Positions 1 to 64,000 of a DNA stretch of 64,000 bases are shown here, piece by piece. Numbering within the stretch: position 1 is the first letter of the stretch; each line of letters begins with the position of its first letter. Source of the stretch: a virus. Taxonomy: Duplodnaviria > Caudoviricetes. The notes under the pieces were generated by a model. It had not been told where the DNA came from, did no database searches, and saw only the letters and a list, made by a program, of their open reading frames with translations. Position numbers and translations under genes: made by a program. Where the stretch lies: IMG/VR virus record IMGVR_UViG_3300015608_004761, positions 1 through 64,000 of that record; one strand, written 5' to 3'.

Positions 1-252
1 GCGGTGACGCCACACCAGCGCGGCGTCCTTCAAGCCCGCGACCCTGAACAGGTCGTAGGCGAGGACGCAGGCGGCGCGGCGCTTGGAGGGGGTCCACTCG
101 GCGGGCAGCGTCGCGGCGCCCACGTCGGAGACCTGGGCCGGGGTCCACTCCCCGGCCACGTTCTGGATCGCCGAGTGGACGGCGGCCGGGTTCACCCCGG
201 CGGGGTTCGAGGCGGTGGTGGCGGCGGCGGTGGTGTTGGCGGTCGTGGTCAT
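1..252 (-). CDS. Hypothetical protein, 5' part (runs off the window); cargo gene of repeat cassette copy 1
   Basis: ATG at 252 preceded by RBS AGAAGGAGAG; open to position 1: MTTTANTTAAATTASNPAGVNPAAVHSAIQNVAGEWTP...; absent from the ORF track because it has no stop in the window. Confidence 0.7.
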   Translation of the reverse strand, partial: MTTTANTTAAATTASNPAGVNPAAVHSAIQNVAGEWTPAQVSDVGAATLPAEWTPSKRRAACVLAYDLFRVAGLKDAALVWRHR

Positions 253-508
253 GGTCGTCTCTCCTTCTGTGAGGGCCGGTCTGCCCTACACATCCTTTTA
301 CCCGACCGGACCCTCCCTCTTTCTGACCCCTCCCCGTACGCCGTACGGGGGAAAGAAAAGGCCCCAGGGAGCCTTCCCGCGCCCCCTTCCGGCGCGGTGG
401 GTGGTGGGTAGGTCACCGCTTGGGGCAGGAGGCGCCAGGGGCCCACCCCGCCAGGGGGTGTCGGCGGGCGCCGCACGCCTCCTTCTCCAGGTACGCCCCG
501 AAGAGGTG
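249..508. repeat. ~260-bp direct repeat, copy 1 (3' end of small gene + terminator + palindrome + promoter-like motif + RBS/ATG)
   Basis: Near-identical to 9286-9546 by direct comparison. Confidence 0.95.
332..350. promoter_or_regulatory. Inverted repeat CCCCGTAC-GCC-GTACGGGG (candidate operator or hairpin)
   Basis: Perfect 8-bp arms with 3-nt spacer; core recurs at 2411-2427, 9372-9382 and 52407-52418. Confidence 0.5.
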
Positions 509-610
509 CCTCTCCGGGGCGGTCATGGCGGCGTAGGCCCCGAGGGCCGTGACCCCCGTGGAGAGGAGGGCTTCGGCGGCGACGATCACGAGGAGCATGG
601 GGAGCTTCAT
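413..610 (-). CDS. Small membrane or secreted protein
   Basis: Hydrophobic N-terminus MKLPMLLVIVAAEALLSTGVTALGAYAA; C-terminus duplicated at 9451-9561; GGGTATAAG just upstream. Confidence 0.6.
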   Translation of the reverse strand: MKLPMLLVIVAAEALLSTGVTALGAYAAMTAPERHLFGAYLEKEACGARRHPLAGWAPGASCPKR

Positions 611-650
611 ACGGTCTTATACCCGTTCCCCAGCCCCCTACCCTTGGGGC

Positions 651-1085
651 ATGTGGAAGCACCTCGAACCCTGGCTGCCCTTCCTGATCCCCCTCTTCCT
701 GGCCTACGTGTTCTGGCCCTTCATCAGCGCCATCATCACGCTCGCCTTCAGGAAGCGCTCTCCCGAGGAGTGGGAGACCTGGGCTCTGTCCAAGCCCGGC
801 CTCGCCCTCGTGGTCGAGATGTGTAAGGCCAACGGCTGGAACATCGGCAAGAACCTCCAGATCCTCCAGCGCTACGCCCAACGGCGCGCGGGCCAGCTCC
901 CGGACGACATCTGGGGGCGCCTGCCGGTGAGCCCCAACCTGCGCAAGGCCCTGGCCGACCCGCAGATGCGCGCCGCGCTGGAGGCGTTCACGGCCGGCGG
1001 GGTGCGGGGCGAGCTGACGATGCTGGTCGCCGAGGTGTCCGCCGCCCCCGCCAACCCGCCCGCGCCGCCCGCCCCGAGCCCCTGA
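651..1085 (+). CDS. Membrane protein (possible holin-like)
   Basis: Start refined to ATG 651; N-terminal TM segment WLPFLIPLFLAYVFWPFISAIITLAF; TACCCT 6 nt before the ATG; holin role is only a guess. Confidence 0.65.
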   Translation: MWKHLEPWLPFLIPLFLAYVFWPFISAIITLAFRKRSPEEWETWALSKPGLALVVEMCKANGWNIGKNLQILQRYAQRRAGQLPDDIWGRLPVSPNLRKALADPQMRAALEAFTAGGVRGELTMLVAEVSAAPANPPAPPAPSP

Positions 1086-1094
1086 CGCCCCCTC

Positions 1095-2396
1095 CTACTG
1101 CCGCTTCCCGCGCAGGTACTCGAACACCTCGCACGACAGGATCTGGATCGCCTCGACGTGGCTGTGCTGCCCGTCGCTCCCCACGTCGTGGGCGAGCTCG
1201 TGGATCAGCACCGTCAGCGCCTGGGCGAAGGTCTTGAGCGGCTTGCGCCCGAGGTAGATCTTGCCCTCCAGGTGCAGCCCCAGGATCTTCTCGTCGCCGA
1301 ACCGCGCGACGATCGTCCGGGCGGCGACGTCGTGGCCCGTCGAGCGCAGCACGGCCAGGGCCTCGGTGAGGTTGTCCCGCTCGGCCGCTTCGAGCTGGTC
1401 GAGCGAGTACTGCTCGACCACCGACCGGGCGAACTGGCGCTTGATCTCGGCCACGCCCGGCATGCCGCGCCGCAGGGTGTCGACCAGGGCGTCCGGCAGG
1501 AGGACGCCCTTGTAGCCCAGGTGCTCGACGCTCTCGATCTCGGAGGTCGACTTCACCGGCAGGGAGTTCTCGCCGTAGACCTCCTTGAAGTGGGCGACGA
1601 GGCGCGGGACGACGCCCGGCCGGTTGTACCAGGAGAAGCCCGCGAGGTCGTGGGCGCCCGAGCGCAGGGCCTCGAAGAGCTCCTTGGTGAGGTCGTACGT
1701 GTTGAGGGCGGACTCCCAGATGCGCGTCACGTCGCACTGGGCGCTGTCGACGTTGTAGCTGCGGCGGTCGCGGCCGATGTCGAGGTGCTTGAAGTTGTAG
1801 CCGAAGGCGGCGTTGGGCTGGTTCGCGACGAAGACGCCCTTCACGTAGTACTTGCCCACCCGCTCGGGGTCGACGAGGATCGCGCCGTGGTCGGTCTCGT
1901 ACTGCTTGAGCGGGGGCAGGAGCCGCATGAACATCCCCTGGGCCTGCTCCCAGAGCTCGTCCGAGACGTTCCCGACCTCGATCTCCACACCGTTGATGGG
2001 CGTGCGCGCCTTGCGCGTGTAGACCGTGAGGACCGGGATCCCCCGGTCGTCGGGCTCGATCGCGGCGGTCCAGTCCTCGTCGCAGTTGCGCACCGTGACG
2101 GGGGTCTTGGTGCGGGCGAAGACCAGCAGGGCGAGCTTCAGGCCCTCGCCGTACTGCCCGATGAGGCGGCCGTCGCCCTCCTTGGAGGTGCCGCCCAGGT
2201 AGAGCGCCTTCACGTCGAGCTTGGTGCGGTCGTTCCTGACGTACAGGATCTTCTTCCTGCCCTCGTGCCGGACGTTGAGCGGGGCCTGCCGCTCGACCTC
2301 GGCGTCGATGCCGTTCGACAGCACCTCGCGCAGGGCGTCGACCAGCGTCCAGTCGCGGACGTAATCCTCGGTCACCATGTATTGCATCTTGGCCAT
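1095..2396 (-). CDS. GHKL (HATPase_c/MORC-like) ATPase with C-terminal HExxH zincin-like motif
   Basis: Start refined to ATG 2396 (RBS GGAGGAAGG); N-box ALREVLSNGIDA, GGTSK, G2-box IGQYGEGLK; C-terminal LIHELAH. Confidence 0.8.
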   Translation of the reverse strand: MAKMQYMVTEDYVRDWTLVDALREVLSNGIDAEVERQAPLNVRHEGRKKILYVRNDRTKLDVKALYLGGTSKEGDGRLIGQYGEGLKLALLVFARTKTPVTVRNCDEDWTAAIEPDDRGIPVLTVYTRKARTPINGVEIEVGNVSDELWEQAQGMFMRLLPPLKQYETDHGAILVDPERVGKYYVKGVFVANQPNAAFGYNFKHLDIGRDRRSYNVDSAQCDVTRIWESALNTYDLTKELFEALRSGAHDLAGFSWYNRPGVVPRLVAHFKEVYGENSLPVKSTSEIESVEHLGYKGVLLPDALVDTLRRGMPGVAEIKRQFARSVVEQYSLDQLEAAERDNLTEALAVLRSTGHDVAARTIVARFGDEKILGLHLEGKIYLGRKPLKTFAQALTVLIHELAHDVGSDGQHSHVEAIQILSCEVFEYLRGKRQ

Positions 2397-2458
2397 GACG
2401 TGTCCTTCCTCCCGTACGCCGTACGGGGGTTTCTTGGGGAGTTGAACCTTCGGGAGAG

Positions 2459-2935
2459 TTAGAGGGCGGGGATGGGGCGGCGGGAGTTTCGGTCGAGCAC
2501 GACCGCGAAGGCGGCCGTCGCCTGCCCGTAGGAGAGCGGGGTCGATCGGGCGTGGTTCGGGATGCGGGAGCTCACGCAGCGCCCGCTGAAGAAGTAGGCC
2601 GCGACGCGGTTCCAGTTGCCCCGACAGCGTCCGATACCGTCGCGGACGATGACGGCCGCCGTCTCGGCTTGGTCGTGCAGGAGGTTCCCGTTGCAGCGCG
2701 CGACGTCCCGCGCGCAGACGGCTCGCATGACGGGAAGCCAGACGCCGCACGTGCGACCCCTCGCGCGAGGGTCCAGTCCCATGCGCGATTCGCGGGTGCA
2801 GATGGAGCCGAGCAAGGCGGGGGGGACGTGATGGCGTTCGGCCGCCATGACGATCTGTTCAACCGTCGCGATCGGAACCGCGCGGAACAGGCGCGACACG
2901 ATCCACAACGCGTGGAGCAGTTGGAGTGGGGTCAT
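2459..2935 (-). CDS. Lytic transglycosylase (SLT-like)
   Basis: AAERHHVPPALLGSICTRES matches the SLT catalytic-Glu motif; later AAYFFSG; hydrophobic N-terminus. Confidence 0.65.
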   Translation of the reverse strand: MTPLQLLHALWIVSRLFRAVPIATVEQIVMAAERHHVPPALLGSICTRESRMGLDPRARGRTCGVWLPVMRAVCARDVARCNGNLLHDQAETAAVIVRDGIGRCRGNWNRVAAYFFSGRCVSSRIPNHARSTPLSYGQATAAFAVVLDRNSRRPIPAL

Positions 2936-3257
2936 CGGTGTCCTCGTAGGGGGCGTTGGCCTCCTCCACGACGTACCCGTCCTCGACCCTCGCGGGCTGT
3001 CGGTCGTGTCCGCCGGGGAAGAAGGCGTGGAAGGCCAGAAGGAACGTCCCTTCCAGCAGGGGCCTCAGGTCCTCGCGGCAGCGAAGCCTGAGCACGAGAG
3101 CGCCGTCGCGCGGGAACGCCACGGCCTCCAGGGTCGATTGCAGGGGCGTGTAGGGCGTCATCGGGTGGAAGGTCTCCCCTTCCGCTTCCGCAAGACGCAT
3201 CGCCTCCCGCATGGCCCCCGCCCGGAAGCGGAGGAAGAGGTACTCGGAGTGGATCAT
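2859..3257 (-). CDS. Hypothetical protein
   Basis: Fills the gap in the leftward operon; overlaps the SLT gene start by 77 nt. Confidence 0.5.
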   Translation of the reverse strand: MIHSEYLFLRFRAGAMREAMRLAEAEGETFHPMTPYTPLQSTLEAVAFPRDGALVLRLRCREDLRPLLEGTFLLAFHAFFPGGHDRQPARVEDGYVVEEANAPYEDTDDPTPTAPRVVDRVAPVPRGSDRDG

Positions 3258-3270
3258 CGGCCCCGGGCGG

Positions 3271-3654
3271 TTACCCGCCGACGCCGCTCTTGTAGTAGGC
3301 GAACGCCTCGCGCCGCGCGAGCTCCACCTGGACGGGGGAGATCGGTACGTCGTCGGCGTTGTTCACGTTCAACCAGAAGAGCTCGGCGGCGAAGAAGCGC
3401 TCCTGTGGGTTCAGCCGGTACTCGTCCGAGCACATGACGAAGAACGCCATCATGCGCTTGACCACCTCGCCCGAGCGCTCGACGCCGCTCCCCTTGACCT
3501 CCGCACCGAAGCCGAAGGGGTCCTTGGGATCGCGCTCGTCGTCGCGCTCGTCCGCCTGGAGCTGGCCCGTCGCCTCCAGCTCCTTGTACTTCTGGATCAG
3601 GGAGTCGAGCTTGGCGTCCTGACCCTTGACGTACTCGAACTTCTCGACGCTCAC
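3271..3654 (-). CDS. Hypothetical protein
   Basis: GTG 3654 coupled (GTGA) to the upstream stop; MSVEKFEYVKGQDAK..., GC3-rich codons. Confidence 0.7.
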   Translation of the reverse strand: MSVEKFEYVKGQDAKLDSLIQKYKELEATGQLQADERDDERDPKDPFGFGAEVKGSGVERSGEVVKRMMAFFVMCSDEYRLNPQERFFAAELFWLNVNNADDVPISPVQVELARREAFAYYKSGVGG

Positions 3655-3884
3655 GCGCGCACCGCCTTGACGCACTCGCGCACGAGCGACTCCTCGGCAA
3701 CGATGTACGGCTTGGAGATCGCCGCCGTGGTCGTCGGCGCCCCCTCGGGCACGGCCATGCCCGTCGTGGGGTAGACCGACTGCGCCTTGCACCAGCCGAA
3801 GCGGGCGTCTCTGGGGCCTGTCGAGCTACCTGTCTTCTCGCGACCAAAGTGCTTGCAGCCGCCGCAGGGGATCGAGTTGTTCAT
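3651..3884 (-). CDS. Small Cys-rich protein (CxxCxxF...GWC)
   Basis: ATG 3884 coupled (ATGA); MNNSIPCGGCKHF...FGWC...EC. Confidence 0.65.
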   Translation of the reverse strand: MNNSIPCGGCKHFGREKTGSSTGPRDARFGWCKAQSVYPTTGMAVPEGAPTTTAAISKPYIVAEESLVRECVKAVRA

Positions 3885-4339
3885 CCGAGCTCTCGCATGA
3901 GGGTGACGTAGTGCCTGCCCAGGACCTCCCGGGCGGCGGGAGTCTGCACGAACAGGCGCGAGAGCGCCAGTGCGAGCCGGTCCACGAGCATCGCACTCGC
4001 CGCCACCACGTCGCCGCTGGACGCGGCCCCGACGAGCGTGTGGTCGCCCATCGCGAACTCCACGCAAGGGCCCAAGGGCCGCTCCGGCGCGAGGGATAGC
4101 TTCTGCCTCGCGAGCTCCTGCACGAGCTGCGGGTGCGCCTCGACGAGCGCCCCCACGGCCTCCCCGAGGAGCTTCACGGCCACCCCCTTGGCCCTCTCCT
4201 CGGGGAGCTGGATCGGCAGGCGCACGAGGAAGGTGTACTCGCGGCCCTTCACGCGCACGGGCGTCACGCCGGGTTTGGCGCGCTCCTCCTCGGGGGGCTG
4301 CTCGCGCGGGGCCCAGGGGCTGACGATCCCCTTCTTCAC
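3881..4339 (-). CDS. Hypothetical protein
   Basis: GTG 4339 coupled to the upstream stop; MKKGIVSPWAPREQ... Confidence 0.65.
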   Translation of the reverse strand: MKKGIVSPWAPREQPPEEERAKPGVTPVRVKGREYTFLVRLPIQLPEERAKGVAVKLLGEAVGALVEAHPQLVQELARQKLSLAPERPLGPCVEFAMGDHTLVGAASSGDVVAASAMLVDRLALALSRLFVQTPAAREVLGRHYVTLMRELG

Positions 4340-4776
4340 GTGAGCCCCGTCAAGATGAGCGGCCCCTCGCCCCGGGTGAGGTCCCGGTCCTCGCACTTCC
4401 GGTGCCCGTACTCGGTCTCCACCGAGCACTGAACGGCCGGCGCGCCGTTCGAGGGGTCCTTGCCCACGCCCTCCACCTGGAACACGGTGAGGATGCGGTC
4501 GTTCCTGCGGAAGAGCTCCCCGCAGAAGACGCACTGATGGCTCGGGCACTTGCCGGGGATGGGCATGACGATGGCCTCGGGCTTCAACCTGCTACGCGGC
4601 ACCGCCGCGTGCGTGAAGGGCAGACGTGGGTTCGAGCAGCGGGCGTGGGCGGCCTCGGCGTCCTGGTCGACGTACGGCGTACCGTGCCGCACGTCGACCA
4701 CGACCCAAAGCTGAACGATCTTGTCATTGGCCCCGATGGGGCCGCGACAATCCGCGCACGTGTCGAGAGGGATCAC
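4336..4776 (-). CDS. Protein with two tandem CxxC...HxxC Zn-finger units
   Basis: CADC..NDKI..HARC and CVFC..NDRI..HRKC. Confidence 0.7.
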   Translation of the reverse strand: MIPLDTCADCRGPIGANDKIVQLWVVVDVRHGTPYVDQDAEAAHARCSNPRLPFTHAAVPRSRLKPEAIVMPIPGKCPSHQCVFCGELFRRNDRILTVFQVEGVGKDPSNGAPAVQCSVETEYGHRKCEDRDLTRGEGPLILTGLT

Positions 4777-4813
4777 AGAGAGCGAAGCTACCCGGCTCTC
4801 CCGTGTCCGTCCA

Positions 4814-7804
4814 TCAGGTGGGGTTCTTCAGGGCCTCGTCGGCCCAGAAGCGCAGCACCTTCAGGATCCCCACCTTGTCCTCGGTCTGCGGGTGCGGGAT
4901 GAGCCCACGGATCTTGGGCGAGTACGCCTTCTCGCGACCCTTGGCCCGACGGTCGAGCACCGCCACGATGCCCTTGTCGGTTTCGGTGCGGATCACGCGG
5001 CCCGCGCCCTGCTTGAAGTGCATGGCCGCCTCCTGGAAGTCGAAGGCGTCCCAGGCGCGGACCTCGGCGCTCCGCTGGTCGGCGTCCGTGTTCTCCATCA
5101 GGTCCTCGACGTACTTGCGCTTGCGCGCCGTGAGGATCACGTCGCCCCGGTTGGGGAACGGGATGCGCGGGATGATGACGAGGCGCAGGTTGTTGCCCGG
5201 AATGTCGACGCCCTCCCAGTAACTCTGGAGCCCCATGAGCACGCTCTTCTGGGACTCCCGGAACCACTTCACGGTGGACTCGACGCTGCCCGTCGACTGC
5301 ATGCCGAGCCGGTAGGGGAGCGGCGCGAACTTGCGGTAGATCCGGTTGTGCAGGGCCTCCATGTCGTCGCGCGAGGCGCACAGGACGAACGCACCCCCCT
5401 GCGACGCGGTGAGCAGCTCGTGGATCTCCTCGATCATGCGGTCGTAGTAGCCGTCGCCGCGCGTGGACGGGTCGGGCGAGGTCGAGGAGATGTAGAGCGC
5501 GCTCTGCTTGGGGTAGTTGAAGGGCGAGGGCAGGACCTTCTTGATGCGGATCTGGCGCTCGGACAGACCGAACTCGTAGGCCATGTAGCTCATGCCGTTG
5601 GGGGTGGAGAGCGTGGCGCTCGTGACGACCACCTTGCCGATGCCGAGCAGCGCCGGGGCGATGAGGGGCCCGATCTCCAGGGGCGTGACGGTGAGGGACT
5701 TGTCGTTCCCGTCCCGCTTCTCGGAGTACTGGATCCACTCGCTCGCGTCGATGCCGACCTCCAGGACGACCTCGCAGAGCTGGCGCACCTTGCCCAGCAT
5801 CGCGCCCGCCGACTGGAGCTTGGCGCGCTCGCTCGCGGCGAACGAGCCCGCCCCGCCCTGCGGGCCGTCGTCTTCCGAGTCGAGCAGCCCCCTCGATTGC
5901 ATCGCCTCGTGGACGCGCTTGCTCATCGTGTAGAGCTCGGCGAAGTACTTGCGCATGTCGTCGTCCAGGCGCAGCTCGCCCCCTCGCGGCGGCAGCGCCG
6001 TGAAGATCATGTCGTACAGGCGCCCGAACTGCTCGCCCATCTCGAAGTCCGTGTCCTTCAAGATGCGGTTGATGTACTCGGGCTGCCTCGGCGAGAGGTT
6101 CAGCGAGAACGCGTCGCGGAAGAACTTCGGCGCCTTGTGGCCCTCGTCGAGGATCACGGCCTCGTAGGGCCCGAAGAGCTTGCCGCCGCCGAGGGCCAGA
6201 TCGTGCGCGAGCAGCGCGTGGTTCACGATCAGGATCTGCGCCCCCTGCGCGCGGAGCTTGGCGTCGACGTAGGCGCACTCGCCCGCGTGCGGGCAGTGCT
6301 TCTTCACGCACTCGGCGACGCGGGCGTTGTGGACCCACGGGATCGACCATCCGCCCAGGTCGCCGCCGCCGTCGAGCATCCACGCCTCGAAGTCGGCCCT
6401 CTCGTGCGGGGGGATCGAGGCGTACGCCGTACTGGACTGGTACTCCTTCCAGCGCAGGGCGCACGAGTAGTTGCTCTTGCCCTTGAGCAGCGAGTGGCGC
6501 ACGGGGCGCACGAGCGAGGCGAGGCGGGGCAGGTCGTTGGTCGCGAGCTGCTCCTGGAGCCCCTTGGTGGCCGTGGAGATCACGACCCGCTTGTTGCTCA
6601 TCACGGCCGGGAGGCCGTAGGCGTAGGAGTTGTGCGTCACGGTGAAGTCGTCCAGCAGGTACCGCCCGTCTCCGTCGAGGGTGAATCCGTAGAAGTCTTC
6701 CGGCGCGGGCACCGGCACCACGGCGAATCCCGTCCGAAGGACGCTCTTCTTCTGGAGTCGGCAGGCGGCCTGCTTTCGCGGGATGCGGCACGGGACGCGG
6801 TCCACGTCGCCCGAGATTGATACGCGGTAGTAGGTGCCTTCCGCGCCGGTCTGGCAGCTCTTCTTGCACGGCCTCACGTACGCGGCGAGGCCCACGCTGC
6901 GGGCGACGAAGGCGACGTCGTGCGCTAGGCGCGCGGACGCGGAGAGGTAGTCGAAGGTGCCCGAGTGGGTGAGCGATCCGTCCGTGTCGAGGAGGCCCGC
7001 GAGGAGGTGCATCCGCTCGTCCATGTCGGCCCGCTTGTAGCTCTCGGGAATGAACTTCGAGTGGGAGTTCACCCCCAAGAGGCCCAGGTCCGAGAGATCC
7101 GACGTCAGTCCGTTCTTACGCCACGGCGCACCGGACAGGCGGAACGTCATGCAGCCGTTCTTGATGTGTCGCAGGACCAACCGCATGCGGCGCAGACGCA
7201 AGTAGACGTGGAGTGCGTTCACCGTTTCCTGGTCGGCGCTGGTGAAGAGGACACCGCGCGCGGCGTCCCCGGACATGCAGCCGTCCCCGAGCAGTAGCCC
7301 CAGAACGTAGGGGTCGATCGGGAGCGCCCGCGCCTGTCGTGCGAAGTGAGCCGGGGCACGGAAGATCTTCGCGCGAGCCCGATCCTTCGCAGACCACCCG
7401 AGGTAGTCACGCACCGACACGTCGATCTCCTCATCCGTGTCGGTCATGACGACGGTGAGGACGTGGTCCTCGTTCACCCGCCACGAGGATCCCTTGACGG
7501 GGACGATGTCCACCATCGGGCCGTGGCCCGTGTTCGTGGAGATCACGCGCCGGGGAGTCCCGTCGGGGCCCATCAGGAGCATGTTCACCACCACGGCCTC
7601 GACGGCGCACACCTCGCCGGAGTAGAGGAGGATGCCTTGGCCGCGCGCGTGGCACTTGCCCGTGCCGGTTCCCGCTTCGAGGAACCCGATGCCGCCGTTC
7701 TCCAAGATGTCGGCGATGTCTTCCGCCATCTCGGTCTGTGAGGGCCTGACCGAACGGATCAGGCCGAGTTGAGGGTTGGTGAGCCAGTCACGAAGAGTTG
7801 TCAC
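4814..7804 (-). CDS. dinG: DinG/YoaA-family ATP-dependent DNA helicase, intein-containing
   Basis: Q-motif RPSQTEMA, EAGTGTGK|S, ISTATKGLQEQL, LKGKSNYSC with Fe-S cysteines, ILDEGH, TSATL, WEGVDIPG, QGAGRVIR; start refined to GTG 7804 (RBS GGAGG). Confidence 0.9.
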   Translation of the reverse strand: MTTLRDWLTNPQLGLIRSVRPSQTEMAEDIADILENGGIGFLEAGTGTGKCHARGQGILLYSGEVCAVEAVVVNMLLMGPDGTPRRVISTNTGHGPMVDIVPVKGSSWRVNEDHVLTVVMTDTDEEIDVSVRDYLGWSAKDRARAKIFRAPAHFARQARALPIDPYVLGLLLGDGCMSGDAARGVLFTSADQETVNALHVYLRLRRMRLVLRHIKNGCMTFRLSGAPWRKNGLTSDLSDLGLLGVNSHSKFIPESYKRADMDERMHLLAGLLDTDGSLTHSGTFDYLSASARLAHDVAFVARSVGLAAYVRPCKKSCQTGAEGTYYRVSISGDVDRVPCRIPRKQAACRLQKKSVLRTGFAVVPVPAPEDFYGFTLDGDGRYLLDDFTVTHNSYAYGLPAVMSNKRVVISTATKGLQEQLATNDLPRLASLVRPVRHSLLKGKSNYSCALRWKEYQSSTAYASIPPHERADFEAWMLDGGGDLGGWSIPWVHNARVAECVKKHCPHAGECAYVDAKLRAQGAQILIVNHALLAHDLALGGGKLFGPYEAVILDEGHKAPKFFRDAFSLNLSPRQPEYINRILKDTDFEMGEQFGRLYDMIFTALPPRGGELRLDDDMRKYFAELYTMSKRVHEAMQSRGLLDSEDDGPQGGAGSFAASERAKLQSAGAMLGKVRQLCEVVLEVGIDASEWIQYSEKRDGNDKSLTVTPLEIGPLIAPALLGIGKVVVTSATLSTPNGMSYMAYEFGLSERQIRIKKVLPSPFNYPKQSALYISSTSPDPSTRGDGYYDRMIEEIHELLTASQGGAFVLCASRDDMEALHNRIYRKFAPLPYRLGMQSTGSVESTVKWFRESQKSVLMGLQSYWEGVDIPGNNLRLVIIPRIPFPNRGDVILTARKRKYVEDLMENTDADQRSAEVRAWDAFDFQEAAMHFKQGAGRVIRTETDKGIVAVLDRRAKGREKAYSPKIRGLIPHPQTEDKVGILKVLRFWADEALKNPT
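6629..7654 (-). mobile_element. Intein with LAGLIDADG homing endonuclease in DinG Walker A (342 aa)
   Basis: Begins CHARGQ, ends VTHN followed by Ser; LGLLLGDG and LLAGLLDTDG motifs. Confidence 0.92.
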
Positions 7805-7858
7805 GGGAGACCTCCGGGGATAAAACCAAGCCCTCATACCACGAGGGAAGGCGATTCC

Positions 7859-8461
7859 ATGACCGACAGCATCAAGACCCCGGGCGGCTACAAGAGCGAC
7901 GAGGAGCTCCTCGCGATGATGGAGGAGGGCAAGAAGCCCGAGCCGACTCCGGGGCCCGCCCCGGCGCCGTCACCGGCCCAGCCCGGCGAGGCCCAGGCCG
8001 GCCCCGAGAAGCCGCTCACCTGGGAGGAGCGGATCAAGCTCGCGGGCCTCAACGAGGATCAGGCGTTCAAGATCCTCGACTCCATCCTCGCCAACGGCTA
8101 TTACGAGCACTCCTTCTCGCTCTACGGCGGGCGCATGACCGTGAAGCTGCGCAGCCGCGACGGCGCCCACCGGCAGCGCGTGGCCGACGCCCTGGACCAG
8201 CTCCGCACCAACGACCCGCGCGTGCACGGGCAGACCATGAGCCGCCTCTTCTTGGCCGGCTCGCTCGTCTCCTACGGCCCAAAGACCATGCCCATGGCCG
8301 AAGGCGGGGACTCGCTCGCAGTGTCCAAGGCGTTCGAGGAGCGACTGAAGTTCATCGACTCACTACCCGACCCGATGATCGACACGCTCTATGGCCTGAG
8401 CGCGCAGTTCGACGGCTGGGTCTTCGCCGCGCTCTCCAACGGAGCCCCCTCCGGTTTTTGA
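7859..8461 (+). CDS. Putative tail assembly chaperone (gpG-like)
   Basis: Upstream of the tape measure gene; ends GGT TTT TGA slippery site; start refined to ATG 7859. Confidence 0.65.
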   Translation: MTDSIKTPGGYKSDEELLAMMEEGKKPEPTPGPAPAPSPAQPGEAQAGPEKPLTWEERIKLAGLNEDQAFKILDSILANGYYEHSFSLYGGRMTVKLRSRDGAHRQRVADALDQLRTNDPRVHGQTMSRLFLAGSLVSYGPKTMPMAEGGDSLAVSKAFEERLKFIDSLPDPMIDTLYGLSAQFDGWVFAALSNGAPSGF

Positions 8462-8874
8462 GTCGCCCGTCGGGTGGCGTGAGGGCGCGGGCGCTCGCGG
8501 CGGGCGTCCCACTCCCCCCGTCGGGCTCGTTCCGCGACGCCGTGATGCAGGAGGTGCTCTTCCGGGAGCGGAACCTCCGGCACGCCGAGATCTCCACGGT
8601 GGTCGAGCTCCTCTCGGGGATCGGCCACTACGTGATCGACCTTTTGCCCGTGACGGACGGGGCGGTGCTCCAGCGCCGCCACGACAAGTGGATGGCGCTC
8701 GTCGTGGACAAGCTGAAGGACTTCGAGTCCGAGCTCTACCAGGAGCGCTACCTGGAGAAGAACATCCGCGCCGAGGCCGAGCGCGAGCGGAAGAAGCGGC
8801 TGCACGACCTCGACATGAAGGGCCGCGACGAGCGGGCGATGCGCAAAGTGGCTCTGTTTTCCAAGGACGGTTGA
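8455..8874 (+). CDS. Putative tail chaperone extension (gpT-like) reached by -1 frameshift
   Basis: The -1 frame is open across the slippery site: FLSRPSGGVRARALAAGVPLPP...KVALFSKDG. Confidence 0.6.
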   Translation, partial: FLSRPSGGVRARALAAGVPLPPSGSFRDAVMQEVLFRERNLRHAEISTVVELLSGIGHYVIDLLPVTDGAVLQRRHDKWMALVVDKLKDFESELYQERYLEKNIRAEAERERKKRLHDLDMKGRDERAMRKVALFSKDG

Positions 8875-8897
8875 GGGCCACACGAAGAGAGGCCGAT

Positions 8898-8929
8898 GCC
8901 CCGGACCTCCCTCTCGGGAGATCCGGGGC
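8898..8929 (-). terminator. Stem-loop between convergent genes
   Basis: Minus strand GCCCCGGATCTCCC-GAGA-GGGAGGTCCGGGGC (GNRA loop). Confidence 0.65.
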
Positions 8930-8938
8930 TCTGTTCCG

Positions 8939-9289
8939 TTACTCCGGGTCTGGGGTGTCGTGACCCCAGAAGTAGAAGCCCATGTCGAGGGCTTGGACCC
9001 GGATCTCGTGGGCCTTGCGGCCCACTTCGCTGACCGCGCGAGGATGCCCGTTCAGACGGGCATGCTCGGCGGTCAGCGCCCCGAGCAACTCCTCGATGTT
9101 CTCCCCCTGCTCGGCGTGCAGGGGGCTGGGTTGATGGTGGCTCAAGGGCGCCGAACGCGCCCTTGAGCTGACTACCGCGAGCGCCCGATCTGCCTCTCGG
9201 CAGATCGCGCGCCTCTCGGCCCCCTCCGCCGCAAGCGCGGCGGCGACCAGCTCGTTCATATGGCTTACTGGGTTGGTGCTAGTCATCAT
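8939..9289 (-). CDS. Hypothetical protein; cargo gene of repeat cassette copy 2
   Basis: Same RBS/ATG context as the gene at 252; MMTSTNPVSHMNELVAAALAAEG... Confidence 0.7.
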   Translation of the reverse strand: MMTSTNPVSHMNELVAAALAAEGAERRAICREADRALAVVSSRARSAPLSHHQPSPLHAEQGENIEELLGALTAEHARLNGHPRAVSEVGRKAHEIRVQALDMGFYFWGHDTPDPE

Positions 9290-9546
9290 GGTCGTCTCTC
9301 CTTCTGCGAGGGCCGGTCTGCCCTACACATCCTTTTACCCGACCGGACCCCCTGTTTTGGACCCCCTCCCGGTACGCCGTACGGGGGAAAGAAAAGGCCC
9401 CCGCAGGGCCTTCCGCGCCCCCTTCCGGCGCGGTGGGTGGTGGGTAGGGACTACCGCTTGGGGCAGGAGGCCCCCGGGGCCCACCCCGCCAGGGGGTGGC
9501 GCCGGGCGCCGCACGCCTCCTTCTCCATGTACGCCCCGAAGAGATG
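9286..9546. repeat. ~260-bp direct repeat, copy 2
   Basis: Near-identical to 249-508; contains hairpin AAGGCCC-CGCA-GGGCCTT with a minus-strand U-tract. Confidence 0.95.
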
Positions 9547-9561
9547 TATCGTCCTCCACAT
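9451..9561 (-). CDS. 36-aa truncated paralogue of 413-610 (possibly a remnant)
   Basis: MWRTIHLFGAYMEKEACGARRHPLAGWAPGASCPKR versus ...RHLFGAYLEKEACGARRHPLAGWAPGASCPKR. Confidence 0.45.
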   Translation of the reverse strand: MWRTIHLFGAYMEKEACGARRHPLAGWAPGASCPKR

Positions 9562-9593
9562 CCTTTCACCCGTTTCGGTAGTACCCTTTCCGC

Positions 9594-12500
9594 GTGCCCC
9601 CTCCGTACTACAACTCCATGCAGGCCCAGGCCGGCTTCCTCCCCGCCCCCCAGGTGACCTTCCCGGGGCAGGTCTCGGCCATGATCGCCTCCCAGGGAGG
9701 CGTGGGGGCCTTCGGCGGGATCTTCCCCTCGCAGGTCTACCAGACGGCCGTGGGGCAGGGGCCCGTCTTCCAAGGGCCCACGGGGCTCATGGCGCAGATG
9801 GGCGGGGCCTCGCCCGCCAACCCCTACGCCGCCCCGAACCCCTACGCGGGCATCCCCGCCTACTCGGGATTCCGGGGCAGCCCGGGGCCCTTCGCCCCGT
9901 ACGCGCCGAACCCGCCCCCCGCTTACGGGGGCTTCCAGGGGACGGGCTTCGTGCCGTTCGCCCCCGCCCCCGCGCCCCCGGCCTTCGATACGGCGTACGG
10001 GGGCCAGCTCGCCCAAGCCCAGGCTTCGGCCGAGCGCGCGTGGTTCATGGGTCAGGGGGAGCAAGGCGTCATGGCCCGGATGGGCGTGAACGCCGGCTTC
10101 GGCTTGGCGGGCGCCGCCATCGGGCGACGCTTCGGCGGGCGCCTGGGCGGCGTCATCGGCGGCATCGCCGGCTTCCTCGGCTCCGAGATCGGCGGCGCAG
10201 GCCAGGGGGCGCAGAACCTCTTCGGCAACTGGGTGAGCGCCCCGAGGCTCGCCGAGTTCGGCGCCGCCGGGGCCATCGAGCACATGAGCCAGGGGTTCGT
10301 CTCGGGCGGCCCCCACATGCACGCTCGCGGGCAGGGGTTCAGCCACCACGCCTCGATGGAGGCCGCCCAGGGGCTCACCCAGATGGCGGGCTCGGCCTCG
10401 TTCAGGCGCGAGACGCGCGACCGATTCGGCCAGCAGGACGTCTTCCGCGTCACGCAGCTCGCGAGCGAGGCCGGGATGATGACGGGCGTGGGGTCTCCCG
10501 AGGGGATGGTGGCGCGCGTGCGCGACGTGATGAAGAGCCTGTCGAGCTTCATGGAGCTCGCCAAGGAGCCCGACATCGTGCGGGCCGTTCAGAGCATGCA
10601 GAACTTGCGAGCCTCGGGCCTGAACCTCCAGGAGACCCTCTCGGCGGTCTCACAGGGGCGGGCCTTTGCGCGCATGGCCGGCACGACCTTCCAGTCGCTC
10701 TCGGAGATCGGCGGCGCCATCGGCTCGGCGACGTTCCAGTCCATGGGGATGACGCAGGGGACGGGCTTCGGCGTCGGAATGGGTGCCTACGGGCAGGCGG
10801 CGTCGAGCCTCAACCGTGGCACCATCGGCACGCAGCTCGGCAGCCTCGTGGGCGGCGCGCAGGGCTTGGCCCAGCTCAACGCCATGTACGCCGGGGCGGC
10901 GCTCCAGCACCCGATGACCGTCCCAGGTCTCATGTCGACGACGGGCGGGCTGAACGCGGGCGCGCTGCGCGGCTACTTGGGCGGTCAGGGCGACCTCTTC
11001 TCGCTCACGAGCCAGGGGTCCTCGGCCCTCTCGGGCATGGCCAACCGGATGGGCGTCGGGGGACTGGGGCTCGGCGTCGCGATGCAACCGCTCCTTCAGG
11101 ACACAGTGGGCCGCGCGATGCAGTCGCAGGGCATGTTCGCCGGGCGCAACATCGAGGACCGGCAGGTGATGGCTCTCGCCCGCCAGATGGGCATGAGCGG
11201 TTCGGAGGGCTACATCACCGCCGGGCAGATGATGGGCATGGACCGATCGCAGGTCATCGCCCGCGCCACGGAGCTCGGCTCCTCGTCCTACTGGCAGGGG
11301 CAACGACAGCAGCTCGGCGTCGAGCGCGCCGAGGCGCACGCCGAGGAGCGCCGCCGCCGCGAGGCCAACGCCCCGGGTGCGGGCTCGGTGCTCATGCGCG
11401 ACACGGCCCTCGGGGACGCGACGGCTGGTTTGGGGGAGGCGTACCACCACCTCGCCGTGGGGGTCTCGCGCGCTTTTCGCGGACGCGAGTCGGCCGAGCA
11501 GTTCCTGGCGCCGACGACGGAGAGCGCCCGGAGGCGCCTGGACCGCATGTACCGAGACGTCGGCTCCTTCGCCCGCAACTACCGAGGCCCGGTGAACGAG
11601 GACGACGTGTTCGACCGGGTGTCGACGGACTACAAGATCTCCCGCGCGGTCGGGGCGCGCGGGCTCATGGCGGGCGCCGGGGGGCTGTTCATGAGCCTCA
11701 CGCCCGAGCAGCGCGCGAACGGTCGAAGGAATCTGCGCGAGGGAGGCGAGTTCGCCAACAGCGTCTTAGCCACGAGCTCCACTCAACAACGCGCAGCCAT
11801 GGGGGAGCTCGGCAACACGTTCGGTGGCATGGAGGGCTTGGCGGCCTTCAGCCAGAACCTGAACGATCTGACGCGTCGTGCAGCCGGAGGCGGGGCCGGG
11901 GGGCAGGTCGGAGGCATGGTCCTGAATGGCCTCTTCCGAGGGGGTGTCGGGATGTTAGGCTTCGGCGCCGTCGACCCAGGCAACATCACGGGCTCACGCG
12001 CGATGACCGAGTCGGACTTCCGCGAGGCGTACATGAACTCGATGCGCGGCCGTGGGGTCGGACAGGAAGAGCTCAATCGCCGCTGGTCGCAGGACCGCGA
12101 AACCATCGGGCAACAGGCGGCGTTCATGCGCAACCTGGAGGTGCACACGGCGGCCGAGAACGAGGCGTGGGAGACCTCCGGGTCATTCGCCTCGCGATTC
12201 GGGCGCCGGGGCGGGGTGCTGGGCCGCGTGCGCGAGCGGGAGCAGGGCGCCTACCGGGCGCTCCTCGGGGACGTGGGCCGCGAGGGTCAGCGAGGGTTCC
12301 AGTCCGTGATGGACCGCGTCGAGGGCCTGGGTCGCGAGGGCACGAGCCGGTACGAGCAGACCCGGCGGCTCATGGCGGTGTTCGTCCAGGCCCGCCTCGC
12401 CGCGCAGACGGGCGGCCAGGGCGGGCGCGCACGCGCCAACCGGCTCATCACCGAGGCGGCCGTGGCGGCAGGCCAGCAGGGCATGAGCGCGACGGACATC

Positions 12501-13205
12501 ACCGACGTGGGGCACCGGGCCGAGGGGCTCACGAGCGAGTTCGTCGGCAACGAGGAGGCCGTGATGGGCGCGAGCGGCTTCATCGAGCACGCCCGCTCGG
12601 GCGCGTCCGCCCTCACGGCCATCGGCGAGCAGGGCACGGCGCTCGACCAGGGCCGGGCGGTGCGCCGCGTGGGCTCGGGCTTCGCCTCCTACGCGACGGG
12701 CGGCGGCGTGCTTCAGGACGTGCTGAGGGGGACGACGGCGGGCTCGTACAACGAGGAGGAGGTGCGCGGCAAACTCATGAGCATGACGCGCCAGCAGCTC
12801 GAACGCCTCCGTCGCGAGGGCCGTGGGGGTGCGCGCATCGCCGACCTGATCCGACGGGGGGACTTCGCCGAGATCAGCCAGATGGCAGGTCGGCGCGGCG
12901 AGCGGGCCGAAGAACTTCGGAGCCGCTACGACCAGGAGGAGTCGAGCTGGTTCCGGCGCGTGATGGGCACCGACGCCTCGGCCCGCGAGGGCTACGTGAA
13001 CGAGCACCTCCAGACGCTCTCCGGCCGCGAGCGCGACCTGGACCGGCAGTCCCGAGACTCCGAAGCCACCGAGAGCGAGATGCGCGGAGGGCGCCTGGGC
13101 ACCGTGACCGACAACCTCGCCGAGGTCACGCGCAACTTGGCCGAGGTCACGCGTAACCTTAGCGACGTGGAAACCAACCGTCAGCTCGGAGGAATGGTCG
13201 GATGA
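9594..13205 (+). CDS. Tail tape measure protein
   Basis: 1203 aa, Gly/Ala/Met-rich and helical with hydrophobic GG-rich stretches; lies between the chaperone and baseplate genes. Confidence 0.75.
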   Translation: MPPPYYNSMQAQAGFLPAPQVTFPGQVSAMIASQGGVGAFGGIFPSQVYQTAVGQGPVFQGPTGLMAQMGGASPANPYAAPNPYAGIPAYSGFRGSPGPFAPYAPNPPPAYGGFQGTGFVPFAPAPAPPAFDTAYGGQLAQAQASAERAWFMGQGEQGVMARMGVNAGFGLAGAAIGRRFGGRLGGVIGGIAGFLGSEIGGAGQGAQNLFGNWVSAPRLAEFGAAGAIEHMSQGFVSGGPHMHARGQGFSHHASMEAAQGLTQMAGSASFRRETRDRFGQQDVFRVTQLASEAGMMTGVGSPEGMVARVRDVMKSLSSFMELAKEPDIVRAVQSMQNLRASGLNLQETLSAVSQGRAFARMAGTTFQSLSEIGGAIGSATFQSMGMTQGTGFGVGMGAYGQAASSLNRGTIGTQLGSLVGGAQGLAQLNAMYAGAALQHPMTVPGLMSTTGGLNAGALRGYLGGQGDLFSLTSQGSSALSGMANRMGVGGLGLGVAMQPLLQDTVGRAMQSQGMFAGRNIEDRQVMALARQMGMSGSEGYITAGQMMGMDRSQVIARATELGSSSYWQGQRQQLGVERAEAHAEERRRREANAPGAGSVLMRDTALGDATAGLGEAYHHLAVGVSRAFRGRESAEQFLAPTTESARRRLDRMYRDVGSFARNYRGPVNEDDVFDRVSTDYKISRAVGARGLMAGAGGLFMSLTPEQRANGRRNLREGGEFANSVLATSSTQQRAAMGELGNTFGGMEGLAAFSQNLNDLTRRAAGGGAGGQVGGMVLNGLFRGGVGMLGFGAVDPGNITGSRAMTESDFREAYMNSMRGRGVGQEELNRRWSQDRETIGQQAAFMRNLEVHTAAENEAWETSGSFASRFGRRGGVLGRVREREQGAYRALLGDVGREGQRGFQSVMDRVEGLGREGTSRYEQTRRLMAVFVQARLAAQTGGQGGRARANRLITEAAVAAGQQGMSATDITDVGHRAEGLTSEFVGNEEAVMGASGFIEHARSGASALTAIGEQGTALDQGRAVRRVGSGFASYATGGGVLQDVLRGTTAGSYNEEEVRGKLMSMTRQQLERLRREGRGGARIADLIRRGDFAEISQMAGRRGERAEELRSRYDQEESSWFRRVMGTDASAREGYVNEHLQTLSGRERDLDRQSRDSEATESEMRGGRLGTVTDNLAEVTRNLAEVTRNLSDVETNRQLGGMVG

Positions 13206-13396
13206 CGCCCGCAACGCCGCGCAAGCGCGTGCCCGCATCGACCCTGCATGTCCTCACCGAGCGCCACGAGGCGCTTTGTACGGCGTACCGGTCCGACCTC
13301 GCGCCCGAGGTGGGGATGCCCTCGGTGCGCTCGACCGCGCGCGCCCTGGTGAGGGACCGGTCCGTCCTCGACATGTACAAGTCGGTGAGGCGTTGA
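13202..13396 (+). CDS. Hypothetical protein
   Basis: ATGA-coupled to the tape measure stop; fills the gap. Confidence 0.5.
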   Translation: MTPATPRKRVPASTLHVLTERHEALCTAYRSDLAPEVGMPSVRSTARALVRDRSVLDMYKSVRR

Positions 13397-13397
13397 G

Positions 13398-14585
13398 ATG
13401 GCCCTGATCCCCGGCAGCGACAGCGCCCGTGGCGAGGGCTCGCCCCTCTTCGACCCAAGCCACGGCGTGGGCGGCACCTTCGCCCAGTGGATCCAGGGCG
13501 CGACGCCGAAGTACGCCAAGAACGACGGCGGCGGGCGGCAGGACATCTTCCGCGACTCGCTCGCCCGCCTGTTCGTGCGGGTCGATCAGGAGGAGTGGCC
13601 CCTGTTCGAGAGCTCGTTCGCCGACAGCCACACCCGCACCCAGCTCATCCCGCGAGCGGCCGGCGACCCTCGCGGCTCTCGCGGATACATCGACTTCCTG
13701 ATCCAGGAGATGGCCCTCGACTTCAACGAGAAGTACGACGCGGCAGAGACGCTCGGGGACAACTACGTCCTCTACACCTTCGGTCAAGCGGCCCCGACGG
13801 CGTCGTTCCAGGGCGTGCTCATCAACACGGTGCAGGACGATCAGGCCACGAACTTCCTGCGCCTGTACCTGCAACTCTTCCGCGCGACCGAGCTCGCTCG
13901 CCGGCAGAAGGCGGCCCACGTCAAGATCGACTCGTACATCTTCACGGGCGTGATGGTGAACTTGCGCATGAACTACCGCGCGGTGATGGAGGTGGCGGTC
14001 CCGTTCAGCTTCCAGTTCATCATCAAGAAGATCGCCTTCACGAACTACACGATCGGCTGGCGCCCGACGAGCGTGGGCACCCCCTTCGCCACGGACCTGA
14101 ACGCCGTGCCGGCCGACGCCCGCATCGGGCCCGAGCGACCTGCGACGGCCGTGACGTTCGCGCTGACGCCGGACGTGCAGCGTCAGGACGAAGCCCCCCA
14201 GGTGAGTCTCCAGCCTCCTCCCGAGGCGCCGAGGCCCAACGAGCGCGCCGAGGCCCTCCGAAGGGACCTCATCTCCAACGAGAACGCGCAGGCCGCCGTG
14301 CGACAGCGTGGGGAGGAGATCCGCCGCAACCACAGCATCTTCGACGACCCGTTGGAGTTCCAGCTCCGTGGTGTGCAGTCGGAGTCCCTGCGGCTCAACG
14401 AGCAGCGCGCCCAGCTCGAACGTGACCTCGCCGAGGCCGAGGCGCACCCCGCCGCGCCCGTCGTCTCCAACGCCCCGCCCGTGCCGGCGGACGGCGCCAC
14501 AACGCCCGCGCCGGACCCCGCGCCCACGGCGGCGGGTTCGCCCCAGACGAACCTGCCCTTCACTCCTCCCGGAAGCCGCCCGTGA
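13398..14585 (+). CDS. Putative tail/baseplate protein (tube-initiator-like)
   Basis: FLIQEMALDFNEKY..ETLGDNYVLYTFGQAAPTASFQGVLIN beta-rich pattern; follows the tape measure gene. Confidence 0.55.
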   Translation: MALIPGSDSARGEGSPLFDPSHGVGGTFAQWIQGATPKYAKNDGGGRQDIFRDSLARLFVRVDQEEWPLFESSFADSHTRTQLIPRAAGDPRGSRGYIDFLIQEMALDFNEKYDAAETLGDNYVLYTFGQAAPTASFQGVLINTVQDDQATNFLRLYLQLFRATELARRQKAAHVKIDSYIFTGVMVNLRMNYRAVMEVAVPFSFQFIIKKIAFTNYTIGWRPTSVGTPFATDLNAVPADARIGPERPATAVTFALTPDVQRQDEAPQVSLQPPPEAPRPNERAEALRRDLISNENAQAAVRQRGEEIRRNHSIFDDPLEFQLRGVQSESLRLNEQRAQLERDLAEAEAHPAAPVVSNAPPVPADGATTPAPDPAPTAAGSPQTNLPFTPPGSRP

Positions 14586-15661
14586 CCGCGCGCCTCCAGT
14601 CCTTCACCCCGGAGTCCGGGTCCCTCGTCTCGCAGTACGAGCCGATCTTCGTGCTGCTCGCGCTCGACCCGGGCACGACCTCCCGATCGCTCACGATGTC
14701 CGTCAACGGATCGCCCATCCTCACGTGGACGGGCGGCTTCGTCTCGCTCGCCCCGGCCTACTTCGGGGACGTCTCGGCGAGCCCCACGCAGCTCTCGGCC
14801 ACGCTCGTCCGCGACGGTGGGTGGGCCGTGGGGGTGAGCTACTCCTGGAGTACGGCGTACTCGGACTCGAACGGGGCCTTGCCGACCGTCTCCGGGCGGC
14901 TCGCCCGCACCGCCTACACCCTGACGCGCACCCCAGCGTCCGACCAGTCGAACGTGCCCCCGAGGGCGCCCGTGTCGCTGCTCGTGGACTTCGAGGCGGG
15001 GTTGGCGCGGGCGCCAGCGCTCACGCTGAACGGGGACGAGACCGTCAACGAGGACGGCGAGCTCCTGACGCCCGCGTACTCGGGACGTTCCGGCTACGCT
15101 GGCCTGAAGGGCTGGTCGTTCGTGAACCACCGCCGATCCTTCCGTCGCGGTGCCCGGGTCCGGGTGGACGCCGGGCTCGTTGTCTCGATCGGGGGACTCA
15201 TCTACAAGGCGCGCGAGTCGTGGCAGTTCGACGTGGCCGAGACGCCCGCATCGCCACGCTGGACGCCCCCGTCGCTCTCGCCGCCCGCCTACGCCCAGAG
15301 CCCCGTCGTGGCCGCGCTGCGTCAGGTGGCGGCCTCGTGCCTCCTCACGCGAGGCAGGTCCCCGGCGCTACTCACGCTCCTGGTGGACCTCGCTCTGCAC
15401 TCCGAGGTGGGTCAGCTCTTGAAGCCGTTCGTGACGGGCGCGGGGCCTCAGCTCCTGCCCGAGGACCTCCCGCCCGACGCGGCGATCGTCGATCTCGTGA
15501 CCAAGGCCGACCCGTTCTGGCGTGCTGCGCTCCAGATCGCTGCGCCCGGCGAGGAGCGCGAAGCCCTTGAGCGGGCCTGGGCCTCGGAGCACCCGATCGA
15601 GCGGGCGGCTGCGCTCGCCGTGATCCTCTGCTACGCCGAGGGCCTGCGCAATGGCCATTGA
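14582..15661 (+). CDS. Virion structural protein with Ig-like segments
   Basis: Two units starting xxP-x-xxSxxVxxxxP (FTPESGSLVSQYEPI, RTPASDQSNVPPRAPV); tail operon. Confidence 0.5.
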   Translation: MTARLQSFTPESGSLVSQYEPIFVLLALDPGTTSRSLTMSVNGSPILTWTGGFVSLAPAYFGDVSASPTQLSATLVRDGGWAVGVSYSWSTAYSDSNGALPTVSGRLARTAYTLTRTPASDQSNVPPRAPVSLLVDFEAGLARAPALTLNGDETVNEDGELLTPAYSGRSGYAGLKGWSFVNHRRSFRRGARVRVDAGLVVSIGGLIYKARESWQFDVAETPASPRWTPPSLSPPAYAQSPVVAALRQVAASCLLTRGRSPALLTLLVDLALHSEVGQLLKPFVTGAGPQLLPEDLPPDAAIVDLVTKADPFWRAALQIAAPGEEREALERAWASEHPIERAAALAVILCYAEGLRNGH

Positions 15662-18600
15662 CCCCACCGCCGCGAGGCCCGCCAGCACCCCGTCGGACAA
15701 CCCGACCTACCAGGGCGCCTGGGTCTGCTACATCAACGGCCGCGCGGTCCCCATCTACGCCTTCGACACGACCTCGCGCGTGTGGGAGCCGCCCACGGCG
15801 CGCATCCACCTCCTGCCGGACGTGCTCCTCATGCGCCTCGGGCACGAGGACCGGGTGCCGGTCGCCTTTTTTTACCTGGACCACTGGGTCGACCCGGCCA
15901 AGCCGGACTTCCGGCTCCTCTTCGACGGCGAGATCCTGGGGTGGAGCTACTCGCACGCCAAGGGCACGCGCACGGTGAGCTTCACCGTCACCGCGCACAT
16001 CCACATCTTCCAGCAGCTCTACTTCCAGTACATGACGAACATCGACGACGTCGTGGCGGCCCGGTCGCCCGAACTCGTCGCGAGCTCCATCGCCACGACG
16101 CCCGGCCCCATCTACCCGTACGCCCTCTACCACCAGGGGCTGAACCAGACGGCCGCGCAGATCGAGGCGGCGACCCCTCGCCCCGGGGTCACGGTGACGG
16201 ACGTGAACCTCGACGCCGAGACGCCCGGCGCCACGCTGCCCATCCAGGCGCCTTACGAGCTGGTCTACAACGCAGTCAAGGGTTGCATCGACGCGACGAT
16301 CCCCAACGAGCGCCGCAGCCTGCCGATGATGAACTTCTTCGCTCGGCACATCAGGAAGACCCAGTTCCACAACCGCTGGGTGCGCCTGCCGATCATGGAG
16401 GACCCGGCGGTGTTGGCCGGTGAGCTCGGCGTCTTCCCGATCTTCCGCGCGGCCCGCAGCGTCGAGGCCCTGAACGCGATGCAGCGCCACGTGGCCTCCC
16501 AGGTGGGGAACGCCGGCCCCGTGTGGAACGTGTTCCAGCAGACGCTGGGGCTCGTCTACATGGAGATCGGCATGGTCCCGAACCCGTGCTCGGTGCTCGT
16601 GCAGTTGAACGACACCTCCGGCGTGGGCAACCCCGTCGACGGTCGGATCATCGGGCACCCGAGGTACGACACGCCGCTGCGAGACCAACGGACCGTGGAC
16701 GCCCAGCAGGGCCCCGCGCCTCAGGCCCCTGAGACCTTCCGCCGCGACCCGCCCTCCCCACTTCGCCGGAGCGAGGAGGAGCCGCTCTTCGTGCCCGAGG
16801 AGCCGACCCAGCGGATCGCCGTGGTCGACAACTCCGAACGCGTGGTCTCGACGGCCCCCGTGGGGAGCGGCGTGCGGTTCAACCGGGTGGGGGCCGGCGG
16901 CACCGAGTTCGGCGTCGACCCGCTCACGCCCATCCGGCTCGCGCAGTACTTCGTCAAGCCCGCGATGCACTTCGCCGAGCCCCCGGCCTGCAACGTGATC
17001 TTCCCGTCCATGGTCGACTCCTGGACCTACGACGAGAACTATCTGGCGCAGCCCACGCGCATCTACGTCAACGACTCGGTGATGACGGGCCTGCTCCGGG
17101 CGGACGGCGCCAACCGCGAGTTCATGCTGCACGCGCTCACCGTCGCCTACCCCGAGGAGGCCGACGCGCTCCTGCACCACAAGGTGAACGCCGCCGTGGG
17201 CGGGGCGGGTTCCACCGCCCCGACCGAGTCGGGTAAGAACCTGCTCCTGTGGCCCGAGGAGTACTACAAGGGCCCGGTCACGGCCAAGAGCGCCCTGCCC
17301 GCGTGGTTCCAGTTCGCCCGCCAGTTCTCGAACGCCCAGGCGGCCACGCTCGGCGCGGCCGGGTCGGGAGGGCCCGCCGTGGGGGTCCCGCCGTCGGGCC
17401 TCGCCCGCGCCGAGAGCTTGATGGGGGGCCCGGCGGGGAGCGTTTCCGGGGGTTTGGCCTTCAGCGTCGCCCGCCGGAACTCCCAGGGGCAGAGCTACTT
17501 CCACGCCGGGAGCGACATCTCGGCCGCCATCGGCACCCCGGTGTACGCCGTACTGCCCGGTCAGGTCTCGGAGGTGGTCGCCAACTTCCAGCCCTCGGGC
17601 GACAAGTGCGGCAACATGGTGGTCGTCAACCACCCGCGCTCGGGCCCCAACGGCGAGACCGTCACCTGCATCTACATGCACTTCCAGCGCTTCGGCGAGG
17701 GGATCTCCGAGGGCCGCCGCGTGAACCCGGGGGACGTCCTCGGGTACGTGGGCGTCACCAACGGCTCGGCGCCCGACCGCGACGCCGTGATCCGGGCGTT
17801 CAACATCCCGCCCGCCAAGGCGCTCGAAGCCTTCAACGCGGGGACCCAGGCGGGCGCCGAGCGCGTTCTGGCCCCGTTCCTGGAGAACCGCCCGATCCCG
17901 AGCGGCACGGACCTCTCGCGCAAGCCCTGGAGCTACACCGAGCGCGAGGCCAACCCCGATCAGGCCGCCCGCGCCCGCGTGCCCCACACCCCGGTGCCGC
18001 AGTGGAAGATCCTCGCCCGTTGCGTAGCGGGCCTCTTCCACCAGACGGGCGGGGCGCACTGCCACCTGGAGGTCATCTTCACGCCGCCCGGCCAGCGGAT
18101 CGACCGTTCGCCCCCGCGATACGTGAACAACGTGCTCACGCCCAACAACCGCGTGGACGCCGTGGCGTGGCTGGCGAGCATCGGGGTCGCCCTCGGCACC
18201 AACCACTCGCGCGCCCCCGGCCCCTCCCGCCGTGGCCGCATCCCGCCCGCGACGGGCGCCCCGGCACCCACGCCCGACATCAACACCGCGAACCTGACGG
18301 CCTCGGCGCCCGCGTCGGCCGCCCCGCTGCCTTCGGCGGGGGTGTCGCCTCAGATCACCACCGTGGCGCGGAACATCCCGCGCATCGCCCCCAACGCAGG
18401 CGCGGCGACCCCCGGCGCGGGGGGACCCGGCGCGCCGCACACGACCGCCCACGAGGCGCCAACGACCACGGCCCTCGCCCCCGGCGGCACGGCGGCCGAG
18501 GGGGACAGCTTTGCGTCCCTCTTCCGCCTCTACGCCCAGCAGGAGTACCTGCGCCAGCGCTACGCCCAGCGCGGGGCGGGCGTGAACATGCGCTTCAACC

Positions 18601-19766
18601 CGTACATCCTCGCGGGCTTCCCCGGGATGGTCTTCGACAACCTGTCGGTGGGGATGCACGCCGTGGGGCACGTGCAGAGCGTGCAGCACTCCGGGATCGT
18701 GCGGGACAAGGGCGCGCGCATGGCCTCGCAGGCGCAGCTCTCCTACTGCCGGACGATCTACGAGTTCATCGCGGACGTGCGCGCCGATGCCGTGCGCTTC
18801 GGAGGGCGCGTCACGTCCGCCCCGGCCGAGCTCATCAGCGAGATTCGCGAGGTGGTGCAGGACGAGGGGCGCGCCGAGCAGTTCTACAAGAAGCTCCTCT
18901 ACGGGGGACGGGAGAACCTCGCCGGGGCGTGCTTCCGCTGGACCGAGGCCATGGGCTACTCCGACGGCGGTCAGGTCATCCCCATCGAGATCGTGGGCGA
19001 ATCCGTCGCCGTTCAGGAGGAGCGACTCCGGGCGGCCGAGGCGGCGGGGCGCGGCGAGGGCACGGCGTCTGGATCCGAGCAGGGGCAGCCCTCGCCCGCG
19101 ACGGCCGCGCAGTCGGCGAGCGCCGGGGGCGTCTCCTCGCAGGGGCAGACCACGGTGCACACGAACCTGGACCCCAACAAGGAGCTCTCGCCCAGGCAGA
19201 ACATCTACTCCGACGCCTTCCGCAGCTACGACGTTGCCATGCGCCTCGCCGCACGCCCCGCCTGCACGCTCGACGAATACATCCGCTTCTGGCACGGTGG
19301 GAAAACCGTCGGACAGATGCAAGCCACGGGACAAGTTGGACCCATCCGCACCGATTATGCGTATCGGACGCAACTGATTCCTGAAGTAGTTGCAGAGGCC
19401 GCGACACCTACCAGTGTCCTGAGGCTGGTGTACGGAGTGACGGAACGACCTACGGCGCAGTTTTACGACTGGATCTTCAAGCTGGTTCCAGGACCGGGTC
19501 GTAACACGCAGAAGGACCGCGACGACGCGGCCGATGACGCACGAGAAGGCAACTCCAATCGTCCACGACGTGCTCAAACCGAAGAAGATCGCTTGAGGCC
19601 GCCGACGGATGAGGAACAGGGGTTCACCCGCCCACCCGCACAGATCCTTCCCACCGCACGATCTCAAGGCGTGCCGGAGACCTACCCTGACACGAGGGCC
19701 GACTGGGACACCGTGTTGGACCTCTACCGCGAGAAGGTCGTGCAGAGAGTGAGCCCGAGCCGATGA
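15651..19766 (+). CDS. Baseplate hub-like tail protein with M23 peptidase domain
   Basis: FHAGSDISAAIGTPVYA, GNMVVV, YMHF, GDVLGYVG, GAHCHLEV (HxxxD/HxH); FNPYILAGFP; 1371 aa. Confidence 0.75.
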   Translation: MAIDPTAARPASTPSDNPTYQGAWVCYINGRAVPIYAFDTTSRVWEPPTARIHLLPDVLLMRLGHEDRVPVAFFYLDHWVDPAKPDFRLLFDGEILGWSYSHAKGTRTVSFTVTAHIHIFQQLYFQYMTNIDDVVAARSPELVASSIATTPGPIYPYALYHQGLNQTAAQIEAATPRPGVTVTDVNLDAETPGATLPIQAPYELVYNAVKGCIDATIPNERRSLPMMNFFARHIRKTQFHNRWVRLPIMEDPAVLAGELGVFPIFRAARSVEALNAMQRHVASQVGNAGPVWNVFQQTLGLVYMEIGMVPNPCSVLVQLNDTSGVGNPVDGRIIGHPRYDTPLRDQRTVDAQQGPAPQAPETFRRDPPSPLRRSEEEPLFVPEEPTQRIAVVDNSERVVSTAPVGSGVRFNRVGAGGTEFGVDPLTPIRLAQYFVKPAMHFAEPPACNVIFPSMVDSWTYDENYLAQPTRIYVNDSVMTGLLRADGANREFMLHALTVAYPEEADALLHHKVNAAVGGAGSTAPTESGKNLLLWPEEYYKGPVTAKSALPAWFQFARQFSNAQAATLGAAGSGGPAVGVPPSGLARAESLMGGPAGSVSGGLAFSVARRNSQGQSYFHAGSDISAAIGTPVYAVLPGQVSEVVANFQPSGDKCGNMVVVNHPRSGPNGETVTCIYMHFQRFGEGISEGRRVNPGDVLGYVGVTNGSAPDRDAVIRAFNIPPAKALEAFNAGTQAGAERVLAPFLENRPIPSGTDLSRKPWSYTEREANPDQAARARVPHTPVPQWKILARCVAGLFHQTGGAHCHLEVIFTPPGQRIDRSPPRYVNNVLTPNNRVDAVAWLASIGVALGTNHSRAPGPSRRGRIPPATGAPAPTPDINTANLTASAPASAAPLPSAGVSPQITTVARNIPRIAPNAGAATPGAGGPGAPHTTAHEAPTTTALAPGGTAAEGDSFASLFRLYAQQEYLRQRYAQRGAGVNMRFNPYILAGFPGMVFDNLSVGMHAVGHVQSVQHSGIVRDKGARMASQAQLSYCRTIYEFIADVRADAVRFGGRVTSAPAELISEIREVVQDEGRAEQFYKKLLYGGRENLAGACFRWTEAMGYSDGGQVIPIEIVGESVAVQEERLRAAEAAGRGEGTASGSEQGQPSPATAAQSASAGGVSSQGQTTVHTNLDPNKELSPRQNIYSDAFRSYDVAMRLAARPACTLDEYIRFWHGGKTVGQMQATGQVGPIRTDYAYRTQLIPEVVAEAATPTSVLRLVYGVTERPTAQFYDWIFKLVPGPGRNTQKDRDDAADDAREGNSNRPRRAQTEEDRLRPPTDEEQGFTRPPAQILPTARSQGVPETYPDTRADWDTVLDLYREKVVQRVSPSR

Positions 19767-20467
19767 ACGAGATCAAGAGCCAGGACCTCCTGCTGTGGGA
19801 GAAGTGGAAGAAGAGCCGCTCGCCCACGGACCTCGAAGCCCTCATGCGTCATGTGGCGCCGCTCCTTCGCAGCGAGGTAAACCGCTGGAGCCGCATCGCG
19901 CCGGAGTTCCTCTTGGAGAACGAGGCCAAGCGCCTCGCGATCAAGGCGTTCGAGGACTACAACCCCAACCATGTGCCCCCCACGGCCCTCGGGACGCACG
20001 TGAAGAACCACCTCCTGAAGCTCTCCCGTACGGCGTACAGCCGCCAGTCCACGCTGACCGTGCCGGAGGCCAAGCGTCTCACCTTCAATCAGGTCCAGCG
20101 CCAGCGCACGCTCCTGGAGGACCAGACGGGCAGACCCCCGACGTTGGAGGAGCTCGCCGACCACATGCGCCTCTCGCCCGCGCGACTGCACGCGTTGCAG
20201 AACGAGGTGAGCAAGCGCGAGTACATGGAGTCCGGCGAGGGCCCCTCGTTCGTTCAGCACACCGACGACCCGGAGGTCGTGCACCTCGCGTGGCACGACA
20301 TGACGCCCGTTCAGCGGCAGATCTTCGAGATGCGCACGGGTTACAACGGCGCCAAGATCCTGCCCGGCGCCAAGATCATGCAGGAGACCGGCCTCACGCA
20401 GGGCCAGCTCTCCCACCAGATCGGCAAGATCCGCGACACCCTCGTGCGCGCCCAGAACCTACGCTAA
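19763..20467 (+). CDS. Sigma70-family RNA polymerase sigma factor (regions 2-3-4)
   Basis: AIKAFEDYNP..LGTHV (region 2), GRPPTLEELADHM (region 3), QRQIFEMR..IMQETGLTQGQLSH (region 4 HTH). Confidence 0.8.
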   Translation: MNEIKSQDLLLWEKWKKSRSPTDLEALMRHVAPLLRSEVNRWSRIAPEFLLENEAKRLAIKAFEDYNPNHVPPTALGTHVKNHLLKLSRTAYSRQSTLTVPEAKRLTFNQVQRQRTLLEDQTGRPPTLEELADHMRLSPARLHALQNEVSKREYMESGEGPSFVQHTDDPEVVHLAWHDMTPVQRQIFEMRTGYNGAKILPGAKIMQETGLTQGQLSHQIGKIRDTLVRAQNLR

Positions 20468-20471
20468 CCCC

Positions 20472-21620
20472 GTGACCGGACAGGCCGCCACCGTCGTCTC
20501 CCAGGCCGTCAACGCGGAGGCGCAGGAGCGCCGCACGCGGGCGCGGGTGTACCTGAACGCAGCCGCCCCGGACACGCGCTCGCAAGGCCGTTGGCTCTCC
20601 GAGGTGGGCTTCCTCGACACCTCCCCGGTGAGCTACGCGGAGATGAGCCCCTCGAACTTCGTGCCCGCCGACGACCCCGAGGGGCGTGAGATCAACCAGA
20701 TCTACCTCGTGCCGTACGGGCTGGAGCGGGACGCCGCCCTGCTCTCGGGAGCACGCCCGACGCGCTACCGCTCCTCGCGACGACAGGGGACCAACGGCAC
20801 GGCCCCCTTCCCGGGCGCGCAGGGGCTCACCGGGGCCTCGGACCTCGACGAAGCAGGCGCCTCGCAGGCCAAGACCCTGGCGGTGCTGGCGGCCTTGCGT
20901 CAGGCGGACGGCGGCCCCGGCTACCACGCCGTGGTCACGCGCGCCGGGGCTGTCTACCTGTGCGGCCCGGCCGACGTGTCGGTCTCCCCCGTCGAGGACG
21001 CGGACAACGCCTTCTGCGTAGCGGTGGAGTCGGCCGTGACGCGCGGCCCCGAAGGCCAGCTCGCCGAGGCCACCTGGACGGGGGCGCAGTTGGACGCGCT
21101 GGCCGTGCTCGTCGCCAAGCTGCGCGCGGCCTACCCGTCGCTCCTGCTCGACGAGGAGACGGGTGTGCGCCTCGTGGACCGGGAGACCCGCCCCGACGGC
21201 CTCGCGGCGTGGTTCGCCGGGGACGCGCCGGCCACCTTCACCCAACGCGTCGCCGACCTGGGAGAGTTCGATGCAGCGACCGAAGTATTTCGTCGTTCGC
21301 CTCCTCCGTCGGCGCGCCGAGCAGAGGCGCAGGTCGCCGTCGGTACCGCCGACACGGCCGGCGAGAGCTCGCGAGTCCTCGCCGCGTACGTGGGGCTCGC
21401 CGCCGCCGAGCGCAGCCACGGCGTCTCGGAGCTGTCGCGCGCCAACGTGTTCGTCCAGCGGGCGCGCGTAGCGCACGTGTCGGGCGACGAGGGGGCCGAG
21501 GAGGCGGCTCATGCGGGGGCGGCCGACCAGCTCGTGCCGACCTTCCCCGAGGTCGTGGGCTACGAGCCCCACGTCTACAACTTCGCCACCGGCCGGTGGG
21601 GCGACGGGGAGACCGCGTGA
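20472..21620 (+). CDS. N-acetylmuramoyl-L-alanine amidase (Amidase_2)-like protein, possibly inactive
   Basis: PGYHAVVTRAGAVY, CVAVES, TGAQLDALAVLVAKL; Zn-ligand histidines not evident. Confidence 0.6.
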   Translation: MTGQAATVVSQAVNAEAQERRTRARVYLNAAAPDTRSQGRWLSEVGFLDTSPVSYAEMSPSNFVPADDPEGREINQIYLVPYGLERDAALLSGARPTRYRSSRRQGTNGTAPFPGAQGLTGASDLDEAGASQAKTLAVLAALRQADGGPGYHAVVTRAGAVYLCGPADVSVSPVEDADNAFCVAVESAVTRGPEGQLAEATWTGAQLDALAVLVAKLRAAYPSLLLDEETGVRLVDRETRPDGLAAWFAGDAPATFTQRVADLGEFDAATEVFRRSPPPSARRAEAQVAVGTADTAGESSRVLAAYVGLAAAERSHGVSELSRANVFVQRARVAHVSGDEGAEEAAHAGAADQLVPTFPEVVGYEPHVYNFATGRWGDGETA

Positions 21621-22057
21621 GCCCCGACGTGCACATCCAGCTCATCGACCCGAGCGAGCAGGGGTGGAGGTCGATCTTCACCTTCGGGCCCACGGGCCCA
21701 CGGGCCGTCACGGGTTCGATCAAGCTGCTCAACCGCTGGATCAAGGTCTTCATGACCCCGGTGAACTCGCACCCCGTGCGCCGGAACGAGGGCACGAAGT
21801 TCTCGTCGCTCATCCGCTCGAACGTGAACTTCTCGCTCGTCCAGCCGGACATCCTGGAGGCCGTCGACGACGCGACCGAGCAGGTCCGGGCCGAGGACCG
21901 CCGCACGCCGAGCCGCCCGCCCGACGAGGCGATCCAGAGCGCCACGGTCGTCCGCTTCAACCTCGTCGGTGCCTCCGGCGTGGAGTTCTGGGTCGAAGTC
22001 ATCAACATGCTGGGCGAGCGCGTCCGCGTGCTCTTCCCTTACGCCTCGCGGCGTTAG
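21617..22057 (+). CDS. Baseplate wedge gp25-like protein
   Basis: VTGSIKLLNRWIKVFMTPVNS..RNEGT; lies before the J-like gene; GTG 21617 coupled. Confidence 0.7.
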   Translation: MSPDVHIQLIDPSEQGWRSIFTFGPTGPRAVTGSIKLLNRWIKVFMTPVNSHPVRRNEGTKFSSLIRSNVNFSLVQPDILEAVDDATEQVRAEDRRTPSRPPDEAIQSATVVRFNLVGASGVEFWVEVINMLGERVRVLFPYASRR

Positions 22058-22069
22058 TATCCTTGGCCG

Positions 22070-24085
22070 ATGGCCACTCCGACCCCCGAAGAGCTGGCGG
22101 CCATGGCCGCCCGGATGCGCAACGTCCTCGCGACGCGCGTGAACGGCGACTACGGCGCCCAGAGCGTCCTCGGTGACCTCGTGGTCGACGCGCACACGGT
22201 CGTTCTCGCCGACGTGCTCGGCGAGGTCCAGGGATTGCGCCAACGGCAGTCTCTCCGGTCGCTCCGGCAGGCGCCCACCGGTCCCGACACCGACGAGGCC
22301 GTGGACTCGATCCTGTCGAATCTCTTCGTCGACCGCGACCAGGGCTCGTTCGCGCGCGGCGCGGCGCAAGTCTACTTCACCCAGCGCGTGGACACGCTCC
22401 TGCCGCGTACGACGAGGTTCTTCAAGACCACGTCGCTCGTCTTCTACGCCCGCACCACCGTGGACCTACTGATCCCGGCGGCCTCCATGCGGGCCGTCTA
22501 CGACGCGCGCGGGAGCGTCGTCTACTGGACCTACTCCGTCCCGCTGATCGCCGCCCGCACGGGCGACGCCTACAACGTGGCGCCCGGACGGTTCTCGTCC
22601 GTGGACCCGTTCAGCCCCTACCTCGCCTACGCCGAGAACCTGCGCAAGTACGCCGGGGGCCTCGGCGTCGAGACGAGCAACAACCTCGTCGTGCGCGCGG
22701 CGTCCGCCATGAGCGTGCGGTCGCTCGTGAACGAGCGGTCGAACGACGCGCGACTGCGGGCGACATTCCCCGAGGTGCAGTCGGTGCTCTCGGTCGGCGC
22801 GGGGGACCCCGAGATGATCCGCGACCAGGTGAATAGCTACGGCGAGGGCCTGCCGATGCACGTGCTCGGGCACACGGACATCTACGTGCGACTGCCGCGA
22901 GAAACGGTGACCCAGACCGTCACGGTGGGGGCCCCCGCCGCCAGGGCGGACGGGAAGAACCTCTCCTTCACGGACCCAGGGCTCGCGGGCTCCGGCTTCG
23001 AGCAGTACGCCGTACAGGCCGGGGACGTGATGGTGGTGTCTGCGGGCCTCACGGACGCCCCCGGCCACTACCGGGTGGCGGGCGTGCGGGGCAAGAGCCT
23101 GTCGATCGACGCGGGCCTGCCCTTCCCCGAGGCGACCGACGAGCTCACGAGCCCGCCGTCCGTGACGTACTCGATCGGCGACAACTGGCCCGCCTTCGAC
23201 AACAAGGTGTCGACCACGACCAGCTCCTCGGCCCGCACGAGCCGCCAGATCGTCCGCGAGGGCGCGGCGATCCTCCCCGGGGGCCCCGTCTACGCGATCT
23301 CGCGCATCGAGGTCCCGTCGCCCCCGACGGCGATCGAGGACTTCACCGACCCTGTCACGGGCTCGGTCCTCTTCTCCAGGCGCCTGAACTCGGACCCCGG
23401 GGCTCCCTCTCGCGGGCAGCCGCTCGCCTACCGCCTCGCGGTAGAGAACCCTGAGTCGGGCCAGTCCGATCAGGCGATCACCGTGCTCACCCTCGGCTGG
23501 CCGGGCGAGGACCTGGAGGGCACCGAGGTGCTCGTCACCTACGAGACGCTCGTGGGGTTCGACTCGCTGTCCGAACTCGTCTCCTCGCGGTCGGAGCGCG
23601 TCTCGGCGGCCAATGTTCTCGCGCGCGCCGAGCACCCGGTCTACGTCTCCTGCACCGTCCCCTACCGGCCTCGCACGCTGCCCACGAGCTTCGGGACCCA
23701 GGTGGCCACCGTGGACGAGGAGGCTGTGATCGAGGCGATCTCCGAGCTCATCGAGCAGGCACCGAGCGGCTCCCTGGACGTCACGGCCGTCACGCAGGCG
23801 GCCACCAAGGCCGAGCCCGACAACATCGGCGGCTACTACCCCTTCTCGGTGACCTACGAGCTGCTCCTGCCGGACGGTCGCGTGGCCAAGTACCAGACGC
23901 CCGATCAGGTGACGCTGCTCCTCGGCGGGCGCAGCGCCGCGCAGATCACCAACTACGCCGACCTGGGCCTCGCGCAGGGGGACACGGCCGGTTACAACGC
24001 GCTCCTGCGCCGGCTCGGCGTGAGCGACCGCGTCGTTCGTTACTTCACCGGGCCCGGCTCGGTGGCCCTGGACCGGAGGGCGTGA
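22070..24085 (+). CDS. Baseplate J-like wedge protein
   Basis: VPLIAARTGDAYNVAPG, AENLRKYAGGLGVET motifs typical of J/gp47. Confidence 0.75.
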   Translation: MATPTPEELAAMAARMRNVLATRVNGDYGAQSVLGDLVVDAHTVVLADVLGEVQGLRQRQSLRSLRQAPTGPDTDEAVDSILSNLFVDRDQGSFARGAAQVYFTQRVDTLLPRTTRFFKTTSLVFYARTTVDLLIPAASMRAVYDARGSVVYWTYSVPLIAARTGDAYNVAPGRFSSVDPFSPYLAYAENLRKYAGGLGVETSNNLVVRAASAMSVRSLVNERSNDARLRATFPEVQSVLSVGAGDPEMIRDQVNSYGEGLPMHVLGHTDIYVRLPRETVTQTVTVGAPAARADGKNLSFTDPGLAGSGFEQYAVQAGDVMVVSAGLTDAPGHYRVAGVRGKSLSIDAGLPFPEATDELTSPPSVTYSIGDNWPAFDNKVSTTTSSSARTSRQIVREGAAILPGGPVYAISRIEVPSPPTAIEDFTDPVTGSVLFSRRLNSDPGAPSRGQPLAYRLAVENPESGQSDQAITVLTLGWPGEDLEGTEVLVTYETLVGFDSLSELVSSRSERVSAANVLARAEHPVYVSCTVPYRPRTLPTSFGTQVATVDEEAVIEAISELIEQAPSGSLDVTAVTQAATKAEPDNIGGYYPFSVTYELLLPDGRVAKYQTPDQVTLLLGGRSAAQITNYADLGLAQGDTAGYNALLRRLGVSDRVVRYFTGPGSVALDRRA

Positions 24086-24086
24086 C

Positions 24087-27000
24087 GTGCCGATGACCCC
24101 GCAAGGCGCGCGGACCTTCCTGCACGCCCTCTCCGACTTCTGGGTGCTGTACTTCCAGGACATGAAGGTCCTGGACGCCTACGCCGAAGGCATCGCCCTC
24201 AACACGGCGCAGCTCTACCAGACCTTCCTCGAAACGGTGCTCGGGTCCTCCCTCGCGGACGCGCCCCTCTTTGACCGAACCTTCTACGCGCCCTACGCCC
24301 TGCGCGAAGACGCGATCCGCTACATCGAGGGGGAAGGGCCGGACCAGGACCGCTGGCGCGTGGCGACCGGCGACGCCCTGCGCGGCGCGGACTACCTCGT
24401 CAACCGGATCATCGCGCCCACCGCGTTCCTGCGCCAAGGGCGAGAGTTCGAGGTCACGCCTGGGGCCTTCGACTTCCGAGGGGAACCCTTCGAGGCCCTC
24501 GCCAACTTCCCAGTACGCTTCATCACCGTCGTCTCCCCGGGCGCCTGGAGGGACCCCCTGGGGCGCGGCTGGGACGGTGTGCGACCCGGCGACGCCTTCG
24601 TCTTGCAGATCGGCGGCGCCCAGGCCGAGGCCGTCGTCACTGGGACCGACGGACCTGTGATCCATCTCGACTCAGCCCCGGTGCTCCTCTCCCAGAGCCT
24701 CGTCCGGCGGGGCGGGCGCGTGACGATCCTGCGCACCCCGTGGGATCGACAGGTCGTGGGCCGACTGCTACCGGATCACCCCGAGTACTCCGAACGCCTC
24801 TCCACGGGGGCCAACGACGGAATGACCGTCATCGGCGGGAACGAAGTCAGCATCCTCGGGCTCTCGGGCTACCGGGGGTCGTGGACGATCTCGACGGCCT
24901 ACGCCGTGGGGGACCTCGTCTTCCGATCGGGGCGCGCGTGGCGGTGCCTGGAGGCGCACACGAGCGGCGGCTCCTTCGACCCCGCGCCGTGGGACGACCT
25001 CTCGCTCGGCTACGTCTACATGACGCACGTGGACGACCCGTCGCGCGACGGCCTCTACCCGCTCGGAACGCCTTCGATGGCTGGGCGCGTCCGGCTCACG
25101 GGCGCCGCCGACTTCACGCAGACCGGCTCGGTGCTCCTCCAGCGCGTCCGATACCAGGGTATCACCTCCGGTCCGGTGAACCTCCGTCTCGGGCACGAGT
25201 TCATCGACCCCGGGCTCGTAATCTCCTCGCGGCGGGAGGTGGCCCGTCGTGTGCGACAGGACGACGGCAGCTACGTCACCCACCCTGCGGGGGAGGCTGT
25301 GGAGGAGGGCGTCGACTGGTCGCTCGACGCGGAAGCCGGGCACGTTCGCGTCCTCTCGGCGTGGTCGCCGGGGGTCCCGGCCCGCGCGAGCTACACGTGG
25401 CGCCTGCTCGTGGCCAAGACCGGCCTGCCCTGGAAGGGGGCGCTCGCGGCGGGGCCGTACTCGCGGGGCGACCTCCTCTCCTACGCGGGCGAGCCGTACG
25501 TCGTACGGGAGGACCACACCTCGGGGGGCTCCTTCGACCCCGCGCTTTACGCGCCCTTCGTCCCGCCCGCCGCCCTCGACGCGGAGCGCGTCGTGCGCGA
25601 GGCCGCCGTGTGGGCGACGGACGCGCTCGTCGACACCGGGAGGCTCTACGCGAACTTCGGGGCGCTCCTGGCCCCGGAGCGGGACTCCTCGGAGGTCTAC
25701 CGGGCGTTCCTGACGGCCGTCTCCCGCCTCTTCCTCTTCGGGCCCACGCTGGAGCGCTTCGAGAGCGCGCTCAACGCCGTGGCGGGCCTGCCCCTCGTGC
25801 GCGAGGACGGGGAGGTGCTCCTGTCCTACTCCAGCGGCGTGGACGAGAGCGAGGGAGACAGCGCCGTGTACGGCACTGCGATGGGGCAGAACGGGTCGCT
25901 CGACGCGGCGTCGGGGACCTTCGAGAGCCCGACGGCGGGGCTGTTCCCGAACGACGTGGGGGCCGTGATCGAGGTGCGTGAGGGCGGGCGCCTGGAACGC
26001 TACACCGTGACGGGCGTGGTCTCGGCCACCACCGCCCTGGTCACCCCCGTCCCGACCGCCGACGCGGAGCACCTCCCGTGGAGCTACGACCACGTCGCGA
26101 TGAAGAACCGCCTGCGCCTCGCGGGCAACGGGTACCGCTTCACCGACGAGGACATCGGCGCCTGGGTTCGGGTCACATCGACCGGCAACCCCCGCAACGT
26201 GGGCACCTTCCGCGTGCTCTCGATCGACGACCCGCTCACAGCGGAACTGGAGAGCGAGTACGGCTTCGTCGACGCCGCGCCCGTCGCGTGGGACCTCTCT
26301 CGCTCGGGAGAGCAGGTCGTCGGCACGAGCCGCCGCGAGTACCGAGTGCCCCTCAACGTCCCCCTGCGCCAGGACCTAAGCGTCGGGCAGAGCCTGCGAG
26401 CCTTCACGCCACTCTCGACGGCCTTCGTCGCCGTCGACTACCTGGAGGACCCCTCCTGGTGGCACCGCGTGACCATCCCCCAGGAGCTCCTCGGGGACGG
26501 CGCGGGGCCCCGAACGGTGTCGCCCGAGCTCATCGAGAACGTCTACGGCGCGCTCGACGGCGCCTCGTTCGGGGACCCCGGCTTCTACTACGGCGCCGAC
26601 GAGACGGGACGACCCGGCACCGAGAGGAAGGGCGAAGCCGTCTGGTACGGAGCGCACGAGGTAGTGCTTGGGTTCGGTCCCGGCGTCCCGGTCGCGCGCG
26701 GGAGGGACGTGGGCGAGTACTTGGTGGTCCACACCGAGGGCTTCCGTGGCTGCTTCGAGATCACGAGCGTCTCTCAGGACGGCAAGCGGCTCGGGCTCGA
26801 CCGGTTCCCGCCGCCGGAGGCGCACGGCGCCGTGCCGCCGCAGTCGATCACGGTGGAACTCCCGCCGCTCGTCTACCGGCGCACCGTCGGGTTCGTGCTC
26901 ATGGACCGGACGCTCAAGTACCACTCCGTGCGGATCGAGGTGGACCCGTCGGTCGGGCTCACGCGGACGTTCCTCGAAGACACGCTGCGGATCATCTCGA

Positions 27001-27581
27001 CGTCCAAGCCCACGCACGTGTTCCTCTTCTTCGACGCGATCACGAGCTTCGTAGACAGGGCCGAAGTGGAGGAGGCTCTCACGATCGCCATCGACTACGC
27101 GCTCCTCGACCAGATCCAGGCAGGGGACGCGACGGCCCTCGCGGCGGTGGCCCCCCTGCGCGCGGGCGACGCCTACCGGTTCGTCGCACGAACGGCCTCC
27201 ATCTCAAGTGCGCCCGGAACCTACGCGCTCCCCACGACCCTGCCGTCCGGCACCTCGCCGGAGCGCACGCTCGTGAAGGTGCGCTTCGACCCGGCCGCGC
27301 GCGTGGGCGCGCGCCTCCCGACCGAGGGCGTGGACTACGACGTCGACTACGCGGGAGGCACCGTGACGATCCGCGCCGGGGTGACCCTGACCCCCACCCC
27401 GGTCACGGTGAGCTACCTGGACTGCATCCGGCGCCAGCTCGCCCCGTCCGACCCCCACGACCCCGGCGAGGTCGACTGGCTGGCGGGGGGCGCGGACCCC
27501 ACCTTCGTCCGTCCGCCCGGTGCGCCGGTTTCAGCCGCCGCTATCGTCGACCGTGCGATTCAGATTACCCTTGGCCCGTGA
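24087..27581 (+). CDS. Large baseplate/tail protein with two CBM5/12-like repeats
   Basis: W...AYAVGDLVFRSGRAWRCLEAHTSGGSFDP and W...YSRGDLLSYAGEPYVVREDHTSGGSFDP; C-terminal SKPTHV wedge-like motif. Confidence 0.7.
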   Translation: MPMTPQGARTFLHALSDFWVLYFQDMKVLDAYAEGIALNTAQLYQTFLETVLGSSLADAPLFDRTFYAPYALREDAIRYIEGEGPDQDRWRVATGDALRGADYLVNRIIAPTAFLRQGREFEVTPGAFDFRGEPFEALANFPVRFITVVSPGAWRDPLGRGWDGVRPGDAFVLQIGGAQAEAVVTGTDGPVIHLDSAPVLLSQSLVRRGGRVTILRTPWDRQVVGRLLPDHPEYSERLSTGANDGMTVIGGNEVSILGLSGYRGSWTISTAYAVGDLVFRSGRAWRCLEAHTSGGSFDPAPWDDLSLGYVYMTHVDDPSRDGLYPLGTPSMAGRVRLTGAADFTQTGSVLLQRVRYQGITSGPVNLRLGHEFIDPGLVISSRREVARRVRQDDGSYVTHPAGEAVEEGVDWSLDAEAGHVRVLSAWSPGVPARASYTWRLLVAKTGLPWKGALAAGPYSRGDLLSYAGEPYVVREDHTSGGSFDPALYAPFVPPAALDAERVVREAAVWATDALVDTGRLYANFGALLAPERDSSEVYRAFLTAVSRLFLFGPTLERFESALNAVAGLPLVREDGEVLLSYSSGVDESEGDSAVYGTAMGQNGSLDAASGTFESPTAGLFPNDVGAVIEVREGGRLERYTVTGVVSATTALVTPVPTADAEHLPWSYDHVAMKNRLRLAGNGYRFTDEDIGAWVRVTSTGNPRNVGTFRVLSIDDPLTAELESEYGFVDAAPVAWDLSRSGEQVVGTSRREYRVPLNVPLRQDLSVGQSLRAFTPLSTAFVAVDYLEDPSWWHRVTIPQELLGDGAGPRTVSPELIENVYGALDGASFGDPGFYYGADETGRPGTERKGEAVWYGAHEVVLGFGPGVPVARGRDVGEYLVVHTEGFRGCFEITSVSQDGKRLGLDRFPPPEAHGAVPPQSITVELPPLVYRRTVGFVLMDRTLKYHSVRIEVDPSVGLTRTFLEDTLRIISTSKPTHVFLFFDAITSFVDRAEVEEALTIAIDYALLDQIQAGDATALAAVAPLRAGDAYRFVARTASISSAPGTYALPTTLPSGTSPERTLVKVRFDPAARVGARLPTEGVDYDVDYAGGTVTIRAGVTLTPTPVTVSYLDCIRRQLAPSDPHDPGEVDWLAGGADPTFVRPPGAPVSAAAIVDRAIQITLGP

Positions 27582-28063
27582 GCGCTCGAAGAGTTTCCGT
27601 CCGGGAGCCGTTCACCCTCCGGGGTGAGATCCAGATCGTCGTGCGCGGGGGTCCGCGCGTACGGCGTATCGCCGTGCGCAACACGATCCTTTACACGGGC
27701 CGGAACGCCCTCCTGTACCTCCTGGCACAGAACACGGGCTCCCCCACCGACTGGAAGCTGTCGCGCCTCATCCCCGGCACCAACGGGTCGCCCCCGACGG
27801 CAGGCGACCCTGGGGCCTTGGCCCCGGTGGGCCTCTCCGACCAGATCGTGCTCGGCCCATCGGACGTGGTCGTCTCCCCCGGCACCGGGGAGCTCATCGT
27901 CACGGGCACGCTCCTCTCCACGCAGGCCAACGGCGCGGACCTGCGGGAGATCGTCCTCGGCATGGGCAACGGCGAGGCGTTCGCCCGACAGGTGACGCCC
28001 ATCATCCCCAAGAACGACCCCCTCACCGTCACGTACACGTGGCGCATCGCCGTCGCCACCTGA
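27578..28063 (+). CDS. Tail collar/fibre-attachment protein
   Basis: RNTILYTGR..ANGADLREIVL..FARQVTPIIPKNDPLTVTYTWRI; start refined to GTG 27578. Confidence 0.7.
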   Translation: MSARRVSVREPFTLRGEIQIVVRGGPRVRRIAVRNTILYTGRNALLYLLAQNTGSPTDWKLSRLIPGTNGSPPTAGDPGALAPVGLSDQIVLGPSDVVVSPGTGELIVTGTLLSTQANGADLREIVLGMGNGEAFARQVTPIIPKNDPLTVTYTWRIAVAT

Positions 28064-28070
28064 GCCCACC

Positions 28071-30851
28071 ATGACCAAGATCTACGACGAGCTGGTCGAC
28101 TTCGAGCGCGGCGCCGACACGGGCCAGAACACCCGCGACTCCATCCAGCCCATCAAGCAGGAGCAGGCGTGGCCGGGCGCGGCGAGCCGACCCGACGAGA
28201 ACCTGCGCGTGCGCACGGAGGTGCTCAAGCTCCTCCTGGAGACGAGCAACTACTTCATCGACGCGGACCGTGGCCTCGTCCTGCGCTCGGGCGCACCCTT
28301 CACCTTCACGCAACCCGAAGACGGGCGGTACGTGCTGTCGATCGCCCCCGGAGGTCAGCTCTGGGTGAGCAGTGCGCTATCCCCCGGCCAGTCGAGCGGG
28401 GGGCGCGACGGTGGCGGCAAGGTCTTCTGCGAAAACCCATCGGAGGGTGGCGCCTGGACGCCCTACGCAGGCACGCTCGGCACCGACGAGCTCACGCTGA
28501 CCGCCTCACGCGCCACCACGGGTCAACGTGGCTACGCCGACTGCGACGACTTCGCGCAATCTCCGTCGGGGCTCTCCATCGGGGCCAACCGTATCCGCTT
28601 CTCACTCTCGGCGGACCCAACGCTCGCGGGTGGTACCGCGAACGTGCGCGCGGTGATCTCGGGCTCGCCGCGATCGAGGATCCACGTCACCTACGGCACC
28701 CTCGGCACGCCGACGACGCTCGGCCAGCTCATCGCGTTCATCAACAACGACCGCACCTCCCAGGGCTCCTTCGGCGTCGCCGACTTCCTCTACGCCTCGA
28801 CCACGGGCGCGCTCACCAACCCCCCGGTCCCCTTCACGGGTGGGCGGGTGCAGGGCGCCTACGACGCCGAGATGCACGCCGTGACCGACGAGCAGTTCAG
28901 CGCCTTCTTCGAGGCCACCGTCTCGGGGGAGTACGTCAACCGGCTGCGGGAGGGCGAGGGTCTCGCGATCGGGTATCCCCTGGGGCCCGTGCAGCGCGGC
29001 GTCCCCGCTCCGCGCGGCGGTCGCCGTCAGGCCCTGTGGGATCTGCCCACGAGCCGCAGCGGCGTCAGCACCCCGAACGTCACACCCACCAACGGCTGGT
29101 CCCTCTTCGTCACGGGGCGCGAGCCCGAGAAGATCCCGGGCGCCGTGCCGATCGGCAAGGTGATCGACGGGGAGTTCGTGTTCATCGACGGCACGCGCCT
29201 GGGCGTCGGCGAAACGCTCACCCTGGGCGAGAGCCGCTCGATGTGGGCGGCGCTGGCGCTCCTCGGGGGCGGCGGGACCACCTCCGGCGCCGCGCGCATC
29301 GGCTACGAGGGCGGCGAGAGCTGGAACGCCGACGCAGCCTCCACGCTTCACGCGGCGATGCTGTCGGGCACCGTGCGCGACGCGATCGACCAGATCGTGG
29401 ACGACCTCGCCAACGAGGTGGACACCCAGTCGGGCTCCCGGCGCGTGGGCAGCGAGAACCTCACCGGCACCCCGTCGGTGGGCAACGAGGTGCGCCAGCT
29501 CTCGCTGCCCGCCGGGTCGATCCGAGAGCAGCTCCTGTACCTCCTGAACGGCAGCACGACCGGGGTCCTCCTGGGGATCAACGGTCGCGTCAGTGAGGCG
29601 GGGCATCGCCTCGTGGGGGCCGCGCCGCTGCGCAAGGAGTTCGGCTTCTCCGGCATGCCCGCAGCGGGCGCGGTGATGCTCCAGGCCGAGCTCCACGCGC
29701 CGACCAACCTCATGGCCTCCGTGGCCTCCGGCGTTCAGGAGTTCGCGAGCCTGAACCTCCAGCCCATCGTGTACGCCAACGCCGTTGACGCGGACGACTT
29801 CCTCACGGCCTCGAACTTCGTCACCTTCAGCGCAGCGACGGCGCTCCTGCTCACGGGCATGAGCAGTGCGCAGTTCACCAAGGTCTTCGCCAAGCTGCCC
29901 ATTGCCCAGGAGGCGTTCGGCGGCAACGTGCTGCCCCTGCTCTTCGTGAAGCTCACCGGGCTCGCCGAGTGCGCCGACGCGGCGGACGGGATCTACACGA
30001 TCTTCAGCCGCGACACCAGCACCCGCACCGTCGTGCTGCGGCGCCTGGACGGCTCCAGCCCGAACTTCACCGGCCTCACGGGCACCCCGACGATGACGTT
30101 CATGTCCTCGCTCGCCGTGGGCAACGACGTGCGCGGGACGCGGCTGCACGGCTTCGTGCACACCGACCTCACGCAGAACACCCTCGGCGCCCCGGTCGCG
30201 GCCCTGGGCCTCTCCACCGAGGAGTCCCGCCTGCTGGAGTTGTGGCTGCCCAACGGCAACGCGGGCACGATCTTCTTCACCCAGTACGCCGGTCGCGCCG
30301 AGTATCGCTCGCCCCGTCGCACGGTCGGCGGCTACGTCACACGCTCGACCGTGAACCTGCTGACGACCTCCGACAAGCAGCTCCTGGACGGTCAGGAGAC
30401 GGGCGCCCCAGTGGACGCCTCGGCGAGCCACCACCACGGCGCCCTCTACGCGAGCTGGACCCGTCGCTCGCCCAACAACATCTCCAACTCCGTGTCCTCG
30501 CTCTCGGACACCGCGCCCGGCACCTCCTTCCCCACCACGGCTCCCTCCGGGTCGACCAACGTCGCTGCACTGATCTACTACGTGTTCACGATCAAGCCCG
30601 CCGCCGCCGGGGACGTGACCGTAGCGTTTCTGTTCATCGAGCCGACCAACCGCACCGTGCACTTCATCAACGTGCAGTTCACCGCCGCCAGTACGAGCGA
30701 CGAGCGCATCTTCCGTGGGCAGGTCACCACGCCCCTCACCACGAACAACTACTACGTGCAGAAGTCGCCCGCGCTCTTCCTCATCAACGTCGATCAGGCT
30801 CAGTCGAGCTACTCCTTCGACGTGCTGGCCATCCAGTCGGTCAAGAACTGA
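28071..30851 (+). CDS. Tail fibre / receptor-binding protein
   Basis: SRPDENLRVRTE N-terminal fibre motif, GAARIGY, ASHHHGALY; last gene of the tail operon. Confidence 0.65.
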   Translation: MTKIYDELVDFERGADTGQNTRDSIQPIKQEQAWPGAASRPDENLRVRTEVLKLLLETSNYFIDADRGLVLRSGAPFTFTQPEDGRYVLSIAPGGQLWVSSALSPGQSSGGRDGGGKVFCENPSEGGAWTPYAGTLGTDELTLTASRATTGQRGYADCDDFAQSPSGLSIGANRIRFSLSADPTLAGGTANVRAVISGSPRSRIHVTYGTLGTPTTLGQLIAFINNDRTSQGSFGVADFLYASTTGALTNPPVPFTGGRVQGAYDAEMHAVTDEQFSAFFEATVSGEYVNRLREGEGLAIGYPLGPVQRGVPAPRGGRRQALWDLPTSRSGVSTPNVTPTNGWSLFVTGREPEKIPGAVPIGKVIDGEFVFIDGTRLGVGETLTLGESRSMWAALALLGGGGTTSGAARIGYEGGESWNADAASTLHAAMLSGTVRDAIDQIVDDLANEVDTQSGSRRVGSENLTGTPSVGNEVRQLSLPAGSIREQLLYLLNGSTTGVLLGINGRVSEAGHRLVGAAPLRKEFGFSGMPAAGAVMLQAELHAPTNLMASVASGVQEFASLNLQPIVYANAVDADDFLTASNFVTFSAATALLLTGMSSAQFTKVFAKLPIAQEAFGGNVLPLLFVKLTGLAECADAADGIYTIFSRDTSTRTVVLRRLDGSSPNFTGLTGTPTMTFMSSLAVGNDVRGTRLHGFVHTDLTQNTLGAPVAALGLSTEESRLLELWLPNGNAGTIFFTQYAGRAEYRSPRRTVGGYVTRSTVNLLTTSDKQLLDGQETGAPVDASASHHHGALYASWTRRSPNNISNSVSSLSDTAPGTSFPTTAPSGSTNVAALIYYVFTIKPAAAGDVTVAFLFIEPTNRTVHFINVQFTAASTSDERIFRGQVTTPLTTNNYYVQKSPALFLINVDQAQSSYSFDVLAIQSVKN

Positions 30852-30863
30852 CGGCCAAAGAAA

Positions 30864-30893
30864 AGGGCCCGGCGCTCCCCCGCGCCGGGCCCT
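30864..30893 (-). terminator. Rho-independent terminator between convergent tail and RNR operons
   Basis: AGGGCCCGGCGC-TCCCCC-GCGCCGGGCCCT with minus-strand TTTTCTTT. Confidence 0.8.
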
Positions 30894-30915
30894 CCGCTTC
30901 CCCCTTCTTTCGCCC

Positions 30916-33723
30916 TCAGCTACATCCGAGAGACTCCCCGCACTGCGGGCAGCGGTGGCAGGCGCCGTTGCGCTGCGTCAGCGTCCCGCACTTGGGGCAG
31001 AGCGGGGCGTCCGTGGGGACGTGCGCCGGGGCGTGGGCGGCCTCGGCGTACGCCTTCGGGTCGAGGACGGGCGGCGGGATCTCGCTCTCCTCCATCGCCT
31101 CGGGCTGGACGTGCTGGAGGTCCGCCCGCTTCAGGTACTTCACGCCGATCACGCGCATGGCGAGGTCGACGAGGCTGGTCGCGCGCTTGATGGTCGGGTG
31201 GTTCAGCACTTGACCGTTCGGCTCGAACTTCGTGTGCACGAAGGTCTCGACGTACTCGGCGAGCGGTACGCCGTACTGCACGCCGATCGAGACCGCCTTG
31301 GCCCACATGCCGTACAGGCCCCCCAGGGCCGAGCCCTCCTTGGCGATGTCGACGAAGAGCTCGCCGAAGCTGCCGTCCTCGTACTCGCCCGTCCGCAGGT
31401 AGAGCTTGTGGCCGTCGAGCTTCAGGGCGAAGGTCGAGCCGCGCCGCTCCTTGGGGAGCTTCTTCTGGCCGCTCTTGAAGGCCGGCGAGACCTCCTGGGG
31501 AGCGGCGGGAGGCACCGTCTTCGACTTCGACTGGAGGGCCGTCACCGGCTGGCTCTCCTTGGACCCGTCGCGGTAGATCGCGACGGCCTTCAGGCCCAGC
31601 TTCCAGCCCTGGTAGTAGGTCTCCATCACGTCCTCCACGGTGGAGTTGCGCGGCATGTTCACGGTCTTCGAGATCGCCCCCGAGAGGAACGGCTGCACGG
31701 CCGCCATCATCCTGAGGTGCGACATCACGGACAGGCACCGCCCGTCGGTGCCCGAGGGCAGGGCCGTGTCGAAGATGCCGAGGTGGTCGGCGTTGAGCCC
31801 AGACCCCGTGAACCCGCCCGTCTCGGTGACGTGGCGGACGATGGGGCCGATCTCCGTGTCGTCGTAGCCCAGCGCCCGGAGCGCCGGCTCGACGAGGCGG
31901 TTCACGAGCGTGACCATGCCGCCGCCCGCGAGGGTCTTGTACTGCACGTGCGCGAGGAGCGGCTCCACGCCCGTGGTCTCGCAGTCCATGAGGAACCCGA
32001 TGGTCCCCGTCGGCGCGAGCACCGTGACCTGCGCGTTGCGCACGCCGTATCGGGAGGCGAGTGCGAATGCCTCGTCCCACACGCGGACCGACTCCTCCAT
32101 GATCCGCCGGGCGAGCTGGCGGTCGGTGCTGAGGGGCCGCCGAGCCTCGGCGCCGTGCAGGGAGATGACGCGCAGGACGCCCTCCCGGTCGGCCGCGAAC
32201 CCGTCGAAGGGGCCCATCTCCTTGGCGAGCAGGGCGCTCGTCTTGTACGCCTCGGCCGCCATGAGCGAGGTCACGGCCGCCGCGAAGGCGCGACCGTCGT
32301 CCGAGTCGTACGGCATGCCGAGGAGCGTCAGAATCGCCCCCAGGTCCGCGTAGCCGAGGCCGAGCTGCCGGAAGCGGTGGGCGCCCTCGGCGATCGACTT
32401 GGTGGGGTAGCTCCCGAGGTCGACGAGCGCGTCCATCGCGACGATGAAGGTGCGCACGGCGTCCTTGAAGCCGCCGAGGTTGAAGCCGCCGCCCACCGGG
32501 TCGACGAACTTCGTCAGGCGCAGCGAGGCGAGGTTGCACGCCGAGTCGTCGAGGTGCATGTACTCCGAGCACGGGTTACTCGCGCGGATGGGGCCCGCGT
32601 TGGGCGTGGTGTGCCAGTGGTTGATGGTCGTGTCGTACTGCACGGCGGGGCACCCGCACTCCCACGCGGCCTCGGCGGCCTTGCGCCACAGCTCGTGCGC
32701 CTTGATGGTCTTGACCGTGCGGCCGTCGATGCGGGAGGTGAGGTCCCACGGCGCGTGGGCCTCCACGGCGCGCATGAAGTCGTCCGTCACGCGGATCGAG
32801 TTGTTGGCGTTCTGGCCCGAGACGGTGGTGTACGCCTCGCCGTCCATGCCGCCCGTGTAACCAGCCGCGATGAGCGCCTGGGCCTTGCGCTCCTCGCGGA
32901 GCTTCCAGCCGACGAACGCCTCGACCTCCGGGTGGTTCACGTCCAGGCACACCATGCGCGCCGCGCGCCGGGTGGTGCCGCCGGACTTCGTGCCGCCCGC
33001 CGCCGCGTCCCCGGTGGGCAGGAAGCTCATGAGGCCCGACGAGGTGCCGCCCGAGTTGAGCGGGGCGTCCTTCTCGCGGATGCGGGAGTAGTTGGCGCCG
33101 GAGCCCGAGCCCTTCTTGAAGAGGCGCGCCTCCTTGGTCCAGAGGTCGAAGATGCCGTCCTCCTCGACGAGGTTGTCCTCCACGGTGTTGATGAAGCAGG
33201 CCGAGACCTGGGGCCGCGTGTAGGCGTCCGTGGTGCGCCGGTACTCGCCCGTCGCGCGGTCCCACGCCCAGTTGCCGCCCGAGCCCTGGATGCCGTACAC
33301 GGGCCCCAGACGCACGTTGAACCAGACGGGGGAGTTGAAGGCGCCGTACTGGTGGATGAGGAGGTAACCCAGGTCGTCCTCGAAGCGCTCGCTGGCCGAG
33401 AGGTCGGGGAAGTAGCGCTGGTCGCGGGCCGAGAAGGCGATCGTCTTGGCCACCCCGAAGACCATGTCGAACACGGAGGTTTCGTACTTGCCCCCGTCGC
33501 TCTTGGCGCCCTTCTTCACGAAGTACTTGGAGGCGGCCACGCGCACCGCGCGCTCGCTCCACGTCGCCGGGGCGTCGATGTTGTTCAGGCGGAAGACCTC
33601 CGAGCCGTCGGGGTTCTTGATGACCGCGTCGAAGGTCTTGTGCTCGAAGGGGGCGCGAAGCCGCTCCTCGGTCGCGAAGAGGATCGGCCATTCCTGGAGC
33701 GTCTGGTTCTGGTCGTCGTTCAT
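30916..33723 (-). CDS. nrdJ: Class II (B12-dependent) ribonucleotide reductase with C-terminal TSCPD domain and Zn ribbon
   Basis: FNSPVWFN, QVSACFI, GGTTRRAA, SNPCSEY, APTGTI, GAISKTVN, YRDGSK, CPKC..CPQC. Confidence 0.93.
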   Translation of the reverse strand: MNDDQNQTLQEWPILFATEERLRAPFEHKTFDAVIKNPDGSEVFRLNNIDAPATWSERAVRVAASKYFVKKGAKSDGGKYETSVFDMVFGVAKTIAFSARDQRYFPDLSASERFEDDLGYLLIHQYGAFNSPVWFNVRLGPVYGIQGSGGNWAWDRATGEYRRTTDAYTRPQVSACFINTVEDNLVEEDGIFDLWTKEARLFKKGSGSGANYSRIREKDAPLNSGGTSSGLMSFLPTGDAAAGGTKSGGTTRRAARMVCLDVNHPEVEAFVGWKLREERKAQALIAAGYTGGMDGEAYTTVSGQNANNSIRVTDDFMRAVEAHAPWDLTSRIDGRTVKTIKAHELWRKAAEAAWECGCPAVQYDTTINHWHTTPNAGPIRASNPCSEYMHLDDSACNLASLRLTKFVDPVGGGFNLGGFKDAVRTFIVAMDALVDLGSYPTKSIAEGAHRFRQLGLGYADLGAILTLLGMPYDSDDGRAFAAAVTSLMAAEAYKTSALLAKEMGPFDGFAADREGVLRVISLHGAEARRPLSTDRQLARRIMEESVRVWDEAFALASRYGVRNAQVTVLAPTGTIGFLMDCETTGVEPLLAHVQYKTLAGGGMVTLVNRLVEPALRALGYDDTEIGPIVRHVTETGGFTGSGLNADHLGIFDTALPSGTDGRCLSVMSHLRMMAAVQPFLSGAISKTVNMPRNSTVEDVMETYYQGWKLGLKAVAIYRDGSKESQPVTALQSKSKTVPPAAPQEVSPAFKSGQKKLPKERRGSTFALKLDGHKLYLRTGEYEDGSFGELFVDIAKEGSALGGLYGMWAKAVSIGVQYGVPLAEYVETFVHTKFEPNGQVLNHPTIKRATSLVDLAMRVIGVKYLKRADLQHVQPEAMEESEIPPPVLDPKAYAEAAHAPAHVPTDAPLCPKCGTLTQRNGACHRCPQCGESLGCS

Positions 33724-33730
33724 GTCGGTC

Positions 33731-34309
33731 CTACAAGTTGATGGGTCTGTCCTTGGGTCGGCTCCGGCCCTTCTTGCGGGTCTTCTCGACCATCGCCTTC
33801 TGGACCTCGGCCTGCGTCCGCGTCCCGGGCCTCACGCCCGAGCGCAAGTCGTGCGCGAGGAGCGCCATCGCCGCCGCGTCGGAGGCGTCGAAGTCGTCCT
33901 CGCCGAAAACGAAGCCCGTACGGCGTACGACGTACGCCTGCACCTGGGCCTTGGTGGCCGCGCCGTTGCCGGTGGCCCACTTCTTCAGGCGCGACGGCTC
34001 TATCACCTGGGGCTCCTCGCCGCTCGCCTCGTAGAGCCACAGTTTCAGCACGCCCGACGCCTCGCCCAGGTCGTACTCGCGGTGCTCGGAGCCGAGGCTC
34101 GGGCCCTCGATCACCGACCCCACGGGGCGGCCGTGGCGCCCGACGAACTCGCCGAGCGCGCGCCGGATGAGGGAGAGGCGGGCGGCGCCTCGCACCTTCC
34201 CCCCTATCGTAAGGGGCGCGGCGGCGAGCAACTCGCCGTCGAGCGAAACCACCGCAACCCCTGGGCTTCGGAGCCCGGTGTCGACCCCGACGTAAACGCC
34301 TATGTCCAC
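33731..34309 (-). CDS. ruvC: RuvC-like Holliday junction resolvase
   Basis: YVGVDTG, VIEG, LGEASGVLK, KKWATGNGAATK, DASDA; start uncertain. Confidence 0.85.
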   Translation of the reverse strand: MDIGVYVGVDTGLRSPGVAVVSLDGELLAAAPLTIGGKVRGAARLSLIRRALGEFVGRHGRPVGSVIEGPSLGSEHREYDLGEASGVLKLWLYEASGEEPQVIEPSRLKKWATGNGAATKAQVQAYVVRRTGFVFGEDDFDASDAAAMALLAHDLRSGVRPGTRTQAEVQKAMVEKTRKKGRSRPKDRPINL

Positions 34310-35228
34310 CGTCACGCTACGAATCCAGCAGCACGGATACGTGAGGGCCACGGGCTATCAGGCGACCCAATGGGCCGTCACGGAGCCCGTCGCGGTGCCC
34401 GCCGGTTCGACGCCGCGCGCGACGGACCCGTCGAGCTACGCGCCGATGTTCGTCGTCGACACGACCGGGCCGGTGGAGCTCCTGCGCCGGCTCGCGCGGT
34501 TGATCGACTTCACGGCGCTGCCGCGCGCCGAGCTGGCCGTCTTCGACGTTCGCGGCGACAACGCCGCCAACCTCTTCAACAACGCGCTGCCCGGCGACAA
34601 GCTCTGGGTCTCGCCGACCCCGGCGCACTGGGTGCAAGACGAGGCGCCGTACGACGACGGCGTGTTCGTCATCGACGCGGTGTTCAACCGCGCCCAGGGC
34701 ATCAACCCGCAGGTCCTCCCTGGGCGCCTGCTCACGCTGCCGGGCTACCACTTCACCCCCGAGGACGTGGGGCGCTGGGTGCAGTTGGACGGGTTCACCA
34801 CGGGATCCTACAACGGTTTCGCCCAGATCGTCAGCTACACGGGGAACGTCGCCCGGATCTCCAAGGCCACCACCACGACCGAGACGGGCTCCACCTGGAA
34901 CTTCCCGGCGCTGCGCCTGCGGCCCTCGGTGGGCGCCGGGCTGGAGCCGAAGTTCTTCCCGACGCGGGAGGTGAACCTGCCCTGGAAGCTCTACCGGGGG
35001 AACCCCTTCGCCACCTTCCCGATCGCCACGGGCACGGGCGGCGCGTCGATGCGCGAGCTCGCGGGAGACCTCGTGCGCTCCGTGCGGTTCACCGAGCTAT
35101 CACCCTCGCTGGAGGACGCCAACGCCCTCTTCGAGTACGTGCGCGCGGCGCTCGGTCCCCTGCAAGATGTGGCGGCCGTGGACGGCGCGGAGTTCCAGGG
35201 CCTCGTGACGGTGACGGAGGGTCCGTGA
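34302..35228 (+). CDS. Hypothetical (putative virion) protein, paralogue 1
   Basis: Coupled operon leading to the terminase; shares a motif with the next two genes. Confidence 0.7.
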   Translation: MSTVTLRIQQHGYVRATGYQATQWAVTEPVAVPAGSTPRATDPSSYAPMFVVDTTGPVELLRRLARLIDFTALPRAELAVFDVRGDNAANLFNNALPGDKLWVSPTPAHWVQDEAPYDDGVFVIDAVFNRAQGINPQVLPGRLLTLPGYHFTPEDVGRWVQLDGFTTGSYNGFAQIVSYTGNVARISKATTTTETGSTWNFPALRLRPSVGAGLEPKFFPTREVNLPWKLYRGNPFATFPIATGTGGASMRELAGDLVRSVRFTELSPSLEDANALFEYVRAALGPLQDVAAVDGAEFQGLVTVTEGP

Positions 35229-35605
35229 GCGAGTCGTCGTGGGTCCGGGTGGAGGAGCGGCGCACCGAGGAGTCGGGCGGCTACGGCGTGTCCTTCGAGG
35301 TCACCGTGTCGTACGGTGTACCGAAGGCGCTCTTCGTCTTCCGCTACGAGGACGACGCGTTCTCGCACGTGGCCACCGTCGACGACGTCGAGCGTTGGCC
35401 CGACAGCCGGGAGGCGGCCAGGGCTGGGGCGATGCGCTTCTACCGTGGCACCCTCGCCCGTCGCGTGCTCTCCACGCGCGAACGACTCGCGGCCCTCGTC
35501 GACCACGTGCGCCAGCGGCTGACGGAGGTGACCAACGCGTGGGACGGCACCTCCGTCCTGGCGGTGCCGGGCGAATCCGTGTACGTCCTGGGTGGAGACC
35601 CATGA
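35225..35605 (+). CDS. Hypothetical (putative virion) protein, paralogue 2
   Basis: GTG 35225 with RBS GGAGG; MSESSWVRVEE..LFVFRYEDDAFSHVATVDD. Confidence 0.7.
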   Translation: MSESSWVRVEERRTEESGGYGVSFEVTVSYGVPKALFVFRYEDDAFSHVATVDDVERWPDSREAARAGAMRFYRGTLARRVLSTRERLAALVDHVRQRLTEVTNAWDGTSVLAVPGESVYVLGGDP

Positions 35606-36603
35606 GCACGACCCCACAGGTGTCGCAGTCCCGGCGGGGCGTCACGCTCGCCTCGGGCGCGCTCGCCTACGAGGTCACCACGACGGTGGTCGACCGGGGG
35701 GACCTGCCCACCAAGAACCTCTTCGTCCGCCGGATCGTGGACCCCGGGGACCCGAAGCGCGACGTGCTCGCGCGCGTGGTCGAGCCCTACGACCTGCGCC
35801 GGCTGTCCACAGCGCTCTACGTGAGGGTGCGGGAGGACTCGCTCGTCTACCTGGACGCGGACCCCTTCGCGCGCGTGGCCTCGACCGACGAACTGACGGA
35901 GCTGCCACAGGACCGCGCCGACGCGGTGCGCCGGAACCTCACGACGTACCTGAGCTCGTCGGTCGCCCTCACCTACCCCTCGCTCGCCTCGGCCGACGCG
36001 GCCTACAAGCAGCTCCTCGGGCGCCTGTCCCAGCTCGTCACCGACTGGCGGTCGTTCAACGCGGCTTTCGAGACCCGACCGACGCAGCTCTACACCCTGC
36101 CGGTCTCGCCGCAGACCGTGGAGGACGAGCGGCGCGCCCTTTACGCAGCGGCGCTTGCCGCCCGCAAACGCGTCGAGGCCGACTTCGACGAGGCGAACCG
36201 AGCCGCCCTCGATTGCGAGGCCGACTGCGAGTCGGACCGAACGATCCACCAGATGCTGCTGGAGGACGTGACGTTCCTCGAAGCCGCGCGGGCTCGCGTC
36301 CTCACGATCGGCGAGACCATCACGGGGGGCAGCGGCGGGACGCCGAGCCACAACGCGCAGGACTTCTGCGTACAGGCGGGCTCCTACTCCACGGACGCGC
36401 TCTCCTACGAGGCGCTCCTTTCCGCCAAGCGCGCCAAGCTCGCCGACTACACCGCGCGTGTGCGCGCCTGCGAGACGCGCTGCGTCCAGCTCGGGCGCGC
36501 CCGGGACGCGGCGCAAGTCGTGCTATCACGGGCCCAGGACGCCGAGCGCAGGGCCGTCGCAGGCGTGCGCGACGTCTGCCCGACCTTCACGCCTACGGAG
36601 TGA
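35602..36603 (+). CDS. Hypothetical (putative virion) protein, paralogue 3, with Cys-containing coiled coil
   Basis: ATG 35602; NLFVRR..FARVASTDE..P; C-terminal VCPTF. Confidence 0.7.
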   Translation: MSTTPQVSQSRRGVTLASGALAYEVTTTVVDRGDLPTKNLFVRRIVDPGDPKRDVLARVVEPYDLRRLSTALYVRVREDSLVYLDADPFARVASTDELTELPQDRADAVRRNLTTYLSSSVALTYPSLASADAAYKQLLGRLSQLVTDWRSFNAAFETRPTQLYTLPVSPQTVEDERRALYAAALAARKRVEADFDEANRAALDCEADCESDRTIHQMLLEDVTFLEAARARVLTIGETITGGSGGTPSHNAQDFCVQAGSYSTDALSYEALLSAKRAKLADYTARVRACETRCVQLGRARDAAQVVLSRAQDAERRAVAGVRDVCPTFTPTE

Positions 36604-36605
36604 CC

Positions 36606-37625
36606 ATGACCGACAACGCCATCGACCTCTACCACGACACCGCCCACGCCACCCTCGGCCGCCTGATTCAGTCCCACCCCGGCAGCACCGAGATGCTGAA
36701 GACGGCCGAGTTCGAGGACGACCCGTCCGCCATCCCCGACGGGGCTTTCGCCTGGGGGGCCGAGCGGATGTTCCCGGTGCACACCCCCGAGCACGCGATC
36801 GTGAGCGCGCTCTACGTGCGCGAGCAGCCCCAGGTCCCCTCGCACGTCCGGGCCAAGATCGCCGAGGCGCTGGAGGCGTACGGCGTACCCGAGGAGGTCA
36901 TGCGGCCCCACGAAGTGAAGGTCGCGGCCGACCCGCAGGACTTCCTCTTCCCCGAGACGGGGACTTACCCCGTGCGCAGCCCCGAGGAGGTCAAGACCGC
37001 CGAGCAGCGTATGATGGAGGAGGCGTGGAAGCTCCCGCTGGAGGAGCGGGTCAAGGTGTTCAACAAGCTCGCGTCGGCCGCCGAGCGGCACGGCGTGACG
37101 CTCAAGCCGGTGGCGCAAGGGTGGGGCCTCGCGGCCTACTCGGCGCCCGAGAAGGTGTTGGAGGCCGTGATCGGCCGCACGCAGATCGTGAAGTCGGCCG
37201 AGGACCGCGTGCCTTACGAGACGATCTCCGAGGTGATCCGCAAGGACCCCTTCTCGCTCAGGGACTACAACGCGCGCGTGAAGCTCGCTTCGACCCTCAT
37301 GACCCTCGACAAGAAGGCCGGGATCGAGGGCACCTGGAACCGGAAGGTACCCGACCCGATCCTCTCGGTCTTCAACCGCCCGGCCAAGGTGGGCGCGCGC
37401 ATGGTGGTGCTGGGCTCCGAGAGCTACGCCATCGAGCAGCTCGCGGGCCTGCCGGCGAGCTTCTGGGCCGACGCCGTGGGCCCGGAGATGGTGTCGGAGA
37501 TCGCCCCCGGCGGTCAGGTGAACCCCGACACCCTCTCCGACATTCTGCCGACGCTGCCCGCGCCGATGTTGCAGAGCGTGGTGCGCAGCCTGCACGCGGC
37601 CGGGATCAAGCCGAGCGGAGTCTGA
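36606..37625 (+). CDS. Hypothetical protein with duplicated FxxPxxxxYPV motif
   Basis: AFAWGAERMFPVHTPEHA and DFLFPETGTYPVRSPEEV; ATG 36606. Confidence 0.75.
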   Translation: MTDNAIDLYHDTAHATLGRLIQSHPGSTEMLKTAEFEDDPSAIPDGAFAWGAERMFPVHTPEHAIVSALYVREQPQVPSHVRAKIAEALEAYGVPEEVMRPHEVKVAADPQDFLFPETGTYPVRSPEEVKTAEQRMMEEAWKLPLEERVKVFNKLASAAERHGVTLKPVAQGWGLAAYSAPEKVLEAVIGRTQIVKSAEDRVPYETISEVIRKDPFSLRDYNARVKLASTLMTLDKKAGIEGTWNRKVPDPILSVFNRPAKVGARMVVLGSESYAIEQLAGLPASFWADAVGPEMVSEIAPGGQVNPDTLSDILPTLPAPMLQSVVRSLHAAGIKPSGV

Positions 37626-38296
37626 TGACCCCCAAGGACGTTCTCCTCGACCCCGGGGCGCCCCCGTCGGCCGTCTGGGCGGCCCTGGGGGCTCTCCTGG
37701 GGCTCGGGATCGAGGTCTGGGAGCCCGAGACCCTCCAGCTCGAAGTAGGGCGCCTGGGGGGCTCCTGGGAGGCCCTGGCGCCCAAGGTCCTGGCAGCTCA
37801 GACCGCGATCGTTTCGCGGGTCTGGACTTACGACTGGGACGCCCTCTTCGCCTTCGCCCTGGCCTGCGAGGGCCAGCCCGCCGCCGCCGACGCCTTCCAC
37901 CACCCCACGGTGCTTCAGCTCGCCTGGGCCGTGCTCGAACTCCAGGAGCTGTGCGGTGCCGAGATCGACGAGCACCACGGCTTCGACCCCGACACGATCG
38001 ACCCGGGGGTCGCGGCCCTGCTGCACGACGATGGGTGGGTGCTGGCGCCCGACCCCCTGGGGTTCTGCCAGGGGCACCTGGACCGGATGAACCGCACCAG
38101 CGAAACGCTCCGCGAGCACGTCCGCGCCGCCTGGACGAAGGTCCGGGACGGCGAGGACGACTCGATACGGCGTATCGCCGAGGCCGCCCCCGAGAACGAG
38201 GTGGGCGTGCAGATCTGCCACTTGGCGGACGCGTGGCTGGAGCTGCGCGCGAGGGCCCGCCGGAGAGCCGTGCTCCTGAATGCTTGCGGTCGATAG
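37625..38296 (+). CDS. Hypothetical protein upstream of terminase
   Basis: ATG 37625 coupled; MTPKDVLLDP..VWEPETL. Confidence 0.7.
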   Translation: MTPKDVLLDPGAPPSAVWAALGALLGLGIEVWEPETLQLEVGRLGGSWEALAPKVLAAQTAIVSRVWTYDWDALFAFALACEGQPAAADAFHHPTVLQLAWAVLELQELCGAEIDEHHGFDPDTIDPGVAALLHDDGWVLAPDPLGFCQGHLDRMNRTSETLREHVRAAWTKVRDGEDDSIRRIAEAAPENEVGVQICHLADAWLELRARARRRAVLLNACGR

Positions 38297-39950
38297 TCAA
38301 AAAGTAACCCTCACCCGATCGGCCTACGCGCAGGCCATCATTCAGTGGGAGGGGAGACCTTTGTCGCTGGACATGTACCCCATGTTCAAGGCGACGTACG
38401 ACGGGGACTACCAGCTCACGGTCTTGAAGACCAGCCGACAGGTCGGCAAGTCCATCCGGCTGATGGTCTACCTGCTGACGGACTCGATCGCCCGCGCGCA
38501 CTACAAGTCCCTCTTCGTCACGCCGAGCGAGGGGCAGACCGACAAGTTCTCCAACCTTCGACTCGCGCAGGCCATCCGGTTCTCGCCGCACATCCGGGAC
38601 AACTTCATCGACCCGTCGATGCCGAACGGCGTGCGCATCCGCTCGTTCAACAACGGCTCGTCCATCGTCTGCACCTTCGCCTCGGACAACGCCGACCGCG
38701 TGCGCGGCAACTCGGCCGACCACATCATGATCGACGAGACGCAGGACGTGCTCCTCGACGCCGTGGTGCCCGAGATCCGGGAGGTGCTCTCCGAGAGCAA
38801 CTACAAGTACCAGAGCTTCTGCGGCACCCCGAAGACGCTTGAGAACGGCCTGGAGCACCTCTGGAAGAACTCCACCCAGACCGAGTGGGCCATGAAGTGC
38901 ACCGGGTGCGGCAAGTACTCGGTGATCGTCTCGGAGAAGCAGCTCGGCAAGCTAGGTCCAATCTGCGGTCACTGCTCGACCTACCTGAACCCGCGCACCG
39001 GGATCTGGGTCGACATGAACCGCAACCCTAACGCCCTCTTCAAGGGGTTCCACGTCTCGCGCCCAATCATGCTGCGTGGCGTGCCTGCCGCCTGGGAGCC
39101 CGGGTCCGACCGGCACCAGAAGGCCATCGTCGAGTGGAAGAACGAGATCCTCGGCAAGCTCGAAGGCCCCCTGTGCTACTCGCTGCCGAAGTTCCGCAAT
39201 GAGGTGCTCGGCATCTCGGACTCCGTCGGCACGCGGCTCATCACCGAGGAGATGCTCTGGAACGCGGCCACCGGGCCCGTCATGAGCGACAAGCCCACGC
39301 CCGAGCTCATGCAGGGGATCGTGCGCGTGGCCGCCGGCATCGACTGGTCGGGCGGCGGCGGGGACGGACACTCCTCGACCGTGCTCGTGATCCTGGGCCG
39401 CATGCCCTCCGGCAAGAATCGCGTCCTCTACTTCAAGATCTTCTCCGGTATCCACGCGGCCCAGGAGAACGCCGAGATCCGCGCCATCCTGCGCAACTAC
39501 GACGTGAACCAGAACCTCATCGTCGGCGGCGACGCGGGCGAGGGCAACATGAACATGGACATGCTGCGCACGAGCATGCCCAACCCCGCGCGCGTCGCGA
39601 AGTTCCGCTACGTCGGCCCCAACGCCAAGCACTACTGCATGTGGGACAAGGCGCGGAACACGTACATGGTCAACCGCACCAACGCGATCGACTCGTGCAT
39701 GTCCGCGTTCCTTCGCAAGGACGTCGAGTTCCCCCGCGAGCCGCGCGCGTACTTGCAGATCGCCTTCAAGCACATCCTCGCGGAGTACGAGGAGGTGACC
39801 AGCAAGGACGGCGGCGGCCGGAAGGTGTGGAGGCACACGCCCGTGGACCCGGACGACTTCCTCCACGCGGTGGTGTTCGCGCGACTGGCGCTCCAGATCG
39901 CGAGCGGCGAGATCAACCTGGGGAGCGCCGTGCCCGGCGAGGACGACTAA
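38280..39950 (+). CDS. terL: Terminase large subunit
   Basis: Walker A TSRQVGKS, Walker B IMIDETQD, GTPKT coupling motif, CxxC..CxxC, nuclease AGIDW..DDFLHA. Confidence 0.88.
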   Translation: MLAVDSQKVTLTRSAYAQAIIQWEGRPLSLDMYPMFKATYDGDYQLTVLKTSRQVGKSIRLMVYLLTDSIARAHYKSLFVTPSEGQTDKFSNLRLAQAIRFSPHIRDNFIDPSMPNGVRIRSFNNGSSIVCTFASDNADRVRGNSADHIMIDETQDVLLDAVVPEIREVLSESNYKYQSFCGTPKTLENGLEHLWKNSTQTEWAMKCTGCGKYSVIVSEKQLGKLGPICGHCSTYLNPRTGIWVDMNRNPNALFKGFHVSRPIMLRGVPAAWEPGSDRHQKAIVEWKNEILGKLEGPLCYSLPKFRNEVLGISDSVGTRLITEEMLWNAATGPVMSDKPTPELMQGIVRVAAGIDWSGGGGDGHSSTVLVILGRMPSGKNRVLYFKIFSGIHAAQENAEIRAILRNYDVNQNLIVGGDAGEGNMNMDMLRTSMPNPARVAKFRYVGPNAKHYCMWDKARNTYMVNRTNAIDSCMSAFLRKDVEFPREPRAYLQIAFKHILAEYEEVTSKDGGGRKVWRHTPVDPDDFLHAVVFARLALQIASGEINLGSAVPGEDD

Positions 39951-40738
39951 GGGAGGAGGATGCGGGGGGCGTGGAACGGCTCGGCCGGCGCCGAGGGGCC
40001 GTTGTCCACGTGCTGGAGGAGGGGCGCGGCGAGGGCGGCCTCCTCGGGGACGAGGCTGACGGTCTCGGAGGCCCTCGCGCGGCTGATCCAGCCGATGACG
40101 GCCTTGCGGATCGCCTCGGCGCGCGCGGGCTGGTGCGGCTCAATGCCCCAGGCGTAGACCCACAGGGCGCGCAGCACGTCGGCCTCGGCGCGGTGCGGCG
40201 GCAGGGGGCGGCCCTGGAGGGACTCGTAGCCCACGGCGAGGTTGTACTTCTTGCGGCCGTCACGGTCGGCGAGCAGCCGCGAGTAGGCCATCACCTCGTC
40301 GTGGTGGCGCTCCCAGATGCCGCAGTCGTCGGGCATGGTGTCGTGCGAGTAGGGGAGGTCGCCGTGGGGCTGCACGCGGTGGCGGACGATCTCGTGCCAG
40401 ATGAAGCCCTTGTCGAAGGGGATGTTCTGGTTGCACATCACGGCCCCGCGCAGGTCGTCGCGGATGGCGGCCCACGCCTCGGCGGCCTCGGGCGAGCCGC
40501 ACATCGGGGCGCCCTGCCAGTCTGGGTGGCCGGGGCGGTAGCCGTTGACCTCCAGGGCCTTGGGGGAGGCCGCGCGCAGGTCCTCGGCACCTGGGGTGAA
40601 GCGGTAGGTGCGGATCTCGAACTTCGACCAGTCGTCGTTCTGGATGACGACGTAGGCGATCTCGATCACGCGGAAGAGCAGGGCCTGGAGGCCCGTCGTC
40701 TCGACGTCGGCGACGACGAACTTTTCGGGGAACGACAT
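39947..40738 (-). CDS. DEDDh 3'-5' exonuclease (DnaQ-like)
   Basis: DVETTG, NIPFDKGFI, HRAEAD; start refined to ATG 40738 (RBS GAGAGG). Confidence 0.85.
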   Translation of the reverse strand: MSFPEKFVVADVETTGLQALLFRVIEIAYVVIQNDDWSKFEIRTYRFTPGAEDLRAASPKALEVNGYRPGHPDWQGAPMCGSPEAAEAWAAIRDDLRGAVMCNQNIPFDKGFIWHEIVRHRVQPHGDLPYSHDTMPDDCGIWERHHDEVMAYSRLLADRDGRKKYNLAVGYESLQGRPLPPHRAEADVLRALWVYAWGIEPHQPARAEAIRKAVIGWISRARASETVSLVPEEAALAAPLLQHVDNGPSAPAEPFHAPRILLP

Positions 40739-40759
40739 GTTCGGGATTCCTCTCGGGGC

Positions 40760-40900
40760 AAAAAAACAGCCGTGGGAACGCGCCAGCTTCAAGCACTCCC
40801 CGGGCGCTGGCGCACCGCACGGGGCAGGAGACCGACCGAGCGTCTCGAACGGGTCGACCGGTGGAGGAGGAGAGCACGCGTCGGCCGCGCGTGCCAGGAC
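40760..40900 (-). ncRNA. Candidate structured intergenic RNA or attenuator
   Basis: GGTAGAAG motif upstream, three hairpins, ends in a T7 run. Confidence 0.35.
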
Positions 40901-40914
40901 ATGCACTTCTACCG

Positions 40915-43900
40915 CTATGCGGCCTTCTTCTTCGACTTCGGCTTCGAGTCCTCCCAGTCGTCCGGGTCGCGCAGGTCGACGAACTTGTCACCCTCGGTGT
41001 AACCGTCCAGCTCCGGCGCAGGAAGCGGAGGAGGCAGCTTCGAGAGGTACTTGGCGGCCGAGGAGAGCGTGCCGTAGCTCGACCCCATCTCCAGGTCCCA
41101 CCGGTAGGGGGCCTTGAGCCAGGGGTTGTCGCGGCCGACCTTCTTGGTGCCGTACTCGTGGATGAGGTCCGGCATCTGGTGGGCGTACTTCTTGGCCACC
41201 TGACCGCCGATGGAGTCGTGCACCGTGAGGAGCAGGTGCCCGCCCATGTCGCGCTCGATGATGGGCGCGATCTCGCACATGGTTGTCAGCACGATCTGGG
41301 AGCTCGTGCGCTGGATCTTCACGTTGACCCCCTGGCGCTCGGCGCGCGCCAGGAGCGACTTCGGCGCGTTGGCCGCGTCGATCGGGAAGCGGCGCCGGCC
41401 GCCGTGGTAGGTCTCGACCAGACCGAAGGTCCGAAGCTCCCACTTGGTCTGCTCCATGTAGAGCGGGATCGAGGGGAACTTCGAGAAGAGCAGGTCCTTC
41501 ACCACCTGGGCCAGGGCCAGCGGGATGCCCGCGATCTCGGCGATCTTCCTGACGCCCGCGCCGAAGAGCATCCCGAAGACCAGACGCTTGATGTTGGTGC
41601 GCAGCTCCTTCAGGCGTACGACGTACGACTTCTCCAGGATCTGGTCCTTGTCCTCCAGGGTGTGGGCCGCGAAGAAGTCCTCGTAGCTCCAGGCGTGGTC
41701 GTCGTCCACGCCCGCGCGCTCCAAGGCCAACTGCCGGTCGCGGCCGGTCTTGCCCGCCCCGACCTGGGCGGGGTTCAGCGCCGCCGAGGCGAAGAAGCAG
41801 TGGGCGTCCAGACCGTCGCAGAGTGCTGCGTTCAGGGCGTCGTCCTCCGAGTAGGAGCCGAAGATCGTGACTTCGGCCCCCTTGGCGTCGGCGTTGAAGA
41901 AGCACTGATCGTCCGAGTCGGGGATGAAGAGCTTCTTGCACTTCACCCCCTCGAAGACGGGCGTCTTCCCGTCGTCCATCAGCACCATCTTGCCGCGCGT
42001 GTCGCGCAGGGCCCCGAGGAAGCCGCGCGGCATGTTCTGGAAGTTGAAGCCGACGCCTGTGACACCCGATGAGGACGATAGGCGGTCGGTCACGGTGCCT
42101 GTCTGGTTGTAGCCGCCGTGCACGTGGTCGTCGCCGAACATCTCGGCGAGCTTGCCCGCGTTCTCGAAGAACGTGTGTCGGGCCTTGTCCGCCTTCTTCC
42201 TCGCGAGCAGCAGGTTCGCGAGCGGGCACTCGAAGCGGCTGACCAAGCCCTTGAGCACGTGCTCGCTCGTCTGGATCTGCTTGCCGGCGGTGAAGTGGTG
42301 GGGCGTGTAGTACATCCGCCCGTTCGCGTAGCGGGCCTCCCCGGGGTTCTTCCGGGCGATCTCCTCGGCGTGCTCGGGGTTGGGGTGGATAAAGCCCGCC
42401 CCGCCCTCGAAGAGGAACGAGGCGATCTTGCGCGCGGCGCCCAGCTTGAAGTTCTCCCCGCAGACCTCGTAGATCTGCTGGTCGGTGACGGCCAGCACCT
42501 GATCGAGCTTCTCGATGCCGTAGGTGAGGTACGCCTTGTCGATCTTGACGCCACGCAGCTCGATCTTGGCCAGCTCTCGCTGGAGCGGCAGCTTGAAGGC
42601 CCGCACGGTGGTGTGTGAGGGGTGCGGATCGGGGCAGAGCTCCTTGACGACAAAGACCTGCTTGCCCTGCTGGGCGGGGGGCTGGTTCGCGAGGCTCTCC
42701 TTCTCGACAGCACGCTTACGCGCGATGATCTTGTCCTCCTCCAGCATTCGTCGGTTCTGGATGAGCGCGAGGCGGCGCGTCACGTCCGCGTCCACGGCCG
42801 CGTAGAAGCTGAGCTCCGGCAGGGAGACGTGCTCGTAGCCCCCCTTCTTCTTGCGCTCCTTGGCCTCGGCCTCCTTCTGCTGATAGGAGAACTCGCCCGC
42901 CGCCTTGGCCGCGAGCACGATGCGCAGGTCCGCGAGGTGCTCGGCCGAGATGGGCTGCTTCTTGTGCAGCCCCGTGGCGAGCATCTTCTCCACCGTCGGA
43001 ACCTTGAACGCGACGGTGACGAGCTTCGCCTCCGTCACCCGCTTGAGGGCCTGGGCGACCCCCTCGGGCACCCGGACGGTCTTGGTCCTGGTGACCTGGA
43101 CGGCCTCCCCCTCGCCCTCCTCGTCCTGCTCCAACTGGTCCTTCAGCCGGTCCTCGTAGCCTGAGAACTGGGGGAAGAACCGCTTGGTGAGGGCCTTCAG
43201 GCTGTACTCTCCCTTCTTGTCCTCCTCCAGGGTGTGCTCGGCGAGCATGGCGTCCCACCACGGCCTCCCGATGTCGGTCATCGGCAGCCCGAGGCGCCAC
43301 AGGACCTTCCAGTCGTACTTGCCGTGGTGCCACATGAGCTTCTTGCCCGAGCGCAAGAGCTCCTTGACCATCTCCCAAGCCGCCGCCCCGTCGTACGGCG
43401 TACTGTCGTGCCAGAGGGGAACGAAGGCGGCCTTGCCCTCGTCCCAGGCGAACGACACCCCGAGGCACTTCAGGCCCGACCACTGGGGGTGCAAGGTGTT
43501 CGTCTCGGTGTCGAACGAGATCGCCCAGTCCAGGGGGTCGGTCCCCGGCCTGGAGTAGCGGATCACCTCGTCGATCAGCTCCCGCACCTCGGGGAGCGTC
43601 TGAGGGAAGCGGTAGCCCGAGGCCGCCTGCTCGCGGGACAGGCGCGCCACGGGCTGGTCTCGGACGATCCGCAGGGCGCGCTCCACGTCGGCCAGGAGGG
43701 TCTGGTAGGTGCCGACGTGGCCCGCGTAGCTCTTGAGCGACCGGGTGGCGACGACCGACACCTCGACGCCCCCGACGCGCACGTTCTCGAACGCCCGCCC
43801 GAGGGCCTCGGCCTCCGAGCGGACGTTCACGCCGAGGGCGTGCAGGGCGGGCAGGCCGCACGCCAGGACCACCACGCGCTTGTTGAAGCCGAGGGTGACC

Positions 43901-44334
43901 CGGTTGGACACCACGCGCGCGATGTCCGCGAGGAGGTACGGGTTGCACATCGAGGCGGCCTTCTTATCGACCTTCTCGGACGCGCACTTCACCGCGTAGG
44001 CGTACCGTACCTGGAGATTCGGGAAGCCGTTGTCGGCTACCTCCTTGACGGCCTGACGGACGACCTTGGCGCCGTCGTCCGCCCACACGCGGTGGTGCTG
44101 ACGCTCCATCTGCACCGCCTGCCCCCCGATCAGGGCGAGGCGTGGCACGGGCGGGGCGTCGGCCAGGACGATCAGCTCGGCGGTGTCGGGGCCGTCGGGG
44201 TGGGGGTAGTAGTGGGCGTCCTTGAACGAGGGGCACCCCTCGCACGATGGGCCCGCCTTGACGTTGTAGGGGGGCTGCTGGCAGAGCGGGCAGGCGGACG
44301 GTTCGATCTGGAGGACTGGCAGTTGGGTGGCCAC
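40915..44334 (-). CDS. polA: Family A DNA polymerase with N-terminal UDG (family 4)-like domain and 3'-5' exonuclease
   Basis: CEGC..YAVKC..CNPYL..VVVLACG (UDG-like); FDTET, HGKYD, YAAVD (exonuclease); TVTDRLSS, NFQNMP, DAKGAE, RTNIKRLVFGMLFG, VHDS (PolA). Confidence 0.9.
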   Translation of the reverse strand: MATQLPVLQIEPSACPLCQQPPYNVKAGPSCEGCPSFKDAHYYPHPDGPDTAELIVLADAPPVPRLALIGGQAVQMERQHHRVWADDGAKVVRQAVKEVADNGFPNLQVRYAYAVKCASEKVDKKAASMCNPYLLADIARVVSNRVTLGFNKRVVVLACGLPALHALGVNVRSEAEALGRAFENVRVGGVEVSVVATRSLKSYAGHVGTYQTLLADVERALRIVRDQPVARLSREQAASGYRFPQTLPEVRELIDEVIRYSRPGTDPLDWAISFDTETNTLHPQWSGLKCLGVSFAWDEGKAAFVPLWHDSTPYDGAAAWEMVKELLRSGKKLMWHHGKYDWKVLWRLGLPMTDIGRPWWDAMLAEHTLEEDKKGEYSLKALTKRFFPQFSGYEDRLKDQLEQDEEGEGEAVQVTRTKTVRVPEGVAQALKRVTEAKLVTVAFKVPTVEKMLATGLHKKQPISAEHLADLRIVLAAKAAGEFSYQQKEAEAKERKKKGGYEHVSLPELSFYAAVDADVTRRLALIQNRRMLEEDKIIARKRAVEKESLANQPPAQQGKQVFVVKELCPDPHPSHTTVRAFKLPLQRELAKIELRGVKIDKAYLTYGIEKLDQVLAVTDQQIYEVCGENFKLGAARKIASFLFEGGAGFIHPNPEHAEEIARKNPGEARYANGRMYYTPHHFTAGKQIQTSEHVLKGLVSRFECPLANLLLARKKADKARHTFFENAGKLAEMFGDDHVHGGYNQTGTVTDRLSSSSGVTGVGFNFQNMPRGFLGALRDTRGKMVLMDDGKTPVFEGVKCKKLFIPDSDDQCFFNADAKGAEVTIFGSYSEDDALNAALCDGLDAHCFFASAALNPAQVGAGKTGRDRQLALERAGVDDDHAWSYEDFFAAHTLEDKDQILEKSYVVRLKELRTNIKRLVFGMLFGAGVRKIAEIAGIPLALAQVVKDLLFSKFPSIPLYMEQTKWELRTFGLVETYHGGRRRFPIDAANAPKSLLARAERQGVNVKIQRTSSQIVLTTMCEIAPIIERDMGGHLLLTVHDSIGGQVAKKYAHQMPDLIHEYGTKKVGRDNPWLKAPYRWDLEMGSSYGTLSSAAKYLSKLPPPLPAPELDGYTEGDKFVDLRDPDDWEDSKPKSKKKAA

Positions 44335-44341
44335 GTCTACC

Positions 44342-47300
44342 TCACATGTTGAAGCTGTTGTCGTCGGGCGGGATGGCGCCGCCCTTGCCGCCCGCGAGGG
44401 CGGTCAGGTTCGCCGGGGGGCCGCTGTGGGCGACCCCGGGCGTCTTCTGCTCTCCGAAGGAGGTGCGCCGCTTGCTCACGTCCCGGACCTTGGCCACGAA
44501 GGAGCCCAGTCGCAGGACCGTGATCGTGTGCGCGTCGGCCGACAGGCCGCACGCCTGGATGAAGTTCATCACGCCGAGCTTGTCGAAGTCCGCTTGCGGG
44601 ACGGCCGTGGCGTGCTGGTCGAGGAGGTGCTTCAGGCGGTGGTACTCCTGCTTGCACCAGGGCTCGGTGCGGAAGAGGGCCCCGCCGTTGGACATGGCGG
44701 CGATCCAGTCGATCACGAGGTAGCCCTGCTCGTTGTGGTAGAGCGCCCCGCACATCATGGTGTTGAGCACGGGCCACTTGTCGGGCTCCGCGAGGAGCGC
44801 CATCACGGAGGTGTAGTTCGAGCCCATGCGCACCCCGTTGGTGCGCAGGAACGTGTCGAAGAGGATGTTCGTGGGGGTGGCGTGGGCGTAGGCGTTGAGC
44901 GACGTCTCCCGGGCGAGGGTGCAGTCGACGACGAAGTCGCGCCACTTGCCGCCGAGCAGGGCGAGCATGGTGGCGGGGCCCGCGAAGTTGCGCAGGAAGC
45001 GGGTCTCGACCTTGAAGGGCAGGTTCATGTCCGAGGTGGCCAGCTCCCGAGAGATCGACTCGAAGAGCTTCTTGTAGGCGGCGTGGAAGTGGAAGAGCCC
45101 CAGGTTCAGGGTGCGCCGTAGCTTCGCGTACTCCTCCGGCGTGACGATCTCGTGGATGGCGACGGCCGGGTCCTTGTGTCCGACCACCTTCACGAGGTCG
45201 ATCTCCAGACGCCGGTTGATGTCCTGCATGTCGCGCGGCGGGTGCGTCGAGGTGGTCATGGAGTTGGTGTGGACGACGCGGACCTCGGCGACGCCGCCGA
45301 CCATCCGTCGGACCTGCGCGCCGCCGGGGAAGATCGACTGCCGCAGGATCTCGATCACGTCCTCGACCTGACGGCTCTTCATCATGTGCACGCCGTCCGC
45401 CGTGAACTCGTCGAGCGCGATCAGGCAGGTCGAGCCGTCGTAGAAGTTGTAGATGGAGGCGGCCGAGTAGTTGGACTGGTAGCTCGACCAGTCCACGAGC
45501 TTGAGCTCCGGGTGCTGGCCGCCGCTCAGGACGGACATGAGCTTGGACTTGCCGGCGCTCGTCGGGGCGGTGATCCCCGAGTTGATCTTCTCGTCGCAGA
45601 AGTGAGGCGCGCAGAGGTGGAGTGTGAGCAGGGCCATGAGCAGGGAGTCCTTGCGCCCGTGCTTGAGCCCCCAGCAGCCGTAGATCTTGACGAGCGTCTG
45701 GAGCGCCTCCTGGAGATCCTGGAGGGTCACGGAGTTGCCCCACTCCAGGTCCTCCACGCTGTGCACGACCGTGTCCAAGCCCTTGGGGTGGACCGAGAAG
45801 AGGAACCTCCCGTCGGAGGCCCCCGTGAGCTGCTCCCACTTCACGGGCCCCTCGCCCGTGCTCACCCCCTTGAAGACGCGCCGGCCGGTGTTGACGTACT
45901 GCACCGTGTGGCCGTCGAGTTCGACCACGTGGGGCCCGAGCCCCTTGGTGTCGCACTCTGACTTGGACGGCAGGTTGTGGAAGACGCGCTGCATGGCCAT
46001 GCGCGTGTAGTCGGCGAACGGCTTCTGGAGCTCGCGCATGAGCGGCGCCGCCCGGTCGGCCTTCTCGTCGTAGAGGAACGGCGGCACCCCCACCCGCTGT
46101 GTGAAGAACTGGTGCATGTCCCCGACCACGTTGGACAGGGCGCTCATGGCGGTGAAGCCGTCGTCGGCCGGGAAGCGCACGGCCCGCTCGGTCTCCTTGT
46201 GCTGGGCGTAGACCATGCTCCCCTTCACGGTCTCCTCCTTGTAGAGGAAGTGCAGGTCGTGGGCGAGCGTGTCGGCGATGCGGCTGACGAAGCCCTCCTC
46301 GTCGTCCTGGCCCTGGACGATCTGCGCCCGCACGGCGCCGGGGGCCACCCCCAGGCGCGCGGCGGCCTTGTCCAGGTAGCTCGCGAGCTGCGCCGGGTTG
46401 AGCAGGCACTCGCCGTACTTCACGGCGACGGCCGTCTTCTCGCGCGTCTCGGTGAGGTCGGCCGAGTCCTCGACGGCCCGCTCCAGGGCCCAATCGTCGC
46501 AGGCCACGAAGGCAGCCTCGGGCTCGTCCATCGCCACCCGGCGGAAGTGGTCGAAGCCCTTCTCCCGTATCACCTCGTCGGCGTCCTTCAGGAACCCGTT
46601 GCCGTCGCGCAGGGCCCCCCAGCGGGCGAACACCCGGCACTCGATCTGTCGCGCGGTGAGGAGGCGGCTGCGCAGCCACAGCTCCCCGCGCCCCTGGTCG
46701 GGGTCGGGGTGGTCGTGTAGCAGGTACGCCGTGTCGACGCCCGCCTCCGCGAGGGCGTCCGTCGTGTTCTCCGTGCCGCAGGTGCTCACCACCCACCAGC
46801 CCGTGAGGTTCTCGCGGATGATGCCCTCGGCGATCGAGGTCATGTCGTTCTCGCCCTCGACGGCGATGAGCCGGACGCTGCGCACGTCCCGCTCGACCCC
46901 GGCCGCGTCGGGGGCGTAGAGCCCGAAGAAGCCGTGCCCCTCGTCCGGGTGGTAGGGCGCGAGCATCTTGAAGTTGCCCTGCTTGGTATTGTCGGCGTCG
47001 GGCCGACGCAGGCGAATGCGAGCCGGGGTGGTGAAGTCGTGACCCGTCACGTACGCGACGGCCCCCACCCACTCCGGCCCCGCCGACTCGGCGAGCTTCT
47101 TCACGCGTTCGAGGATCTTGCCGCGTCTCTCCGGGGAGAAGCGCGTCGAGACGCTCTTGGCGTAGTCGTCCGTCGCCGACTTCTCCATGTGGTTCTTGCA
47201 CATCTCCAGGAGGTGATCCTGGGGCGGCCATACGCCGTACGGGAGGTTCGAGACCATGTCCGGCGAGTGGCCCCGCTGCTTGAAGATCCACTCCATGGCA

Positions 47301-47812
47301 GGGCGGGCGATCTGCTGGGCCAGCGCGTCGTACGCCGTATGGTCCCATCGGTCGGCCTCCGGCGGGGAGATCATCTTGACGAGGTAGTCGTTGACGGCCC
47401 ATGCCATCACGCGCAGCGCCTCCCGGTGCTGGTCGAGGGCCTCGTAGGCCGTGCCCTGCTTCTCGGTGACGGGGCGAAACCCCGTGATCGAGTGGATGCG
47501 CGCGAGCCCCTCGGCGTAGCTCCAGCCGAGGCAGTCCTGGAGGAGCTGGAGGAGGTTGCGCGTGGTGTAGTTGCAGCTCTTGCACTGGACACGCCCCCGG
47601 AGCAGGTCCACGTAGCACGACGGGTTGTGGTCCGGGTGCGACGGGGTGGGGCAGCGCATGAGCAGGGTCTTGGCCGACACGGCCCGGACCTGGGAGTCGG
47701 GGAACGCCTGTTCGAGGAACAGGCGCATGCGCCCCGTATCCATCCGCTTGATGAGTTCGATCGCGTCGCTCTGACGCAAAGGGGTGGTGTTGGAGCCCTT
47801 CCCTCGTGCCAT
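44342..47812 (-). CDS. DnaG-type primase (Zn finger + TOPRIM) fused to C-terminal P-loop ATPase/helicase
   Basis: CPTPSHPDHNPSC..CKSC; AVEGEND; DHPDPD; KDAD; TAPTSAGKS; IALDEF. Confidence 0.8.
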   Translation of the reverse strand: MARGKGSNTTPLRQSDAIELIKRMDTGRMRLFLEQAFPDSQVRAVSAKTLLMRCPTPSHPDHNPSCYVDLLRGRVQCKSCNYTTRNLLQLLQDCLGWSYAEGLARIHSITGFRPVTEKQGTAYEALDQHREALRVMAWAVNDYLVKMISPPEADRWDHTAYDALAQQIARPAMEWIFKQRGHSPDMVSNLPYGVWPPQDHLLEMCKNHMEKSATDDYAKSVSTRFSPERRGKILERVKKLAESAGPEWVGAVAYVTGHDFTTPARIRLRRPDADNTKQGNFKMLAPYHPDEGHGFFGLYAPDAAGVERDVRSVRLIAVEGENDMTSIAEGIIRENLTGWWVVSTCGTENTTDALAEAGVDTAYLLHDHPDPDQGRGELWLRSRLLTARQIECRVFARWGALRDGNGFLKDADEVIREKGFDHFRRVAMDEPEAAFVACDDWALERAVEDSADLTETREKTAVAVKYGECLLNPAQLASYLDKAAARLGVAPGAVRAQIVQGQDDEEGFVSRIADTLAHDLHFLYKEETVKGSMVYAQHKETERAVRFPADDGFTAMSALSNVVGDMHQFFTQRVGVPPFLYDEKADRAAPLMRELQKPFADYTRMAMQRVFHNLPSKSECDTKGLGPHVVELDGHTVQYVNTGRRVFKGVSTGEGPVKWEQLTGASDGRFLFSVHPKGLDTVVHSVEDLEWGNSVTLQDLQEALQTLVKIYGCWGLKHGRKDSLLMALLTLHLCAPHFCDEKINSGITAPTSAGKSKLMSVLSGGQHPELKLVDWSSYQSNYSAASIYNFYDGSTCLIALDEFTADGVHMMKSRQVEDVIEILRQSIFPGGAQVRRMVGGVAEVRVVHTNSMTTSTHPPRDMQDINRRLEIDLVKVVGHKDPAVAIHEIVTPEEYAKLRRTLNLGLFHFHAAYKKLFESISRELATSDMNLPFKVETRFLRNFAGPATMLALLGGKWRDFVVDCTLARETSLNAYAHATPTNILFDTFLRTNGVRMGSNYTSVMALLAEPDKWPVLNTMMCGALYHNEQGYLVIDWIAAMSNGGALFRTEPWCKQEYHRLKHLLDQHATAVPQADFDKLGVMNFIQACGLSADAHTITVLRLGSFVAKVRDVSKRRTSFGEQKTPGVAHSGPPANLTALAGGKGGAIPPDDNSFNM

Positions 47813-47838
47813 GCGCCCTCCTTTCTCGGGTCAATCTG

Positions 47839-48702
47839 TCAGGTGTTCTTGCGCCCACCCAAGCGCTTGGCCTTGCGCGCTTCGACCTCGGCGGCGCCGA
47901 CCTCGCACCGGTCCGAGTAGCCGCAGTACTCGCACTGCCAGCCGGTGGTCGCCTCGGTCTTGCCCTCCTCGATGAGGGTGAGGCTGCGTGTGAGCTTGTT
48001 GAGGTAGCCCTCCAGCCAGGGCAGCACGTGGCCCTTGATCTCGTCGCGCGTCCACGGACCCGGCTGCCCGTTCAGGCGCGGGAACCAGTCGAGGCGCGGC
48101 TCGCCGAAGTAGTTGATGGCCGACTGCACGCCCGCGACCTCCGGGAAGTTCCCGACGGCCAGGGCCATGTAGGCGTAGAACTGCGTCGCGTGCTCCTTGA
48201 TGGGCTTCTTGCGGCCGGACTTGTGGTCCACCACCAGGAGCACCTTGTCTCGCGTGAGCGCCGCGTAGTCGAAGACGCCGCGAAGGATCGCGCGGCGGTT
48301 GTCGAAGAAGTCGACCCCATCGCCGTTCACGTCGATGGCGACCTTGTGTTCGATCAGCTCCATGGAGACGCCCTGCTCCTCCTTGAAGCGCTGGATGCGC
48401 GCGGTGAAGTCGAGCACCGCCGGCACCTTCGCCGTGAGCTCCCCGGCCTCCGCGTGCGTGAGCCCGTCCGCCTCGATGATCTTGGCGGCCTCGCGCCGCA
48501 GGTCGTCGGCCGAAGGCGGCATGCGGAGCGCGAGCTCCTGGAGCGTGTGCGCCGACACGCCGCCGCGCGCCTGCGTGCTCTTGCCCGCCTCGGGCAGCTT
48601 CTTCTCGTACTTGTTGTCGTATTGCTGGGCGCACAGCCCCAGCATGTTGGCCTTGGAGATCGACCACGGCCCGTGCTTGATGACCAACTCGTTGAACGCC
48701 AT
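47839..48702 (-). CDS. PD-(D/E)XK nuclease (RecB/AddB/Cas4-like, Fe-S cysteines)
   Basis: WSISK..C, GVSAH, IE, RGVFD, VVDHKSG, QFYAY, CEYCGYSDRC. Confidence 0.85.
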   Translation of the reverse strand: MAFNELVIKHGPWSISKANMLGLCAQQYDNKYEKKLPEAGKSTQARGGVSAHTLQELALRMPPSADDLRREAAKIIEADGLTHAEAGELTAKVPAVLDFTARIQRFKEEQGVSMELIEHKVAIDVNGDGVDFFDNRRAILRGVFDYAALTRDKVLLVVDHKSGRKKPIKEHATQFYAYMALAVGNFPEVAGVQSAINYFGEPRLDWFPRLNGQPGPWTRDEIKGHVLPWLEGYLNKLTRSLTLIEEGKTEATTGWQCEYCGYSDRCEVGAAEVEARKAKRLGGRKNT

Positions 48703-48731
48703 GTTTTGCCTCGCAAACGAAGAGACGCCGA

Positions 48732-48781
48732 AGGGCGCCGGGGGCCCCGTAGCGCAAGCGCCACAAGGTCCCCGACGCCCT
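48732..48781 (-). terminator. Long imperfect intergenic hairpin (terminator or processing site)
   Basis: AGGGCGTCGGGGACCTTGTGGCG-CTTG-CGCTACGGGGCCCCCGGCGCCCT. Confidence 0.55.
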
Positions 48782-48792
48782 CCGTCGGTCGA

Positions 48793-50082
48793 TCACATGT
48801 TCTGGTTGGCGAGGTTGGTGAGGTTCGCGGGGGGCTCGCCGCCCGACCCACCCATGAGCGCCCCGAAGTCCGCCTCGCCCGAGGGCTTCTCCGCACCGCC
48901 CGTGAGGATCTTCAGGTGGATGCGGCGCTTCTCGAGCCAGTAGTACTCGGTGTCGATCTTGCGGCAGATCAGCGAGAGGAACTTGGCCTCGGCCTCGGTC
49001 GGCGCCGCACTCCGCATCACGTCGTGGGTCACGAGGAACCAGCGGCGCGAGGCGTCCTTCGGATCGGTCTCCTTCTTCGTGGAGATCGCGAAGGCGTAGT
49101 CCCAGAGGTACCGCCAGCCCGCCGAGTACGCCTTGCGGATCGCGCGGCCGGGCTTGGTGTTGGTGCCCGAGAGCACCATGCGGTAGATGCCGCTGAAGTC
49201 GCGCGGCACGAAGTACAGGTGCACCTCGTTGCGGCACGCGTTCTTGTTCGGCCGGTTGTCCTTGAACGGACGCTCGGGGCAGGCCGCGCACGCGCCGAAC
49301 TTGTCGCCCATGATCTGGTCGATCGAGCGGCAGATGGGCGCCTTGCTCTTGGGCTCGTCACCGTCGGACGCCTTCGCGTCCTTCGCGTCACCGTCCTCGC
49401 CGCGCGGCGGCCAGAACGTGTTGACCTCGTAGCCCGCGATCACGAAGCCCTCGAAGCGCTCGGGCACGCGCACGTCGCCGCGCGAGAGCGCCTCGGCTGA
49501 GTCACGGTCGCAGGCCGCGAGGATGGTGCCGTCGGTGCCGTAGATGCCGCCCGTGGGGGTCATCTTGGGGCGCGACGAGTCGTCGCCCGTGCCGTGGTAG
49601 ATGCGGGCCTCGAACATCTGGAGGCCCTGGCGCTTCTTGCCATGGTCGCCGGGCTTGATCGGGTTCATGCGCTCCAGCGCCAGCGCGAAGTTCTTCGCCT
49701 TCGCGGGGTCGAGGTCCTTCAGGACCTCGCGGATCTCCTCGTCGAGCACCGGCTTGTAGACCTGCCGGAGGTAGCGCTCGTCGTCGGGGAACAGCGCCAC
49801 CAGCCGGTCGCAGGCGTCCGGGTCGGTGGGGCTGAAAGGGGTGTCGAGGGTCTCGCCCTTGGGCTTGTCGAGACCCGCCTCCTGCACCGTGGCGAGGGCC
49901 ACAGGGGCGGCAGGCTCGGCCGGGGCGGCCGTCGGTTCGGCGGCCGGAGCCGTCGCAGGGGTCGAGTCCTCCATCGCGGACTCGGTAGCGGTGGTGGCCT
50001 CGGCCTCGGCGACCGGCGGGTCGGCGGGGGTGTTGGCGGTGGTGGGGGTGGTGTTGCTGGTGTTCTTGTTCGGCTTGGACAT
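48793..50082 (-). CDS. Putative ssDNA-binding/recombination protein
   Basis: Strong RBS TAAGGAG; PICRSID..CAACP..C Zn motif; replication context; function inferred. Confidence 0.5.
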   Translation of the reverse strand: MSKPNKNTSNTTPTTANTPADPPVAEAEATTATESAMEDSTPATAPAAEPTAAPAEPAAPVALATVQEAGLDKPKGETLDTPFSPTDPDACDRLVALFPDDERYLRQVYKPVLDEEIREVLKDLDPAKAKNFALALERMNPIKPGDHGKKRQGLQMFEARIYHGTGDDSSRPKMTPTGGIYGTDGTILAACDRDSAEALSRGDVRVPERFEGFVIAGYEVNTFWPPRGEDGDAKDAKASDGDEPKSKAPICRSIDQIMGDKFGACAACPERPFKDNRPNKNACRNEVHLYFVPRDFSGIYRMVLSGTNTKPGRAIRKAYSAGWRYLWDYAFAISTKKETDPKDASRRWFLVTHDVMRSAAPTEAEAKFLSLICRKIDTEYYWLEKRRIHLKILTGGAEKPSGEADFGALMGGSGGEPPANLTNLANQNM

Positions 50083-50148
50083 GTTTGGTGTTGCTCCTTA
50101 GGGGAGTCCGCACGACGCGGAAGGGAGAAGAGTGTATATCTCAGCCAT

Positions 50149-50916
50149 ATGAGGGATACAACGTCGCGATACTTCGATGAAGTCAGTCGATTGGAGCTGC
50201 CAACGCAGGCCCAGGAGCGGGCCGGGCTCCTCGACTACTGGCAACTTACGCAGGCCCACGAGCGTGAGACTGACCCCTCCAAGCGCGAGCAGATCGCCCG
50301 GCAGCGCGCCCGGAGGGGCCAGAAGATCGCGGAGGGCTACTTGCGGTTCGTCATCGGGAAGGCACGCGACCGGACACGTGACGAGGACCTCCTTCTGGAC
50401 TTCATCGGAGCCGGGAACGAGGGCTTGATGATCGCGATCACCAAGTTCGACCCGGCGTACGACGTACGCTTCCTCACCTACGCCGCCCCGTGGGTGAGGG
50501 TGAAGATGGACGAGGTGGCTCACCGCCTCGGGACGGTGCACGTCTCGGTCCACCAAAGAAAGCAGTGCATCCAGCGGGGCGAGGAGCCCCCCACGGCCAC
50601 CCTGACGCACGTCGATGACGTGCAACTGGTGTCCCCCTCGGACGTCGAGAGGGAGGCCGTGCCCGAGGGCCGGACGGCGCTCAAGTACCTGAAGCTGACG
50701 GGGCTCTCGCGGCGCGAGCGCGTGATCCTGGTCCTGTCGCTGGGCCTGCGGGGTGACCCGCAGGGCGACGAGGACCTCGCCCTCACGCTCTACTCGCTCG
50801 ACGGGTCGATCTTCTGCGCCCCCGAGCTGCGCCGGATCCGCGAGGAGGCGCTGGGGAAAATGCGGCGCTGGGCCGGCGAACACCCCGACGAGGAGATGTT
50901 CGCCGAGCTCAGCTAG
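50149..50916 (+). CDS. Sigma70-family sigma factor (RpoD/RpoS-like regions 1.2, 2, 4)
   Basis: YFDEVSR..QE (region 1.2), YLRFVIGKAR..DFIGAGNEGLMIAITKFDP..RFLTYAAPWV (region 2), LSRRERVIL..RIREEALGKMR (region 4); start refined to 50149. Confidence 0.9.
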   Translation: MRDTTSRYFDEVSRLELPTQAQERAGLLDYWQLTQAHERETDPSKREQIARQRARRGQKIAEGYLRFVIGKARDRTRDEDLLLDFIGAGNEGLMIAITKFDPAYDVRFLTYAAPWVRVKMDEVAHRLGTVHVSVHQRKQCIQRGEEPPTATLTHVDDVQLVSPSDVEREAVPEGRTALKYLKLTGLSRRERVILVLSLGLRGDPQGDEDLALTLYSLDGSIFCAPELRRIREEALGKMRRWAGEHPDEEMFAELS

Positions 50917-50919
50917 GGG

Positions 50920-52026
50920 TCAGTCGGCTGACGAGTCCTCGTCGTCGAGGAGCGCCGCCTTCGGCAGCTCCTTGATGCCGGCGGCCTCCTCGTGGCCCCG
51001 GAGGCGGCCCTTCTCGAAGGCGATCTTCTCGGGGTCGGCGTCGCGGGCGCGCAGGTTCTTCACCCGGGTGTCGATCCAGTTGAGGACCTTGCGCTGGTTG
51101 ATGACGCCGACGTGCTTCACCTCGACCTTGTCGTAGCCGTGCTGCTTGGGCACCCGCTTGACCGGCTCGCCGCCCTCGCCCGCCCCCGCCTCGGCCTTGG
51201 CCGCCTGCTTGGCCTGCCACGCCTTGACGGCCTCCTTGAGCTGGTCCTCGTCCCAGCCCTTCTCGACGGCGCGGTTGGCGATGGCCGTCTGCGCGTCGTG
51301 GTCCTTGATCGGGCGCAGGGCGCGCGCCGCCGTGACGGTGAGCAGCCCGTCGCGCACGAGCTTCAGGACCGGCTCGGCGAGGTCGAAGATGCCGAGGTAC
51401 TGGCTCACCTTGCCGGGCGACCAGCCGACGCGGCTGGCGATCTGGTCCTGGAGCAGCCCCGAGTCCTTGAGGTTCTTCACTACGACGGCGCTGTCGTAGT
51501 GGGTCATGCCGGCGCGCGCCTCGTTCTCGAAGTAGGCGTCCTGCACCATCTCGGACCAGTGAGTGTAGTTCTTCACCTTGGCGTTGATGGTCGAGAACTT
51601 GTTGATGAGCGCGGCGCGCGTGCGGCGGCGGCCGAAGACCAGGACGTAGTAGTCCTCGCCCTTCTTGACGTTCACCCGCAGCTTCGGGTCGGCCGACACC
51701 GGCAGCGACGCGGTCTCGCCCACGTAGCGCATCTTGGTGACGAGCACCGGGGAGGTGATGCCGCCCTTGGTCTGCTCGACGAACTCGTCGATGCTCTGCG
51801 AGGTGCTGCGCACGTCGAAGATCACCAGGAGCTGCTGGGGCTTCACGTCGATCGGCCCCTCCTCGTCAGGCACCGGCTCCCAGTCCTTGAAGACGGCGGC
51901 GTAGCCCGCCTTCTCCTCAGACGCGGCGGACCCGGACGCGGCGGACTTCTTGGCCCGCTTGGACGGCGTCTCCACCGTCTCGTCCTTCTTCTTGCCCTTC
52001 TTCTCGGTCGTATCTTCGGTCGTCAT
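50920..52026 (-). CDS. ParB/Spo0J-like protein with HTH
   Basis: LVFGRRRTRAA, ENEAR, QDQIASRVGWSPGKVSQYL, GLLTVTAARAL. Confidence 0.8.
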   Translation of the reverse strand: MTTEDTTEKKGKKKDETVETPSKRAKKSAASGSAASEEKAGYAAVFKDWEPVPDEEGPIDVKPQQLLVIFDVRSTSQSIDEFVEQTKGGITSPVLVTKMRYVGETASLPVSADPKLRVNVKKGEDYYVLVFGRRRTRAALINKFSTINAKVKNYTHWSEMVQDAYFENEARAGMTHYDSAVVVKNLKDSGLLQDQIASRVGWSPGKVSQYLGIFDLAEPVLKLVRDGLLTVTAARALRPIKDHDAQTAIANRAVEKGWDEDQLKEAVKAWQAKQAAKAEAGAGEGGEPVKRVPKQHGYDKVEVKHVGVINQRKVLNWIDTRVKNLRARDADPEKIAFEKGRLRGHEEAAGIKELPKAALLDDEDSSAD

Positions 52027-52261
52027 GATCGACTCCTTCCCGCTCCGCGCAGGACAGTTGGTTCAGCTCGCCGCGCAGAATCCGGCGGACCTCGCGCGCG
52101 AACTGGATGGGGGACACGGACTTCAGGGGCACCGCTTCGAGCGGGCCCCCGACCACGAGGTGCCGGAAAGCCTCGTAGAACTCCTTGGCCACGAGCGCCT
52201 CGCTCTGGGGCGCCACGTAGAGATCCAAAAACAACGAAACGACGATGGCCCTGAACTTCAC
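51917..52261 (-). CDS. Hypothetical protein
   Basis: GTG 52261 coupled (GTGA) to the upstream stop; overlaps the ParB start by 110 nt. Confidence 0.4.
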   Translation of the reverse strand: MKFRAIVVSLFLDLYVAPQSEALVAKEFYEAFRHLVVGGPLEAVPLKSVSPIQFAREVRRILRGELNQLSCAEREGVDHDDRRYDREEGQEEGRDGGDAVQAGQEVRRVRVRRV

Positions 52262-52485
52262 CGGGTCGGCGAAGAGGTGCTGCTCCCTGGCGGCGCCTCG
52301 AAAGGCGCGGTCCCGCAGTTCGCGCAGCGAACCGATGAGCACTGAGACGTCGGCGGAAGGATCGGACCTCGACACTTTGGGCATGTCGGCGGTTCTGCCA
52401 CGCCCTCCGTACGCCGTAAAGCGGACGAAGCGGAGGCTTCTACCCGCTTGTCCTCGATATTCGTGACGACGCCGTACTTCTCCAC
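52258..52485 (-). CDS. Small Zn-ribbon protein
   Basis: MEKYGV..CPKC..CANCGTAPFE. Confidence 0.65.
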   Translation of the reverse strand: MEKYGVVTNIEDKRVEASASSALRRTEGVAEPPTCPKCRGPILPPTSQCSSVRCANCGTAPFEAPPGSSTSSPTR

Positions 52486-52486
52486 G

Positions 52487-53017
52487 TCACTCTCCCGTCA
52501 GGTACTTGTCGAGGAAGCTCTTCTCCTCGGACGCTGCCGTGCCCGCCTCGCCCCGCCGGGCGGCCTCGGCCTCGGCGTAGCCGGGGTCGACGCGGCCGAA
52601 CTCCCGCTCGACCAGACCCGTGCGGGTGCCGATCTCGCGGATGGCGACCTGACGGGGCTTCTCCAGGTCGGAGATCTCGATCGGATCGGTCAAGGGGTTC
52701 CCGCGCGCGTTCCCGCTCGACCACTTGGTGACGATGGCGCGCCCCGTGGGGCGGTCGGCGGGCGCCGGGGGCGCGGGAGGGGCCGGCGCGGGGGCCGGGG
52801 CGAAGGCCGTCGCAGACGGCGCCGGGGCGGGGGGCGCGGACGGGGCGGGAGGGGGCGGGGCAGGCCGCGCCGCCGGCCTCGGGTCGTCCACCCAGAGGTA
52901 GATCGTGCAGTTGTCGGGGACCTCGAAGTCCAGCAATACGCCGTACCCCCTCTGCTGGAGGTCCTGCTGGATCAGGGCCTTGACGTCCTCGGGACCGTAC
53001 TGAACTTGCAGCTTCAT
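52487..53017 (-). CDS. Hypothetical protein with Pro/Ala linker
   Basis: ATGA-coupled to the SNF2 gene. Confidence 0.7.
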   Translation of the reverse strand: MKLQVQYGPEDVKALIQQDLQQRGYGVLLDFEVPDNCTIYLWVDDPRPAARPAPPPPAPSAPPAPAPSATAFAPAPAPAPPAPPAPADRPTGRAIVTKWSSGNARGNPLTDPIEISDLEKPRQVAIREIGTRTGLVEREFGRVDPGYAEAEAARRGEAGTAASEEKSFLDKYLTGE

Positions 53018-55017
53018 AGCAGGCTCGGCTTTGCTACGGGGCGGTTCACTGCCGCCGCGTAGGTGCAGTTCTCCCGGAAGGGGACCGTGCCGTCAAGGGC
53101 GCACGCTTCCATGCGCGGGCAGGAGGCGCATCGGATCTTCTCGGTCATCGTGAAGGCGACCCGGTCCTTGAACCGGAGCACGCCGGCCACCATCCGGTCG
53201 AGCCCCCCGAGCCCCTCGGCGGTCAGGAGCCGGTAGCAGGTCATCTTGCGCTTCTGGCCGGGCCGGTTGTTCCTCTCGATGGCCTGCTGGTAGTCGAGCG
53301 GTGCCCACGGCAGCGAGTAGAACACCGAGTAGTTGGCGGCGGGCAGGTTGATGCCGATCCCGGCGCTCACCATCCCGACGAGCACGCGCGTCTTGGGGTC
53401 CTCTTGCACCGCGAGCTCGATCCGCTCGACGTCCTTGGTCGTGTCCCCGTCCAGGCGCTCGACCTTGACCCCGAGCTCGGCGCACACGCCCATCATGTCG
53501 TCCAGCTCGTCGTCGAAGACCCCCCAGCACAGGACCTTGTTGGTGTCGTCCTCCTCCAGGATCTGTTCGAGGAGGTCCTTGAACACCTCCCGCTTGGGGT
53601 TCTCGAAGTCGCGCAGGACCTTGCGCGGGGGCTTCTGCTGCACGACGAGGCACTTCTTGGTGTAGGGCTTGATCCGCTCCTCCACGCACACCTCCATGCG
53701 CGGGCAGGCGTCGCAGATGGTCCGGTCGGGCGCCTCGATGAGGAAGCCGGAGATCACCTGGAGGAGCTTGTTCACCAGGGCGGCCCCGTGGGGCAGGTTG
53801 AAGAGGACCTGCGCCGGGGGCGGCGCGAGGCCCGGCTCGGGGTTGTCGTCGAAGTGCGCGGCGTACGCCTCCAGCGCGGGGTCGAGCGTAGCCTGCATGG
53901 TTGATACGAGCTCGTTGTAGCGGTGCTTCTGCCGGGTCCCGAGCTCGAAGGGCACGTCCACCACGGTCATGGCCGGCAGGTCCAGGCAGTCCTTCTTCTT
54001 CATCCGCAGCGCAACCGAGTCGACGATCGCGTTCATCTCGTTCAGGTTCTTGTAGCCCGTGCGGATCACGGCGTTGTACGGGGAGCGCGTGACGTACTTG
54101 TCGACGAACTTCTCGTAGTCCATCGGGACGAGGGCGGGCGAGAGGAAGTAGAGCTGTCCGTAGAGCTTCTCGGGCGTGTCGCCCGGCGTGCCGGTTAGCG
54201 CGATGCGGCGCGGCGCGGGCACCGACAGGGCCACCACGGCCTGCGTCTGTTCGCTCTTCCAGTTGCCCAGGCGGTGCGACTCGTCGGCCACGATCACGTC
54301 GTAGCCGAGCTCCAGGAGGCGGCTCCGCTCGGGGGCGAAGATCGCCATCTTGCCGAACTGCGGGTGCTCGATCTCGGTGTTCGCCATGAGGCGCGCGCGG
54401 GCGTAGCTCACCCCCACGACCTGGGCCGACTTGGCGGCCTCCCAGGACTCCTCGGTCCCGTCGAAGTAGACGCCCTTCCACTCCCCGCGCGACACGCGCC
54501 CCGTCTCGCGCGCCCAGCCGGGGAGCACGACCGGGGGCCCGACGACGAGGGCCTTCTTGAAGGGGGCCTCGCGGGCGATCACGCGGAGGGCGTCGAGCGT
54601 CGTGCGCGTCTTGCCCGTGCCCATGTCCCACAGGAGGAACGTCCGGGCCCAGTGCCGGATGCGCGATACGCCGTACCGCTGGTACTTGAAAGGCTGGAAG
54701 GTGTCGGGGAAGAACTCGCCCGGCACGTCCGCGAGGCACGGCTCCCCCCTCGCCCAGGCGGCCTCCTCCGATTCCCAGGCGCGGTCCTTAGCCTCGATAT
54801 CGGCCGCAAGCGCCAGGGCGTCCGGCGTCCAGCGCGCGCCCACGGCCAGCTTGCGCAGGTCCCGCATTGCCCACAGGCCGAATGGGTAGTACCCGGGGAA
54901 GATCCAGGTGCCGCTGACGTACTGGGCGCCCCACGCGCGGGCGAGCGGGGACTTCTCGGGGCCGGGCGACGCGAACGCGCGTGCCGTATTGTTGAGCGTG
55001 AACGACCTGATCTCCAT
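53014..55017 (-). CDS. SNF2-family (SF2) helicase
   Basis: WDMGTGKT, VADESH, ALTGTP, GIGINL, QAIERNNRPGQ. Confidence 0.9.
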   Translation of the reverse strand: MEIRSFTLNNTARAFASPGPEKSPLARAWGAQYVSGTWIFPGYYPFGLWAMRDLRKLAVGARWTPDALALAADIEAKDRAWESEEAAWARGEPCLADVPGEFFPDTFQPFKYQRYGVSRIRHWARTFLLWDMGTGKTRTTLDALRVIAREAPFKKALVVGPPVVLPGWARETGRVSRGEWKGVYFDGTEESWEAAKSAQVVGVSYARARLMANTEIEHPQFGKMAIFAPERSRLLELGYDVIVADESHRLGNWKSEQTQAVVALSVPAPRRIALTGTPGDTPEKLYGQLYFLSPALVPMDYEKFVDKYVTRSPYNAVIRTGYKNLNEMNAIVDSVALRMKKKDCLDLPAMTVVDVPFELGTRQKHRYNELVSTMQATLDPALEAYAAHFDDNPEPGLAPPPAQVLFNLPHGAALVNKLLQVISGFLIEAPDRTICDACPRMEVCVEERIKPYTKKCLVVQQKPPRKVLRDFENPKREVFKDLLEQILEEDDTNKVLCWGVFDDELDDMMGVCAELGVKVERLDGDTTKDVERIELAVQEDPKTRVLVGMVSAGIGINLPAANYSVFYSLPWAPLDYQQAIERNNRPGQKRKMTCYRLLTAEGLGGLDRMVAGVLRFKDRVAFTMTEKIRCASCPRMEACALDGTVPFRENCTYAAAVNRPVAKPSLL

Positions 55018-55037
55018 GGGCTCCTCCGAAGGGTGAC

Positions 55038-56756
55038 ATGTACGAACTAGACGCGATGGGGCCGTACCAGAACGGCGGCGGCGCCTACGGGCACCCGAAC
55101 CCCCAGTACGACTACCTGAGCGGGTTCACGCCCAGGAAGCTCAAGGACCTGATCCGGCAAGCCGAGTACATCGGCTTCAACTCGGCGCACATCTACGGCG
55201 TCGTCCGCAAGTTCGGCGAGTACCCCATCACGGAGCTGGAGTACGAGACGGCCTCGGACTCCGAGCGCGAGCGGCACGAGAAGCTCTTCGACAACGAGCT
55301 GCGCTTCAAGGGGTTCCTCACGCTGGTCTCCTTCGATGTGTGGCTCACGGGCAACAGCTTCGTGAGCATGTACGAGCCGATCAAGCGGGACCTGCGGTGT
55401 CCGTCCTGCAAGATCCCCGAGGACGTCGCGGCGGCGGACTACACCTTCCACCTGGACCGCCTGGAGTTCCGGTTCAACTGCCGCAACTGCGGTCTGCGCA
55501 ACCAGATCGCCGAGGTCGTCGACCAGCCACTGCGCGAGCCGAGCCGCATCAAGCTCCGACGCTGGGACCCGAAGCTCATCGACATCGACTCGAACCTCAT
55601 CACCGGGGAGGACGAGTACTACTACACGATCCCGCGCGCCTTCGTCGCCGAGGTTCGCGCGGGCAACAAGCTGAAGATCAACCACACGCCGATGGAGTTC
55701 CTCGCGGCGATGAGGGACCGGAAGATCTTCAAGTTCGCCCCCGACGCCATCTACCACATGCGTATGCCGGGCCCGGCCGGGGAGCAGGGCCAGTGGGGCT
55801 TCCCTCCCATCACGGCGGCCATCAAGCTCTTCCTCTTCGCGGCCGTGCTCAGGCGCGCCAACGAGGCGATCGCCATGGAGCACATCACGCCCTTCCGCGT
55901 GATGCACCCCACGCAAGCGAGCAGCCAGGGCGACCCGCTCACGACCATCAACCTCGGGCGCTGGCGGCAGGAGCTGGAAGGGAACCTCCGCGCCTTCCGC
56001 AAGGACCCCCTGCGCGTCATGTTCTCCCCGATCCCCATCGGCGTGCAGAACATCGGCGGCGAGGGACGCACCCTCCTGACGCTCGGCGAGCTGGAGCAGG
56101 CCGAGAAGAACATCGTCCTCTCGCTCGGCGTCCCGATGGAGTTCCTCACCGGGGGCCTCGGGCAGACGCGCGGCGACGTGACGCTCCGCATGATCGAGAA
56201 CCAGCTCCGTACCCACATCGAGAACCTGAACGGGCTCGCGCAGTGGACCGAGCGGCGCGCGGCGGGGTTCCTCAAGTGGGCCTCGATCCCCGTGCGCCTC
56301 CAAGACTTCAAGATGACGGACGACGTGGACGCCAAGCAGTTCCGTCTCCAGATGTGGACGCAAGGGAGGGTGAGCGACACGACGATGGCGCAGTCGCTCA
56401 ACATGGACCTCAAGAACGAGATGAAGCTCATCAAGCAGGAGCAGCTCGACCGCCAGCGCAACGAGAGCGAGACCCAGCTCGCCCTCCAGCGCCAACAGCA
56501 GGCCCTGTCGCTCACCTCGCAGCAGCGCGCCATGCAGGCGCAGGGCGGCGTGGCCTACGACCCGCAGCAGGTGCTGGCCGCCAACGCCCCCATCGCCCAG
56601 GAGCTCGGCGAGATGGACGAGGGCACCCGCCGGAGCCGCCTCGACGCCTTGCAGGGCGAGGACCCGGTCGCGTACGCTGTTGTCAAGATGCTCCTCGAAC
56701 AGAAGCAACAGAACGACACGGCGCAGGCCAAGCAGCAGTCGCGAGGGGGTGGGTGA
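55038..56756 (+). CDS. Putative portal protein
   Basis: 572 aa; GNSFVS, RWDPKLI, IYHMR..WGFPPI, IVLSLGVPMEFL; Gln-rich tail; CxxC..CxxC insert. Confidence 0.6.
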   Translation: MYELDAMGPYQNGGGAYGHPNPQYDYLSGFTPRKLKDLIRQAEYIGFNSAHIYGVVRKFGEYPITELEYETASDSERERHEKLFDNELRFKGFLTLVSFDVWLTGNSFVSMYEPIKRDLRCPSCKIPEDVAAADYTFHLDRLEFRFNCRNCGLRNQIAEVVDQPLREPSRIKLRRWDPKLIDIDSNLITGEDEYYYTIPRAFVAEVRAGNKLKINHTPMEFLAAMRDRKIFKFAPDAIYHMRMPGPAGEQGQWGFPPITAAIKLFLFAAVLRRANEAIAMEHITPFRVMHPTQASSQGDPLTTINLGRWRQELEGNLRAFRKDPLRVMFSPIPIGVQNIGGEGRTLLTLGELEQAEKNIVLSLGVPMEFLTGGLGQTRGDVTLRMIENQLRTHIENLNGLAQWTERRAAGFLKWASIPVRLQDFKMTDDVDAKQFRLQMWTQGRVSDTTMAQSLNMDLKNEMKLIKQEQLDRQRNESETQLALQRQQQALSLTSQQRAMQAQGGVAYDPQQVLAANAPIAQELGEMDEGTRRSRLDALQGEDPVAYAVVKMLLEQKQQNDTAQAKQQSRGGG

Positions 56757-57115
56757 TGGCCGACCCGTGGGCAGAGCACGAGGGCTTCCGGGGCCCCAAC
56801 GTCAACACCGTCAAGCCCGGCCGGGTGCACTACGACACGTTCGTCGTCTTCCGCCCCTACTACCTGTGCCCCGCCTGCAAGAAGGTGATGGCGCAGGACG
56901 ACTTCCAGTACCCCGAGGACGACGACTACGTCTGTCCGCACGTCCGCCGGAGCGCGCTGGAGAAGATCATGGACAAGGTGATCGCCGGCACCGCGCAGAA
57001 GTTCTCGATGGACCAGCTCGTCATGGAGAGCGGCGTCGTCCAGGTCACGCTCGTCTGGGCGGACGTCGATCGGCCAAAGGAGGAAGGAGGGTGGTCGAGG
57101 CCCAGCCACATGTGA
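56756..57115 (+). CDS. Hypothetical Cys-containing protein
   Basis: ATG 56756 coupled; LCPAC..VCPH. Confidence 0.7.
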   Translation: MADPWAEHEGFRGPNVNTVKPGRVHYDTFVVFRPYYLCPACKKVMAQDDFQYPEDDDYVCPHVRRSALEKIMDKVIAGTAQKFSMDQLVMESGVVQVTLVWADVDRPKEEGGWSRPSHM

Positions 57116-57125
57116 TGGCTGGGCC
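57099..57125. terminator. Perfect 10-bp hairpin
   Basis: GGCCCAGCCA-CATGTGA-TGGCTGGGCC at the junction of convergent ORFs. Confidence 0.55.
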
Positions 57126-57148
57126 CCGGTCACCGGTTGGTGTCGTCG

Positions 57149-57196
57149 TCAGAGGATGACGACGATGACGAACTTGAGCACGCTGGTCAGTACCAT
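57149..57196 (-). CDS. 15-aa hydrophobic micropeptide (type I toxin-like)
   Basis: GGAAGGAGGT-GCGC-ATG; MVLTSVLKFVIVVIL*. Confidence 0.45.
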   Translation of the reverse strand: MVLTSVLKFVIVVIL

Positions 57197-57239
57197 GCGC
57201 ACCTCCTTCCGCATCCTTGTACCCTAACGAGAGCCCATT

Positions 57240-60200
57240 ATGAGCGAGCCGACGCCCATCCTCACCGACGCCTCCCACATCCGCGAGCGGATTCGGGAGA
57301 AAGCGATCCAGACCGCGTACGCCGTATTCCCCCTGGAGGCCCAGGGGCGGAAGCTGGAGATCGAGGATGTCCACGTCCGCAACGAGCGTTACAGCCCGGT
57401 GCGAGAGGCGCGCGCGCTCATGACCGACGGGACGCTGTCCGAGGCGATGCGCGGGACGCTCGTTCTGCGCGACAAGGACGGCACGGTGCTCGACCGGGCC
57501 AAGAACTTCACCATCGCGCACCTGCCGTACTTCACCGACCGCCACACGGTGATCGCGAACGGCAACGAGTACCAGATCGCGAACCAGCTCCGCAGGAAGC
57601 CCGGGGTCTACACGGCGCGCGCGGACAACGGGGAGCTCCGGGCCATCTTCAACCTGGGCCGTGGGAAGAACTTCGACCTCGGGTTCGAGCCCAACAAGGG
57701 CACCTTCCACCTCGCCTACGGCACGAGCAACATCCCGCTTTACCCAGTGCTGCGGGCGCTGGGCGTCTCACACCAGACGATCGCCGACCAGTGGGGAAAG
57801 GGTGTCGCGGACGCGAACCACACCGCCCACGGCCATCAGACCGAGAAGGCCGTGGCGAGTCTCTACGCCAAGGTCGAGCACCCGGTGGTGATGAACCCGA
57901 ACCTGCCGCACGCCGAGAAGGTGACGGCGCTCCAGAGGAAGTACGACCAATCGACGCTCGACCCGCGCGTGACCGAGGCGACGCTCGGGGTGGCCTGGGA
58001 TAAGGTGACGCCGCAGGCGCTCATCGGTGCGGCCAAGAAGGTGCTGGCCGTCCACAACGACAAGGCGCAGGTCGACGACACCGACTCGCTCACCTTCAAG
58101 ACTTTCCACTCGATCGACGACTTCATCGCCGAGCGCATGCGCCTGACGGCCCGCGCGTGGGTCCCCGCCGCCAAGCGCGCCTTGAACGGCAAGACCAACA
58201 TCCGCGAAGCCCTGCGCCCGGCGCCCTTTTCGGACGGGCTGCGCAAGTGGGTCACGACCTCGTCGCTCTCGGCCGTGCCAACGGGCATCAACCCGCTGGA
58301 GATGCTCGACCACGCCGTCAAGGTGACCTCGCTCGGCGAGGGCGGGATCCCCAGCGATCGCGCGATCCCGCTGGACGCGCGCATGATCCACAACACACAC
58401 ATCGGCGCGCTCGACCCGATTCGCACGCCGGAGTCGAACCATTCCGGGGTCGACATCCGGGCGACCCTGGCCGCGCACCGCGACAAGGAGGGCAACCTCT
58501 ACACCGTCGTCAAGAACGTCAAGACCGGCAAGGAGGAGTTCCTCCGGTCGGGCGAGCTGCGCAAGCACGTCCTGGCCTTCCCCGGCGAGGACCTGCGCGG
58601 GCACGTGGACGCCTTCGTCGGCGGCAAGGTCGAGCGGGTGCCCGGTGATAAGGTCACCCACCAGCTCCTGCACACCGCCCACACCTACTCGCCCGCGACG
58701 ACGCTGATCCCCATGATCCACTCGATCCAAGGCAACCGCGCCATCATGGGGTCCAAGATGGGCACCCAGGCGCTGCCGCTGCTGGAGCGCGAGGCGCCGT
58801 ACGTCCAGGTCCGCTCGCACCTGCCGGGCGGAGAGAGCTTCGAGACCGTCTACGGCCACATGTTCGTGCCGCGCGCGACGGTGAGCGGGACGGTGAAGAA
58901 GATCGAGGACGGCTGGATCTACATCAAGCCGGACAAGGAGCACGAGAAGAAGTCCGAAGTTCGCCGTGAGGATGACGACGTCGACGCGGACGGGGTGAAG
59001 GTCGCCGCCGAGGACGACGGGCTCGTCAAGGTGCCCTACCAGACGCTCTTCCCGTTCCCCTCCAAGACCTACCTGCACCACGAGCTCTCGGTGAAGCCGG
59101 GCGACAAGGTGCAGGAGGGTCAGCGCCTGGGCGAGTCGAACTACACCCGCAAAGGCACCCTCGCCCTCGGCAAGAATCTGCTCGTGGCCTACATGCCGTA
59201 CTACGGCCTGAACTCCAACGACGCCGTCGTGATCTCGGAGGGTTGCGCGAAGAAGCTGACCTCTGAGCACATGTACCGCGAGGTCTACGCGCTGAACCCG
59301 CAGATCGAGCTCTCGCGCGAGAAGCACCGGATGTACTTCGGCAACAAGTACACCCGCGAGCAGTACGGCGTACTCGACGAGACGGGCGTCGTGAAGAAGG
59401 GCTCGCGAGTCCACCCGAAGGACCTCCTGGTCGCCGGGCTCACCAAGACCCAGGTGCTGGGCACGGACGCGCTCCTCGGGCGCATCTCCAAGAGCCTCGC
59501 CAAGCCCTACCAGGAGGTGACGCTCTCCTGGACCCACGGCACCCCGGGCGAGGTCGTGGACGTGGTGCGCACGGCCACGCAGATCGCCATCCTCGTGCGC
59601 ACCCACGAGCAGATGCAGGTCGGCGACAAGCTCTGCTACGACGAGCAGACGGAGGTTCTAACCGACCACGGGTGGAAGCACTTCGACTTGCTGGACCCCT
59701 TGACGGATCGTGTGGCGAGCCTTGAAGGCGGGGCCCTCCGTTACGTGGAACCCGAAGCGTACCATCGGTACGCGCGCGGGGGTCGCATGTACGCCGTCTC
59801 GTCGCAACAGCTCGACCTGTTCGTAACGGACCACCACGGGATGTACGTTCAGCGGCGCGGCGAGACCGAGTTCGCCTTGCGGCCGGCGGAAGACATCGCC
59901 GGCCAGCGGGTTCGATACAAGAAGGACGCGGACTGGCAGGGCGAGACGCCCGACCACGTGGTCTTCCCTTCGCTCACCGTCGCCGCAGGGCAGGGGGGGC
60001 GTGGGTCTCGCGTGCTGACCCCGCTGCGCATGCGAACGGACGCCTACGCCATGCTGCTGGGCGCGTACCTGTCGGAGGGGAACCTCGTCGATCAACCCGA
60101 GAGCGGCAGCTACGGGATCGACATCACGCAGATCAAGGAGCCCAACCGGGCGCGACTGCTCACGGAGCTCCGCCGCCTGGGGCTCAAGTTCAACGAGCAC

Positions 60201-62816
60201 GGGCGCGGAACGAAGGTACGCCTCTACTCGAAGCAGATCCTGGAACACTTCCGCCAGTTCGGGCACAGCCACGAGAAGTTCATCCCCCCGTACGTTTTCG
60301 ATTGGGACCGGAACACGCTGCGGATCCTTTTCGACTGGCTGGTGTGGGGAGACGGGAGCGTGGCCAACGGCCGTCCCGTCTCGTACACGACGACGTCACC
60401 GCGTCTCGCCGACGACGTACAGCGGCTGTGCCTTCACGTCGGATTCGCGGGCAACGTGAAGCGGAAGAAGCACCACCCGCGTCAAACGATCAAGGGCGAA
60501 GAGTACGATTGCCGCCCATGCTTCGACGTCCGAATCGTGACGACCAAGCTGCATCCCCAGGTCAACCACGGACACGCAACGTCGCAGAAGGCTCAACGCG
60601 AAGGGTTCGTTCCCGATTACGAATCCCCAGTCTTCTGCGTAACGGTACCTTCGGGGGTGATCTACGTCCGGCGCAACGGAAAGGGGGTGTGGTCCGGCAA
60701 CTCGGGTCGCTACGGGAACAAGGGCGTCGTCGCCAAGATCCTGCCGGACCACGAGATGGTTCAGGACTCGAAGGGCCGCCCCATCGACCTCCTGCTCACC
60801 TCGGCGGGCGTCGTCTCCCGCATCAACCCCGCGCAGGTCATCGAGACGGCCGTGGGCAAGGTCGTCGAGAAGACGGGCAAGCCCATCGTCTTCGACAACA
60901 ACGCGCGCGTCAACGCCGTCGAGTGGGCCAAGGGGCTACTGCGCGAGCACGGCGTCTCGGACAAGGAGCACGTCTACGACCCGCTCCAGAAGCGACGCAT
61001 CGAAGGCCCGGACGGCAAGGGCGTGCTCGTCGGCCGGCAGTTCATCTACAAGCTCTTCAAGTCGACGGACACGAACTTCGCCGCCCACGGCGTGGGCCCC
61101 TACGACTTGAACCAGCAGCCGCTCAAGACCGGCGGCGACGACTCGGCCAAGGGCCTCGGCAAGATGGAGTTCGACGCGCTCATCGCCCACAACGCGCGCA
61201 ACTTCCTGCGCGAGGCGGCGACGGTGAAGGGTCAGAAGAACGACGAGTTCTGGAAGGCCCTCCAGCTCGGCATGCCGCTGCCCGCACCGAAGAGCCCCTT
61301 CGCGTTCCAGAAGTTCGTCGGGATGCTCGAAGGGGCAGGGCTCCGCGTGGACAAGCGCGGCTCGAAGATGAAGCTCCTGCCCATGACGGACCGGGACGTC
61401 CTCGCCCGGTCGCGCGGGCCCATCGAGAACTCCAAGACCCTCATCGCCAAGAACCTGAAGCCCGAGACCGGGGGGCTGTTCGACCCGCGCCTGACGGGCG
61501 GCCCCCAAGGCACGCTCTACGCGCACATCGACCTGCACGAGCCGATCCCGAGCCCCGTCTTCCAGGAGCCCGTGCGGCGCCTGCTGGGCCTGACGGGCAA
61601 GGAGTTCGACCGGAAGCTCGCCGAGCACGGCGGGCAATGGTTCCACGCCGAGCTCAAGGCCATGGACGTGGGGGCCAAGATGCGCGCGCTCCAGGGCCAG
61701 CTCGCGAAGGCCAAGGGCGCCGAGCTCAACGACGTCGTCAAGCAGATCAAGTACCTGAAGGCCCTCCAGGCCGAGAAGATGGCACCCCACGAGGCGTACA
61801 TGATCTCCAAGGTGCCGGTGATCCCGCCCGTGTTCCGCCCGATCGTGACCCAGCCGGGCGACAGCTCGCAGGTCTCGATCGGGGACGCGAACAAGCTCTA
61901 CGGGCACCTCATGGACTCCAACGACACCCTGAAGGCGACGGCCCTGGAGAGCGACCGGGGTAAGCACCGCCAGCAGGTCTTCAACGCCGTGGCCGCGCTC
62001 TACGGCACCGAGGACGTGGCGAACGACGAGCTGCGCGGGCAGTCCGTCAAGGGGTTCCTCTCGAACATCGCCGGAGTGGGCACGCCGAAGGGCGGGTTCT
62101 TCCAGCGCAAGCTCATGCGGCGCACGCAGGACGTGTCGGGTCGCGGCACGGCCGTCCCGGACGCCAACCTCGGCATGGACCACGTCGGCATGCCCGAGCC
62201 GATGCTCTGGGGCATGTACGACAAGATGATCGTCGCGCGGCTCGTGCGGCAGGGCTACCCGGCGCTGGAGGCGCGCGAGCGCGTGACCAAGCGGGACCAC
62301 GTGGCGCGCGAAGCGATGCTGGCCGAGACGCGCGAGCGCCCGGTGCTCATCAACCGGGCGCCGACGCTCCACCGATGGTCGATCGTGGCGGCCTACCCAG
62401 TGCCCGTCCAGGGGAAGACCATCCGCGTGAACCCCTTCATCGAGAAGGGCATGAACCTCGACTACGACGGCGACACCTTGCAGGTCCACGCGCCCATCAC
62501 GCACGACGCGATCGAGGACGCCCGCAAGATGACCCTGTCGCAGATGCTCCTGGCCGACCAGACGCACTCACGCCTCATGGCCTTCCCGCAGCACGAGGCG
62601 ATCATCGGCTTCACCCACGCCTCCAAGGCCGTGGCCTCGGGCGCGAAGCCCCGCGAGTTCGCCTCGGCCGACGAGGCGGTGAAGGCGTGGCGCCGGGGAG
62701 AGATCAAGCTGAACGATCCCGTGACGCTCAAAGGGACCAAGACCGCCTCCGAGCAGGACCCAGACACGAACCTCACCCGCCTGCTATCCTGGCTGGAGAG
62801 CCAACCCGATGGATGA
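57240..62816 (+). CDS. rpoB-rpoC: Phage multi-subunit RNA polymerase: beta fused to N-terminal half of beta', intein-containing
   Basis: Beta motifs NGNEY..QLRRKPG, NPL..H..SLGEGG, TPE, NRAIMGSKM, GKNLLVAYMPYYGLNSND, GDK|SGRYGNKG, GKME; beta' motifs KPETGGLFD, HIDL, PVIPPVFRP, INRAPTLHR, NLDYDGD. Confidence 0.95.
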   Translation: MSEPTPILTDASHIRERIREKAIQTAYAVFPLEAQGRKLEIEDVHVRNERYSPVREARALMTDGTLSEAMRGTLVLRDKDGTVLDRAKNFTIAHLPYFTDRHTVIANGNEYQIANQLRRKPGVYTARADNGELRAIFNLGRGKNFDLGFEPNKGTFHLAYGTSNIPLYPVLRALGVSHQTIADQWGKGVADANHTAHGHQTEKAVASLYAKVEHPVVMNPNLPHAEKVTALQRKYDQSTLDPRVTEATLGVAWDKVTPQALIGAAKKVLAVHNDKAQVDDTDSLTFKTFHSIDDFIAERMRLTARAWVPAAKRALNGKTNIREALRPAPFSDGLRKWVTTSSLSAVPTGINPLEMLDHAVKVTSLGEGGIPSDRAIPLDARMIHNTHIGALDPIRTPESNHSGVDIRATLAAHRDKEGNLYTVVKNVKTGKEEFLRSGELRKHVLAFPGEDLRGHVDAFVGGKVERVPGDKVTHQLLHTAHTYSPATTLIPMIHSIQGNRAIMGSKMGTQALPLLEREAPYVQVRSHLPGGESFETVYGHMFVPRATVSGTVKKIEDGWIYIKPDKEHEKKSEVRREDDDVDADGVKVAAEDDGLVKVPYQTLFPFPSKTYLHHELSVKPGDKVQEGQRLGESNYTRKGTLALGKNLLVAYMPYYGLNSNDAVVISEGCAKKLTSEHMYREVYALNPQIELSREKHRMYFGNKYTREQYGVLDETGVVKKGSRVHPKDLLVAGLTKTQVLGTDALLGRISKSLAKPYQEVTLSWTHGTPGEVVDVVRTATQIAILVRTHEQMQVGDKLCYDEQTEVLTDHGWKHFDLLDPLTDRVASLEGGALRYVEPEAYHRYARGGRMYAVSSQQLDLFVTDHHGMYVQRRGETEFALRPAEDIAGQRVRYKKDADWQGETPDHVVFPSLTVAAGQGGRGSRVLTPLRMRTDAYAMLLGAYLSEGNLVDQPESGSYGIDITQIKEPNRARLLTELRRLGLKFNEHGRGTKVRLYSKQILEHFRQFGHSHEKFIPPYVFDWDRNTLRILFDWLVWGDGSVANGRPVSYTTTSPRLADDVQRLCLHVGFAGNVKRKKHHPRQTIKGEEYDCRPCFDVRIVTTKLHPQVNHGHATSQKAQREGFVPDYESPVFCVTVPSGVIYVRRNGKGVWSGNSGRYGNKGVVAKILPDHEMVQDSKGRPIDLLLTSAGVVSRINPAQVIETAVGKVVEKTGKPIVFDNNARVNAVEWAKGLLREHGVSDKEHVYDPLQKRRIEGPDGKGVLVGRQFIYKLFKSTDTNFAAHGVGPYDLNQQPLKTGGDDSAKGLGKMEFDALIAHNARNFLREAATVKGQKNDEFWKALQLGMPLPAPKSPFAFQKFVGMLEGAGLRVDKRGSKMKLLPMTDRDVLARSRGPIENSKTLIAKNLKPETGGLFDPRLTGGPQGTLYAHIDLHEPIPSPVFQEPVRRLLGLTGKEFDRKLAEHGGQWFHAELKAMDVGAKMRALQGQLAKAKGAELNDVVKQIKYLKALQAEKMAPHEAYMISKVPVIPPVFRPIVTQPGDSSQVSIGDANKLYGHLMDSNDTLKATALESDRGKHRQQVFNAVAALYGTEDVANDELRGQSVKGFLSNIAGVGTPKGGFFQRKLMRRTQDVSGRGTAVPDANLGMDHVGMPEPMLWGMYDKMIVARLVRQGYPALEARERVTKRDHVAREAMLAETRERPVLINRAPTLHRWSIVAAYPVPVQGKTIRVNPFIEKGMNLDYDGDTLQVHAPITHDAIEDARKMTLSQMLLADQTHSRLMAFPQHEAIIGFTHASKAVASGAKPREFASADEAVKAWRRGEIKLNDPVTLKGTKTASEQDPDTNLTRLLSWLESQPDG
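59634..60701 (+). mobile_element. Intein with LAGLIDADG endonuclease in RNAP beta (356 aa)
   Basis: CYDEQTEVLT...VWSGN followed by Ser; LLGAYLSEG and LVWGDG motifs. Confidence 0.92.
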
Positions 62817-63291
62817 CTTCCCTGCCGACATCGACGGAATGCTGAAGGCCGCCGAGGACCCGGAGCCGGAGCCCGACCCCGTGCCGGGCCTCGTGCGCAA
62901 GCTCCTCTCCGTCAAGTACGCCGTACTGCTGGCGTACGTGAGCTACGGCGACCAGCTCCGGGGCGCGAACCGCGACGGGCTCTACGAGCACTTCCAGGAG
63001 CACGTGAAGGACGAGCGCCGCTCGATCTACGAGTTGAACCGTCACCTCGCCTCGCGGGGGGAGGTGCACGTGCCGCACAACGTCACCATCCCCGAGGTCG
63101 AGCTCGGGGGCCCGGTGCCGCTCCTCGGCGTGCTCCTCCAGTTCGAGGAGGCCGCCCTCGAAGCGTGGCGCGAGCTCTTCCGCGCGATCCCGCCGAACAA
63201 GAACGTGGGGCTCTCGGGCTTCGCGCAGAACGGCGCGCAAGCCCAGCTCGCCCACGTCGAGGACCTGCGTCGCTGGGGGGCCCGGTCGTGA
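62809..63291 (+). CDS. Ferritin-like (bacterioferritin/Dps fold) protein
   Basis: Four-helix pattern LYEHFQEHVKDE..EL..HL, FEEAALEAW, QLAHVEDL. Confidence 0.6.
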   Translation: MDDFPADIDGMLKAAEDPEPEPDPVPGLVRKLLSVKYAVLLAYVSYGDQLRGANRDGLYEHFQEHVKDERRSIYELNRHLASRGEVHVPHNVTIPEVELGGPVPLLGVLLQFEEAALEAWRELFRAIPPNKNVGLSGFAQNGAQAQLAHVEDLRRWGARS

Positions 63292-63506
63292 AGCGTGTCG
63301 AGGTGTCCATGGGCCCGATCGTCCGGGGCGACGCGGGGAAGTTCTCCGGCACGCGCCACGCGTTCACGCAGGCCGAGGAGGTGCTCAAGAAGTACGCGCT
63401 CCTGGCGGACAAGGGCAACCCGGCGGACTTCCTCGCCAAGCTCTTCCGCTCGAACCACTTCGGCTACGACGCGAAGACGAACCCCCTCAACCGGCGATAC
63501 CCGTGA
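63288..63506 (+). CDS. Hypothetical protein
   Basis: GTG 63288; GTGA overlaps at both ends. Confidence 0.6.
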   Translation: MKRVEVSMGPIVRGDAGKFSGTRHAFTQAEEVLKKYALLADKGNPADFLAKLFRSNHFGYDAKTNPLNRRYP

Positions 63507-64000
63507 CAACCACCGTCGGTCACCTCCTCATCAACGCGGCCCTCCCTGACACGCACCAGATCTCGGGGCCCGTGACCAACAAGTTCCTCCACGACCACGT
63601 GGTGGACTTGGCCCGCTCGGACCCGCAGAAGTACGTGCGCACCGTCACGGACCTGAAGCGGCGCGGGGACGAGATCGCCACGCTCGAAGGGATCTCGGTG
63701 GGCCTGGACGACATCCGGCCCGACTACGCCGCGCGCGACGCGATCGTGAAGCCCGCCGTCGCCGCCCTGCGCAAGGCCACCTCGACGGGCGAGAAGGAGC
63801 GGGTCATCACCGAGGCGCAGAGCCGGATGCTGGCGTACACCAAGACCCACCCGGGCTCGATGACGCACATGGCCCTCTCGGGCGCGCGCGGCAACCCAGC
63901 GCAGCTCATGAAGATCGTGGGGACGCCGCTCGCGACTACGCACCCGCGCGAGGGCCTCGTGCCGCGCGTCCTGGAGCGGTCGTACTCCGAGGGGCTCTCC
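63503..64000 (+). CDS. rpoC: RNA polymerase beta' C-terminal subunit, 5' part (runs off the window)
   Basis: Own translation, not in the ORF track: MTTTVGHLLINAALP..DLKRRGDEIATLEGISVGLDDI..MALSGARGNPAQL..RSYSEGLS. Confidence 0.9.
   Translation, partial: MTTTVGHLLINAALPDTHQISGPVTNKFLHDHVVDLARSDPQKYVRTVTDLKRRGDEIATLEGISVGLDDIRPDYAARDAIVKPAVAALRKATSTGEKERVITEAQSRMLAYTKTHPGSMTHMALSGARGNPAQLMKIVGTPLATTHPREGLVPRVLERSYSEGLS

What the first reader, a model, noticed from the sequence alone, without database searches (positions are those of the whole stretch)
57240..64000. Re-partitioned phage RNA polymerase: beta::beta'-N fusion plus separate beta'-C, lacking the beta' N-terminal Zn domain
Seen: one ORF runs through all beta motifs and continues into beta' (KPETGGLFDPRLTG, PVIPPVFRP, NRAPTLHR, catalytic NLDYDGD), stopping shortly after PQHEAIIG. 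The rest of beta' (TTVG.., GISVGLDD, SGARG, SYSEGL) restarts at 63503 after two unrelated small genes. The Cys-containing Zn domain is missing between GLFD..G and HIDL. Known: cellular enzymes either fuse whole beta-beta' (Helicobacter, Wolbachia) or split beta' (cyanobacterial RpoC1/C2 at a nearby point), and cellular-like RNAPs are reported in some tailed phages (mReC). Inference: both catalytic barrels sit on one chain, which could allow assembly without host alpha. No alpha gene is in this window.
Basis: partly seen in the sequence, partly recalled or inferred. Interest (0 to 1): 0.85.

Follow-up and report, generated by a model that had tools for sequence, protein, structure and literature searches.

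The report
Fused, re-split phage RNA polymerase
This uncultured high-GC phage encodes a bacterial-type RNA polymerase as two chains (all of beta joined to the first part of beta-prime, with the rest of beta-prime separate), a layout shared by hundreds of phages, including the cultured Salmonella phage Arash, but not described in the papers I could search.

Summary

**What is there**
- ORF 57240-62816 (1858 aa) is a complete RpoB homologue. It is interrupted by a 356-aa LAGLIDADG intein, so the spliced form is 1502 aa.
- RpoB runs without a linker into RpoC from about residue 14 through the catalytic NLDYDGD.
- The 32-residue beta' Zn-binding domain is deleted.
- beta'C is a separate 599-aa gene starting at 63503. 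It begins at the cyanobacterial RpoC1|RpoC2 split point.
- A ferritin-like gene and a 65-aa ORF lie between the two RNAP genes, with overlapping stop and start codons at two of the three junctions.

**Why it is not an artefact**
- The same layout occurs in Salmonella phage Arash (gp206/gp216), three Vibrio phages, 15 IMG/VR loci and more than 160 metagenome proteins.
- A 211-aa junction probe finds 998 clusters at E<=1e-10.

**New here**
- Deeper relatives carry the whole beta::beta' on one chain, also without the Zn domain. The split is therefore probably derived, on a tentative rooting.
- No alpha or omega homologue was found in the complete Arash and D69 genomes. Each has a single RNAP set plus phage sigma factors.
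- Arash virion proteomics detected gp206, gp216 and the sigma that matches window gene 19763-20467.

**Reading**
A sigma-dependent, alpha-less phage RNAP, probably packaged in the virion. The scan found this layout before on other DNA. I found no paper describing it.

The parts
57240..62816 (+). Gene for the beta::beta'N chain (1858 aa precursor, 1502 aa after intein splicing)
   Evidence: A TACCCT -10-like hexamer lies at 57220-57225, 14 nt before the ATG.
57240..59633 (+). beta, N-extein (residues 1-798). Includes the flap-tip-like helix TDALLGRISKSL and ends in GDKL of the beta active-site barrel.
   Evidence: Alignment to E. coli RpoB. The E. coli lineage inserts 225-355, 938-1049 and 1152-1189 are absent. 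Rifampicin-pocket residues are changed (Q513A, F514V, D516T, R529K, S531T).
58998..59009 (+). K-V-A-A (residues 587-590) at the end of a charged insert, just before the conserved LVKVPY block. Candidate head-protease site.
   Evidence: A K-x-A-[ASEGD] motif lies within the 75 residues before the FPFPSK anchor in 92 of 109 relatives. The insert maps to E. coli beta ~740. That it is a cleavage site is inferred.
59634..60701 (+). Intein, 356 aa (Cys799 to Asn1154, with +1 Ser1155), carrying a LAGLIDADG homing endonuclease
   Evidence: Absent from 11 aligned relatives, which read GDKL|AGRYGNKG. Pfam LAGLIDADG_3. The Rpb2_6 profile match is broken at position 228|228 exactly here.
60702..61364 (+). 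beta, C-extein (residues 1155-1375). Contains GRYGNKG with the two catalytic Lys and runs to the very C-terminus of beta.
   Evidence: Aligns to the last residues of E. coli beta.
61365..62816 (+). beta' N-part (residues 1376-1858), from the equivalent of Thermus beta' residue 7 (E. coli ~14) to E. coli ~571. No linker separates it from beta.
   Evidence: phmmer alignments to solved beta' chains, MAFFT and BLASTP to E. coli RpoC 173-581.
61500..61523 (+). Site of the missing beta' Zn-binding domain (between G1424 and T1425)
   Evidence: A 32-column gap against E. coli residues ~67-98, with no Cys, in all family members including the full fusions.
62454..62474 (+). Catalytic NLDYDGD (three Asp kept)
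   Evidence: In the family census NLDYDGD is the commonest form (96 proteins), with N[ALM]D[YF]DGD variants.
62739..62750 (+). K-T-A-S (residues 1834-1837) before a 21-aa acidic tail. Candidate head-protease site.
   Evidence: K-x-A occurs in the last 60 aa of 129 of 188 split-type relatives, against 28% of background windows. Its position is fixed after the GEIKLxD block. Arash and D69 proteins end at this point. Function is inferred.
62809..63291 (+). Ferritin-like four-helix-bundle protein (160 aa). Its ATG overlaps the RNAP stop codon (ATGGATGA).
   Evidence: Pfam Ferritin E 4.4e-6. AF2 pLDDT 89.9. Foldseek TM 0.78 to bacterioferritin. Present between the RNAP genes in 9 of 15 related loci.
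63309..63506 (+). 65-aa ORF with a GAGG ribosome-binding site. Its stop overlaps the beta'C start (GTGA).
   Evidence: Relatives in 5 of 15 loci. No family hit. No similarity to the equally placed D69 ORF.
63503..64000 (+). beta'C gene (continues to 65302 of the contig; 599 aa). Contains the bridge-helix region, the second Zn site, the trigger-loop helix and Rpb1_5.
   Evidence: It starts at E. coli T572 'TTVG'.
19763..20467 (+). Sigma-70-family factor (234 aa) inside the tail/baseplate block. Homologue of Arash gp10, the sigma found in Arash virions.
   Evidence: Pfam Sigma70_r3. BLASTP 27% identity, E 2e-24, to the 234-aa Arash ORF. Virion detection: PMC10585845.
50149..50916 (+). Second sigma factor, RpoD/RpoS-like (255 aa)
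   Evidence: Pfam Sigma70_r2. NCBIfam rpoS/rpoD models match but score under their cut-offs.
55038..56756 (+). Portal protein homologue directly upstream of the RNAP gene
   Evidence: 31% identity to Arash gp204 'portal protein'. Upstream of the RNAP in all 15 related loci.

Best explanation
These two genes encode the catalytic core of a phage-encoded, bacterial-type multisubunit RNA polymerase. The enzyme belongs to a large, so far unnamed family whose cultured members are Salmonella phage Arash (gp206 + gp216) and Vibrio phages D69, D148 and D181.

Shown:
- Chain 1 is a whole minimal beta, which needs intein splicing to restore the GDK-GRxGNKG active-site strand. It is fused head-to-tail to beta' up to just past the Mg-binding barrel.
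- Chain 2 is the rest of beta' (bridge helix, second Zn site, trigger loop).
- The beta' Zn-binding domain is missing. No alpha or omega homologue was detected.
- The phage encodes two sigma-70-family factors.
- The genes sit between the portal gene and the head-maturation protease gene.
- Related phages have a single RNAP set.
- Deeper relatives carry all of beta::beta' on one chain.

Inferred:
- The ancestor was a single-chain, Zn-domain-less beta::beta'. It was later cut at the same permissive loop that is split in cyanobacteria, plastids and phiKZ-type phages.
- The core assembles without alpha and binds the phage sigmas through the retained flap tip and clamp helices.
- The core is insensitive to rifampicin.
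- It is packaged into the capsid, as Arash proteomics suggests, so that it transcribes early genes on entry and, with the second sigma, later genes.
- In this high-GC clade it is trimmed by the head protease at two conserved K-x-A sites.
For: Architecture and homology.

Intein.

Recurrence:
- Arash and the Vibrio phages
- 15 IMG/VR loci, all with the same split and the portal gene upstream
- 120 listed homologues, each carrying both the Rpb2_6 and Rpb1_2 domains
- The junction probe finds 998 clusters at E<=1e-10, and the top 150 all match as one stretch across the junction

One-chain relatives and tree.

No alpha or omega hit in the complete Arash and D69 genomes, with all 14 control genomes positive. 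One RNAP set only.

Sigmas.

Virion detection of gp206 (most spectra), gp216, sigma gp10 and helicase gp217 in Arash: PMC10585845.

Head-module context: portal homologue and protease phrog_18299 at contig 74813-76606.

K-x-A evidence: enrichment in head genes and position-conserved sites in the RNAP chain.

Rifampicin-pocket substitutions.
Against: - No enzyme of this family has been assayed, so activity, sigma use and alpha-independence are all inferred.
- The Arash authors note that abundant enzymes may simply co-purify with virions.
- Absence of alpha rests on Pfam profiles. A divergent assembly subunit, or use of host alpha, is not excluded.
- The bridge-helix region is unusually divergent.
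- The RNAP chain as a whole is not enriched in K-x-A (z 0.9). Arash and D69 lack both candidate sites.
- The tree was made with FastTree and rooted on E. coli alone, so the polarity (fusion first, split later) is tentative.
- The window's contig is only ~58% complete.
Confidence: 0.72

Rival explanations
1. The enzyme is a non-virion RNAP. It is made after infection, uses host alpha2 (and omega) as its assembly platform, and transcribes only middle and late genes. Its detection in Arash particles is carry-over of an abundant protein.
For: The Arash paper itself raises co-purification. The beta and beta' modules are close enough to bacterial ones (E 1e-64 and 1e-39 to solved bacterial chains) that alpha contact surfaces could persist. 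A Helicobacter-type fused beta-beta' works together with alpha in cells (from my own knowledge of that literature, not checked here).
Against: gp206 gave the most spectra of any Arash virion protein, and its partner chain and one sigma were also detected. The genes sit between portal and head protease in every locus examined. The family has position-conserved candidate protease sites and a removable tail. Hosts range from Salmonella and Vibrio to a 70%-GC organism, so a conserved fit to host alpha would be demanding.
Confidence: 0.2
2. The apparent split is bridged. The region between the two genes is a mobile insertion (intron or split intein) that is removed, so the mature enzyme is a single beta::beta' chain like that of its deeper relatives.
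For: Deeper relatives are single-chain. The family is heavily colonised by inteins, including one at NxDxDGD in L022 and L025. The content between the genes varies.
Against: Chain 1 ends in a stop codon that overlaps the start of the next gene. beta'C begins directly at the homologue of E. coli T572, with no IntC-like segment, and chain 1 has only a ~25-aa non-intein tail. In Arash the two genes are 4.7 kb apart, with nine genes on the opposite strand between them. The intervening ORFs have coding-type GC3 of 0.94.
Confidence: 0.03
3. The feature is an assembly or frameshift artefact, or a piece of host rpoBC carried on a chimeric contig.
For: None was found.
Against: The identical protein is on record from 9 contigs. 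The same junction and the same split occur in four sequenced isolates and in hundreds of metagenome proteins. All NCBIfam rpoB and rpoC models score far below their cut-offs (289 against 896 bits). The flanking genes are phage genes.
Confidence: 0.01

Closest known systems
Salmonella phage Arash gp206 (1525 aa) + gp216 (606 aa), OQ632216.1 (PMC10585845); Vibrio phages D69, D148 and D181
   Same: Same family and same architecture: beta::beta'N on one chain, separate beta'C, no Zn domain, portal gene directly upstream, a 234-aa sigma homologue, a second sigma, and one RNAP set. Identity is 31-36%.
   Different: No intein. No charged beta insert and no C-terminal tail with K-x-A. Nine opposite-strand genes lie between the two Arash RNAP genes. 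The paper annotates the proteins simply as beta and beta' and does not mention the fusion.
Single-chain beta::beta' relatives in metagenomes (e.g. the 2041-aa protein P0177 on a 159-kb contig with TubZ)
   Same: Same beta/beta' junction and same Zn-domain deletion. The beta'C part follows seamlessly.
   Different: beta' is not split. These proteins form the basal grade of the tree.
Fused rpoB-rpoC of Helicobacter and Wolbachia (NCBIfam PRK09603, PRK14844)
   Same: The beta C-terminus is joined to the beta' N-terminus on one polypeptide.
   Different: The cellular fusions keep the Zn domain, the whole of beta', alpha and omega. The phage protein scores no better on the fused models than on plain rpoB (286 and 273 bits against 289 bits, all far below cut-off), so the phage fusion looks independent.
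Cyanobacterial and plastid RpoC1 (gamma) / RpoC2 split
   Same: Same split point. beta'C residue 114 aligns to rpoC2_cyan profile position 114, and chain 1 ends near position 580 of the 619-position rpoC1_cyan profile.
   Different: In cyanobacteria, gamma is a free subunit that is not fused to beta. The Zn domain, alpha and omega are present.
phiKZ- and AR9-type jumbo-phage virion and non-virion RNAPs (PMC7598289)
   Same: Phage-encoded beta/beta' homologues without alpha or omega. beta' is split after the catalytic barrel at the cyanobacterial site. One enzyme is virion-packaged.
   Different: Those enzymes consist of 4-5 separate fragments, come as two sets per genome, have no sigma-70 homologues and are far more divergent. 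Here there are two chains, one set and two sigma-70-family genes.
mReC (Weinheimer & Aylward 2020, PMC7481178)
   Same: Tailed phages from metagenomes that encode bacterial-like beta and beta'.
   Different: The mReC rows seen list separate beta (1361-1563 aa) and beta' (1006-1038 aa) proteins. The screen required NADxDGD and at least 800 aa for each subunit. Here the motif is NLDYDGD and it lies on the beta-bearing chain. The sample IDs I could check were not listed among the mReC.

Membership tests
Bacterial-type multisubunit RNAP core (beta/beta') | beta domains, including the DPBB with two catalytic Lys (GRxGNKG) | tested here: met
   Pfam Rpb2_2, Rpb2_3 and Rpb2_6. K1065 and K1073 equivalents are conserved once the intein is removed.
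Bacterial-type multisubunit RNAP core (beta/beta') | beta' DPBB with NxDxDGD; bridge helix; trigger loop; second Zn site | tested here: met
   NLDYDGD. Equivalents of Cys814, 888, 895 and 898, and the trigger-loop helix with the His936 equivalent, are present. The bridge-helix region aligns but is divergent.
Bacterial-type multisubunit RNAP core (beta/beta') | beta' N-terminal Zn-binding domain (four Cys) | tested here: not met
   A 32-residue gap with no Cys, family-wide.
Bacterial-type multisubunit RNAP core (beta/beta') | alpha dimer and omega encoded or used | tested here: not met
   No PF01000, PF01193 or PF01192 hit in the window's contig or in the complete Arash and D69 genomes, while all 14 control genomes were positive. 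Use of host alpha cannot be tested here.
Bacterial-type multisubunit RNAP core (beta/beta') | Orthology to cellular rpoB/rpoC (NCBIfam equivalog cut-offs) | tested here: not met
   Best scores are 289 bits against a cut-off of 896 (rpoB) and 172 against 963 (rpoC).
Arash-like fused/split phage RNAP family | beta::beta'N on one chain, beta'C separate, split before 'TTVG' | tested here: met
Arash-like fused/split phage RNAP family | Synteny (SNF2-type helicase, portal, RNAP) and a gp10-like sigma | tested here: met
Arash-like fused/split phage RNAP family | Presence in virions | not testable with these tools
   Shown by mass spectrometry for Arash only.
mReC | Separate beta and beta' proteins of at least 800 aa, with NADxDGD in beta' | tested here: not met
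Class 1 intein with LAGLIDADG endonuclease | Cys1, block B TxxH, C-terminal Asn, +1 Ser/Thr/Cys, endonuclease domain, insertion in a conserved site | tested here: met
   C799, TDHH, N1154, S1155 and Pfam LAGLIDADG_3. The insertion lies inside GDKL|SGRYGNKG. The penultimate residue is Gly, not His. Splicing activity was not tested.
phiKZ-type jumbo-phage RNAPs | beta and beta' each in two or more fragments; two sets per genome; no sigma-70 homologue | tested here: not met
   PMC7598289.

The most novel reading that the evidence does not exclude
This family is a minimal, self-sufficient transcription machine. It is a sigma-70-dependent bacterial-type RNAP that needs neither alpha, omega nor the beta' Zn domain, because both catalytic barrels are tethered on one chain. 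A single enzyme is packaged into the capsid and, in this clade, re-cut there by the head protease at K-x-A sites. With two phage sigmas it runs the whole infection independently of the host polymerase.
Probability: 0.4. Interest if true: 0.8.

Novelty: new variant of a known kind. Interest (0 to 1): 0.66.

Why it matters
All cellular RNAPs need an alpha-like assembly platform. The only known exceptions are the highly divergent, sigma-less jumbo-phage enzymes.

Here the enzyme is still clearly bacterial in sequence and still paired with sigma-70-type factors, yet it has dropped alpha, omega and the Zn domain. That makes two questions directly testable:
- what tethering the two large subunits can replace;
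- what the Zn domain is needed for.

Cultured models on laboratory strains already exist (Arash on Salmonella Typhimurium ATCC 14028, and the Vibrio phages).

The family is large, with hundreds of 50%-identity clusters. It also offers a natural series from one-chain to two-chain forms, and perhaps to protease-cut forms, for studying how RNAP subunit boundaries evolve. Public records annotate the large chain only as 'beta subunit' or 'hypothetical protein'.

Tried and rejected
I relied on recurrence across independent assemblies instead.
- mReC membership by contig ID: six IMG sample IDs of related loci were looked up in the mReC supplements. Only one ID appeared, and only among the 'IMGVR_reference' rows, which have no mReC RNAP. 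The rows I saw show a different architecture. I did not read the full list.
- Literature: five searches for a described beta::beta'N phage fusion found nothing. Three reviews checked (PMC7598289, PMC7824862, PMC13282480) do not describe it. The library covers only open-access papers and bioRxiv preprints.
- The 65-aa ORF as a conserved small subunit: there is no similarity to the equally placed 65-aa ORF of D69, and it is present in only 5 of 15 loci. Left as unknown.
- The ferritin-like protein as an RNAP subunit: its fold is an ordinary ferritin/bacterioferritin bundle with conserved His and Glu. There is no evidence that it binds the polymerase.
- PHROGs gave no hit for the portal homologue or for most head genes.
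- The record behind L026, which carries a full fusion, is not held, so its alpha and sigma content could not be searched.
- Split-intein, intron and artefact readings were rejected (see the rival explanations).
- No complex prediction was run. The core exceeds the size limit, and a pass would only reflect likeness to solved bacterial RNAPs.
Full report
**1. The observation**

The window is ~70% GC. It lies at 1-64000 of a 99.9-kb viral contig that CheckV rates as ~58% complete.

A single ORF runs from 57240 to 62816 on the + strand and encodes 1858 aa. Pfam places these domains on it:
- Rpb2 domains 2, 3 and 6 (beta)
- a LAGLIDADG domain
- Rpb1 domains 1 and 2 (beta')

phmmer against solved structures matches bacterial beta (Thermus, E 9e-64) over the first two thirds. 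It matches bacterial beta' (E ~1e-37, or 1e-39 for the C-terminal part searched alone) over the last quarter.

Alignment with eleven relatives shows that residues 799-1154 are an insertion unique to this protein. It begins with Cys, ends with Asn and is followed by Ser. It sits inside the beta active-site strand GDKL|SGRYGNKG. This is a class-1 intein with a homing endonuclease. The Pfam Rpb2_6 match on the DNA is broken at the same profile position on either side of it.

**2. The junction and the missing Zn domain**

The beta part aligns to the last residue of E. coli beta. The next residues (KMKLLPMTD, from residue 1376) align to Thermus beta' residues 7-51, which is E. coli ~14 onward. There is no linker.

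Between the GGLFD block and HIDL, E. coli has about 32 residues carrying the four Zn-binding Cys. This protein and all 21 relatives aligned have a gap there and no Cys.

The beta module is minimal. The E. coli inserts 225-355, 938-1049 and 1152-1189 are absent. The module keeps a flap-tip-like helix. Rifampicin-contact positions are replaced (Q513A, F514V, D516T, R529K, S531T), so I infer insensitivity to rifampicin.

**3. The split**

Chain 1 ends about 68 residues after PQHEAIIG. Its stop codon overlaps the ATG of a 160-aa gene (ATGGATGA). A 65-aa ORF with its own ribosome-binding site follows. The stop of that ORF overlaps the GTG of beta'C (GTGA).

beta'C is 599 aa (63503-65302 on the contig) and begins at E. 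coli beta' T572 'TTVG'. It keeps the following:
- the second Zn site
- the trigger-loop helix
- Rpb1_5

It lacks SI3. Against the cyanobacterial NCBIfam models, beta'C residue 114 aligns to rpoC2 profile position 114, and chain 1 ends near position 580 of the 619-position rpoC1 profile. The cut is therefore at the RpoC1|RpoC2 site. PMC7598289 reports that phiKZ- and AR9-type enzymes share this site too.

**4. Not an artefact, and not unique**

- tblastn against cultured phages finds the same one-chain arrangement in Salmonella phage Arash (gp206, 1525 aa) and Vibrio phages D69, D148 and D181. Each has a separate ~606-aa beta'C gene and the portal gene directly upstream.
- The metagenome protein collection returns 120 listed homologues at 60-89% identity over the region searched. 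Each carries both the Rpb2_6 and Rpb1_2 domains on one chain of 1042-2682 aa (1457 aa upward for complete chains). Most of the length variation appears to come from differing intein loads. The window's exact protein is on record from 9 contigs.
- In 15 IMG/VR loci chain 1 stops at the same point. In the 14 loci with enough downstream sequence, beta'C follows 0.6-2.4 kb downstream. The portal gene is always upstream. Two loci carry an extra intein at the NxDxDGD motif.
- A 211-aa probe spanning the junction finds 998 clusters (50% identity) at E<=1e-10 and 411 at E<=1e-30. The best 150 each match as one stretch across the junction.

**5. New: one-chain relatives**

Of the 264 family proteins fetched, 47 also contain the beta'C region on the same polypeptide, directly after beta'N. 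Without inteins these are ~2010-2080 aa. They share the Zn-domain deletion. One of them lies on a 159-kb contig that also carries a TubZ-like gene.

I built a FastTree of 76 rows rooted on E. coli beta + beta'(1-571). The one-chain forms are a basal grade, and 47 of 48 split forms, including Arash and D69, are one nested clade (support 99). Two changes of state are needed, against about 22 in shuffles.

My reading is that fusion and Zn-domain loss came first and the beta' cut came later. The single distant outgroup and the fast method make the polarity tentative.

**6. Partners and context**

Six-frame Pfam searches find no alpha (PF01000, PF01193) and no omega (PF01192) in this contig or in the complete Arash and D69 genomes. 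All 14 control genomes score. Each of these phage genomes has a single beta barrel and a single beta' barrel, unlike phiKZ-type phages.

All three encode sigma-70-family proteins. In the window:
- 19763-20467 has Sigma70_r3 and is 27% identical (E 2e-24) to the 234-aa Arash ORF at the position of gp10.
- 50149-50916 is RpoD/RpoS-like.

The Arash paper (PMC10585845) reports virion mass spectrometry. gp206 gave the most spectra of any protein, and gp216, sigma gp10 and helicase gp217 were also detected. The authors suggest early transcription but also allow for co-purification.

Here the RNAP genes lie between the portal homologue and a head-maturation protease (phrog_18299, contig 74813-76606). 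The rest of the window carries tail and baseplate, DNA polymerase, ribonucleotide reductase and helicase genes.

**7. Candidate processing sites**

I followed a lead from earlier notes of this scan. K-x-A-[ASEGD] is strongly over-represented in the head genes just downstream of the RNAP (z 3.4-6.6), including the protease itself. The RNAP chain is not enriched overall, but it has two position-conserved sites:
- KVAA (587-590), at the end of a variable charged insert before LVKVPY. A K-x-A-[ASEGD] motif is present in that stretch in 92 of 109 relatives.
- KTAS (1834-1837), before an acidic tail. K-x-A occurs in the last 60 residues of 129 of 188 split-type relatives, against 28% of background windows.

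Arash and D69 have neither the insert nor the tail, and their chains end exactly where the second site would cut. This fits trimming inside the capsid, but it is an inference.

**8. The two genes in between**

The 160-aa protein folds confidently (pLDDT 89.9) as a four-helix bundle most similar to bacterioferritin (TM 0.78). It has invariant His and Glu residues. It lies between the RNAP genes in 9 of 15 related loci. The 65-aa ORF has no family and does not resemble the equally placed D69 ORF. Nothing ties either gene to the polymerase except the shared operon.

**9. Comparison and verdict**

The enzyme works like a bacterial core plus sigma. It fails three tests of the cellular kind:
- the Zn domain is absent;
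- alpha and omega were not found;
- it does not reach the NCBIfam equivalog scores.

It is a member of the Arash-like family. It differs from the Helicobacter and Wolbachia fusions, which are whole beta-beta' chains that keep the Zn domain and work with alpha. It differs from phiKZ and AR9, which have more fragments, two sets and no sigma. It differs from the mReC as published, which have separate beta and beta' chains.

I found no paper that describes the beta::beta'N layout or the one-chain relatives. This scan has met the same layout before on other genomes, and a follow-up there reached the same conclusions. The finding is real and well supported. It is a new variant of a known kind, not a one-off.

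Noticed in passing
window 62809-63291: A ferritin/bacterioferritin-like four-helix-bundle gene lies in the same operon as the RNAP genes. Invariant His and Glu residues suggest a di-metal site. It is conserved at this position in 9 of 15 related loci. Its role in a phage is unknown.
   Followed up: partly
contig 66029-77971 (beyond the window; L004 4029-15971) and window 40915-44334: K-x-A-[ASEGD] is 3-8 times over-represented in head-module proteins, including the head protease. Unexpectedly, it is also over-represented in the DNA polymerase (11 observed against 3.1 expected, z 4.7).
   Followed up: partly
P0001 residues ~565-590 (window 58930-59009) and relatives: The beta insert site (E. 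coli beta ~740) holds inserts of very different length in relatives. The inserts are often bracketed by two K-x-A sites, as if they were excisable cargo. The precomputed Pfam lists of some relatives also include PF18823, PF13238 or PF00719, but I did not map where on the chain those domains lie.
   Followed up: partly
L022 7767-9247; L025 6993-8413: A second intein is inserted at or next to the catalytic NxDxDGD motif in some relatives. Family chain lengths reach 3258 aa, apparently from multiple inteins.
   Followed up: no
L026 (logan SRR26786789 contig, 159 kb): A relative with the full one-chain beta::beta' lies near TubZ-like tubulin, MoxR-type AAA, VWA and LigD_N/RNA-ligase genes, and is followed by a 1287-aa protein and a large multi-glycosyltransferase.
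   Followed up: no
window 53014-55017 (-): An SNF2-type helicase gene is divergent from the portal gene. The position is conserved across the family, and the Arash counterparts gp197 and gp217 were detected in virions. It recalls the RNAP-linked SWI2/SNF2 helicase noted for jumbo phages (PMC7824862).
   Followed up: partly
window 57220-57225: A TACCCT (TAnnnT) hexamer lies 14 nt upstream of the RNAP ATG. It matches the promoter-like signature that another first-stage note reported before other rightward genes of this phage.
   Followed up: no
window 50920-52026 (-): A ParB-like gene (HTH_ParB) converges on the RpoD-like sigma gene.
   Followed up: no
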